From assembly GCA_964464105.1 (NCBI GenBank), contig CAYXEY010000001.1, positions 1 through 43,278 of the forward strand: DNA of 43,278 nucleotides, written 5' to 3'. The stretch comes from an uncultured Planctomycetaceae bacterium. Its GTDB lineage: Bacteria > Planctomycetota > Phycisphaerae > UBA1845 > UTPLA1. Shown here one piece after another: positions 1 to 43,278 of the stretch. A model generated the notes under the pieces. It saw only the letters and a list, made by a program, of their open reading frames with translations. It did no database searches and had not been told where the DNA came from. Made by a program: the position numbers and the translations under genes. Position 1 is the stretch's first letter; each line of letters begins with the position of its first letter.

Positions 1-2
1 CC

Positions 3-551
3 GAAGCGGCCTTCCCATTTCCCGCCCCGGCGCACGCCGACGCCTACGCCTACCTGTTCGCCGGCCCGGCGCGCTTCTCCGCCGCAGCCGCCGGCATCCG
101 CTTCGACGCGCGCTACCTGGGCCTGCCGGTGCGCCGCGACGAGAAGGCGCTGCAGGCGATGCTGCAGCGCGCGCTGCCACTCACCGTGCTGCAGTACCGC
201 CGCGACCGCCTGCTGGTGCACAGCGTCGCCCAGCTGCTGGCCGCCAACCCGGCCGCTGCCCACACCGCCGAAGAGGTCGCCGCGCAACTGAACCTGTCGG
301 TGCGCACCCTGCACCGGCAGCTCAAGGAAGAATGCGTGTCGCTGCAGCGGCTAAAGAACGAGGTGCGGCACCAACACGCGGCTAACCTGCTCCTGCAGAC
401 GAGCAGGCCAGTAAAGCAGATCGCGGCAGCGGTGGGGTTCGACAGCGAGAAGAGTTTTGCTCGGGCGTTCAGGGAGTGGACCGGGGTGGCGCCGAGCGCG
501 TATCGGACAAGTGCTTCTTCACCGCCCCCAACACCTCGAACACCCCATTGA
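3..551 (+). CDS. AraC/XylS-family transcriptional regulator, C-terminal part (5' end lies outside the window)
   Basis: Frame 3 is open from base 3; the listed start at 129 is an internal GTG. Double HTH typical of the family: 'AEEVAAQLNLSVRTLHRQLK' and 'IAAAVGFDSEKSFARAFREWTGVAPSAYR'. Stop at 549-551. Confidence 0.8.
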   Translation, partial: EAAFPFPAPAHADAYAYLFAGPARFSAAAAGIRFDARYLGLPVRRDEKALQAMLQRALPLTVLQYRRDRLLVHSVAQLLAANPAAAHTAEEVAAQLNLSVRTLHRQLKEECVSLQRLKNEVRHQHAANLLLQTSRPVKQIAAAVGFDSEKSFARAFREWTGVAPSAYRTSASSPPPTPRTPH

Positions 552-587
552 TTCAAACCGCAGCGCCCAAGGGTTTCCCCTTGGAGC

Positions 588-657
588 TTAAGTGTTCTGA
601 CCGATTGTTGCATTTGGGGCCGTACGCTCAAATGCATCCGGGCCGAACACGATACGG
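588..657 (+). promoter_or_regulatory. Promoter-like element, copy A (GTGTTC-T-GACC-G-ATTG core; putative -35 TTGTTG at 605-610 and -10 TCAAAT at 628-633, 17-nt spacer)
   Basis: 52/70 identical (hand count, ungapped) to the reverse complement of 30061-30130 directly upstream of bbsA. Inverted arm GGCCGAACAC at 641-650. Lies 381 nt upstream of the chemoreceptor ATG. Confidence 0.4.
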
Positions 658-1014
658 CTCCCGCCAAGATATGCCGCCGCCCCCCTCCCGGCCCCTCCGC
701 CCGATCCCCTCCATCGGTCCGCCAAGAGCCCCCTCGCGATGAAGGTCAAACGAATTCATTCGCAGCCACCTTTGCGCATGGGGCCAACAACAGACATCGG
801 GCCGTTCGAGGTGGCTCCAGAGTTGCCCCCGTTCTCGCCGCGGCGAGACGCCACACGCCGCAAGCCCCCGTCAGACGAAATCGTCCGGTTCAAAAGGAAC
901 ATCAACAAGAACCGTCAGCCAGGAATTCTCCCGTGGCAACTGTCTGATGGCACCAGAACCTCTTATCGCCCGTCAATCAGAAGAACAAGAATCTGAGAAA
1001 ATGAGGACCGCACC

Positions 1015-2916
1015 ATGCACGCACTTAGAAGTCTAAGCATAAAAAGGAGACTATGGATTCCTGTATTTGTTCAGCTCCTGTTCCTCATCCTGATTGGCAC
1101 CTCCTACGTCCGCAGTTCGGAGCTGAGCGAGAAGCAGCAGGCGGATAGTGCAGCAACCGCAAGCCTCGCTTCAGCCGTGCGAGCGGTCGGCAGCGGCGTG
1201 CAGAACTATCTGTATGGAAAGGCAGAGTATGGCGCCGTGCAACAGCGACTACGCGAGGCCGAAGCGGCAGCCCTCGCGCGCGCGCAGACTGATCTAACGG
1301 AACGACTCAACGAGATTGGCAGCCTGGTTGAGCAGATTCAGGACACCTTCGAGCGCAGCAATGCCATACGCAAAACTATCTTTGATCTGACCGAATATTC
1401 CATCAAACAATCCGACGCTTATATTATACAGACAAGCGACCGCCTTAACGATCCGGGCGAACACACGAAAGTCACTCAATTGGAACGCCAGGTCCTGAAA
1501 GCAGCTCTCGTCAATAGCACGGACAACCTCAGAATACAGCTTCTTTTTTCCGCCATCGAAGACGATCTGGGCCGCAGCTCGGAGCTGGTACAATTCCTTG
1601 AGCGTGGAATCGAACGCACCGCAACTGCAGCCCAAAGACTCGCAGGGACTCCACTTCAGCATATGGCGATCGAAGGCGGCAAGGCAAATCAACAAATCCG
1701 TGATCTTGTACAGCGCCATATCAAGAACGTCGAACGACGCACGGAAGCCTCCAAGCATGTATTTTCAATCACCGATAGCCTCCTTGACTCCATCCGCAAG
1801 CTCGAGACCAACCGCCAGAAAATGGTGTTTGACGCCTTTACCAGCTTCCTGAGCACACTGATGCTCGTCATGCTTATTGCAACCGTCGCATTGATTCTAT
1901 TTCTTTTTGCGTTAGCTCGCAGCATCAGCAATCCGCTGCGCAATTTGACTCATACCATGGAACAACTTGCCCAAAATGGCGGCAATCTCACGTTCCGGCT
2001 GCCGGCGGAGCGTCATGACGAGATAGGCATCGTTTCTCACAGCGTCAACCAATTCATTGGCAAGCTGCAAGACATCTTTTGCGAGGTCTCGCACATTGTG
2101 GCCGCACTCGATATGGCAGCGGCGAGCACCAGCGAAAGCAATAGTGCCGTCAGCACAAATGCAGCGCAGCAGAAGCAGGAGACCACGCGTGTCGCACTCG
2201 CAATCACAGACATGGAGCGTTCCATACAGGAAGTCGCTGGCCGTGCGGCAGATGCAGCGGGCAACGCCGGCAGTGCCGACAATAACGTTCGACAGGCGCT
2301 CGAATCGCTCGAGAACAACATCCGCGGCATCGAGGACTTGGCTGCGCAGATTGCCGACACCCGCAAGCAGGTTGTCCAGCTAGAGCGTGATAGCAAGAAT
2401 ATCGGCGGCATCCTGGACGTCATCCGTGGAGTGGCCGAACAGACAAATCTGCTGGCACTAAACGCCGCAATCGAGGCAGCCCGCGCTGGTGAGCAAGGAC
2501 GAGGCTTTGCGGTGGTTGCCGACGAGGTGCGCGAACTGGCGTCCCGCACACAGGAAGCTACCCAACGCATACGGGAAATGATCGTCAATCTGCAGGGAGC
2601 GACAGACAAGGTTGCCAGCGCAATGGAGACCGGTGATGACCTGACTCAGAAATGCGTGGCGGTCGCTCGTCACGCGGGCCTGCAGCTCAATGACAGCGCA
2701 TCTGCGATAACCGAAATCAGTGATCAGACGGCCCAGATCGCAAGGGCGGTAGAGGATCAGAGCGCAGTGGCCAAGGAAATAGAACGCAATATCTTCGTCA
2801 TCGCCGACGCCGCCCACAGCACCGCGGGTGAAGCAGGCAATGCCGCCGAGACCGCTGAACAGCTGGCTGGGCAGGCTCGCCGCTTGGCAGGTTTGGTTCA
2901 TCAATTCAGTGTCTAG
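1015..2916 (+). CDS. Methyl-accepting chemotaxis protein (two TM segments, ~260-aa periplasmic helical sensor region, HAMP, MCP signalling domain)
   Basis: 633-aa ORF with GAGGA shortly upstream of the ATG. TM1 '[20 protein letters not shown]' and TM2 '[20 protein letters not shown]'. Invariant MCP hairpin tip '[38 protein letters not shown]'. Confidence 0.9.
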
Positions 2917-3043
2917 CGAAGACCCCGAACCATTTTGGGCCTCATTGAATCAACCGGCGGTCGATGCGTCGAAACTCGACGACGGCTTACGATGGACGAG
3001 GATAAACTAAACTCCCATCTCCAAATTCCCATAAGATGCCAGC

Positions 3044-3060
3044 GCAGCAAGCCTTGCTGC
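3044..3060. terminator. Palindrome GCAGCAAG-c-CTTGCTGC between two convergent genes (possible bidirectional terminator hairpin)
   Basis: Perfect 8+8 inverted repeat in the 199-nt gap between the chemoreceptor stop (2916) and the response-regulator stop (3116). No clear U-tract. Confidence 0.2.
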
Positions 3061-3115
3061 CGAGGCCTGTCTGCATTTTCCCACCAGCTGAGCCAGATCA
3101 GGCGATCCGCCTCGA

Positions 3116-6699
<3,584 letters not shown>

Positions 6700-7656
6700 C
6701 TACATGTTGATCCTGAATCCGCGCCCGGTCGCGTTGGCATCCGCGTGCGGATCGATGCCCGGAGAGCAACGCGGTGCGGTGCGCCTGCTCGAACGCGTAG
6801 AGGCGTCAGTCACTACTGTGCACAAGGATTACGTCTGTGCTGACCTGAACACCTCCGTGACCGACAAGCCCGCGGAGCCCCGGGCTCCGCACCGCATCCT
6901 TCCTCGCCTCCAGCGGCCGCGCACGCCTGCCTGACGCGAAGGTGCGGTGGCGCACCGCCAGCGGTTCCGGCGGTGTCCGTCTGCTGTTCGCGCTGGTCGA
7001 CGAGCGCAAGCGCTGGGCGGGCTCGGCACGCACGTTCGACTTCATCACCAAGTGGCATCCGCGCTGCCAGGCCAAGGCTGCCTGGATGGCCTGGTCCCCG
7101 GCTGGCGGCACGCTTGAGAAGACGCGCACAGGCAAGCCGGTGGGGTCGCTGGATCATCCAATCAGACGCCTTAACAAAAAAGCCAAGCGCTACCGCGTCA
7201 AACCCGGCTACCGACCTCGCCAACTCAAGGCCATTTCGCTGCCGCGACAGAACGGCGAGGGCTCCGGAGCATGAACTTGGCATGCCAGGCGCCCGCGACT
7301 CCCGGCTTCCCGGCACTTCGCGCGCCGGAAGGGCAGCGCCCGACTCCTTCCTGGACTGATCGCTCGGATCAAGGGGCTCACGCAACAGCATGCTAAATGA
7401 CTCCCGAATCAGTACATGCAGAAGGGAGCGCGGATTCCGATCGATCCAAACGCGAGCGCCGCACCAGCCTTTCCCGTCGTGCCATTTTTGCTGCACCGCA
7501 GCTAAACCAAAGTCTAATAGCCCTCAATGAGGCAAGAGCTCACCATGCCCCCACATGCATGACCAGCGAGTCTAGAGCAACCCGTGACACCTGCCGAATA
7601 CATTTTGAGCGAGCTCCGACGAAAAAGCGGAAAAGCAAGGGACATCACCACCCTGA

Positions 7657-7721
7657 TGGGTGTTCGCACCGATTGAAGTTGCCATCGAGGCAGATGCCTA
7701 ATGGAATCTCGCGAGAATCAC
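7657..7721 (+). promoter_or_regulatory. Promoter-like element, copy C, upstream of bssD (GTGTTC-G-CACC-G-ATTG core; putative -35 TTGAAG at 7673-7678 and -10 CCTAAT at 7697-7702)
   Basis: Shares the 17-nt core and the CTAATG box with copies A and B at almost the same spacing (1 nt difference from ATTG to AATG). The -10 lies 118 nt upstream of the bssD ATG at 7821. Confidence 0.4.
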
Positions 7722-7820
7722 TTCTTACGCCTTGGAAGATCGGGCTTGCAGACTGGATATGCAGGAACACTCGACCAAGCGGAACGAACATGCGCGCGAC
7801 AGCCGATCGAAACCGGCCGG

Positions 7821-8852
7821 ATGAAATTCACCACACGCGATGCAGGGGCTGACGTGAAAACTCCCTTAGTCACCGAAATACAGCGTTTTAGCTTGCAGGA
7901 TGGTCCGGGATTCCGGACGACGGTGTTCTTGAAGGGTTGCCCACTGAAATGTCCTTGGTGCCACAATCCTGAAACACAAAAGGTGACCAAGGAATACTAT
8001 TACAACCGTGATCGCTGCGTGAGCTGCGGACGGTGTGCGGCGGTCTGCCCAACCGGCGCATCGCAGCTGGTCGATGGGCCAAGAGGCACCCAGACCCTAA
8101 AGCTTGACCGCGACAAATGCACAAATTGCATGCGCTGCGTCGCTGTTTGCCTCACGGGCAGCCGCGAATCCGTCGGGGTTGAAATGACACTCGATGAGAT
8201 CCTGCAGGAAGTTTTGTCCGATGAGCCGTTTTACCGCAATAGCGGTGGCGGGGTCACAATCAGCGGCGGCGATCCTCTCTTTCATCCCGCGTTCACGTTG
8301 GAACTGGCACGCAGAATCAAGGAGCGCGGCGTCCACGTCGCGATCGAGACCTCCTGCTTTCCAAAGAAATGGGGAACGATCCAGCCGCTACTGGAGTTCG
8401 TCGACCTGTTCATCGTCGACCTGAAATCGCTGAATCCGAAAAAGCACGAGGAAGTCGTTGGCTGGCCACTGCAACCGATACTCGAAAATATCGAGCATCT
8501 CTTGCAAGCCAAGGCCGATGTTCGCATACACATCCCCGTAATCCCGGGGTTCAACGACTCCCCAACGGATTTCGAAGATTACATCACTTATTTGAGTCGT
8601 CATGCCGCGCGGCTGGACGGCGTGGACATTCTAAATTATCACGTCTATGGAGAAGGCAAGTACCGCTCCTTGGGCAGGGAAAAGGAGTACCAGTACTTGG
8701 GTGTGGAAGAGAACCCGCCCGAGAAGGTAGTACCACTCGCCAAAGGTTTGAAGCTCGCCGGCATCAAGAGCGTAACGATCGGCGGGTTGGTTGGGATCAC
8801 AGCGGACAGACACACGAGCAGTCGCGACGCTGGGACGGGGTGTATTGCATAA
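7821..8852 (+). CDS. bssD: Benzylsuccinate synthase activating enzyme (glycyl-radical enzyme activase, radical SAM with two extra ferredoxin-like clusters)
   Basis: Radical-SAM motif 'GCPLKCPWCHNPE' right after 'FSLQDGPGFRTTVFLKG'. Ferredoxin-like inserts 'CVSCGRCAAVCPTG' and 'CTNCMRCVAVC'. The internal ATG at 7821 ('MKFTTRD') is preferred over the listed 7701 start because the 40-aa extension looks non-coding. Confidence 0.9.
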   Translation: MKFTTRDAGADVKTPLVTEIQRFSLQDGPGFRTTVFLKGCPLKCPWCHNPETQKVTKEYYYNRDRCVSCGRCAAVCPTGASQLVDGPRGTQTLKLDRDKCTNCMRCVAVCLTGSRESVGVEMTLDEILQEVLSDEPFYRNSGGGVTISGGDPLFHPAFTLELARRIKERGVHVAIETSCFPKKWGTIQPLLEFVDLFIVDLKSLNPKKHEEVVGWPLQPILENIEHLLQAKADVRIHIPVIPGFNDSPTDFEDYITYLSRHAARLDGVDILNYHVYGEGKYRSLGREKEYQYLGVEENPPEKVVPLAKGLKLAGIKSVTIGGLVGITADRHTSSRDAGTGCIA

Positions 8853-8870
8853 ATCAAAGGAGACTCATCC

Positions 8871-9053
8871 ATGGGAACCACCACATGCAAGCAGTGCGCA
8901 AACTTCTTTCCCGTCCCCAAGGACGCGGATGACTACGAAGCAGGAAAGGCAGACTGCGTGCGCGAAAAGGAAGACGAAAAGGGCAAATACTGGCTCTCCA
9001 AGCCGGTATTCGAGAACAGCACGCAATGTGAAGCCTTTTACGCGAAGCGCTAA
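8871..9053 (+). CDS. bssC: Benzylsuccinate synthase gamma (small) subunit, four-Cys FeS-type
   Basis: 60 aa with AAGGAG upstream. Four Cys (positions 6, 9, 29, 53). Sits between the activase and the catalytic subunit, matching the canonical bssD-C-A-B order. 'KYWLSKPVFEN' is as remembered for BssC/TutF. Confidence 0.85.
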   Translation: MGTTTCKQCANFFPVPKDADDYEAGKADCVREKEDEKGKYWLSKPVFENSTQCEAFYAKR

Positions 9054-9076
9054 GACCAAAGCTTGAGGAGACCGCC

Positions 9077-11671
9077 ATGAACGACATCGTAAGCGCCAAG
9101 ATTCTGGAATATAAGGGGAAGACGCTCAATTTCACGCCGGAAGATCCGGCGGAAGCGAAGATTCCAGCCGACGAGTTGCACGAGCATCTGCAAAAACCTT
9201 CGACCGCTAGAACCAAGCGCTTGAAGGAGCGTTGCCGCTGGAAGCACGCATCCGCCGGCGAGTTCATCGAAAAGAGCGTCACGGCCGGCATCGAGCGCAT
9301 GCGCTATCTGACCGAAGCGCACAAGGCCAGCGAAGGCAAGCCCGAAGCCATCCGTCGCGCGCTCGGCCTGGCGAACGTTCTGAACAAGTCGACCCTGGTG
9401 CTTCAAGAGGACGAATTCATCGTCGGCTACCACGCCGAGGATCCCAACATGTTCCCGCTGTATCCCGAACTGTCCCACATGGCGGTTCAGGACTACCTGA
9501 GGAGCGACTACTCTCCACAGCCCGCCGACGAGGCTGCGGCGATCAACGAGTACTGGAAGCCGCACAGCCTGCAAAGCAAGTGCCAGCCCTACTTCGACCC
9601 GGCGGACCTGGGTCGCATGTACCAGGTCAGCAGCATGGAGGCCCCCTCCTTCGCGTCCGGTTACAACAGTATCGTGCCGCCCTACGAGACCGTCCTGGAG
9701 GACGGGCTGCTCGCGCGCATCAAGCTCGCCGAGAAGCATATCGCCGAAGCCCAGGGCGATATGTCCACCTTCCCCTGGAACGGCACCAAGGGTCTCGACA
9801 ACATCGCCAAGATCGACAACTGGAAGGCGATGGTCATCGCCTGCAAGGCGGTCATCAGCTGGGCGCGCCGTCAGGCCCGTCTGTGCCGGATCGTCGCCGA
9901 AAATTTTGAAACCGATCCGAAGCGCCAGGCCGAACTGCTCGAAATCGCCGACATCTGTCATCGCATTCCCGCCGAGCCCTGCAAGGGCCTCAAGGACGCG
10001 ATGCAGGCGAAGTTCTTCACCTTCCTGATCTGCCACGCCATCGAACGCTACGCGAGCGGCTACGCGCAGAAGGAAGACACCCTGCTGTGGCCGTACTACA
10101 AGGCTTCCGTAATCGACAAGAAGTTCCAGCCGATGGACCACATGGGCGCGGTGGAACTCGTCGAGATGGAACGTCTGAAGATTTCCGAGCACGGCGCCGG
10201 CAAGTCGCGCGCCTACCGCGAGATCTTTCCGGGTTCGAACGATCTGTTCATCCTCACCGTCGGCGGCACCAACGCCAGGGGCGAGGACGCCTGCAACGAC
10301 ATGACCGACGCCATCCTCGAGGCGGCCAAGCGGATCCGCACAGCCGAGCCTTCCATCGTCTTCCGCTATTCGAAGAAGAACCGTGAAAAGACGCTGCGCT
10401 GGGTTTTCGAGTGCATCCGCGACGGTCTCGGCTATCCGTCCATCAAGCACGACGAGATCGGCACGGAGCAGATGAAGGAATACGCCAAGTTCAGCCTGAA
10501 CGGCAACGGCGCCACCGACGAGGAAGCCCACAACTGGGTCAACGTGCTGTGCATGTCGCCCGGCATCCACGGCCGCCGCAAGACGCAAAAGACCCGCTCG
10601 GAAGGCGGCGGCTCGATCTTCCCGGCCAAGCTGCTGGAAATCACGCTGAACGACGGTTACGACTGGTCGTACGCCGACATGCAGTTGGGCCCCAAGACCG
10701 GCGATCTCGCATCGTTGAAGACCTTCGAGGACGTTTGGGAGGCCTTCCGCGAACAGTATCAGTACGCGATCAACCTCTGCATCTGCACCAAGGACGTGTC
10801 GCGCTACTTCGAGCAACGCTTCCTGCAGATGCCCTTCGTGTCCGCAATCGACGACGGCTGCATGGAACTCGGCATGGACGCCTGCGCCCTGTCCGAGCAA
10901 CCCAACGGCTGGCACAACCCGATCACGACGATCGTCGCGGCGAACTCCCTCGTGGCCATCAAGAAGCTGGTATTCGAGGAGAAGAAGTACACCCTCGAAC
11001 AACTCAGCCAGGCGCTGAAGGCGAACTGGGAAGGCTTCGAGGAAATGCGCGTCGATTTCAAGCGTGCGCCGAAGTGGGGCAACGACGACGACTACGCCGA
11101 CGGCATCATCACCCGCTTCTATGAGGAGATCATCGGCGGCGAGATGCGCAAGATCACCAACTACTCAGGCGGCCCGGTCATGCCGACTGGTCAGGCGGTC
11201 GGACTGTACATGGAAGTCGGCTCGCGCACGGGCCCCACGCCCGACGGTCGTTTCGGTGGCGAGGCAGCAGACGACGGTGGCATCTCTCCCTACATGGGCA
11301 CCGACAAGAAGGGCCCGACCGCGGTGCTGCGCTCCGTGTCGAAGGTGCAGAAGAACCAGAAGGGCAACCTGCTGAACCAGCGTCTGTCCGTGCCGATCAT
11401 GCGCTCCAAGCATGGTTTCGAAATCTGGAACTCGTACATGAAGACCTGGCACGACCTGAATATCGATCATGTTCAGTTCAACGTCGTCAGCACGGACGAA
11501 ATGCGCGCAGCGCAGCGCGAACCTGAGAAGCACCATGACCTCATCGTTCGCGTCTCGGGCTACAGCGCCCGGTTCGTCGACATTCCGACCTACGGGCAGA
11601 ACACCATCATTGCCCGTCAGGAACAGGACTTCAGCGCGTCCGATCTCGAGTTCCTGAACGTCGAGATTTGA
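9077..11671 (+). CDS. bssA: Benzylsuccinate synthase alpha subunit (fumarate-adding glycyl radical enzyme)
   Basis: 864 aa with GAGGAG RBS. Glycyl-radical motif 'RVSGYSARFVDI' near the C-terminus and thiyl-Cys loop 'NVLCMSPG'. The N-terminus 'MNDIVSAKILEYKGKTLNFTPEDPAE' is as remembered for BssA/TutD. Confidence 0.97.
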   Translation: MNDIVSAKILEYKGKTLNFTPEDPAEAKIPADELHEHLQKPSTARTKRLKERCRWKHASAGEFIEKSVTAGIERMRYLTEAHKASEGKPEAIRRALGLANVLNKSTLVLQEDEFIVGYHAEDPNMFPLYPELSHMAVQDYLRSDYSPQPADEAAAINEYWKPHSLQSKCQPYFDPADLGRMYQVSSMEAPSFASGYNSIVPPYETVLEDGLLARIKLAEKHIAEAQGDMSTFPWNGTKGLDNIAKIDNWKAMVIACKAVISWARRQARLCRIVAENFETDPKRQAELLEIADICHRIPAEPCKGLKDAMQAKFFTFLICHAIERYASGYAQKEDTLLWPYYKASVIDKKFQPMDHMGAVELVEMERLKISEHGAGKSRAYREIFPGSNDLFILTVGGTNARGEDACNDMTDAILEAAKRIRTAEPSIVFRYSKKNREKTLRWVFECIRDGLGYPSIKHDEIGTEQMKEYAKFSLNGNGATDEEAHNWVNVLCMSPGIHGRRKTQKTRSEGGGSIFPAKLLEITLNDGYDWSYADMQLGPKTGDLASLKTFEDVWEAFREQYQYAINLCICTKDVSRYFEQRFLQMPFVSAIDDGCMELGMDACALSEQPNGWHNPITTIVAANSLVAIKKLVFEEKKYTLEQLSQALKANWEGFEEMRVDFKRAPKWGNDDDYADGIITRFYEEIIGGEMRKITNYSGGPVMPTGQAVGLYMEVGSRTGPTPDGRFGGEAADDGGISPYMGTDKKGPTAVLRSVSKVQKNQKGNLLNQRLSVPIMRSKHGFEIWNSYMKTWHDLNIDHVQFNVVSTDEMRAAQREPEKHHDLIVRVSGYSARFVDIPTYGQNTIIARQEQDFSASDLEFLNVEI

Positions 11672-11684
11672 AAAGATCTACTGG

Positions 11685-11709
11685 AGAGGGGGGCTTCCTG
11701 CTCCCCTCT
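11685..11709 (+). other. Intercistronic stem-loop between bssA and bssB (10-bp stem with one G-U pair, 5-nt loop)
   Basis: AGAGGGGGGC (11685-11694), loop TTCCT, GCTCCCCTCT (11700-11709). No U-tract follows, so this looks more like an mRNA processing or stability element than a terminator. Confidence 0.35.
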
Positions 11710-11746
11710 GCTTATGGTCATACCAAGAGATATGGAGGGCTACAAC

Positions 11747-11977
11747 ATGGAAGCAGAAAAGAACTTGCAAAACCAGCCGCATGCCGAGGTCGGTACGGCG
11801 AGGCCGTGCCGTAGCTGCAAGTGGCAAACCCCCGATCCCACCGATCCGCACCGTGGGCAATGCACCGCCAACCGCCACGCCATGGGGGGCGTCTGGAAAC
11901 GCTGGCTCAGGGACGTCGAAAACACGACCTGCTCCAGACACGAGGAAGGCAAACTCAGCTTCCGCGACCACGTCTGA
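11747..11977 (+). CDS. bssB: Benzylsuccinate synthase beta (small) subunit, four-Cys FeS-type
   Basis: The ATG at 11747 has GGAGGG 8 nt upstream; the listed 11714 start is probably too long. 'PCRSCKWQTPDPTDPHRGQCTANRHAMGGVWKRW...TCSRHEEGKLSFRDHV' carries four Cys, as remembered for BssB/TutG. Confidence 0.85.
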   Translation: MEAEKNLQNQPHAEVGTARPCRSCKWQTPDPTDPHRGQCTANRHAMGGVWKRWLRDVENTTCSRHEEGKLSFRDHV

Positions 11978-12024
11978 GCATCGGACAGACGTGGCTAACC
12001 TCCCGACCATTGTAACGATAGATC

Positions 12025-12885
12025 ATGAAAAACCATTCTAGTGCAAATGGCCTGTTCGTCCCGGAAGTCGACCCTTACTACTATGTGAGTACGGAGAATC
12101 AGAGCTTTCTCGATAAATTTGCCAAGATATCGAAAAAGCATCCGGTCAATGTACTGGTGGTCGGGAAACAGGGCTGCGGCAAGTCCTCGCTGGTGCGGCA
12201 ATACGCCGCCGTCAACAGGTTGCCCCTGGCGACCTTCCAGATCGGCATTCTGTCCGAGCCGGGGCAATTGTTTGGTGAATACGCGCTGGAGAACGGAGAG
12301 ACCCGCTACAAGCAGTTCCTCTTCCCCCAGGCGATCCAGACACCCAATTGCGTCATCCACCTTGAAGAGATCAACCGCCCCGAGCATCCGAAAGCGTTGA
12401 ACATGTTGTTCTCCATCCTCTCCGATGATCGTCAGGTATGGATGGATGAACTCGGCCTGCTGCAGGTTGCGCCCGGCGTCGTTTTCTTCGCGACGCTCAA
12501 CGAAGGCGCTGAATTCGTCGGCACCGAACTACTCGACCCGGCCCTGCGCGACCGCTTCTATGTCACGACCATGGATTTCCTGCCGAATGAAGTTGAAATC
12601 GAGGTGCTGGAAAAGAAAACGGGCGTGACAAATGAGCAGGCGAGGGAAATCATCGCGGTGGCGAACAGCATTCGCGCCAATGCAGACCTCGGCGTCGACG
12701 TTTCCACACGCAAGATCCTGATGCTCGGCGAGATGATCGCCGCCGGCGGAACGCTGCGCGAAGCCATCGTGACGAGTCTCCAAACCGACAAGAAGACGCT
12801 TGAATCGGTTTTGCTGTCCCTGCACGTGAATCTGGGGAAGGTGGAAAAAAGCAAGACAGAATACGTTCAATACATCGCCGCCTAA
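12025..12885 (+). CDS. bssE: MoxR-class AAA+ ATPase (CbbQ/NorQ-like), BssE
   Basis: 286 aa. Walker A 'VVGKQGCGKSSL', Walker B-like 'CVIHLEEINR', 'ALRDRF' sensor region. Position directly after bssB. Confidence 0.85.
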   Translation: MKNHSSANGLFVPEVDPYYYVSTENQSFLDKFAKISKKHPVNVLVVGKQGCGKSSLVRQYAAVNRLPLATFQIGILSEPGQLFGEYALENGETRYKQFLFPQAIQTPNCVIHLEEINRPEHPKALNMLFSILSDDRQVWMDELGLLQVAPGVVFFATLNEGAEFVGTELLDPALRDRFYVTTMDFLPNEVEIEVLEKKTGVTNEQAREIIAVANSIRANADLGVDVSTRKILMLGEMIAAGGTLREAIVTSLQTDKKTLESVLLSLHVNLGKVEKSKTEYVQYIAA

Positions 12886-12893
12886 GGTCTTCC

Positions 12894-14630
12894 ATGGCCA
12901 AGAACCACGACACCACACTTCGGCTGATGAGCAGCGCTGGGGACGTCAAGCGTTTCGTCATTCCCGGCGAGGAGGGCTATTCGGATTTCTGGCGTAGAGA
13001 CAAGTCACCGATCGAATCCGTCGAGTTGGTGAAGCTATTGGTCGCAATTCGCAAACTGTCGACTTTTATCGGGCGCAACGTCGGAGAGATCGTCTGGTCT
13101 GGAATGGAACTCGACAATGCGCTCGCCCTCGATCCAACGCCAATAATGGGCACGTATCCGGTGCCGGCGGGAAAGACCGATCTGATGGTCGGCCTCATGG
13201 TTCAGGAGGCATACAAGCGCGTCGAGTGGTCCGAGCGCCTGCGCGAAATGTTCCGGCTGCGTGTCCAGCCGCCGACGCAATATGAATACAAATTCGACAT
13301 GTTCTTCACCGTCTGCGAGTCCGTCTACGTCGACGGCCTGGCCAACAAGAGCGTGCTCGGCTACTACGCCGAGGCGGCGCGTGACTGGCGTATCGTCAAG
13401 ACGCTGAAGAGTCTGATCAAGCCGCCCACCCTTTCCGAGATGCTGCACCTGTGGTGGCGCTTGGCAGCCAACCGCGATCCGGAGCTCTACAAGCAAGGCC
13501 ACAGCGACCTCACACTCGGCGGCCTGGTCATGCGGGGTAGCCTGGACCAGTACTACAGCAAGCCGATGCAGACCATGAACAGCATTGTGCCGGCCCTGCG
13601 TAACGACTGCCCCGAGCTCTCGAGCGTCAGCGATCGCTGTGACTTCCGCCTTGATCTCTACGAGAAGCTATGGCGCGAGGTGCTCACGCACATCCGCTTC
13701 TGGCCCGGCGATCGCAGCGATCGATTCATGATGCCCGACATGGGCGATGATGATGAACTGGCCCGGGAAGAGGCGGAGCAAGCGGCCGTCAAGGCCACCA
13801 TCGTCAATTACGCCAACCTGATCGAGGCGGCACTGCCGCAGAAGAACCGGGACTTCACCGATCAGATCAAAGGCAACGTGGCAAACTTCGAGAACGTTGC
13901 CCGAGTCGAGGGAAACGACATCGTCATGATGGCGCGCAACCGCGTCGATCGTCACCTGTTGCACAAGCTCCAGCAAGTGGTGCGGAACGCCACCGATCGC
14001 CGGAGCGTTTTCAACCGCGGGCTGAATTCAGGGAAGATTCATAGTCGGCGGCTTTACCGCGCCCACACGACCGGTGCCGTGTTCCAACAAAAGAAGCACG
14101 AGTTCGACATGCGAAAGAATGTCGTGCTGCTCGTCGACGCGACCGGATCGATGGCGGATCCGACGCAATGGGACCAAGCGGAAATGATCTACCAGACGCT
14201 ATTCACGGCGATTCTGGAGTATACGAGCAACGCACGACTATTCGCCTACAACGAGGTCAAGAACGCCTGCCGCATCACCGAGATCTATCGTGGTGGCCGC
14301 ATGCTCACGGTGTTGCCGCACGGAAGGACGGCTTCCGGCGAAGCCATCATCGCCACGGCGCTGAATACCCGTACACCGGGAAAAAATACGCTGTTGGTCC
14401 ACATCACCGACGGCGCCTCGAACTGGGGGTGCGGCGTCGCAGATGCCATCAAGTACTGCAAGGGTAACGGTATCAGCCTGCTCACCTTGGGCATCAGCTG
14501 CAGTCTGTCCGCCAAACAATCGCTACGCGACGAATACGGCAGTCTCGTGAAGTTCGTCGACAAGACGGAGCAATTGCCCAAGTTGTTTGGCGAGTTGATC
14601 ATCAGCGAAATGCGTGAATCGAGGACATGA
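12894..14630 (+). CDS. bssF: BssF-like protein with a C-terminal von Willebrand factor A (MIDAS) domain
   Basis: 578 aa. C-terminal vWA signature 'VVLLVDATGSM', 'GRTASGEAI', 'LLVHITDGASN'. Starts 8 nt after bssE, and its stop overlaps the next start (ATGA at 14627-14630). Confidence 0.75.
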   Translation: MAKNHDTTLRLMSSAGDVKRFVIPGEEGYSDFWRRDKSPIESVELVKLLVAIRKLSTFIGRNVGEIVWSGMELDNALALDPTPIMGTYPVPAGKTDLMVGLMVQEAYKRVEWSERLREMFRLRVQPPTQYEYKFDMFFTVCESVYVDGLANKSVLGYYAEAARDWRIVKTLKSLIKPPTLSEMLHLWWRLAANRDPELYKQGHSDLTLGGLVMRGSLDQYYSKPMQTMNSIVPALRNDCPELSSVSDRCDFRLDLYEKLWREVLTHIRFWPGDRSDRFMMPDMGDDDELAREEAEQAAVKATIVNYANLIEAALPQKNRDFTDQIKGNVANFENVARVEGNDIVMMARNRVDRHLLHKLQQVVRNATDRRSVFNRGLNSGKIHSRRLYRAHTTGAVFQQKKHEFDMRKNVVLLVDATGSMADPTQWDQAEMIYQTLFTAILEYTSNARLFAYNEVKNACRITEIYRGGRMLTVLPHGRTASGEAIIATALNTRTPGKNTLLVHITDGASNWGCGVADAIKYCKGNGISLLTLGISCSLSAKQSLRDEYGSLVKFVDKTEQLPKLFGELIISEMRESRT

Positions 14631-15208
14631 CCGAAGTGAGCACTACCTTACTCGAACACGTGCTGGAAGCCGAATGGCAGATGTTCGTTTGCGTCAGAAG
14701 TGCACGGCACGCCCCCTGTCAGAGCGCTCCCGACAACTTCAAGACGATCCGTTCCAGCCTGTTCGAGACGTGGACGCAACCGATGCTGGCCTCTTATCTT
14801 GCAGACCTGGATGAGGCCGAGAGGGTTGGGCGCAACCTGCTTGCGGAAAAATACGCGCGCATGGACAACTTGATTCCTGCGCTATCGAGCAGCCCGCTGA
14901 TCGACATCATCGTCACCATCGAAAGCAATTGGCAGGAAGCGTTGAAACGCAGCTATCCCGCCCTTTATCAGCGATGTTGCCGCAGCATGGATGAAACCGG
15001 CGACGGCCGGAATTTCGGAATCTATCTGGGCTGCGAACTGGAGACCTACGGCGATCATACATTGCAGCTGTATTTCGAGAACATCGAGGCCGCCGTCGCT
15101 GCCAATCGCAATCTCGCGGTCGAGGCCCTGCATCGGCTGGTGTGCAAGAACGGCTATCGCGACCTGGATCACGCCGAGAGCGTGTTGAAATACGGAGAAA
15201 CAGCATGA
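14627..15208 (+). CDS. bssG: BssG-like conserved protein (DUF4125-like)
   Basis: 193 aa. 'EAEWQMFVCVRSARHAPCQSAPDNFKTIRSSLFETW...SYLADLDEAERVGRNLLAEKYARM' matches my memory of the DUF4125 pattern. Translationally coupled on both sides. Confidence 0.7.
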   Translation: MTEVSTTLLEHVLEAEWQMFVCVRSARHAPCQSAPDNFKTIRSSLFETWTQPMLASYLADLDEAERVGRNLLAEKYARMDNLIPALSSSPLIDIIVTIESNWQEALKRSYPALYQRCCRSMDETGDGRNFGIYLGCELETYGDHTLQLYFENIEAAVAANRNLAVEALHRLVCKNGYRDLDHAESVLKYGETA

Positions 15209-15486
15209 ACATCGACGTTAGGCTGAACCTGCTCGGCGTACTGGGCATCGACCAGAGCGAACTCGCCATCGACACGCCGGCGGACGCCACGGTCGCCACA
15301 TTGATCAGCTTGATCGACCAGCACAATCCCGGCTTCGCTGCGGCGGTGACGAACGACGCCGGAGGCCTCTCGCCGCAGTTCGTATTCTTCATCAATGGCC
15401 GCAATGTCGTACTCGTCGATGGCATGAATACCAGACTGAACGCCGGCGATGTGGTCAACGTGATTCCGGCCATTGCCGGAGGCTGA
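15205..15486 (+). CDS. MoaD/ThiS-family ubiquitin-fold protein with C-terminal Gly-Gly
   Basis: The internal ATG at 15205 overlaps the bssG stop (ATGA). 93 aa ending 'LNAGDVVNVIPAIAGG*', the canonical MoaD/ThiS C-terminus. Confidence 0.75.
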   Translation: MNIDVRLNLLGVLGIDQSELAIDTPADATVATLISLIDQHNPGFAAAVTNDAGGLSPQFVFFINGRNVVLVDGMNTRLNAGDVVNVIPAIAGG

Positions 15487-15500
15487 AAGGGAGGTACAAC

Positions 15501-16025
15501 ATGATCGTCGACCGGCCGGAATCGCACTTCATCTTCGTCGTTCCTCTGGATCACATCGAGTACCGTTACAACTACATCACCCTGCGCGGCGAGCCGCTGA
15601 CCAACAAGCAGTACCTCGAACATTGGGGAAAATGGCTTGTGTTCGGCATGCGCGAGGAAGTCGAGGAACTGGCCAGGAAGCTGGACCCCTATGTCGAAGA
15701 AAAGACGGTTCCCGCCGTCAAATACGATCGCGAGTTGATCACCGAATTCGAGCTCAACCGCTGCGTCATGTGTGTCTATTGTCACGATGAAACCAAGGAC
15801 GAGGTTTGGGAAATCCTGGCTGCGCTCGGCGTCAAGGACAAGGCATGGATGTATGAACGGGAGACGCTGGAGAAATGGCTGCCCGGCGGTGTCAATCTGG
15901 AAAAGTGGATTCAGGGGCGCGGTCTGGATCATGAACACGCCGAACGCGTACGTGCAGATGCACGTACAAAGTTCAAGAGAATTTTCGCGGACGAGAATGA
16001 AATCTTCACCGGCATCGATCAATAG
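15501..16025 (+). CDS. Conserved hypothetical protein of the bss accessory block (family not placed)
   Basis: 174 aa with GGGAGG upstream. Non-biased composition. Motifs 'HWGKWLVFG' and 'RCVMCVYCHDE' (C-x2-C-x2-C-H). Confidence 0.6.
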   Translation: MIVDRPESHFIFVVPLDHIEYRYNYITLRGEPLTNKQYLEHWGKWLVFGMREEVEELARKLDPYVEEKTVPAVKYDRELITEFELNRCVMCVYCHDETKDEVWEILAALGVKDKAWMYERETLEKWLPGGVNLEKWIQGRGLDHEHAERVRADARTKFKRIFADENEIFTGIDQ

Positions 16026-16174
16026 CCTGAATCCGTGTCCGCTCGCCCTCAGGCGACACCCGCAAGCATGAGTCCCGAGCGCGTTGACCGGCAACATCAG
16101 CCTGCCGAGGGTTCGTCCCCCCCGTCGTCATGGCATGGCGCGCGGGCGGCCCGGCATCCGCGGCGGGTAGCGCG

Positions 16175-17449
16175 ATGACCGACGCGAGTCGCGGCACCAC
16201 GCGCGCCCGGGCGCCCGCCGCAGCCGTCGGGTGCCCTGCCGCAGGTCCGCTGCCAAGCCGCAGTGCGCGTCTGCTGTGGCTGATCACCGGCTTCTGGATG
16301 TTGCAGCCCCTGTCGACCGACCTCTATCTGGCGTCGCTGCCGGAACTGGCGTCGTCCTTCCGCGTGCCGCCGGCGACGGTGCAACAAACTTTGTCGATGT
16401 TTGCGCTCGGCGTTGCCTTGTCGCAGCTTGTCAGCGGCCCCCTGTCGGATCGCTTTGGCCGCCGCCCGGTCCTGCTGGGCGGCTTACTGATTCATGTCGC
16501 GGCAAGCATGGCCTGCGCATTCACCACGCACATCGACGCGCTCATCGCCGCCCGCTTCGCTCAGGCCGCCGGCAGCTGCACCGTCGCCGTCATCGCCCGC
16601 GCAGTCGTCCGCGACGCCTACTCGGTCGGTGAAGGTACGCAGGTGATCGCCCACTCGACGAGCGTGCTTGCGGTAGCCCTGCTGCTCGCCCCCATCGTCG
16701 GTGCCCAAGTGCAGACCACCTTCGGCTGGCGCGCCAACTTCGCGCTGCTGACGCTCGCCGGCACCGCCCTCGCACTAACCTCGATCGTGCGCTTCACCGA
16801 GACGAGGACGCAGCACAACCCCGTGGCGATCCGCCCCACCGCGCTGCTGCGCAACTACGGCGCGCTGCTGCGTAGCCCCGGGTTCTGGGCATACGCGTTG
16901 CCCGGAGCGCTCTCATTCGGGATGGTATTCGTCTTCATCTCCGGCGCATCGTTCGCACTCATCGACGTGCTCGGCGTGCCCACGCGCTACTTCGGCTACT
17001 GCTTCGCACTCGGCGTACTCGGTTACCTGGTCGGCACCCAGGTCTGCCGGCGCATCCTGCCGCGCTACGGGCTGTCGCGCACGCTCCGCCGCGGCAGCAC
17101 GCTGTCATTGGTGGCGGGCCTGAGCTTGGGCGCCGGACTCACGCTCGGCCTGCAGCACTGGACGACCGTCGTCGTCGCCCACTTTCTCGTCACCCTCGCG
17201 CACGGCATCAACAGCCCATGCGCGCAGAGCGGTGCAATCGCGCCCTTCCCCGAAAAAGCCGGCACCGCCGCGGCCCTGCTCGGATCGCTGACGATGCTCT
17301 CGGCCTTCCTGGTCACGACGCTGATCGGCGCAAGTTACGACGGCACGCTCCGTCCGCTCGCTGCCGTCTGCGCGCTGCTCGCGCTCGCGCTGTTCGTCGC
17401 CGAACGTGCCCTCGCCGCACACCGCCCGGCTGAGGAGGCACGATCATGA
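16175..17449 (+). CDS. MFS transporter, Bcr/CflA-like (possibly the BssH-type transporter)
   Basis: About 12 predicted TM segments. N-terminal family motif 'LSTDLYLASLPELASSF' and 'GPLSDRFGRRPVLLGG'. Start uncertain: 16130 (listed) or the ATG at 16175. Confidence 0.85.
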   Translation: MTDASRGTTRARAPAAAVGCPAAGPLPSRSARLLWLITGFWMLQPLSTDLYLASLPELASSFRVPPATVQQTLSMFALGVALSQLVSGPLSDRFGRRPVLLGGLLIHVAASMACAFTTHIDALIAARFAQAAGSCTVAVIARAVVRDAYSVGEGTQVIAHSTSVLAVALLLAPIVGAQVQTTFGWRANFALLTLAGTALALTSIVRFTETRTQHNPVAIRPTALLRNYGALLRSPGFWAYALPGALSFGMVFVFISGASFALIDVLGVPTRYFGYCFALGVLGYLVGTQVCRRILPRYGLSRTLRRGSTLSLVAGLSLGAGLTLGLQHWTTVVVAHFLVTLAHGINSPCAQSGAIAPFPEKAGTAAALLGSLTMLSAFLVTTLIGASYDGTLRPLAAVCALLALALFVAERALAAHRPAEEARS

Positions 17450-18030
17450 CCCTTCCCCTACCCGGCGGCGAAGCCGCCTGGATTGCCGCGCGCGCTGACG
17501 CTTCGCGCTACGTCCTGTCCGAACACGTGATCCGCGCGCTGATGGCGGGGCGGATATGCGTCCCGCAGATCGAAGCCGCGCTGCGCGGCGGTCACGTCAT
17601 CGAGGAACACCGGCATCGCGAACGCGACCCCGCTTACCTGCTGTGCGCGGTCCACAACGGCAAGCCGGTGCATGCGATCACGGCGCCACGCGCCGACGGC
17701 TGGCTCGTGGTCACCCACGCCTACGTGCCGGCGCCCCCCTTGTGGCGCACCGCATTGCACCGTTCTTCAGGAGAGCCGACGATGTCCGATTCGATCACGA
17801 CCTGTTTCTTCTGCGGCGGCGCCATCAAACAGGTGACCGTAGGCAATTTCGACTACCGCCTCGAGGGACGGCTGTATGTCATCAAGAAGGTTCCCGCCGG
17901 CCTGTGCCAGCAGTGCGGCGAAAAATACGTCGATGCCGAGGTCGGGCGGCGGCTCAATACGCTGATCGCACAGCAGGCCTTCACCGGCAGCGAGGCCGTC
18001 AGCGTCATCGACTACGCGACCGCGCCGTGA
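17446..18030 (+). CDS. DUF4258 toxin-like domain fused in frame to a YgiT/MqsA-type zinc-finger domain
   Basis: N-terminal half 'YVLSEHVIRALMAGRICVPQIEAALRGGHVIEEH...DPAYLLCAVHNGKPVHAITAP...VVTHAYVP' is DUF4258-like. C-terminal half 'CFFCGG...VPAGLCQQCGEKYVD' is YgiT-type. No stop between them. An internal AGGAGA plus ATG at 17782 could start the zinc-finger part separately. Confidence 0.65.
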   Translation: MTLPLPGGEAAWIAARADASRYVLSEHVIRALMAGRICVPQIEAALRGGHVIEEHRHRERDPAYLLCAVHNGKPVHAITAPRADGWLVVTHAYVPAPPLWRTALHRSSGEPTMSDSITTCFFCGGAIKQVTVGNFDYRLEGRLYVIKKVPAGLCQQCGEKYVDAEVGRRLNTLIAQQAFTGSEAVSVIDYATAP

Positions 18031-18950
18031 ACGGCCTGACGCTCGCCGAACGGTATTTCGAGCGCTACGGCGGCGAATTGCTCGGGGGCGAATTCGCGCC
18101 TTGGCGAGAGCGCATCGCGGTGGGGCTCGCAGGTGACGGTTCCGACTGCCTGGGGTTCGACGACGAGCAGTCGCGCGATCACGATTGGGGTCCGGGTTTC
18201 TGCATGTGGCTGAGCACGGCGGATTACGCCGCGATCGGCGCGTCGCTGCAGCGGGCTTATGAGCGGCTACCGAAGTCGTTCGCGGGCTTCGAGCGCTCGA
18301 CCACCGAATGGGGTGGCGGACGCGTCGGCGTGCTCGAGATCGGCGCCTGGTACAAGCAGTATCTCGGCCATCCCGAAGGACCGCAGACGCTCTTCGACTG
18401 GCTGCGCATCCCTGAAAAGAATCTCGCTGCGTGCACCTCCGGACGGATCTTTCACGACCCGCTCGACGAGTTCTCGCGGCGCCGACGTGAGCTGCTCGCA
18501 TTCTATCCGGAAGACGTCAGGCTCGCGAAGATCGCAGCCCGCTGCATGTCGATCGGCCAATCGGGGCAGTACAACTTCGCGCGAGCACTCGCGCGCGACG
18601 AGCTCTTCGCGGCGCGCTATGCCGAAACGAAGTTCTGCAACGATCTGATGTCGCTCGTCTATCTGCTCAATCACCGCTATGCGCCGTATTACAAGTGGCT
18701 TCACCGCGGCCTGCTCGCGCTACCCCGCCTGGGCTGCACCGTCCATCCGCAGCTCATGGCGCTGGTGTCGTCGTCCGACCCGGAGCTGAAGCATGCGTGC
18801 ATCGACATGCTGTGCGAGGCCGTGATCGCCGAGATCCGCGGTGAAGGGCTGAGCGACTCGGAAAGCCCATTTCTTGTCGATCATGGTCCACTCATCCACG
18901 AGCGCATTCACGATCCGTCATTGCGCCGCCTGAGTGTCCTGATCGGCTAG
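18027..18950 (+). CDS. DUF4037-domain protein
   Basis: The GTG at 18027 overlaps the preceding stop (GTGA). 'VGLAGDGSDCLGFDDEQSRDHDWGPGFCMWL' matches my memory of the DUF4037 signature. The listed 17556 start is a GC-rich out-of-frame overlap with the previous gene. Confidence 0.7.
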   Translation: MNGLTLAERYFERYGGELLGGEFAPWRERIAVGLAGDGSDCLGFDDEQSRDHDWGPGFCMWLSTADYAAIGASLQRAYERLPKSFAGFERSTTEWGGGRVGVLEIGAWYKQYLGHPEGPQTLFDWLRIPEKNLAACTSGRIFHDPLDEFSRRRRELLAFYPEDVRLAKIAARCMSIGQSGQYNFARALARDELFAARYAETKFCNDLMSLVYLLNHRYAPYYKWLHRGLLALPRLGCTVHPQLMALVSSSDPELKHACIDMLCEAVIAEIRGEGLSDSESPFLVDHGPLIHERIHDPSLRRLSVLIG

Positions 18951-18971
18951 AGCCGGAAACGGGAGATTCCC

Positions 18972-19913
18972 ATGACGAAACGGATATTGATCATTGGTGG
19001 CAGCTATTTCGCCGGCCGTGTCTTCGTCGAGGAGGCGCTGAAGATGGAGAACGCCGAGCTGCATGTCTTCAACCGCGGCAACCTGCCCCTGCGCATGGAT
19101 CGCGTCACCGAGTACGTCGGCGACCGCGAGCTAGATGTGCGCGATGCGATTCCGGAGCTGGAATGGGATGCTGTCGTCGATTTCTGCGCCTACACCCCGG
19201 CGCACGTCGAAACCCTGCTCGGCAGCCTGCGCGGCGCCGCCGCCCAGTATCTGTTCGTCAGCACCACGACGGTGTACCGCAAGACGACTCGCCAGCCGGT
19301 CGACGAGCGCGCGCAGCTACTTGACGGGCCGCAGCCGGAGCTGGGCGAGTACGCCTCATACGGCTACGACAAATGCCTGGCCGAGCAGGCCGCGCACCGC
19401 GAATGCGAGCGGCTCGGGATCGCACTGACCGTGCTGCGCCCCGCGATCATCTACGGCTACTACAACTATGCGCCGCGCGAGACCTATTTCTTCGACCGCC
19501 TGCGCTATCGCGAGCCCATCGTGATCCCGGAGCCGGGGGCGTCGCGCTTCAACTTCATCTGGGTCGTCGACATGGCGCACCTGCTCCGGCAGTGCATCGG
19601 CGATACACGCACATTCGGAGAAACCTTCAATCTCGCTTCGGGCGAGCTGGTGTCCTACGCCCGCATCGTCGAGGCGCTTCGCGAGATCACCGGCAAGACG
19701 GTCGAGACCCGCGGCCTGCCGGTCGAGGAGATCTCACGCCGTAACATCCCTTTGCCGTTCCCGATCGACGAGGACCTCGTCTATAGCGGCGCAAAGATCG
19801 ACCGCCTTTTCGGCTTCCAGCACACACCGTTCCACGTCGGCCTGCGCGAGACGCTCAAGTATTACCTGATGACGAAGCGTCGGGAGGCTGCAGCCGGCGG
19901 GGAGCCGCGATGA
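18972..19913 (+). CDS. NAD-dependent epimerase/dehydratase-family (extended SDR) protein
   Basis: 313 aa with GGGAGA upstream. Rossmann N-terminus 'ILIIGGSYFAGRVF' and 'YGYDK' (YxxxK). Confidence 0.85.
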   Translation: MTKRILIIGGSYFAGRVFVEEALKMENAELHVFNRGNLPLRMDRVTEYVGDRELDVRDAIPELEWDAVVDFCAYTPAHVETLLGSLRGAAAQYLFVSTTTVYRKTTRQPVDERAQLLDGPQPELGEYASYGYDKCLAEQAAHRECERLGIALTVLRPAIIYGYYNYAPRETYFFDRLRYREPIVIPEPGASRFNFIWVVDMAHLLRQCIGDTRTFGETFNLASGELVSYARIVEALREITGKTVETRGLPVEEISRRNIPLPFPIDEDLVYSGAKIDRLFGFQHTPFHVGLRETLKYYLMTKRREAAAGGEPR

Positions 19914-21472
19914 GCGCCGACCTGATCCTGCTCAACCTCGTCGCGCTCTCGCCCGGATGCCGGGCGGACGGGCACGCAGCCGATCTTGTCGCGATCGAGA
20001 ACGGTCGAATCCTGCACGTCGGCGACCATTCGGCACGGGCCGCGCTCGCCGGACCGCACACGCGGTTTGTGGACTGCCAGGGCGCAACGGTGATTCCGGG
20101 GTTCAACGACGCACACTGCCATCCGGTGGCATTCGCGATGACGACGCGCTACGTCGATTGCTCGCCGCCGCGCGTCGGGAGCATCGCGGAGCTCATCGAC
20201 ACACTGCGGCTCCGCGCGGCCGATACACGGCGGGGCAACTGGTTGCGAGCGGCGAACTGCGACCCGGCGACCCTCTCGGAGCGAAGGCTCCCAAACCGCT
20301 GGGAGCTCGACCTCGCATCGTCCGACCATCCGGTAATTGTCGTGGAGCGCGATGGGCAGCATTGCGTCCTCAACACCAGGGCACTCGCGCTGTGCGGCAT
20401 CGACGAGTCGACGGAAACATCCGACGCCGGCACGATCCACCGCGACCCCGCAAGCGGACGTGTCGATGGCATCGTTTCGGGCAACCACGCGCAGGTGAGC
20501 GCAGCGCTCCCACCGCTGGCCCCGGACGAGGTCGAGGCCGGCCTGCGCATGGCCGACCGTGCCTTTCTCGAGTCCGGAATCACGACCTTGCAGGATACGA
20601 GCTGGTCGAACACGCCCGCGCATTGGCACGCGATGGCCGATTACAAACGCCGCGGCCTCATCAGCCCACGCGTGTCGTTTTGCGCTGGTGCGGACAGTAT
20701 TCGCGCGTTCGCCGAGCAGGGACTGCGCACGGGAAGTGCACATCACGACCTCGCGTCCGACATGCTGCGGCTGGGGGCGGCGAAGATCGCACTCGACGAG
20801 AGCGCGGGAGATCCCGCCCCGCCGCAGGAACACCTCGACGGCGTTGCGCTTGCGGCGCACCACGCGGGCTTTCAGCTCGCCTTCCACGTCCCGGACCTCA
20901 CGCTGTTGCATCGATCGCTGAACACGCTCGAGCTGCTCGCCGACGCCGGTCTCGGATTTCCTTTTCGCGCGCGCTTCGAGCATTGCCCGGCCTGTCCCAA
21001 CGAGTGGATGCCCCGGCTCGCCGCGAGCGGCGCGATCGTCGTCGCGCAGCCCGCCCTGCTGTCCTTGGTGGCGCGCGCACTGCATTCATGCGCGCCGGAT
21101 CCAGCGCAGCCTGCGCTCCTCCCGTTCCGTTCGTTTCTGAATCACCACGTCCCGCTCGCGTTCGGTTCGGACGCGCCGCTCGTCCCATGCGCGCCACTGG
21201 AAGGGCTGAAAGCCGCCGTCATGCGATGCGACGATGCGGGCCGAAAAGTCGCAACCGAGGAGGCGATCCCGCTCCGGGAAGCGCTGCGGCTGTACACCTT
21301 CGGAGGGGCTTGCGCCACCGGCGAAGAGGACACGACGGGGACGCTCGAGGCCGGTCGGCGCGCCGACCTCGCGGTGATCGAGGGTGCGGGAGATTTCGTC
21401 AGCGCCGATGACCTCAGGCACGCCGAGGTCGTCATGACGCTGATCGGCGGACGCATCGCCTGGACCCGCTAA
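19910..21472 (+). CDS. Amidohydrolase-family metal-dependent hydrolase (YtcJ-like)
   Basis: 520 aa. The start overlaps the epimerase stop (ATGA). 'VIPGFNDAHCHP' metal-binding motif, 'AFHV', 'FGSDAP'. Confidence 0.85.
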   Translation: MSADLILLNLVALSPGCRADGHAADLVAIENGRILHVGDHSARAALAGPHTRFVDCQGATVIPGFNDAHCHPVAFAMTTRYVDCSPPRVGSIAELIDTLRLRAADTRRGNWLRAANCDPATLSERRLPNRWELDLASSDHPVIVVERDGQHCVLNTRALALCGIDESTETSDAGTIHRDPASGRVDGIVSGNHAQVSAALPPLAPDEVEAGLRMADRAFLESGITTLQDTSWSNTPAHWHAMADYKRRGLISPRVSFCAGADSIRAFAEQGLRTGSAHHDLASDMLRLGAAKIALDESAGDPAPPQEHLDGVALAAHHAGFQLAFHVPDLTLLHRSLNTLELLADAGLGFPFRARFEHCPACPNEWMPRLAASGAIVVAQPALLSLVARALHSCAPDPAQPALLPFRSFLNHHVPLAFGSDAPLVPCAPLEGLKAAVMRCDDAGRKVATEEAIPLREALRLYTFGGACATGEEDTTGTLEAGRRADLAVIEGAGDFVSADDLRHAEVVMTLIGGRIAWTR

Positions 21473-21559
21473 TGGCTGCGGTCGGCACGATCGGAGTGCG
21501 GTCCGGAAGCGACCCGCCGACGTGCCCGGCCCGCCCCGGAGAGCCGCCCCCCGCTCGGT

Positions 21560-22192
21560 TCAGTCGGCGCTGCGCTGCGGGTGAAGCGTATAGCGTGCAG
21601 TGAGCACAGCCTTGTCAAGAACGCGCCCCTCGATCGCCTTCAGCACATCTGGGCCGGTGAACTTCCCTTCCACCGGACAGCGATCGAGATCGACCGCATA
21701 GAGCGCAAACACATAGCGATGCACACGCTCGTCGTTCCACGGCGGACACGGGCCGTCATAGCCGAAGTAGTCGCCCGCCATCTGCGCGTCACCGCCAAAA
21801 CCGCGCGTGAAGTCGTTGAGCCCGTGCCGCGCACCGTACCGCGTCGCCGGCCCCGCCTTTCCGCGCACCGTGACGCGGTCGGAGAACTCCCCCTCGGCGA
21901 GTCCGCGGCACGCGGACGGAAGGTCGACGAGCACCCAGTGAAAGAAGTCCACCCGCGGCATCGTCTCCGCAATCACGACGTCGTCGCGGTTGATCTGGTC
22001 GAAACGGCTCGGCACGTCCGGATCGTGACACAGCAGCACGAACGATCGCGTGCCGGGCGGCGGCTCGTACCACGCGAGATCGGGACTACGGTTGGCGCCG
22101 AGGCGGAAATGGTGCTCGGCATCCGGTATCGCGAACGCATTGGCTGCCGGCAGGCGACGGTTGTCATCGAAACTGCTGCTGATCAGACGCAT
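21560..22192 (-). CDS. YbhB/YbcL (PEBP/Raf-kinase-inhibitor-like) family protein
   Basis: 210 aa. 'FVLLCHDPDVP' and 'YDGPCPP...HRYVFALYA' PEBP signatures. Lies 87 nt downstream of bbsH on the same strand. Confidence 0.85.
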   Translation of the reverse strand: MRLISSSFDDNRRLPAANAFAIPDAEHHFRLGANRSPDLAWYEPPPGTRSFVLLCHDPDVPSRFDQINRDDVVIAETMPRVDFFHWVLVDLPSACRGLAEGEFSDRVTVRGKAGPATRYGARHGLNDFTRGFGGDAQMAGDYFGYDGPCPPWNDERVHRYVFALYAVDLDRCPVEGKFTGPDVLKAIEGRVLDKAVLTARYTLHPQRSAD

Positions 22193-22279
22193 GTCGTGTA
22201 TCCCCTGCGCGCAGGGGTGGCACGCTCGCCACCGCCCACGCGGCTTGTTGGCGTCCGGCGGGAGTCGCCGGACCTGCCG

Positions 22280-23050
22280 TCAGGCGCCGCGGAACGCCGG
22301 GACGCGACGCTCCCCGAAGGCCTTGAAGCCTTCCTTGCGGTCCTCGGTGTCGCGCAGCACGCCCCACAGCAGGTGCGAGTACAGGATGCCGTGCTCGAGC
22401 GGCATGTCCTTGCCGAGCACCGCGGCCTGCTTGGTCGCCTGCACGCTCAGCGGTGCGGCACTGGCGATCTTTTCGGCATAGGTGCGGGCGAGGTCGGCGA
22501 GCGCCGACGGCTCGACGACGTCGCTGACCAGCCCGTAGCGCAGCGCCTCTTCGGCGGTGATCATCTCGCCGGTGAGCAGCATCTTCATCGCCACTGCCTG
22601 CGGCATGGTGCGCGGCAGCGCCTGCGTGCCGTTGAGGCCGGCGAGGCTCGCGACCTTGACTTCGGTGAGGCCGAACTTGGCGTTCGAAGAGGCGATCCGC
22701 AGGTCGCACGCGAGCGCGATCTCGAGCCCGCCGCCGACGGCATAGCCGTTGATCGCGGCGATGATCGGCTTCCACATCTTCATGTGCGGCAGGATCGGCT
22801 GGCCCTCGCGCAGATAGGTCGCCGCCATGCACTCGGTGGGCGGCGGGGCCTTCTTCATGTCCGTCCCGGTGCAGAAGGCCTTCTCGCCCGCGCCCGTCAG
22901 CACGGCGACACGGATGTCCGGATCGGTGCGCACGCGGGCCCAGATTTCGGTCAGATCGGAAATCGATTCCGGATCCAGCGAGTTCATCGCGTCAGGACGA
23001 TTCAAGGTGACGTAAGCGACGTGGTTCGATACTTCCAACGTTACCGCCAT
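22280..23050 (-). CDS. bbsH: Enoyl-CoA hydratase (phenylitaconyl-CoA hydratase, BbsH-like)
   Basis: The ATG at 23050 ('MAVTLEVSNHVAYVTLNRPDAMNSL') has AGGAGA upstream. Crotonase motifs 'AVLTGAGEKAFCTGTDM' and 'INGYAVGGGLEIALACD'. The listed 23635 start runs into bbsG and is rejected. Confidence 0.85.
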   Translation of the reverse strand: MAVTLEVSNHVAYVTLNRPDAMNSLDPESISDLTEIWARVRTDPDIRVAVLTGAGEKAFCTGTDMKKAPPPTECMAATYLREGQPILPHMKMWKPIIAAINGYAVGGGLEIALACDLRIASSNAKFGLTEVKVASLAGLNGTQALPRTMPQAVAMKMLLTGEMITAEEALRYGLVSDVVEPSALADLARTYAEKIASAAPLSVQATKQAAVLGKDMPLEHGILYSHLLWGVLRDTEDRKEGFKAFGERRVPAFRGA

Positions 23051-23085
23051 TGCAGTTCTCCTATTTACGGGTGTCCCAATCTGCT

Positions 23086-24306
23086 TCAGGCGCCGACGAA
23101 CAGGCTGTAGGGCCTGCCCTCGGTAAGCAGCTTCTTGGCGATCGACATGCGATGGATTTCGGACGCGCCCTCGACGATTCGCCAGATCCGGACCATTCGC
23201 GCGACGTATTCGATGCCCAGCTCGTGCGACAGACCCAGCCCGCCGTGCAGCTGGATCGCACGGTCGGCGACGCGGGTGAGCATTTCGGTCGCGGCGATCT
23301 TGAGCGATGCGGCTTCGAGGCGCAGGTCCTTGTGTCCCTGATCGGACTTCCAGGCGGTGAAATAGAGCTGTAGCCGAACCTGCTCGAGCTCGACGGTCGA
23401 GTCGGCGATCCAGTTCTGCACTGTCTGCCGCTCGGCGAGCGGCGTCCCGAAGGTGCGTCGCATGTTCGCCTGGTCGATCATCATCTGGATCAAGCGCTCG
23501 GCCATTCCGGTGCAATGCGCGGCGAGTTCGATCCGGCGCACGCCGAAGCGGTTCTGCAGCGGGATGAACGCGTCGCCGATCTCGCCCAGCACGGCTTCGT
23601 CGCCCACCCTCACGTCGTCGAGATAGACCGTCCACGTCGGCATTGCACCGATCACCGGGATTTCACTGCCGATGCGCAGCCCCGGCGTGTTCTTGTCGAG
23701 GATGAACGCGGTGAGGCGCCGCTTGGTCGGAGCCTCCTTGTCGGTCACCGCGATGCAGATGAAGAACAGGGCGTCCTTGTCGCACTTGCTGATGAAGATC
23801 TTCGAGCCGTTGATCACCCATTGGCCGTTCTCGCGCACCGCCGTCGTGGTCAGGCCACTGATGTCGGAGCCCGCACCCGGTTCGGTCGCCATCATCGCGG
23901 AGTCGATCTCCCCGCGGCAGTATGGGCCGAGATACTTGTCACGCTGCGCGGCAGTACCGCATTCGTTGAGGTAATAGAGATTCGGCGCATCGGGCGGCAG
24001 CGTGAAGCCGTGATGCGAGAAACCGATCAGCGACTTCGACATTTCCTCGACCACCAGGGTCTTGGCGAACATGCCAAGTCCCTGCCCACCCAGGCTTTCA
24101 TCGACCTCGATACCCCAGAAACCCATCTCCCGGGTGAGGTTCAGCAGACGATCGTGATCGGCAGCCGGCAGCAGCGTGTACCCGTCGGTCCACATCCGCA
24201 TTTCCCGCTCCAGCATGACCTTCTCGAGCGGCATGAGCTCGTTGGTGGTGAACCGGCGGGCCACCTCCTTGAGCATCGTATGTTCTTCAGATAAGGAAAA
24301 ATCCAT
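23086..24306 (-). CDS. bbsG: Acyl-CoA dehydrogenase (benzylsuccinyl-CoA dehydrogenase, BbsG-like)
   Basis: The ATG at 24306 begins 'MDFSLSEEHTMLKEVARRF', a classic ACAD N-terminus. 'QLHGGLGLSHELGIEY' and 'RIVEGASEIH' near the C-terminus. Confidence 0.9.
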   Translation of the reverse strand: MDFSLSEEHTMLKEVARRFTTNELMPLEKVMLEREMRMWTDGYTLLPAADHDRLLNLTREMGFWGIEVDESLGGQGLGMFAKTLVVEEMSKSLIGFSHHGFTLPPDAPNLYYLNECGTAAQRDKYLGPYCRGEIDSAMMATEPGAGSDISGLTTTAVRENGQWVINGSKIFISKCDKDALFFICIAVTDKEAPTKRRLTAFILDKNTPGLRIGSEIPVIGAMPTWTVYLDDVRVGDEAVLGEIGDAFIPLQNRFGVRRIELAAHCTGMAERLIQMMIDQANMRRTFGTPLAERQTVQNWIADSTVELEQVRLQLYFTAWKSDQGHKDLRLEAASLKIAATEMLTRVADRAIQLHGGLGLSHELGIEYVARMVRIWRIVEGASEIHRMSIAKKLLTEGRPYSLFVGA

Positions 24307-24405
24307 TTTGTTGTCTCTTGTCCTGAGTTTGACAGCTGCCGATCGTGAGGCAGGCTGCACGGGAAATATTCGCTGGCAGCCCTTCGCAATAAGGGCCTCC
24401 AGCAG

Positions 24406-26851
<2,446 letters not shown>

Positions 26852-26890
26852 GTCACATTCCTCTTGCTCACCGAGCACACGCGGCTGACT

Positions 26891-27637
26891 TCAGCCCGCG
26901 AACAGGCTTCGACCGCCGCAGACGTAAAGCACCTGACCGGTGACGAACCCGGCGTCGTCGTCGGCGAGGAAGAGCAGCGTGTTGGCGATGTCGTCCGGCT
27001 CGCCGAGCTTGCCGGTAGGCTGCCGCGCAAGCAGGAACTGCCGATCCTTCTCGGGCAGCTCGTCCCACATCGGCGTATGGATCAAGCCCGGCGCGAGGCA
27101 ATTGACGGTGATCCCGGCACGGCCCAGCTCGATCGCGAGCGCGCGCGTCATCCCGACGACGCCGGCCTTGGCCGACGAGTAGGGCGTCTGGCCTGCCCCG
27201 CCGAGCCATGCGCGCGAGGCGATGTTGACGATGCGCCCGTGCTTGTTCTCGACCATATGCCCATGCACGGCCTGGGTGCAGAGGAAGGTGCCCTTCAGAT
27301 TGACGTCGACCGTGATGTCCCAGTCCGCCTCGCTGAGCTTGCGCAGCGCGCCCGCCCGCTCCAGGCCGGCGTTGTTCACCAGGATGTCGATCCGCCCGAA
27401 GGTGGAAACGACCTGCCGGACCATTCCATCGACCGCCGCCTTGTTGCTGATGTCGGCGACCGTACCGAGCACGCGGTGCCCCAATCGGGCGAACTCATCG
27501 ACCGTCGCGCCCACCTTCTCCGCGTCGATGTCGTTGATGACGACCGCCGCCCCGTGCTCGGCGAAGCGCAGCGCCGTCTGCTTGCCCATGCCGCTCGCCG
27601 AACCGGTGATCAGCGCGACCCTGTGTTGAATTCCCAT
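26891..27637 (-). CDS. bbsD: Short-chain dehydrogenase, catalytic subunit of 2-[hydroxy(phenyl)methyl]succinyl-CoA dehydrogenase (BbsD-like)
   Basis: The ATG at 27637 has GGAGG upstream. Intact SDR motifs 'ITGSASGMGKQ', 'NNAG' and 'PYSSAKAG' (YxxxK). Confidence 0.85.
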   Translation of the reverse strand: MGIQHRVALITGSASGMGKQTALRFAEHGAAVVINDIDAEKVGATVDEFARLGHRVLGTVADISNKAAVDGMVRQVVSTFGRIDILVNNAGLERAGALRKLSEADWDITVDVNLKGTFLCTQAVHGHMVENKHGRIVNIASRAWLGGAGQTPYSSAKAGVVGMTRALAIELGRAGITVNCLAPGLIHTPMWDELPEKDRQFLLARQPTGKLGEPDDIANTLLFLADDDAGFVTGQVLYVCGGRSLFAG

Positions 27638-27651
27638 TGCCGCCTCCGTGA

Positions 27652-28404
27652 TCAAATCGACATCGAAAAGTACGCGCTCTTGCCGCCGCAGACGAAAAGC
27701 GTCTGCCCGGTGACGTACTTCGAGCTGCCGGCCGTGAGAAAGCCGACCGCATTGGCCACGTCGGCGGGCGTGCCCAGGCGCTTGACCGGAATGCCGCCGG
27801 CGAGCTTTTCCTTGTCGGCAGCAGGTGTCGAGTCGTTGTCGAGGTCGCCCATGACGATCGTGTTTACCGTGACGCCGTCACGCGCCGATTCGAGCGCGAG
27901 GGCGCGTGTGAGCCCGAACAGGCCCGAGCGCGCGGCCGCGACGCTGGAGGTATCGGCGAGCCCGAGGTAACGCAGGTCGCTCAGGCATACCACACGCCCG
28001 AAGCCTCCCTCGCGCATCCCCGGAACGACCTCGCGCAGATAGTGGAACGGAGCCGCGAGGCCCGCATCGAGCGCGGCACCGACATCGGCGTCCGAAATTT
28101 CCTGCAGCGGTTTGCCCGTCAACGCGCTTTCGTTATGCACCAGGATGTCGATCCGCCCGAAGTGCGCCTTCACCTGCGCAACACTGTCACGGATCGCACC
28201 CGGCGCCACCGCGGCCACGACCGCCGCCATCACCGTCGCGCCTTTCTCGGCCAGCCGCGACGCGAGCTTGTCGAGCCGGCCGGCGTCCCCACCAACCAGC
28301 GCGAGTTGCGCGCCGGGCTCGGCGAGCCGCAGCGCAACCGCCTCGCCGACGGGATCGTCGGCATTGACGATCAGCGCCACCGTTTCCTTGCCGTTGGATT
28401 TCAT
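27652..28404 (-). CDS. bbsC: SDR-fold protein lacking the catalytic Tyr/Lys and a canonical NAD motif (BbsC-like non-catalytic subunit)
   Basis: The ATG at 28404 begins 'MKSNGKETVALIVNADDPVGEAV'. Has 'VHNES' where NNAG is expected. 'SSVAAARSG' aligns with 'PYSSAKAG' of BbsD, giving V for Y and R for K. Confidence 0.85.
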   Translation of the reverse strand: MKSNGKETVALIVNADDPVGEAVALRLAEPGAQLALVGGDAGRLDKLASRLAEKGATVMAAVVAAVAPGAIRDSVAQVKAHFGRIDILVHNESALTGKPLQEISDADVGAALDAGLAAPFHYLREVVPGMREGGFGRVVCLSDLRYLGLADTSSVAAARSGLFGLTRALALESARDGVTVNTIVMGDLDNDSTPAADKEKLAGGIPVKRLGTPADVANAVGFLTAGSSKYVTGQTLFVCGGKSAYFSMSI

Positions 28405-28418
28405 CACTTCCCCCTCGG

Positions 28419-29588
28419 TTACCAGCCGCTCACCAGCATGTGCATCGTGCACGCCGCGTGCTCCGTGCCCGACAATCCGCCACCCGTCACGTGCGTCATC
28501 GCCACCCGCGGCACCGGGTCGACCTGGTAGCCGGGGCACTGATTGCGCATCTGCTTGACGCTGGCGGCGATCTGCGCCGCACCCGAGGCGCCGATGGGAT
28601 GACCGTACGAGAGCATGCCGCCGCGCGGGCTGACCACACACTTGCCACCATGCGTCGCGTTGCCGTCGCGCAGGAACTTCAGCCCTTCACCCTTCGGGCA
28701 CAGGCCGAGGCATTCGTAGTACAACAGTTCGGCGATCGTGAAGGCATCGTGCAGTTCGACGATATTCACGTCCCCGGGTCCGATACCCGACTCCTCGTAG
28801 AGCTGGGCTGCGGTCTCCTCGGTGATGTCGTCGCCGGTAATGTCCCGCGGCCGGTTGTGATACGGACCGGAGCGAACGACCGAGCCAGCGACGAGGATCG
28901 GCTTCTGGATGCCGAGCTTCTTGACCATCTGCTCCGAGCACACCACGACCGCGCCAGCGCCGTCGGCAATCCCGCAGCATTGCTGCAATGTCAGCGGCGA
29001 GGCGACGACGCGTGAATTGACCACCTCCTCGACCGAAATCTCGCCCTTGAACCATGCAAAGGGATTATTGGTGGCATGCCGACGGTTCTTCACCGTGATC
29101 ATCGCCAGATCCTCGGCGGTGGCGCCGGTCTCGTACATGTAGCGCTGGGCGCGCATCGCGTACTTGCCGGTCATCACCGCGCCATGCACCGTCTCGATGT
29201 CCGACATCGCAGTAGCGAACGCGGTGCCCTGCGCCATGTGCAGCGTATGGTTCTCGCAGCCGATGCCGATCGCCACGTCGGCAAGCCCCATCGCGACATC
29301 ACGCACGGCCATGTGAACCGCCATGCCGCCCGCCGAACACGCACTCTCGACGTTGATGATCGGCAGATGACCGCACATGCCCAGATCCTTGAGCACGGTC
29401 TGACCGATGACCATGCCGTTGGTCCCGTTGCCGACATAGGCGCTTTGCACCATGGTCGGCCGGTCGATGTTTGACGCTCTCAACGCTTCCAGCGCCGCAG
29501 CCCGGCCAAGGACGTCGAAGTCGACGTCATGTCTTCCGAATTTCGTCTCGCCAACCCCGGCGATATAGACCTTGCGCTCCAATTTCAT
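28419..29588 (-). CDS. bbsB: Thiolase (SCP-x type; benzoylsuccinyl-CoA thiolase large subunit, BbsB-like)
   Basis: 389 aa. '[14 protein letters not shown]', active-site 'VESACSAGG', C-terminal 'GHPIGASGA' and 'GGGL'. Confidence 0.9.
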
Positions 29589-29609
29589 TTCTTTGTCACT
29601 CGCCGAGGG

Positions 29610-30044
29610 TTAGATCTTGCGGAATTTGTAGCTGATCAGCGGAACACCATCGCGGTTTTCGCGAACGGGTCCGACTGTAAGCTCAACCGTTTCGTCGCAG
29701 CGGAAGCTGCCGGGCTCGCCCTCCAGCTGCGCAAATATCCGCAAATCTTCCGGCAGGTCGATATAGCCGAAGGAATAGGGCGTCTTCATGCCCGCCTGAC
29801 CGATGAAGTTGTCACTAAAGCTGTAGAGCTTGCCGCGGCGGCTGAGCGGCACGACATCGAACTCCTCGCCCCAGCAGCTCGGGCAGGGGCTCAACTTCGG
29901 AAAGTCCAGCTGCCCGCAGCACTTGCAGCGATAACCCTTCAGATACGGCGCGCTACCGTCGGCAGGCACCTCCAGCAGGTCCGGATGGAAGAACGTGATA
30001 TCCGGCTTCTTTTCCGGCTTCTTGGTCGGTTTTTGATCTGACAT
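29610..30044 (-). CDS. bbsA: DUF35 OB-fold/zinc-ribbon protein (thiolase small subunit, BbsA-like)
   Basis: The ATG at 30044 has GGAGG upstream. 144 aa with zinc ribbon 'CKCCGQLDFPKLSPCPSC' followed by an OB-fold region. Lies directly upstream of the thiolase. Confidence 0.85.
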   Translation of the reverse strand: MSDQKPTKKPEKKPDITFFHPDLLEVPADGSAPYLKGYRCKCCGQLDFPKLSPCPSCWGEEFDVVPLSRRGKLYSFSDNFIGQAGMKTPYSFGYIDLPEDLRIFAQLEGEPGSFRCDETVELTVGPVRENRDGVPLISYKFRKI

Positions 30045-30060
30045 GACACCTCCGCAGGAA

Positions 30061-30130
30061 TTGTTTCGTGTTCGACCTGGAGTCATTAGAGCGCGCGTGC
30101 CGACACGCAACAATTGGTCGGAACACCTAA
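30061..30130 (-). promoter_or_regulatory. Promoter-like element, copy B, upstream of bbsA (GTGTTC-C-GACC-A-ATTG core; putative -35 TTGTTG at 30108-30113 and -10 TCTAAT at 30085-30090, 17-nt spacer)
   Basis: See copy A (52/70 identical). Inverted arms GTGTTCcGACC and GGTCGAACAC flank the -35/-10 region. The -10 lies 40 nt upstream of the bbsA ATG. Confidence 0.45.
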
Positions 30131-30957
30131 GGGATAAGAACAATCCCTGCCCCCGAAACACCGCGCAAACCCGTGCACCGATCTTCGCGCTCCCGCCAAG
30201 TTCGCCGAAAACGAGGCCCCGACTCCTTTCAAAACCGAAGGTTGGCGTCATCGCCGTCGAGCACTTGTCCCGCCCGCTGGCGGAGCCCCATTGCAGGCAT
30301 GCCCCCAGAGCGCTCCGCTGCAGACATGCCTGCCGGGATCGCTGCCTTGGGGTACGTCAAGCTCGTGGAAGTCGGTCGGGGCAAGGCCGCGCAGTGGCGC
30401 CGGCGCAGGAAGGAAACGGAGGCGCTGATGGCGCCCGGGGGGCAGAACTGGCGCGTTACCAGCGATCCGGTGGAGCCCTTCGCTGCCCTGCTGCCATCCC
30501 ATGGATACAGCATCCCGATGATCCCCAGCCACCGGCTTCCTCGCCACCGGCAAGCGCACGACCCATACTCACCGCAGCCGCCAAGTCGATCGATGTCGTA
30601 CCCGGAAATGGCGCAATCGTGACCGGTCCGGCACAGTCGAAACTCCACGCTTGACCGTACAGCACACCGATCACGATCGTGCGAATGCGCGGCGAGCCTT
30701 GCCGCCATCGACCGCCAGCGTTCGGCCCGCGCATTACCCATTTCGCGGCGAGCCTGGCGCCGACTTCAGGTGCCGCATGCGTTCCAGCCGGGCCAGCTCA
30801 AGGACTGCCGCACGGGAGTCGGGAACCAAGCCTCCACCTCCATGCCTGCCCTCCACCCGCGGCCGGCGCCAGCCGGCCAGGGCGCCCCCCGCCTGCCGTC
30901 ACGGCGCCGGCCTTCCATGACGCACTTCCAAGCCCGGACTGAATGCCTGCGCGATCG

Positions 30958-32262
30958 TCAATCTCCCCCGCGCAGGTTCTGCACGGCGAAAAGCGACGGC
31001 GGATTGAGAGCGGAGTCCGTAATCATCCTCAGCTGCAATGTCGTGCAGTGCTGTGCTTGAACATCGAACATCGAAGCCCCGGTGTAAATAGCGATCCCGG
31101 CATTCTTGTTGGCGGGTGCATGGAACGCCGAGTCGCTAAAACTGACCGTCCACACTTTCCAAAGCTCGCCCTTGCGATCATAGATCAGCAACATAGGCAA
31201 AACCGAGGTCTCCGCGTCCATGTAAATTACGCGCTTCCCGATCGGACTGGCCTTGTTTGTCGGCGTCCCCTCCAGCACATGGACGGTGCGCAGCGACCAC
31301 GGCACATTCATGAAGCAATTGCTTTTCCCGCCAAACGTGATCTGACCATAACCATCGGAATCCTTCTCCTCGTTGCCTTTCCACTCGCTGTGGCGATAAA
31401 CGGGCAACAGCGCATTCCTTGTTTCGACGTACTTCCACTCCATGTCGAGAACACGCCCGTTGTAGCCTTCGAAATCCTCGATCATTAGATCCGAGCCGAG
31501 AAACGAATCCGTGGTTTGTCCGGTCGCCAAACGCCGGACACGACGCTGAAAGCCCAGGTAAAGATACGAATCATCGAGCTTTGTGTCATCGTCGTAGCGG
31601 TGAATCAGCAGCTGCGTATTCTTCAAATCGTTTGGCGCGAGCACCTTGAGATATATCCCCCGATAGATATCCGATGGATTCGGCTCGATATTCGGCATGG
31701 GATCCTGCGTCACACGATGCTTGAAATTTATAAAGTGAAAATCGAAATCGATCTTGCGCTCGACCTTCCCGCTCTTCGCGTCCCTATAGGTCCAGATGAA
31801 CGGATAAATACGCCCACTGTCGCCGACGATCTGCGCATACTTGAAGTTGAACGCCAGCTTCTCTCCTGCTCTCGGATCGCCTCCATCGGGCTTTTCAGGA
31901 AATGGCCGACCAGCCACATAGCCTTCCAACGTACCGGAATTGCTACCCAGCTTCACCTTTCCAGAATGCTCACGCGTTGCCGCAATGTAATTTGGGTGAA
32001 GCGGAATTGGGTGAGTATCCTCGACCACAATCTCCATGTCGCCCTGACCGATCATCTTGCCAATCTCTTGATCCAGAACACCCTTGAACTGCCCGACGTT
32101 AGCTTTATTGATTGCCACACCAGCCGTGACCCCAGGAGCAGTCGGCACCTTGCTCTTGTACGGATTGAACGAATTTTCAATTTCTGCGTCGCTCGCCGCA
32201 TACGCCACGTTCATGCCGGCCATGAGAGAAACCACCAGCAGCGCCACCTTGGTCATTTTCAT
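30958..32262 (-). CDS. DUF1329-like secreted protein (outer-membrane lipoprotein-sorting/LolA-like family)
   Basis: 434 aa. Signal peptide 'MKMTKVALLVVSLMAGMNVAYAA'. 'GYVAGRPFPEKP...GEKLAFNFKY' fits my memory of the DUF1329 pattern. Adjacent to a DUF1302-like gene, as is usual for this family. Confidence 0.75.
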   Translation of the reverse strand: MKMTKVALLVVSLMAGMNVAYAASDAEIENSFNPYKSKVPTAPGVTAGVAINKANVGQFKGVLDQEIGKMIGQGDMEIVVEDTHPIPLHPNYIAATREHSGKVKLGSNSGTLEGYVAGRPFPEKPDGGDPRAGEKLAFNFKYAQIVGDSGRIYPFIWTYRDAKSGKVERKIDFDFHFINFKHRVTQDPMPNIEPNPSDIYRGIYLKVLAPNDLKNTQLLIHRYDDDTKLDDSYLYLGFQRRVRRLATGQTTDSFLGSDLMIEDFEGYNGRVLDMEWKYVETRNALLPVYRHSEWKGNEEKDSDGYGQITFGGKSNCFMNVPWSLRTVHVLEGTPTNKASPIGKRVIYMDAETSVLPMLLIYDRKGELWKVWTVSFSDSAFHAPANKNAGIAIYTGASMFDVQAQHCTTLQLRMITDSALNPPSLFAVQNLRGGD

Positions 32263-32283
32263 TTCAATATCTCCTCGATCGAA

Positions 32284-34296
32284 TCAGAACTTATAGATCA
32301 ACTTGAAATAGATGTCGTCTTCCCGGAACGCAGCACCAATCGGTCCGGCACGGAAACGACCGAGCGGTTCGAGCCCCCCCAGTCCTGCCGACTGCCCGAC
32401 CGCTTGGCCAGGGAAGTAGGTATTCGTGAATGGCTCATAGGGTGCGTTGGAACGCGTATCGTCGAACTTGTAGCGATCATCTCCGTTTGAGGTCTTGTAA
32501 TTCGCACCAACGGTCAACTTCAGATCATTTGTGACGATCCATTCAACCTGCGGCGCCAGAACAGAGGCCTTCGCCCTGAAATCGCGAACAAGAATGAGCT
32601 GCGGGCTAACCCTGCCATTCATCAAAGACCCCTTGACGAGCAGAGTGCCAATAAAGTTATCCTTCCAGTCCGGAATGCCAACCTTGCCCAACGGTCCGTC
32701 TTTGCTCTCGTGATCGAATATGTGCTGATAGAAAAGCTGCCCCGAAATCAAGGTGGCGGATTTTTCGCTGATCAAGGGAATGAACGTCGGCCGATCCACT
32801 CCGATCACCGACCTGAACACACGGTTCTCAGAATAAAGTTTCTCCCGCGCCGTATTGACGAACTCTTCGCCTTCAGTGAGCGCCATCTCAACCCGCACCG
32901 CCGCTGCAGCATCGGGAATCTGAAAGTCCATCGAGCCACCGATCAGGTTGACTCGTGGGAAATGCATATCGAAGGCGATCAGATTCTTGACCGGCACGCC
33001 GGAGCTGTTCCCGTTTCCGCCCGTGAATGGATTAACAGTGCCGCTGCCGTTAATGGAATGCAGACTCGGCAACTGAGAGCGATAGGTCAGCGCGTTCAAC
33101 GAGAAGGCAAACCCATTCTGGGTCACACCCTCATATTTGACCCCGAGCTGCGTATTATCAAGAGACCAGTCGGGGAGATTGACATTGCGAATACCAATCT
33201 GTTGAGGGCCGAAATCCGTGGCAACCGTTCCATTCCCGGCAAAGTTGGCGACTGTACCGCCGTTATCCCATAGGTTTGCCATCCCCCGGAAGAAGCAACC
33301 GGCATCGAGAATCACGTTCGGCTGACCGCACTGACCGAGATTGTTGGCCCGGAACTTGTCGAAGTTCCACACCACCTGAAGGTTTCGATCCTGCATCGAC
33401 TCGCTCGCACCCATACGGTATTCGGCCTGTACCATCCACATCGGAATGCGGATGTCGGCGAGCTCATCGTAGATATTGTTTCGGGAGTAATCGACCGGGT
33501 TGATGACATCCAATACTCGGAATAGATCGGTCCGCCCCCAGACCACTTGCTGCTTTCCAAGCTTCAAGAAAAGTTCGTTGCCATTCTCCAAATGCAATAC
33601 CTTCCTTGCGTAGGCTTCACGGATGAAATCGAGACGATCGTTGAACTCGGGCAGTTCCAACTCGCTACGTTTCAAATCCCCGTATCCACCAAAGTCACGA
33701 CAGCCTCGCTTGTCCGTATCGCAGGGACGGACGGGCACGCCGAATGCGACCCCACCCTCGGTATGGTGCCAGCGGTCGCCCAACACACGCATGCCTTCAT
33801 TCGGATTCCTGGTCAGATCAAAACCGAAAGCATTGGTCGACGGCAGACCGAACGCTTGCCCGATCGGGTTGTTGACACCGCCGCCCCAGGGAACCTGCGA
33901 CTGATTCAGCGGCGTCCCGGCATTTGTTGGCACCGGAGGCAGACCGGGGCCGGCGACATTCTCGATCGTGACCGCCCCCCCGGCCCCCCTGCCGTAGTCG
34001 CCACTATTCATGCGATAGACACCATCCCAGCTCCCGCGCAGGATGCCGTGCGCCACCCAGCCGTCAGCCATCTCCTTGTTAAATTCCGCCTGCATGGTGT
34101 TGCGGAATTTGGCCAGGCCGACATTCTGGCGATTTACCGTATGGTTCTCATAAGTGACATCCACCTCCCACGGGGATGCGTCTTCTCCCAATGCGGGCAA
34201 ATCGCTCTTCGCTCCCGCGCTATTGGCAGTGAGACCAAGCCATGCGGCTGCAGCCAAGAACTGCAATCTGCGACGCTTTCTGTCAATCTTGTTCAT
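32284..34296 (-). CDS. DUF1302-like outer-membrane beta-barrel protein
   Basis: 670 aa. Signal peptide '...AAAWLGLTANSAGA'. Alternating beta-strand-like pattern with a C-terminal aromatic 'YFKLIYKF*', typical of OMP barrels. Confidence 0.7.
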   Translation of the reverse strand: MNKIDRKRRRLQFLAAAAWLGLTANSAGAKSDLPALGEDASPWEVDVTYENHTVNRQNVGLAKFRNTMQAEFNKEMADGWVAHGILRGSWDGVYRMNSGDYGRGAGGAVTIENVAGPGLPPVPTNAGTPLNQSQVPWGGGVNNPIGQAFGLPSTNAFGFDLTRNPNEGMRVLGDRWHHTEGGVAFGVPVRPCDTDKRGCRDFGGYGDLKRSELELPEFNDRLDFIREAYARKVLHLENGNELFLKLGKQQVVWGRTDLFRVLDVINPVDYSRNNIYDELADIRIPMWMVQAEYRMGASESMQDRNLQVVWNFDKFRANNLGQCGQPNVILDAGCFFRGMANLWDNGGTVANFAGNGTVATDFGPQQIGIRNVNLPDWSLDNTQLGVKYEGVTQNGFAFSLNALTYRSQLPSLHSINGSGTVNPFTGGNGNSSGVPVKNLIAFDMHFPRVNLIGGSMDFQIPDAAAAVRVEMALTEGEEFVNTAREKLYSENRVFRSVIGVDRPTFIPLISEKSATLISGQLFYQHIFDHESKDGPLGKVGIPDWKDNFIGTLLVKGSLMNGRVSPQLILVRDFRAKASVLAPQVEWIVTNDLKLTVGANYKTSNGDDRYKFDDTRSNAPYEPFTNTYFPGQAVGQSAGLGGLEPLGRFRAGPIGAAFREDDIYFKLIYKF

Positions 34297-34317
34297 TTTA
34301 TGCCCCCTCCTCGCTGA

Positions 34318-36789
34318 TTACGGCTTCAGTAAAAAACCGAGTTGACCGCCATCCGATGCCCCCTCTTCGAAGCGCTCCGCTTCACGACCTGCCGCTTCCT
34401 CCTCATTCTCAAGGACACCATCTTCGTCGTACTTGGTGGCGATTACGAACCTTGGCCGGAATACCACGCACCACGACGGCACAATCAGCATCGCGGCAAT
34501 TGCATTTACGATGAGCATGAAAGAAAGCAGCACAGCCGCATCTGATTGGAAGCGCAGATCGGACATGAAAATCCACATCGCCACACCGGCAATCAGGGTA
34601 GCGGCGGTAAAGCTCACGGCGTAGCCGGTGGTCGCCACGGCGTTGATAACGGCCTTTTTCAGATCGCGGAGTTCGACGAATTCCTCCCGAATCCGGTCCA
34701 TGAAGTAGACCGCATAGTCGATACCGACACCGACACCGACGGCGATCACCGGCACTGTATTGACATTGATACCAATATTCATCGCCCCCATGTAGGCATA
34801 GGTCATCAACGTCGAGAACAACATCGGCAGGACCATCAGCCAGCCCGCATGAGCTGAACTGTAATAGATGGTCACCAACGCAAACGCGAGGATCATCACT
34901 GCCGGGATGATGATCATGTGATCGGAGTGGAGCGCCTGATTTCCAGCGGCCGTAACGCCGAGAATACCGCCCCCCAGTTCGATATGCAGGCCCGGAACCT
35001 CCGCTTCGATCTGCTTGATCCCGTCCTCTGCCAACGCGACGATACGATCAACGGTTTCCGCCCGATGGTCCTTGTAGTAAAAGACCATGTTCGCCTCGTT
35101 CTCGTCCGAGGTTATGAACTCTTTCAGCGCACCTGGAATGGGGCTCGACGCCATGTAGGCAAACATCAGCCCCCCCATTTCCTCGGCGGTGTCGGGCAAC
35201 TGCATCCAGCGCGGATCGTCGTTATGGGTGAGCTTATTCACCACTCTGATCACGCCTGGAATCGCCTTGGTGCCGCCCAGTTCCGGATCTGACAGCATAT
35301 GCGCCTGGAACCGCTCGATGGCTGCCATCACTTCCGGACGTTTGATTCCACCGATCTCGTCGGTGCGGGCCACGACATGCAGTTCCTCGGAGCCGGGAAA
35401 GCGCGTATTGATCGCCTTGGTCGAGAGGTTGTAATCGTGGTGCTGATGTAGCAGAGGGGAGCCTGGCTCCGACTCGCCAAGTTGGACACGGCTGATGAAG
35501 TAGGTACAACCAATCGCGCCGACGAGGGTGAGGACAAGAATGCTGCGGGCGCCGCCTTCAGTGCCCCCCGTAAGTGCCATGAAGCCTCCCAACAGCTTTC
35601 GCACACCTTGGTTATCGTTCTCGGTCTTCCTTGGCTGCGGCAGAATGGTGAGCGCGAGGGGCACCATGAAATGCACCGTGAAAATGACCGAAAAGCCCCA
35701 GAAACCCGCAGCGATACCGAGCTTGTGATTGAACGGGGCGGCACCGAGCACGAGCACTGCGATGCCGATCGCGTCGACGATGATTGCTAGCGACCCCGGC
35801 CGGAAGAGCGCATCCAGAGCATTCCGGGCAGCCAGCTTGCCGTTCTTGACGATCGCCAATTCTTCATAGTAGCGAGCCACCAGTTGCACACCGTGCGATG
35901 TCGCACGCGCGGCGATCAGGAACGGGATTGGCAAGGATAAGGGCTCGAGGTTGATGCCCATCAACGCCATGAACCCCAATCCCCATATCGTCGACAAGGC
36001 GATTCCTAATACGGGTAGCGCAATGCCGTATAAGGTGCGGAAGTAGACGATCAGCAAGACGGCCAGCAACAACATGGTCCATGCCAGGATCTCCACAATC
36101 TGCCCGACATAGGTATAGACCCAGCCGGTCAGCACCGGATTGCCGGTGACATAGATCTGGTGGCCTGCGGTGGCAATCGACTTGCGCACTTCCTGCAGTG
36201 CGCCGAAAGTCGCCGGGTAGTCGATATCAGACTCGTTCAGCTGCGCCCTGATCAGCGCCGCCTTCAGGTCCGGGGACACCAGCAGACCGTAGATAGTCGG
36301 GTTGGCGATGACGTCGTTCTTGAGCTGTTCGAGTTCCGCGACGCTCCACTCCCGCTTGGAGGGGTCGTAATAGGATTCGGATCGGAATGAACCCTGCTCG
36401 TCGAGGAAAACCTTGCGCGCCGTGCGGTGAGTCAGACTGCTAACCAGGTTGTGATTGACGCCAGGCAGACTATCGACGCCCTTGGTCGCCTCGTGAATGA
36501 GCCTGAGTGTTTCATTGTTGAAGATCGTCCCTTTTTCGACCTCGACCGCCATTATTATTACGTTGGCGCCGCCGAAGTTTTCCTTCAGCCTGTTATACAC
36601 CTTGATGTAGGGATGGTTCTGCGGCAGCAGATCGGAAAAATCCGTGAAGATCCGAAGCTTGGGCAGGGCGATTCCGAAGAGCATCGTCACCGCCAAAATC
36701 AGCGACAGGACAATTTTCGGATTGCTAAAGATCCATTCCTCACCCCGATGCAGCCTGTGAGTAATGGAATGACGAAATTGGGTGACCAT
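34318..36789 (-). CDS. RND-superfamily transporter, MMPL/HAE3-like (two 6-TM bundles)
   Basis: 823 aa. Two repeats of a large loop plus hydrophobic bundle, e.g. 'GIALPVLGIALSTIWGLGFMALMGINL' and 'NTVPVIAVGVGVGIDYAVYFMDR'. Confidence 0.88.
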   Translation of the reverse strand: MVTQFRHSITHRLHRGEEWIFSNPKIVLSLILAVTMLFGIALPKLRIFTDFSDLLPQNHPYIKVYNRLKENFGGANVIIMAVEVEKGTIFNNETLRLIHEATKGVDSLPGVNHNLVSSLTHRTARKVFLDEQGSFRSESYYDPSKREWSVAELEQLKNDVIANPTIYGLLVSPDLKAALIRAQLNESDIDYPATFGALQEVRKSIATAGHQIYVTGNPVLTGWVYTYVGQIVEILAWTMLLLAVLLIVYFRTLYGIALPVLGIALSTIWGLGFMALMGINLEPLSLPIPFLIAARATSHGVQLVARYYEELAIVKNGKLAARNALDALFRPGSLAIIVDAIGIAVLVLGAAPFNHKLGIAAGFWGFSVIFTVHFMVPLALTILPQPRKTENDNQGVRKLLGGFMALTGGTEGGARSILVLTLVGAIGCTYFISRVQLGESEPGSPLLHQHHDYNLSTKAINTRFPGSEELHVVARTDEIGGIKRPEVMAAIERFQAHMLSDPELGGTKAIPGVIRVVNKLTHNDDPRWMQLPDTAEEMGGLMFAYMASSPIPGALKEFITSDENEANMVFYYKDHRAETVDRIVALAEDGIKQIEAEVPGLHIELGGGILGVTAAGNQALHSDHMIIIPAVMILAFALVTIYYSSAHAGWLMVLPMLFSTLMTYAYMGAMNIGINVNTVPVIAVGVGVGIDYAVYFMDRIREEFVELRDLKKAVINAVATTGYAVSFTAATLIAGVAMWIFMSDLRFQSDAAVLLSFMLIVNAIAAMLIVPSWCVVFRPRFVIATKYDEDGVLENEEEAAGREAERFEEGASDGGQLGFLLKP

Positions 36790-36809
36790 TTTCTCGCTCT
36801 CTCCTTCGC

Positions 36810-37766
36810 CTATTGGTTGTTGGCGACGCTAACGGTGCGTAGCAAGCCACGAGGACCTCCGATAACAACTGCGGAATGGCCCGGCAATGAAGCACCACCA
36901 CCCAGGAACACCGGCAGTGCGTCGGTATATGGCACGGCACGCCAGATGTTTCCGTCCAGACGAGCGATCACTCCACCGTTACCCACTCCGTAAGGCACGT
37001 CCTTGTGAAGAAACATGCGGTTCAACGAAGCCGATGTTTCGTTAACCTGTTTGCTCCACGTTTGCCCGCCATCGCGGGTGTGCACAATCTGGCCAGCGAG
37101 TCCCGACACCCATCCTTCGTTCCGGTCGCGGAAGACCGCCGCATACGGATAGAAGTCGCCCGGAAGCTTTGGCCCCTTCCTCCAAGTCGCACCGCCGTCT
37201 TCACTCGTCACCATCAGGCCGAATTCACCAAACGCTATGGCATTCCGGCCATCGATGAACTGGATGGTCGTAACCTGAGTGTCTTCGCCAAGATCGGTAA
37301 TGCGCCAGGTCTTGCCCTGATCACGGCTGCCAGCGATGACGGAGTTCACACCAGCGACCCACCAGCCGCCCTGATCGTCGCAGGCGACAGCCAGCGGTGT
37401 GCGGGGCCGCTCCAGTTCGCGCGGCCGCCAATCGTTGCCATCCTTTCCTGCAAACCAAACCTTGCGGTAATGATCGATGGCGACGAAACCGCTTTCACCG
37501 CAAACGGCGATATCGATCATCGAGGCATGGCCGAGAACCTTCCGCCGCCAGGTACGCCCTTGGTCGCCGGATACCAGCACGGCACCGTTCTGTGTTCCGA
37601 CCACCACCACTTGCCCGTTGGCTGCAATAGCCTGCGCCACGTCGTAACGCTGCGGCTGACGACTGCGCTCCGCGGCCAGACCGGACAGGTCCGGCCCTTG
37701 GCTGCAGGCGACCATCTGCAGGCACAGCACCGAAGCACCGACTCTCTTCAAACACGCAAACGTCAT
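36810..37766 (-). CDS. BNR/Asp-box repeat beta-propeller lipoprotein (Ycf48/photosystem II assembly factor-like)
   Basis: The ATG at 37766 has GGGAGA upstream. Lipobox-like 'LCLQMVAC'. Four Asp-boxes: 'SGDQGRTW', 'SRDQGKTW', 'SEDGGATW', 'TRDGGQTW'. The listed start at 37805 is 13 codons longer. Confidence 0.8.
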   Translation of the reverse strand: MTFACLKRVGASVLCLQMVACSQGPDLSGLAAERSRQPQRYDVAQAIAANGQVVVVGTQNGAVLVSGDQGRTWRRKVLGHASMIDIAVCGESGFVAIDHYRKVWFAGKDGNDWRPRELERPRTPLAVACDDQGGWWVAGVNSVIAGSRDQGKTWRITDLGEDTQVTTIQFIDGRNAIAFGEFGLMVTSEDGGATWRKGPKLPGDFYPYAAVFRDRNEGWVSGLAGQIVHTRDGGQTWSKQVNETSASLNRMFLHKDVPYGVGNGGVIARLDGNIWRAVPYTDALPVFLGGGASLPGHSAVVIGGPRGLLRTVSVANNQ

Positions 37767-38559
37767 TCTTGTCTCCCGCTTTCCCAGACCCTCGCGGCCC
37801 GCCATTCGAGGCGCGCTCGTCTACCACCTGAACCAAACCAATTGACCTCGCGCATCCAGGATGCGAACTCGCGCGTCACCAACGGAAACAGCGCGAGGAC
37901 CGCTTGGTCAATGGGAATATGGTTTTACGTTTCGCATCGCTGAAGAAGCCGTATCCGGGATACCGGCTCGGCATTTTTTCCGGCTTTCCGGAACTACTGC
38001 ACGTCGAGTTGCACAGGGCATAGCTTTCACATCAACAGAATGAACAACCAACGCAGGTCACCTCTCCTCGCCATTCTCGTATCGGCTGGCTTGCATTAAC
38101 GTCTCTGCGCGAAACGAAGAAAGTGCATTGACTTTAGTTCGCCGAGCAAGCGCTTTGGTGAGGTTCGACGAGTTGCCGGCATGACGCCGCCTACTGCTTA
38201 ACAGCGCGTTAGCCATGGTTTGCGCGGGATTGGTTTTTGACTAAATGGCAGCAGCTACACAAGTACGCCAAAGATCACCGCGTAGTGTCTATGCCAGGCA
38301 ACCTTCGAGCTTTGCGCAGCGAACTGACGATGGCTGCAGGCTAGGGGGCTTGCACCACCGCGACAAGTGGTGCTAACACTCAAACGCCTAGGGCCAGCCC
38401 TACAGACGAAGCGCGGGTGTTGCTGCAGAATCTCCAAGGCGCCTGATCGCCTGCTGTCCTGAGCAAGCTCACCCAAGCCAGCCATTCATGCCGACTACGA
38501 TGATCATGTCTTCCACTTGCACAGCTGCTTTGCGAGGCCTTTCGAGTCTCGTTAGCCCT

Positions 38560-39153
38560 TTTGTGGGCACAGCGGATGGATGCTGGCCATCAACTCGTCA
38601 AAGCGGGCCGTGCGAGATCGATGTTGGTCAACCGGGTCCGCGTAGCCCCCGAGACGATGTGCGTCGCACCGCTTCCGCAGTGCGCGTCCTCGCACGCAAG
38701 CCCGCGCTTGACGAGGCAGAAGGCCTGCTCGACCCGAGCGAGGACCGTGCGCGTACTAGGGCTGTTGCGCTTGCCCGTTTCGCTGACCGGATGCCGCCTG
38801 CGGACGATGAGCGAGACACCCGACAACAAGCCCGCTTTTCGGGCCTGTCGTGTGATGATGTTGCTCACGTAGCCCTTGTTGCCGAACGCGGCCGGGTCAT
38901 CATGGTGCAGCGGTGGCAGCAGCTGGCCGCGTTGTTCGTGCGTGCCGTCGATGATGTTCATCATGTGCCCGGTGAGCGCGTGCTTCTCGAGCAGGTGCCG
39001 GAACTTGAGGATGGCCGTCTCCCCGGACGGTACGCCGTGGGTCGGGTCCATCCCAGCAAGGCGGCGCATCGCCCCGACTTCGCTGTGAGCATCCTCCATC
39101 GCCGGGTCGAGCGACGCATGGCACTGCTGCATCAAGCACATCCGCCACATCAT
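38560..39153 (-). mobile_element. IS5-family DDE transposase remnant (N-terminally truncated, internally deleted pseudogene)
   Basis: 'DPAMEDAHSEVGAMRRLAG...SGETAILKFRHLLEKHALTGHMMNIIDG' aligns with the InsH-type 'DGAMEDALYEIASMRLFA...DRTTIMNFRHLLEQHQL' region. '...ARVEQAFCLVKRGLA' aligns with 'ARVEHPFRIIKRQFG...'. The DDE core between them is missing. Confidence 0.7.
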
Positions 39154-39208
39154 CGGACGCCAGCTTTTTCACAAGACGCAGCTTGCCGGCAAAGAGGAGA
39201 AAAACCAC

Positions 39209-40849
39209 ATGAGCGGATACCTACCAAAGGAGCGCAAGATGCACGGGGATAACACAAGCGACTCCGCCGCCGGGTACGAAGTCATATTCCGCAACACGCC
39301 CTTGGCGATCTGCCACTTGCGGAACCGCATTTTCGTCCGCTGCAATACGCGACTTGAAGAGTTGTTCGGCTATTCGAGAGGCGAGCTAGACAATCGGTCT
39401 GTACGGCTGCTGTATCCAACCGAAGACTCATTCCAGATAATCGAAGACACATACGGTCATTTCTTCGAACGCCACGAAACCTTTAAAGACGAGCGCCCGT
39501 TTATTCGTAAGGATGGCTCTGTCGTTTGGTGTATCGTGACCGGTGCGCTGCTTGACCCTTCCAGGCCACGGCTCGGATCGATTTGGGTAATTCAGGACAT
39601 ATCCGAACACAAGCGCATAGAGGACAATCTGAAGGCCAGCGTCGAAAAACTTGAAATCCTGGTCCACCAACGAACACTCGAGCTACACAAGCATGTCAAG
39701 GAGCTCGAGCAGGAAGTTGCAACGCGGAAGCTAGCGGAAGATGCTGCGAACGAGAACCGGGAAAAATACGAGAAACTCTTTCATATGCTCCCCATCGGAA
39801 TTTCGATCACCTCCGATAGCGGCATGATTCTTGAAGCCAACTACCAGTTCAACGAAATTATCGGCGCTCCTAAAACACCTCCCGCAACATGGCAACAACT
39901 GCCTCAACGATTCTCTCTCAGCGACGGGACGGGGGTATCGAAGAGACGATTGCCTTGGCGGATCCACGACCTCCAAAGAGATTCACTCAGAAATATCGAG
40001 ATCGGGATGCAAGACGAGGAGAGCCACAAGGTTCGGTGGTTGAGCGTCAGCTCATCGTTACTGGAGCTCAAGAACGAGAAGATGGTCGTGGCGGCATTCA
40101 CCGACATCACGTATCGCAAGCGGATCGAGAAACTGGAGAGGTTGCGCCACGCGGAACTCACCCGCCTTGGGCGTATCGACGCGATGGCGGGGATGGCTGC
40201 AGCACTCGCACATCAAATGGGCCAGCCCTTGGTTTCAGCAGTCAATTACCTTCAGGGCTGCCGACTGCGGCTTGAACATGTGGAGGGCACTGCGGAGATT
40301 TCTCGATCGCTGGAGCTTGCGACAACTCACCTCGATCAGGCTGGCGAGATTCTAAGGCGGATCAAGGATTTCGTCTGCAAGCACAAACCCGAAAAAGTTC
40401 CCGAGAGCATCAACGAAGTCATTCAGGACACGCTTTCATTTCTTAGTTTCGAAATTCATCGATTCAAGGTTGAAATTCAGCTCCAGCTGATGGCTTCGCC
40501 TCCGCTTGTCCCTCTCTGCAAGATTGAAATCCAGCAGGTTCTTTTCAATCTGATCAAGAATGGAATCGAAGCAATGTCTGAAATGGAGCCACCTTCTCGG
40601 ATACTTACAATCGGAAACGAAGTTATCGCTGAAGGACGATTGATGAAGGTATTCGTCCAAGACCATGGCGCTGGCCTCGAGCGAAAGACGGCCAAGCGCG
40701 TCTTCGAGCCCTACTTCACAACCAAACCGGACGGACTCGGGATTGGGCTGGCAATCTGCCGATCGATTATCGAATCACACGGCGGCGAACTTTCGTTTTC
40801 GAAGACAGAGCAACGCGGATCACGATTCCAGTTCACCTTGCCAATGTAA
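39209..40849 (+). CDS. tdiS: PAS-domain sensor histidine kinase, TdiS-like
   Basis: 546 aa with GAGGAG 9 nt upstream. Two PAS regions ('VIFRNTPLAICHLRNRIFVRCNTRLEELFGYSRGEL', 'LFHMLPIGISITSDSGMILEANYQFNEIIG'). H-box 'AAALAHQMGQPL'. ATPase 'QDHGAGL...GLGIGLAICRSIIESHGG'. Confidence 0.85.
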   Translation: MSGYLPKERKMHGDNTSDSAAGYEVIFRNTPLAICHLRNRIFVRCNTRLEELFGYSRGELDNRSVRLLYPTEDSFQIIEDTYGHFFERHETFKDERPFIRKDGSVVWCIVTGALLDPSRPRLGSIWVIQDISEHKRIEDNLKASVEKLEILVHQRTLELHKHVKELEQEVATRKLAEDAANENREKYEKLFHMLPIGISITSDSGMILEANYQFNEIIGAPKTPPATWQQLPQRFSLSDGTGVSKRRLPWRIHDLQRDSLRNIEIGMQDEESHKVRWLSVSSSLLELKNEKMVVAAFTDITYRKRIEKLERLRHAELTRLGRIDAMAGMAAALAHQMGQPLVSAVNYLQGCRLRLEHVEGTAEISRSLELATTHLDQAGEILRRIKDFVCKHKPEKVPESINEVIQDTLSFLSFEIHRFKVEIQLQLMASPPLVPLCKIEIQQVLFNLIKNGIEAMSEMEPPSRILTIGNEVIAEGRLMKVFVQDHGAGLERKTAKRVFEPYFTTKPDGLGIGLAICRSIIESHGGELSFSKTEQRGSRFQFTLPM

Positions 40850-40906
40850 TTGACGTTCATGAATTATTCCTGCAGTAGCACTTGACAGCGCAAGAAGGAG
40901 AGTCTC

Positions 40907-41614
40907 ATGCAACCCACAACGATCGAAAGTACGCCAACAGTATTTGTCGTCGACGACGAGGCGTCGGTCAGAGACTCGCTCGCTTGGCTCCTCAATTCGA
41001 TCTCCCTGAATGTTCGGACATTCGAATCCGCGAGAGATTTTCTTGACGCCAACGTTTCCTGTCTTTACGGCTGCCTTATTCTCGATGTTCGAATGCAGAA
41101 CGTAAGTGGATTGCAGTTGCAACAGGCACTGTACGAAAGGAACTTCAAGCTCCCGATAATTTTCCTTTCAGCCTACGGCGACGCCCAGATGGGCGCACAG
41201 GCAGTCAAGAGAGGCGCCTTCGACTTCCTTCAAAAACCTTACCGCAATCAGGATCTACTCGATGCGGTGAACGCCGCACTCGCGGCATGCAAAGAGGCGA
41301 GAGATAAGCAAAGTGAAAAACAAAAACACCTCGACCTTCTTTCAACATTGTCACAACGGGAATTGGAAATCCTTGAAAAGGTCGTTGCCGGAAACAGCAG
41401 CAAAGAAATTGCCAGATTACTGGACATCAGTTACAAGACCGTTGAAGCACACCGAGGGCGCATCATGAGCAAGCTTGGATTAAGATCCACCGGCGATCTG
41501 ATTCATTTCACGATCCGTAACAGCAGTCATTGCGGCGACTGCGAATGGAGCTCTAATACCGGATCGAAATCACGTCTTCCTGCACCTGGGAAGTGCCCCT
41601 CCAGATCAGAATGA
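40907..41614 (+). CDS. tdiR: FixJ/NarL(LuxR)-type response regulator, TdiR-like
   Basis: 235 aa. Receiver 'VFVVDDEASVRDSL...LILDVRMQNVSGLQL...IIFLSAYGD...KRGAFDFLQKP'. HTH 'LSQRELEILEKVVAGNSSKEIARLLDISYKTVEAHRGRIMSKLG'. About 35-aa Cys/Ser-rich tail after the HTH. Confidence 0.85.
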   Translation: MQPTTIESTPTVFVVDDEASVRDSLAWLLNSISLNVRTFESARDFLDANVSCLYGCLILDVRMQNVSGLQLQQALYERNFKLPIIFLSAYGDAQMGAQAVKRGAFDFLQKPYRNQDLLDAVNAALAACKEARDKQSEKQKHLDLLSTLSQRELEILEKVVAGNSSKEIARLLDISYKTVEAHRGRIMSKLGLRSTGDLIHFTIRNSSHCGDCEWSSNTGSKSRLPAPGKCPSRSE

Positions 41615-41732
41615 GTTTTGCATAAGAAGACCGTAGAGGCCGAGGGCCAAAGCGAAATATCGAAAGAGGAAAACACGGACAGACGATGGCGTGTTAGCAC
41701 TCCTCGAACAACTGGCGCAATTCGGCCTGTTT

Positions 41733-42114
41733 TCACGCCGCTGCGATACGCTCCTGCAGCGAGCTGGTGCCCACGGCCTCGACGAAGGCGTTGATCGTGT
41801 CGAGCATGAAGTAGCGGGCCCGTTGCCGGCGGGCACGATTCTCCCCCCCCCCCCCCTGGAAGGCACCGAGCTGGTGCTGCACCTCCGGGCGTGCGTGTCT
41901 CGTTGCACGCCTCGAGCATCTCGATGAGTCCTTGCTCTTCGAGGAGCCCCGGGCGGTGCTGGAGATCGTCGCAGTGCTCAAGATTGCGCAGCTCCTCGAC
42001 CGAACACTTCCCATCGATGAAGATCTGCACTCGCCGAATCCGCGCGCTCAGTTCGCCGGACCGGTGGGCGATTTCGGCGTGACCCTTGCCCGTCTTCGCA
42101 AGAATCACTGCCAT
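41733..42114 (-). pseudogene. Small hypothetical ORF interrupted or frame-toggled by a G14 tract
   Basis: The ATG at 42114 has GGGAG upstream. The N-terminal ~70 aa look protein-like ('MAVILAKTGKGHAEIAHRSGELSARIRRVQIFIDGKCSVEELRNLE...'). After the tract the protein-like continuation ('ENRARRQRARYFMLDTINAFVEAVGTSSLQERIAAA*') is in the -1 frame. The current frame instead runs on to 41527 through Arg/Gly-rich sequence. Confidence 0.4.
41843..41856. repeat. Homopolymer C14 (G14 on the coding strand of the ORF above)
   Basis: Counted directly: 'ct' + 14 C + 'tgga'. Confidence 0.95.
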
Positions 42115-42203
42115 GCGCACTCCCTGCGGGGCCTGGAACCACCCCGCCTCCAGTCAGAACCGTCAGGGAATATTACGCCAGGAAGCGGGGTCCGATGCGC
42201 TCG

Positions 42204-42629
42204 TCATCCTTGCTCCGGCATGCTGTGCCACCAGATGTCGCAACGCCTGCACAAGCCGCCGTCGAACTCCGCCTCGAGCACGCCGTCGAGTACCATCCGC
42301 GGCAGCGGATCGCCCGGCTTGCGCGCGACCAGGTTGGTGCCGGTGGATTGCGCCCAGATCCGGAACAGCTCCTCCGAGGCCACCTGGTAGGTGACGTGCC
42401 AATGGGCGATGCCACCGGCCGGGGTGGCGGCGAGGATCTCGTAGCGCACCCGCACGTCCTCCTGCAACTTCACGCGCTGCCAGTAGGCGGCAAGCTCCGC
42501 GTGGCCGCGCTGCACCGCGAAGGGCGTGTTGTGGTATTCGCCGTCGGTCGCGAAGAGGGCGCAGAACTGCGCCTCGTCGCGCTCCTCCCAGGCCTTCTTG
42601 TAGCCTTGCATGAATTGTTCGACATCCAT
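42204..42629 (-). CDS. SnoaL-like/NTF2-fold protein
   Basis: 141 aa. 'MDVEQFMQGYKKAWEERDEAQFCALFATDGEYHNTPF' is a typical SnoaL/NTF2-like N-terminus. Unbiased composition. Confidence 0.65.
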   Translation of the reverse strand: MDVEQFMQGYKKAWEERDEAQFCALFATDGEYHNTPFAVQRGHAELAAYWQRVKLQEDVRVRYEILAATPAGGIAHWHVTYQVASEELFRIWAQSTGTNLVARKPGDPLPRMVLDGVLEAEFDGGLCRRCDIWWHSMPEQG

Positions 42630-42733
42630 CTTTTAGCCTCCTCCGTCTCTTGTTATCGTCCACCGCCAGCCACGGCAGTATAGGCGCGGCCGCGGGCCGG
42701 TCACGAAGGCGACACCGAGAAGGAGTGGGAGAC

Positions 42734-43278
42734 ATGCTGGGAAGCTGCGAACGGGAACGGGTGCACACGCGCCGCATCGTGTGCGAGGCCTATCGGCGCC
42801 GCGACGGACTCTGGGAGATCGAGGCGACGGTGATCGACGAGAAGGGCGAGGACATGCCCTTCCGCTCACGCCCGCGGGTACGCCCCGGCGAAACGCTCCA
42901 TCACATCGCGATCGTGGTGCTGATCGACGACGACGCGGTGATCCACGACGTCGCCACCCGCATGGGGACCGTGCCATGGGCCGACTGCCCGCAAAGCCAG
43001 GCGGCTTACCGCCGGCTCGTCGGACTGAAGGTGGGCAGCGGCTTCATGCGCGAGGCGCGCGAACGCGTGGGCGGCGAGGAGGGCTGCACGCACCTTACCG
43101 ACCTGCTCGTGCAGATCGGCAACACCTACACCCAGGCGATCTGGCCCACGCTGATCACCCGCCAGTTCGCCGTCGAGCCGGACCCGCGCAAATGGACCGA
43201 CACCCGCGCGGTAGCATTCGTCGGCGGTTGCGCCGCCTGGCGGCGCGACGGCGACACGCTGCGGCAGGAGTATCCGGA
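42734..43278 (+). CDS. DUF2889-like protein, 5' part (runs off the window end; absent from the ORF track because it has no stop)
   Basis: ATG at 42734 with AAGGAG upstream. My own translation: 'MLGSCERERVHTRRIVCEAYRRRDGLWEIEATVIDEKGEDMPF...GEEGCTHLTDLLVQIGNTYTQAIW...'. It stays open to base 43278. 'GCTHL' is as remembered for DUF2889. Confidence 0.55.
   Translation, partial: MLGSCERERVHTRRIVCEAYRRRDGLWEIEATVIDEKGEDMPFRSRPRVRPGETLHHIAIVVLIDDDAVIHDVATRMGTVPWADCPQSQAAYRRLVGLKVGSGFMREARERVGGEEGCTHLTDLLVQIGNTYTQAIWPTLITRQFAVEPDPRKWTDTRAVAFVGGCAAWRRDGDTLRQEYP

Follow-up and report, generated by a model that had tools for sequence, protein, structure and literature searches.

A toluene-regulon promoter-operator element and a candidate further member of the regulon upstream of a chemoreceptor gene

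Introduction

Within the 43,278-nt stretch of DNA analysed here (hereafter the window), an initial annotation had pointed out three copies of an element of about 70 nt, two of them where the promoters of the bbs and bss operons are expected and one upstream of a chemoreceptor (MCP) gene, which raises the question of whether the toluene regulon of this organism extends to a chemoreceptor. The three sequences quoted for the element were all found in the window, at 588-657, at 7657-7721 and on the reverse complement of 30061-30130. The window is the longest contig of the bin, and the features needed for the analysis are as follows.

3-551, plus strand: AraC-type regulator gene, 3' part
588-657, plus strand: copy A
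1015-2916, plus strand: MCP gene, 633 aa (Pfam HAMP and MCPsignal)
3116-3763, minus strand: TodT/TutB-like response regulator gene
3748-6687, minus strand: TodS/TutC-like double kinase gene, 979 aa
7657-7721, plus strand: copy C
from 7857 (GTG of bssD), plus strand: bssD (BssD equivalog match), then the rest of the bss operon
from 30044 (ATG of bbsA) downward, minus strand: bbs operon (BbsA equivalog match)
30061-30130, minus strand: copy B
37805 down to 30958, minus strand: BNR/MMPL/DUF1302/DUF1329 operon
39209-40849, plus strand: tdiS, 546 aa (Pfam domains)
40907-41614, plus strand: tdiR, 235 aa (Pfam domains)

The TutCB-like pair adjoins the MCP gene and is divergent to bssD. Based on loci collected with BbsA, the bbs cluster is closest to those of Aromatoleum tolulyticum, A. 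toluolicum and A. toluclasticum, with BbsA identities of 95-96%.

Copies of the element in the window and in the assembly

The ungapped alignment of copy A with the reverse complement of copy B gave 52 identical positions out of 70, in agreement with the count reported earlier, with a binomial P of 4.5e-17 at the base composition of the window and of about 8e-8 after correction for all position pairs in the window. In a repeat search, no inverted repeat of the window was longer than this pair (570-664 against 30054-30148), and the identity over these 95 nt was 64/95 by alignment and 71% in the repeat search. Copy C could be aligned to A (61%) and B (72%) only with a 3-nt gap after the box, and the spacer between its -35 and -10 hexamers is 18 nt in comparison to 17 nt in A and B.

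To describe the distribution of the element, the 16-mer GTGTTCNNACCRATTG was counted and a position weight matrix (PWM) was scanned over the genome. The 16-mer occurs three times in the 6.1-Mb, 1012-contig assembly, each time within this window, and once among 48 other genomes of the same family. The PWM of 24 nt was built from 20 sites in other genomes only (Aromatoleum and Herminiimonas) and was scanned over 12.1 million positions of the 6.1-Mb assembly, with the following best scores.

Rank 1: copy B, 32.0
Rank 2: copy A, 26.6
Rank 3: copy D (38384, minus strand), 21.8
Rank 4: copy C, 17.2
Rank 5: background, 16.0

The four best matches genome-wide are thus all in the island, so that copy A is not a generic repeat, and the rank of copy A within them indicates that it is a true member of a family that is not a dispersed repeat. 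A blastn search of positions 540-1020 against the assembly returned only the region itself and copy B. The reading that the similarity arose by chance, or that the element is a generic dispersed repeat, has nothing in its favour other than the shortness of the element; given the corrected P value, the total of four copies in 6.1 Mb, all inside the 43-kb toluene island, and the blastn result, we regard it as practically negligible. A dispersed intergenic repeat of the REP or MITE kind was likewise rejected, as there are only four copies and none at unrelated sites of the genome.

Relation to the published promoters and architecture across genomes

The palindromic sequence GGTGTTCGCACC upstream of the -35 of PbssD and PbbsA was proposed as the operator of TdiR, and it is described as conserved in Azoarcus, Aromatoleum, Thauera and Herminiimonas, according to the account of Blazquez et al. 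2018 (PMC5874301), which cites Kube et al. 2004 for it. In Azoarcus sp. CIB, PbssD, PbbsA and PtdiS are activated by TdiR (PMC5874301), and for Magnetospirillum 15-1 the operator motif was given as ARGTGTYCGCACC (PMC7285207). The box of the present element is this published, proposed operator. Copies B and C are therefore already known objects, B being PbbsA and C a PbssD-type promoter, both with the proposed TdiR operator, and the idea of a common toluene-responsive promoter/operator, which had been put forward for the three copies as an inference, is the published view, so that the assignment of the copies to one promoter/operator family of the toluene regulon holds. The placement of B at the promoter of the bbs operon also holds, since B is orthologous to PbbsA of Aromatoleum spp. 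and lies 5' of the BbsA equivalog. In comparison to the denitrifying toluene degraders Aromatoleum aromaticum EbN1, Thauera aromatica, Azoarcus sp. CIB and Magnetospirillum sp. 15-1, to whose PbbsA and PbssD copies B and C are orthologous, copies A and D carry the same box in the same position relative to the -35 and with the same spacer, and tdiSR is present here as it is there.

We then examined the architecture of the module through a whole-genome pattern scan of ten bbs-carrying genomes. Exactly three copies were found in each of six Aromatoleum genomes, namely PbbsA, PbssD and a third one that has the orientation of PbbsA and lies about 7.2 kb upstream of it, while Herminiimonas sp. CN has the third-class copy and PbbsA, one fragmented Aromatoleum assembly has two copies, and two MAGs have none. 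In a related contig the third copy stands before the BNR/MMPL/DUF1302/DUF1329 operon. All three promoter classes have in common a distal dyad, (T)AGGG..CCCT(A), which precedes the box centre by about 21 bp, a 16-bp box with the consensus TTAGGTGTnCGCACCAATTG which abuts a weak -35, and a -10 at 17-18 nt after the TTGTTG/TTGGTT -35. The same architecture was observed in a Telmatospirillum-type contig, and a weaker form of it in a Motiliproteus-type contig. The distance from dyad to box is the same in A, B, C and D and in the majority of sites from other genomes, and the copies other than A have the following layout.

7638-7702, plus strand: copy C, PbssD-type; dyad 7638-7654, box 7657-7672, -35 7673-7678, -10 7697-7702
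30085-30148, minus strand: copy B, PbbsA; dyad 30148-30130, box 30129-30114, -35 30113-30108, -10 30090-30085
38338-38402, minus strand: copy D; dyad 38402-38389, box TGAGTGTTAGCACCAC 38382-38367, -35 TTGTCG 38366-38361, 17-nt spacer, -10 TAGCCT 38343-38338

The alignment of these sites suggests that the operator may be bipartite, with a distal dyad and a proximal box 21 bp apart. The published operator description is of the proximal 12-13 bp only (PMC5874301; PMC7285207), and the operator descriptions in these two papers mention neither the distal AGGG..CCCT dyad nor the third promoter class. The dyad was seen in nearly all sites of the three classes (loci L062-L083), where its distance of about 21 bp from the box corresponds to two helical turns.

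Copy D is a fourth and more degenerate copy that had been missed earlier. It faces the BNR/MMPL/DUF1302/DUF1329 operon, which encodes an AmeABCD-like transporter, and is divergent to orf254-tdiSR. In Aromatoleum and Herminiimonas genomes a promoter of this class is conserved some 7.2 kb 5' of PbbsA (L064, L066, L067, L069, L070, L080, L082, L089:1383 and L099), and the genes behind it have been termed orfB-E, of unknown function, with no mention of the box there (PMC5874301; PMC7285207). The known operator thus gains a third conserved target in Aromatoleum and Herminiimonas, an AmeABCD-like envelope transporter operon.

The nucleotide homology (86%) to an Aromatoleum-type contig (L089:8562) begins exactly at the 5' edge of B, at 30130, and runs through the bbs operon, and the transporter genes upstream of B are too diverged from that contig for blastn.

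The regulator that may act on the element

Two regulators encoded in the window had been named as candidates for binding the element, TdiR and the TutB-like protein. The window TdiR is 69% identical to the TdiR beside the Aromatoleum-type bbs cluster, in comparison to only 42% for the TutB-like protein. The latter carries the K-V-H recognition residues of the StyR/TodT type, while the helix of TdiR differs (PMC5874301). The candidacy of TdiR was strengthened, as the box is its proposed operator and the tdiSR pair is encoded at 39209-41614; tdiSR is presumed to be the cognate two-component system of the box.

The candidacy of the TutB-like protein did not survive. A search of the window for the TodT box ATAAACN4GTTTAT returned four matches with three mismatches in comparison to 3.5 expected, none of them near A, B or D, so that the box is at chance level and the reading of A, B and D as TodT/StyR-box promoters was rejected. 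That the element is instead a target of the TodT/TutB-like regulator (3116-3763) could be argued from the position of the TutCB-like pair, adjoining the MCP gene and divergent to bssD. This is, however, a very improbable reading in view of its StyR/TodT-type recognition residues, of the TodT box count, and of the conservation of the box in clusters of the Aromatoleum, Herminiimonas and Telmatospirillum types, where the linked regulator pair is TdiSR in both box-carrying loci checked. The TodS/TodT system of Pseudomonas putida (PtodX) and the StyS/StyR system resemble the present one in that a NarL/FixJ-type response regulator of a two-component system turns on the promoter of a hydrocarbon pathway from palindromic boxes that lie 5' of a weak core promoter, and a TodST-like pair is present in the window, but the box sequence and the recognition helix differ.

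Anatomy, class and conservation of copy A

Copy A has the following parts.

567-584, plus strand: distal dyad CCAAGGG-TTTC-CCCTTGG, centre 21 bp upstream of the box centre
589-604, plus strand: proximal box TAAGTGTTCTGACCGA, a TdiR-operator variant with PWM score 26.6, centre at about -43 from the predicted start
605-633, plus strand: core promoter; -35 TTGTTG 605-610, 17-nt spacer, -10 TCAAAT 628-633
640-1014, plus strand: predicted start at about 640-645 and leader of about 375 nt, beginning with the PbbsA-type GAACACGATAC (645-655)

The corresponding dyads of the other copies lie at 7638-7654 (C), 30130-30148 (B) and 38389-38402 (D). Positions 590-602 of A read AAGTGTTCTGACC and match the published Magnetospirillum motif at 11 of 13 positions, and the two deviations lie in the central and right part of the box, one of them in common with B; where the published operator has GC and C, the box of A reads TG and G. 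Wherever A departs from the box consensus, the same change can be found in a bona fide promoter: A for G in PbssD, GACC in B, and G before ATTG in C. The box is directly upstream of the -35 and abuts it, and the hexamers and the 17-nt spacer are in the same register as in B and in the Aromatoleum PbbsA. The core promoter of A was not called by a scan with the strict sigma-70 consensus, as is expected for an activator-dependent promoter.

Several features place A in the PbbsA class, namely ATTGTTGC, the 17-nt spacer, and GAACACGAnAC after the -10, which is present in Aromatoleum PbbsA promoters and in no other class. The inverted arm GAACAC noted earlier just past the -10 is real in A and B, but it is not the flank of a mobile cassette: it is kept in the Aromatoleum PbbsA and is absent from PbssD, from the transporter-operon promoters and from the Herminiimonas PbbsA, and judging from this distribution it is a feature of the PbbsA class at about +5 to +15. 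Copy A resembles B (64/95) more than it does any PbbsA of Aromatoleum (59% at most), and only these two copies have the derived half-site GACC in place of CACC. By this comparison A is a PbbsA-type copy and a paralogue of B, and the simplest history would be that the B module was duplicated in this lineage. The suggestion of a copied promoter cassette, which had been offered earlier as the alternative to a regulatory role, was in substance right. Apart from these likenesses, A differs from the published PbbsA and PbssD in preceding an MCP gene and not a catabolic gene, and in its leader of about 375 nt.

Two tests of conservation were made. The first used the 23 columns that are conserved over all three classes in other genomes. 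The consensus is matched at 19 of them by A and equally by B, and A and B are identical at 20 of the 23 in comparison to 44 of the 72 other positions (Fisher one-sided p = 0.017). The second used the columns that are invariant among the Aromatoleum PbbsA promoters and showed no excess conservation in A (p = 0.55). Taken together, the two results make the evidence for purifying selection on A moderate, not strong. In other contigs with an identical MCP, both A and the leader are identical, without polymorphism. In the leader (640-1030) we found no Rfam family, no sigma-70 consensus promoter, no terminator-like site, no unusual RNA fold (z = 0.2) and no convincing open reading frame, and a search for a homologue of the leader elsewhere found none. 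Among 8 genomes and 15 metagenome loci every occurrence of the element precedes bssD, bbsA or the AmeA-type operon, and none is near an MCP gene.

RNA evidence at copy A and its leader

The RNA data consisted of assembler contigs of public runs that were placed on the window. RNA-labelled runs from three studies gave pieces in the leader.

645-833: contig, run X35
801-1004: piece, runs X33 and X34
829-979 and 1003-1153: read pair, run X27, spanning the ATG

The X35 contig starts 12 nt after the -10 of A, and the bss contig of this run starts no more than 2 nt away from the 5' end that other runs show. Low-coverage DNA runs also yield pieces at 747-1147 that are similar to the leader pieces of X33, X34 and X27; these three were therefore downgraded as RNA support, and only the X35 piece carries weight. 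In the eight runs which contain bss transcripts of this organism (X38-X45), no contig was found over positions 1-4000, and the MCP transcript is therefore much rarer than that of bss and probably rarer than that of bbs. For orientation, in the best run, X38, the bss word depth is 53-91, and bbs, the transporter operon, tdiSR and tutC are represented by pieces of depth 2-7. The strain in X38 differs from the window by 13 substitutions and one deletion within 7595-7692, and it may differ elsewhere too. The 5' end of copy B is without RNA contig coverage.

The chemoreceptor gene

The MCP consists of a predicted periplasmic helical bimodular (HBM) domain, a HAMP domain and an MCP signalling domain. 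Its ligand-binding domain (window 1096-1890) has no sequence match in Pfam or PDB, and its predicted structure (mean pLDDT 74 for the protein, about 80-90 in the periplasmic domain) gave a fold match to McpS of Pseudomonas putida KT2440 (2YFA/2YFB, with malate or succinate bound), over 236-244 columns with a TM score of 0.50-0.63 (normalised by target) and a probability of 1.00. The two proteins thus have the helical bimodular fold in common, with a sequence identity of only 10-12%, and benzylsuccinate as the ligand would be pure speculation. No homologue of the MCP exceeded 35% identity, the best ones lie in unrelated neighbourhoods, and the search for related loci with the MCP protein was empty, which makes a comparative test of copy A impossible.

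The assembly is 89% complete with 4.3% contamination, and its single MCP gene is the one in the window; genes for CheW, CheR or another MCP were not found in these 6.1 Mb. An FlhA homologue is present on contig C192. In the family, CheW is missing from 21 of the 49 genomes, whereas 8-29 MCP genes are present in Aromatoleum and Herminiimonas genomes. A behavioural output of the MCP is therefore doubtful, unless che genes were missed by the assembly or the island comes from a different host. Chemoreceptor genes that are co-regulated with aromatic catabolism include NahY (NAH7), McpT (pGRT1) and the TodST-dependent toluene taxis of P. putida F1, all of them aerobic Pseudomonas systems with complete Che pathways. 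The idea of a receptor gene that lies in or beside a catabolic island and is induced along with the pathway would be the same here, while no Che partners were found in the bin.

What copy A may be doing

Since A keeps every part of the validated promoters, the most likely mechanism is a TdiR-driven start at A. In this reading the anaerobic toluene (TdiSR) regulon has the element as its promoter-operator module, of which PbbsA (B), the PbssD-type copy C and copy D at the transporter operon are ordinary members, and a PbbsA segment from about -75 to +20 would have been duplicated in this lineage and would now stand about 375 nt upstream of the orphan HBM-type MCP gene. Phosphorylated TdiR may bind A at about -43, and probably also the dyad at about -64, and may recruit sigma-70 RNA polymerase, so that a transcript from about 640-645 would read toward the MCP gene, with an output that appears to be low in situ. 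While the homology, the anatomy, the uniqueness in the genome and the presence of tdiSR are observed, the binding of TdiR to A, the inducibility, the read-through into the MCP gene and any behavioural effect are to be understood as expectations of this model. We consider the chances about even that A is a still-functional, weak TdiR-dependent promoter. In its favour we counted the PWM rank, the 64/95 match to B, the enrichment of identity at the conserved columns, the dyad distance, the X35 contig, the occurrence of each box deviation in bona fide promoters and the literature on the proposed TdiR operator (PMC5874301; PMC7285207). Against it we counted the lack of RNA over 1-4000 in X38-X45, the leader pieces in DNA runs, the second conservation test, the leader of about 375 nt, the lack of an MCP-linked copy elsewhere and the lack of CheW, CheR and other MCP genes.

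Several of the same observations would also be expected if A were a non-functional relic, a PbbsA fragment left by the rearrangement that built a mosaic island and now decaying beside an unrelated, horizontally acquired MCP gene. The divergence of A and B, 33% over 95 nt, the failure to detect MCP RNA in eight runs with bss RNA, a bin without Che machinery, a 375-nt leader without a homologue anywhere and the non-significant second test all point in this direction, and the start of the Aromatoleum-type homology exactly at the edge of B suggests that promoters served as recombination boundaries. A decaying fragment is, however, harder to reconcile with an intact box, dyad, -35, -10 and 17-nt spacer, with operator columns that are enriched in identity, with a PWM score above those of C and D, and with an RNA contig that starts at 645; on balance we hold it for a serious possibility, somewhat below an even chance. 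A may also be active and yield only a short leader RNA, or act as a decoy site for TdiR, with the MCP gene not expressed, as the RNA-labelled pieces (645-833, 801-1004, 829-979) are commoner in the leader than in the coding sequence. The preference for 750-1150 is, however, found in the DNA runs as well, the X27 read pair (829-1153) crosses the ATG, and the leader is without an Rfam family, terminator-like site or unusual fold, so that this reading seems improbable.

Returning to A as a TdiR-dependent promoter, the recruitment of the chemoreceptor into the toluene regulon, as proposed in the initial annotation, is unproven: the module is intact and an RNA contig starts at 645, and on the other side stand the eight bss runs with no MCP RNA and the missing CheW, CheR and other MCP genes. 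The more specific proposal, in which the benzylsuccinate/toluene-sensing TdiSR system captured a chemoreceptor gene through the PbbsA duplication, so that an HBM-type receptor with a McpS-like fold of the dicarboxylate type is made only during toluene degradation, we regard as rather unlikely. If true, it would for the first time connect the anaerobic toluene pathway genetically with taxis, and it would be a clean example of the growth of a regulon by duplication of a promoter module. If A is active, the anaerobic toluene regulon would extend past catabolism and transport to sensing or behaviour, by a route, the copying of a promoter-operator module of about 95 nt, that is visible in the sequence; if A is a relic, the finding is an ordinary one and only documents promoters at the recombination boundaries of a mosaic island. 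In general, the element is a known one, and what is new is an unproven candidate for the regulon, copy A before the MCP gene.

Transcripts of the bss operon in relation to copy C

The bss contigs of five runs from two studies start at nearly the same position.

7564: run X39
7565: run X38, sequencing adapter joined directly
7567: run X35
7570: run X41
7570: run X45

Copy C had been taken as the promoter of the bss operon. The presence of a PbssD-type element 5' of bssD agrees with this, but the RNA contigs of all five runs start upstream of the box. The RNA end is about 145 nt upstream of the start predicted from the -10 of C and precedes the bssD start codon by 292 nt, and contig data cannot show an internal start such as one near 7709. 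The dominant 5' end of the bss RNA is therefore separated from box C, which is downstream of it, by about 92 nt, and a second, internal start would be invisible in these data. By eye, no sigma-70 or sigma-54 consensus is evident before 7565. The sequence CTAAACCAAAGTCTAA (7502-7517), at about -55 from the RNA end at 7565 and near the divergent TodST-like genes, is a half-match to the TodT box with three mismatches, which is at chance level.

Three of the changes within 7595-7692 in the X38 strain lie inside box C, and the same strain is identical to the window over 8811-12000. These differences mark the bss promoter region as a local hot spot of variation or recombination. In addition, X38 shows a discrete RNA end and start with adapter at 8811/8840, just before bssC, where the depth steps from about 54 to 91. 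This junction fits the processing site or internal promoter before bssC that was reported for Thauera, as cited in PMC5874301.

Follow-up and report, generated by a model that had tools for sequence, protein, structure and literature searches.

Gene content and organization

The window, i.e., the whole 43,278-nt stretch of DNA analyzed here, carries four genes on the minus strand between bbsA and the divergent genes tdiS and tdiR. The module and its surroundings comprise the following features:

29610–30044, minus strand: bbsA, with Pfam ChsH2 domains; downstream of the module, same strand
30111–30127, minus strand: TdiR box of PbbsA, a perfect match to the box motif
30958–32262, minus strand: LolA-like periplasmic DUF1329 protein of AmeB/PP_0766 type, 434 aa; closes the module
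32284–34296, minus strand: DUF1302 outer-membrane beta-barrel, 670 aa, AmeA/PP_0765 type
34318–36789, minus strand: MMPL/HAE3-like RND pump, 823 aa, AmeD/PP_2019 type
36810–37766, minus strand: BNR lipoprotein of AmeC/PP_2018 type, 318 aa (start codon ATG at 37766); opens the module
38338–38380, minus strand: putative TdiR-box promoter of the module (motif match and a layout common to related islands)
39209–40849, plus strand: tdiS, with Pfam PAS domains and HATPase_c; divergent, upstream of the module
40907–41614, plus strand: tdiR, with Pfam Response_reg and GerE; divergent, upstream of the module

An ORF check of the window confirmed the four ORFs of the original prediction, with their coordinates and common strand. 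The short same-strand gaps also stood, although they measure 20, 21, and 21 nt rather than the 18–21 nt given before; each contains a GGAG-type Shine–Dalgarno sequence. A longer BNR ORF extends to 37805. The RND pump had been described as lacking its usual MFP and OMF partners, and Pfam indeed found no MFP (HlyD) or OMF (TolC-type) gene in the window.

Protein families and predicted folds

Pfam matches bore out the families proposed for all four genes, and the predicted compartments were judged correct. The BNR protein matches PSII_BNR (2e-17) and solved Ycf48 structures (1e-16). As anticipated, it is a lipoprotein (lipobox MVAC, Cys21) with four Asp-boxes, at residues 66, 147, 188, and 230, and a lipobox-like motif is found in 69 of 75 orthologues.

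The RND pump matches Pfam MMPL in two stretches (1.6e-32). Its best NCBIfam match is TIGR00921 HAE3, with a score (153.7 bits) under the cut-off of 351.9; it reaches 49 bits with the HpnN model (cut-off 752) and matches MmpL3 structures weakly (2e-5). The hydropathy profile contains 11 peaks plus weakly hydrophobic stretches near residues 285–305 and 650–668, and we read the protein as probably having 12 membrane spans and two periplasmic loops of about 185–190 aa. Relatives of the pump in Rhodocyclales share 76–85% identity.

The DUF1302 protein (Pfam DUF1302, 1.5e-43) has the expected signal peptide and ends in ...IYKF. Its AlphaFold2 model (pLDDT 78, pTM 0.79) shows about 18–20 long strands, and every listed Foldseek match is an outer-membrane barrel (MOMP, PfeA, porins, AlgE; TMq ≤0.36). 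No solved structure was found among its sequence relatives, and it gave no FadL match. The DUF1329 protein matches Pfam DUF1329 (1e-71) and LolA_like (3.5e-16) and carries the predicted signal peptide, with cleavage site AYA/A. Its model (pLDDT 89, pTM 0.88) matches LolA3 9tp6 (5e-18, TMt 0.84), the DUF1329 crystal structure 4z48 (3e-16), and also LolA proteins in Foldseek.

Putative promoter and related toluene islands

The box AGTGTTAGCACC is located upstream of the BNR gene at 38369–38380, with a −35-like TTGTCG (38361–38366), a 17-nt spacer, and a −10-like TAGCCT (38338–38343). A TdiR box, GGTGTTCGCACC, was proposed previously (PMC5874301). The motif searched in this study, GTGT[TG]NNNACC[ACG][AC]TTG, has only four matches in the window (38379, PbssD 7660, PbbsA 30126, and 592 before the MCP gene) and none in 1.39 Mb of control loci. 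The BNR start codon follows 613 nt downstream of the match that starts at 38379. Compared with the Herminiimonas box, the window box has two mismatches; the element is degenerate, its −10 is poor, and a generic sigma-70 scan found no promoter at this site. Judged from its sequence, the element may drive the module, and the TdiSR two-component system is presumed to be the regulator.

In three further islands, those of Herminiimonas sp. CN, Aromatoleum petrolei ToN1, and A. buckelii, the module is located directly upstream of bbsA. Their module proteins have diverged from those of the window (RND identity 83, 59, and 59%, respectively), and a box, −35, and −10 in the window's layout precede each BNR gene as a conserved patch, while the rest of the spacer has diverged. 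The tdiS and tdiR genes of A. petrolei are located upstream of its module; those of the window share 70 and 67% identity with them. A hairpin with a T-run lies between the A. petrolei module and PbbsA, and we read it as a probably strong, terminator-like element. The benzylsuccinate beta-oxidation operon of the window opens with PbbsA and bbsA, 913 nt downstream from the module, and bbs genes come after bbsA in locus L001.

Several features of the region might suggest that the module is a passenger that entered a mosaic, IS-rich island by chance, has no toluene function here, and is maybe poorly expressed. G+C content switches sharply at the module–bbs junction (0.53–0.60 in the module and 0.52–0.55 in tdiSR, 0.63–0.69 in bbs). 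An IS remnant lies between the putative promoter and the BNR gene, a full IS occupies the −10 region of this promoter in a related contig, and the RND gene is frameshifted in one assembly; the window promoter element itself is degenerate and distant. Against this, none of the four ORFs is disrupted in the window or in loci L001–L003, and the placement upstream of bbsA recurs in the three further islands with diverged module lineages and well-conserved TdiR-box promoters. We regard a chance association as improbable.

Synteny and association with aromatic catabolism

The synteny sample consisted of the 80 closest genomic relatives, with 70 complete loci and 63 evaluable loci. The order BNR–RND–DUF1302–DUF1329 on the same strand is kept in all 70 complete loci, which indicates that the grouping of the four genes is beyond chance. 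In 52 of the 63 evaluable loci, catechol meta-cleavage genes on the same strand lie no more than 2 kb upstream of the module; in three more loci they lie downstream. In further relatives, the module borders on paa genes (L093), on an extradiol dioxygenase together with a XylR-type regulator (L089), on the bss operon (L090), or, on a plasmid, on dmpKLMNOP. The suspected association with hydrocarbon clusters is seen for catechol meta-cleavage, phenylacetate, phenol-hydroxylase, and bss genes.

A role in handling toluene or other hydrophobic solutes, as first suggested, gains comparative support from these neighborhoods and from the three bbsA-adjoining islands with TdiR-type boxes, with its substrate and direction inferred. 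The module is not known from most sequenced bss/bbs islands, e.g., that of Azoarcus sp. CIB, and clusters of the window's module proteins at 90% identity have only 7–12 members; both points count against the toluene reading.

Comparison with described systems

The original prediction considered the module an undescribed system and prior knowledge to be limited to fitness links of DUF1302/DUF1329 pairs in pseudomonads. Neither view holds: the same four-family set is known from Price et al., AmeABCD, P. putida, and the "Nanopod" cluster, and AmeABCD deletions, AlphaFold complexes, and expression in a benzene degrader have been published. Its statement that the three non-pump parts have no established biochemical function is still valid.

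AmeABCD of Castellaniella defragrans 65Phen (Puentes-Cala and Harder, 2018; PMC6394551) likewise consists of DUF1302, DUF1329 LolA-like, COG4447/Ycf48-like, and HAE3-type RND proteins; both systems form one cassette within a hydrocarbon-catabolic island without an MFP or TolC partner. Deletion of ameABCD lowered monoterpene tolerance and raised Nile Red accumulation (PMC6394551). The gene order differs (A–B–C–D versus C–D–A–B in the window), and the two are likened by family, not by sequence identity to AmeD. AmeABCD acts on monoterpenes and the window module presumably on toluene, under a putative TdiR-type box unlike AmeABCD.

Price et al. (10.1101/072470) described the four-gene set (Sama_1588–1591) as a conserved cofit cluster, with cofitness of the genes in Shewanella, Kangiella, and Pseudomonas and pleiotropic phenotypes in Shewanella and P. 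stutzeri, and proposed export of a cell-envelope component. P. putida (PP_0765/0766 and PP_2018/2019; Thompson 2020; Foldy 2024) has the four families as well; its DUF1302, DUF1329, and BNR mutants were defective on both tested esters and its RND mutant on Tween 20 (10.1101/2020.07.04.188060). Joint action of these copies is shown by genetics, and AlphaFold predicted an outer-membrane DUF1302–DUF1329 complex and an inner-membrane DUF1329–BNR–RND trimer for Pseudomonas homologues (PMC10866462, PMC13499233). Unlike the window module, these copies are chromosomal, are split into two loci in pseudomonads, have Tween 20, fatty-ester, or pleiotropic phenotypes, and are associated with LuxR-type regulators without an aromatic-pathway link.

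The methanogenic benzene degrader ORM2a expresses a matching cluster, the "Nanopod" cluster, at a high level (PMC13101534). The cluster is part of a genomic island in this anaerobic degrader of aromatic hydrocarbons; its products, a porin-like protein, DUF1329, a YCF48-related protein, and an MMPL transporter, are highly abundant during hydrocarbon growth (PMC13101534). It differs from the window module in belonging to Desulfobacterota, in its extra universal stress protein and hypothetical protein, in its very distant sequence, and in having no known regulator.

The module also resembles better-characterized transporters in parts. The toluene-cluster-encoded TodX/TbuX channels of the FadL family are, like the DUF1302 protein, located in the outer membrane and handle hydrophobic aromatics; they belong to Pfam Toluene_X and have the 14-strand FadL fold, whereas the DUF1302 barrel is much larger. 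The HAE1 pumps TtgGHI, SrpABC, and AcrAB-TolC probably share its physiological role, expulsion of toluene and solvents, and genes of HAE1-type solvent pumps are often near catabolic genes. They are ACR_tran proteins and depend on an MFP adaptor plus a channel of the TolC type, whereas the window pump is of the MMPL type with neither partner present. The Lol pathway (LolCDE–LolA–LolB) follows the same logic of an energized inner-membrane extractor, a soluble LolA-fold carrier, and an outer-membrane acceptor; it uses ATP through an ABC transporter, a lipoprotein acceptor, and lipoprotein cargo, compared with proton-motive force through RND, a large barrel acceptor, and presumably small hydrophobic cargo in the module. 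HpnN, a characterized HAE3 member, and MmpL3 of the MMPL family share with the window pump the MMPL type, the 12 spans and two periplasmic loops as we read them, and presumably proton-driven extraction of hydrophobic inner-membrane cargo, but they are stand-alone lipid exporters with weak sequence similarity and lack any barrel in the outer membrane, LolA-like carrier, or propeller dedicated to them.

HpnN and MmpL3 carry hopanoids and trehalose monomycolate and match the RND protein weakly, below cut-off, and LolA-fold proteins bind acyl chains. The module might accordingly be viewed as exporting an endogenous lipid or outer-membrane component that hardens the outer membrane under solvents, with aromatics as signal instead of cargo. 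The pleiotropic phenotypes and the role proposed by Price et al. (10.1101/072470) fit this view, as does the presence of DUF1302 and DUF1329 proteins in Delftia outer-membrane vesicles and nanopods. However, single genomes hold several paralogous cassettes, each with a different catabolic island (monoterpene, phenol, toluene, phenylacetate, beta-oxidation), an arrangement more in keeping with substrate-specific handling than with a single housekeeping lipid; DUF1329, the fastest-diverging component, also regroups by context. Remodeling of the envelope appears rather unlikely.

Proposed function and direction of transport

Embedding in catabolic operons of several pathway types would also be expected of an uptake system, in which toluene or another aromatic enters past lipopolysaccharide and periplasm by way of the DUF1302 barrel and the DUF1329 carrier, and at the inner membrane the RND–BNR pair takes over or lets go of the cargo. 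DUF1302–DUF1329 pairs without an adjacent RND pump occur beside oxygenase and regulator genes, loss of function shows as defective growth on the substrate, no FadL/TodX gene was found in the window, and the benzene study does not commit itself to a direction (PMC13101534). Conversely, the aromatic cluster of D. aromatica is listed as including a TbuX/TodX uptake channel, which argues against redundancy and suggests that the module is not a mere substitute for that channel, and the ameABCD deletion led to more dye accumulation and less tolerance (PMC6394551). Because Tween 20 is a detergent, a phenotype on it is equally readable as stress. We know of no RND transporter that drives inward transport, which also counts against uptake, and we give this explanation a minor share of our confidence.

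The explanation that we favor, at about even probability, is an AmeABCD-type, four-component, envelope-spanning RND system that exports for solvent protection and belongs to the toluene/benzylsuccinate-responsive TdiSR regulon of anaerobic toluene degradation. The module most likely serves toluene-induced, proton-driven envelope transport of hydrophobic aromatics, and this transport is probably outward. RND transporters are proton antiporters whose substrates are moved outward, which supports the export direction. The mutant phenotypes are compatible with uptake too, and expelling their own growth substrate would be costly for aquifer bacteria at micromolar toluene. The HAE3 score under its cut-off, the degenerate and distant putative promoter, and the pleiotropic Shewanella and P. 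stutzeri phenotypes weigh against the favored explanation.

By analogy with AmeABCD and other literature, from which the export and tolerance phenotype and the predicted subcomplexes are taken, the MMPL/HAE3-like RND protein would be powered by proton-motive force and partnered in the periplasm by the Ycf48-like propeller lipoprotein. Its substrate, most likely toluene or a related aromatic, would be passed on to the soluble LolA-like DUF1329 carrier, which would dock on the DUF1302 barrel so that the molecule exits via the outer membrane. This two-subcomplex layout would stand in for the MFP/TolC bridge of classical RND pumps. New in this study are the synteny in close relatives, the three bbsA-adjoining modules with TdiR boxes, and the degenerate window copy of the element. 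The net effect of the proposed system would be protection from solvent stress during growth on a toxic substrate.

Gene Content and Surroundings of the Module

Four consecutive open reading frames are present at 30958–37766 on the minus strand, and the family name proposed for each of them in the original prediction was confirmed by Pfam, a check that it had itself called for:

36810–37766, minus strand: Ycf48-like BNR lipoprotein, 318 aa counted from the ATG at 37766
34318–36789, minus strand: MMPL/HAE3-like RND pump, 823 aa
32284–34296, minus strand: DUF1302 protein, 670 aa
30958–32262, minus strand: DUF1329 protein, 434 aa

The intergenic gaps are 20, 21, and 21 nt, each with a GGAG-type ribosome-binding site. 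Like AmeABCD of Castellaniella defragrans (A, DUF1302; B, DUF1329; C, BNR/Ycf48-like; D, RND), the module is a co-oriented four-gene cassette conserved across genomes; its gene order is C-D-A-B as compared with A-B-C-D in AmeABCD, and C-D-A-B is also found on plasmid 2 of Aromatoleum aromaticum EbN1. A megablast comparison of the module with plasmids gave no match. The RND gene is intact in the window and in three comparison loci (L001–L003). An otherwise identical copy (L004 and L005; GCA_001310835.1, contig BAZL01000054.1) has this gene called as 3–4 fragments, which could reflect a sequencing artefact or real decay.

The module lies between the divergent tdiS/tdiR genes (39209–41614, plus strand), encoding a two-component system of toluene degraders, and the bbs operon of the benzylsuccinate pathway, of which bbsA (29610–30044) is on the same strand as the module beyond a 913-nt spacer. 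The G+C content is 0.53–0.60 in the module, 0.52–0.55 in tdiSR, and 0.63–0.69 in bbs, and the shift from module-like to bbs-like composition occurs at the DUF1329 stop codon. The spacer (30045–30957) is G+C-rich and holds no Pfam-recognisable ORF; a terminator scan returned no match at the DUF1329 stop and two weak terminator-like sites deeper in the spacer. At this position, Herminiimonas sp. CN carries an rve integrase remnant, and Aromatoleum has just 215–270 nt and a terminator-like hairpin.

On the 5′ side, the module is preceded by approximately 570 nt of unassigned DNA, then by a promoter-like element, and then by an IS remnant (38590–39153, minus strand; DUF772 transposase N-terminus) located between tdiS and the module. 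A 254-aa ORF at 38488–39252 (plus strand) was rejected as a gene because it has no Pfam match and overlaps the IS remnant on the opposite strand. Nothing was found by Rfam over 29900–39300. Elsewhere, the window holds the bssDCABEFG genes and those that follow them, a chemoreceptor gene, and a TodS/TodT-like pair. The TodS/TodT-type pair (979 and 215 aa; 3116–6687, minus strand) adjoins bssD like tutC/tutB in Thauera aromatica T1 and is a second two-component pair besides tdiSR, which lies at the opposite end of the island. Within the bss block, an ORF at 17446–18030 (plus strand) encodes a DUF4258 domain and also shows weak similarity of the MqsA-antitoxin type; L090, another bss cluster, has a 194-aa DUF4258 ORF at the equivalent position.

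Protein Families and Predicted Folds

The RND pump matches Pfam MMPL in two stretches (1.6e-32), as expected for an AmeABCD-type pump, and its hydropathy was read as TM1, a loop of ~185 aa, TM2–7, a loop of ~190 aa, and TM8–12, giving 12 spans. Its nearest NCBIfam model is HAE3 (TIGR00921), with 153.7 bits under a cut-off of 351.9, and it matches MmpL3 structures weakly (2e-5 over ~95 residues). Orthology with the stand-alone lipid exporters HpnN or MmpL3 was rejected on the scores of the respective models (HpnN TIGR03480, 49.4 bits vs. a cut-off of 751.85; MmpL3, 27.6 vs. 1400). A classical tripartite HAE1 pump (AcrAB-TolC, TtgGHI, SrpABC) was also rejected, since the RND protein matches MMPL and not ACR_tran and no MFP/OMF gene accompanies it. 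The usual partners had been described as missing, and no HlyD (MFP) or OEP (TolC/OprM-type) family protein was detected among the window ORFs scanned.

The BNR protein belongs with the COG4447/Ycf48-like proteins (Pfam PSII_BNR, 2e-17) and matches solved Ycf48 structures at 1e-16. It contains a lipobox (MVAC, with Cys21) and four Asp-boxes, and a lipobox-like motif is present in 69 of 75 BNR orthologues.

The DUF1302 protein has the features of an outer-membrane protein, including a signal peptide and a C-terminus ending in YKF (terminal Phe), and Pfam DUF1302 (1.5e-43) is its sole Pfam match. The AlphaFold2 model is a barrel of ~18–20 long strands (pLDDT 78, pTM 0.79), which agrees with the 18-strand barrel published for a Pseudomonas DUF1302 protein (PMC13499233). 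Only outer-membrane barrels (MOMP, PfeA, general porins, chitoporin, AlgE) were present among the Foldseek matches listed, none of them close (TMq ≤0.36), and no solved structure was found for any DUF1302 sequence relative. A FadL/TodX/TbuX channel (Pfam Toluene_X) was considered and rejected, given the single Pfam family and the lack of any FadL-family structure among the 50 Foldseek matches listed.

The DUF1329 protein falls into the LolA superfamily (Pfam DUF1329, 1e-71, together with LolA_like) and has a signal-peptidase site (AYA/A). Its AlphaFold2 model is confident (pLDDT 89, pTM 0.88) and retrieved LolA3 of P. gingivalis (9tp6; 5e-18, TMt 0.84), a DUF1329 crystal structure (4z48; 3e-16), 3bk5, and then classical LolA in Foldseek. 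Compared with the ~240-residue LolA-fold targets, it has ~120 additional residues at the N-terminal side that are largely helical. An esterase role suggested for DUF1302/DUF1329 (Thompson 2020) was rejected, since the folds are those of a barrel and a LolA-like carrier and no hydrolase family was found in Pfam.

Relatives in Aromatic Catabolic Clusters

Species-representative genomes were scanned with an RND alignment, which yielded 197 relatives, and the best 80 of these (76–85% identical) were taken with 10-kb flanks. The survey of co-occurrence proposed in the original prediction gave a uniform result: all 70 complete four-gene loci among these 80 show the order BNR-RND-DUF1302-DUF1329 on one strand. 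Enough upstream sequence was available for 63 loci of this set: in 52, co-oriented catechol meta-cleavage genes (…ADA-HOA-4OD) lie no more than 2 kb upstream; three (Thauera) have the meta-cleavage operon just downstream; and eight have it on neither side. No account of a systematic link between meta-cleavage operons and this orthologous group was found in the literature searched; specialists may know it.

At 60–75% identity, closer relatives of the window DUF1329 protein are found in further aromatic surroundings. Among them, a full module adjoins phenylacetate (paa) genes (L093), one DUF1329 relative adjoins an XylR-type activator and an extradiol dioxygenase (L089), and others lie beside AraC/PaaX regulators and an oxygenase reductase. 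A DUF1329 homologue with 64% identity (L090, 10001–11314) is located directly 3′ of the last gene of a bss operon. The L090 locus is a 20-kb metagenomic contig that ends 278 nt beyond this homologue, and its BssA falls in the 90%-identity cluster of the window BssA. On an IncP plasmid of Pseudomonas veronii from an aniline-contaminated site, BNR and RND genes lie beside dmpKLMNOP and a sigma-54-dependent regulator. A distant YCF48-related/MMPL/DUF1302/DUF1329 cassette in the window order (RND 34% identical) is present on the conjugative plasmid 2 of EbN1 (NC_006824, 214006–220512), within a beta-oxidation-like cluster (thiolase, BbsA-like Zn-ribbon/OB-fold protein, CoA-ligase, hydratase).

Median identity of the related loci to the window is 83% for RND, 65% for DUF1302, 56% for BNR, and 54% for DUF1329. 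The ranking of the components by identity is discordant across islands (L043, L093, L095, and L007 compared with the window); for example, RND, BNR, and DUF1302 are 59, 39, and 72% identical in A. petrolei, and RND and DUF1329 are 85 and 54% identical in Dechloromonas. These discordant sequence identities suggest recombination between the inner-membrane and outer-membrane pairs, which would fit the two subcomplexes predicted for this type of system.

Toluene Islands and a Putative TdiR-Box Promoter

The module is located immediately upstream of bbsA in three further islands.

Toluene islands with the module upstream of bbsA (identity to the window proteins)
Herminiimonas sp. CN (L043): IS remnants, module, IS remnant, bbsA-F; BNR 68%, RND 83%, DUF1302 66%, DUF1329 71%
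Aromatoleum petrolei ToN1 (L095): tdiS, tdiR, TodS-like gene, module, bbsA-H; BNR 39%, RND 59%, DUF1302 72%, DUF1329 53%
A. buckelii (L096): tdiS, tdiR, module, bbsA-H; BNR 41%, RND 59%, DUF1302 70%, DUF1329 53%

The Bbs proteins of A. petrolei are 74–96% identical to those of the window (87–96% without BbsC), and the module is far more diverged. In A. petrolei, a strong terminator-like hairpin with a T-run, read from the sequence, follows DUF1329, and PbbsA has a separate box; the module therefore appears to be a separate transcription unit there.

The proposed TdiR site is a palindrome, GGTGTTCGCACC, that lies just 5′ of the −35 hexamer at both PbssD and PbbsA (PMC5874301). Fig. 2 of that paper shows a "putative toluene transport system", which could not be matched to the module genes and which in strain CIB appears to correspond to tol genes such as tolR (PMC5874301). 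A predicted element with the same box and −35/−10 layout was identified 5′ of the window module, and related elements precede the BNR gene in the three other islands.

Putative TdiR-type elements before the BNR gene
Window, 38369–38380, module strand (minus): box AGTGTTAGCACC, −35 TTGTCG, 17-nt spacer, −10 TAGCCT; site before the spacer GAGTGTTAGCACCACTTGTCG; match starts at 38379, 613 nt to the BNR ATG
Herminiimonas sp. CN: AAGTGTTCGCACCAATTGTCG, 17-nt spacer, TATATT; 232 nt to the ATG
A. petrolei: AGGTGTGCGCACCAATTGTTG, 17-nt spacer, TACATT; 128 nt to the ATG
A. buckelii: AGGTGTCCGCACCAATTGTTG, 17-nt spacer, TACATT; a conserved patch, with the spacer otherwise diverged

The pattern GTGT[TG]NNNACC[ACG][AC]TTG, which was widened after the window module site had been seen and has an estimated chance expectation of ~0.02 matches for the window, occurs at four sites in the window (PbssD, 7660; PbbsA, 30126; 5′ of the chemoreceptor gene, 592; module, 38379) and has zero matches in 1.39 Mb of control loci. 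The module copy is degenerate and the weakest of the four, with two box mismatches, a poor −10, and 613 nt to the start codon, and better copies precede the BNR gene in Herminiimonas and both Aromatoleum islands. A generic sigma-70 scan 5′ of the module returned no promoter, and a plain alignment of the bssD, bbsA, and BNR upstream regions revealed no common block near the BNR start. BLASTN of 37767–39300 against the upstream regions of the three islands found no extended homology, the short box-promoter element alone being common to them. Neither toluene-dependent expression of the module nor TdiR binding to it was found in the literature searched; the same is true of TdiR-box promoters in bbs-linked module copies, although specialists may know them.

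Three further features of these upstream regions were observed. In a near-identical metagenomic contig (L002), a complete 1.55-kb IS (2367–3917) is inserted at the position corresponding to window 38341–38345, within the putative module −10, and the 5-bp overlap of its flanks suggests a target duplication. A palindrome at 37851–37865 (minus strand; 7-bp arms CGCATCC-T-GGATGCG, flanked by the direct repeat GCGCGAG) lies 85–100 nt 5′ of the BNR start codon and could serve as an operator or form a hairpin in a leader RNA. At 583–650 (plus strand), a third good TdiR-type box/promoter layout, CTTAAGTGTTCTGACCGATTGTTG…CAAATG, is located ~420 nt 5′ of the MCP gene (1015–2916, plus strand), which on this sequence feature suggests a toluene-regulated chemoreceptor.

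Relation to Published Systems and Proposed Function

The module had been put forward as the best candidate in the window for an undescribed system, and this claim fails, as the four-family set has been published several times. DUF1302, DUF1329, COG4447 BNR, and COG1033 RND genes are conserved neighbours with cofitness in Shewanella and Kangiella, and are also cofit in P. stutzeri (with the cluster in two pieces) and some P. fluorescens strains (Price et al., 10.1101/072470). The same study lists DUF1329 genes in a phenanthrene island, a steroid cluster, and the p-cresol-induced pipA/pipB of Thauera aromatica T1, and proposes that the four-gene cluster exports an envelope component (10.1101/072470). 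For the window module, export of an endogenous envelope lipid that hardens the cell against solvent is an unlikely explanation; the existence of many paralogous cassettes attached to different pathways is a mild argument against one housekeeping lipid.

In C. defragrans, the cassette was named AmeABCD by Puentes-Cala and Harder. It belongs to a monoterpene island and responds to alpha-phellandrene by up-regulation; a deletion strain tolerates monoterpenes less well and accumulates more Nile Red, and every member of the AmeD lineage was reported alongside the other three genes (PMC6394551). This deletion phenotype is known only for the C. defragrans AmeABCD (PMC6394551), and the window module is likened to AmeABCD by its families and cassette layout. 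In P. putida, specific defects are seen on Tween 20 as well as butyl stearate for mutants of PP_0765/0766 (DUF1302/DUF1329) and PP_2018 (BNR), and on Tween 20 for the PP_2019 (RND) mutant (10.1101/2020.07.04.188060); two assemblies of these proteins are predicted by AlphaFold, PP_0765-PP_0766 and the trimer PP_0766-PP_2018-PP_2019 (PMC10866462). In a methanogenic benzene degrader, a porin-like/DUF1329/YCF48-related/MMPL cluster ranks with the most abundant sets of proteins, with the direction of transport left open by the authors (PMC13101534). For the window module, uptake across the outer membrane seems about as improbable as lipid export, and the TbuX/TodX channel listed in the aromatic cluster of D. 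aromatica argues mildly against pure uptake.

The module is a real system of an already described kind; its placement, gene order, and probable TdiR control are new. It is a tight, co-oriented cassette that recurs in aromatic clusters, with a TdiR-type element before it in four toluene islands; that it is a passenger without function is very improbable. We consider it highly likely that it both belongs to the AmeABCD-type class and is linked to aromatic catabolism. That the four proteins act together, the export/tolerance phenotype in C. defragrans, and the two predicted subcomplexes are taken from the literature (PMC6394551, PMC10866462, 10.1101/072470).

A complete efflux and tolerance function is the favoured reading and is about as likely as not. 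With such a function, toluene exposure would lead TdiSR to turn the module on, and the RND-propeller pair, driven by the proton gradient, would draw toluene or related hydrophobic compounds from the inner membrane or periplasm. The DUF1329 protein would carry the extracted molecule and the DUF1302 barrel would be its release point, so that efflux would limit membrane loading during substrate consumption by Bss/Bbs.

Rather doubtful is a further joint proposal that the module represents a mechanistically distinct class of RND efflux system. The proton-driven MMPL-type pump and the propeller lipoprotein would here take small hydrophobic aromatics from the inner membrane and pass them to a diffusible LolA-fold carrier, which would dock into the dedicated large barrel, a Lol-like hand-off for solvents as opposed to the continuous MFP/TolC duct of classical RND pumps. 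Anaerobic toluene catabolism would regularly include the system as an accessory under TdiSR control, with meta-cleavage pathways served under other regulators, and its substrate specificity would be set by the fast-evolving DUF1329 carrier.

The original statement that the three non-pump components have no established biochemical function still holds, and DUF1302, DUF1329, and their Ycf48-like partner recur beside hydrocarbon, phenol, steroid, and ester pathways. The island in the window and those of Herminiimonas and Aromatoleum provide a clean test bed: the inducer system (TdiSR) and the hydrophobic substrate are defined, a promoter is predicted, and the module is present in strains in culture (A. 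petrolei ToN1 and A. buckelii). The attachment to meta-cleavage operons and the putative TdiR-box promoters of bbs-linked copies make this a concrete, testable case. The direction in which toluene is moved here bears on that of AmeABCD and of the P. putida and benzene "Nanopod" systems, and is relevant to solvent tolerance in bioremediation and production strains.
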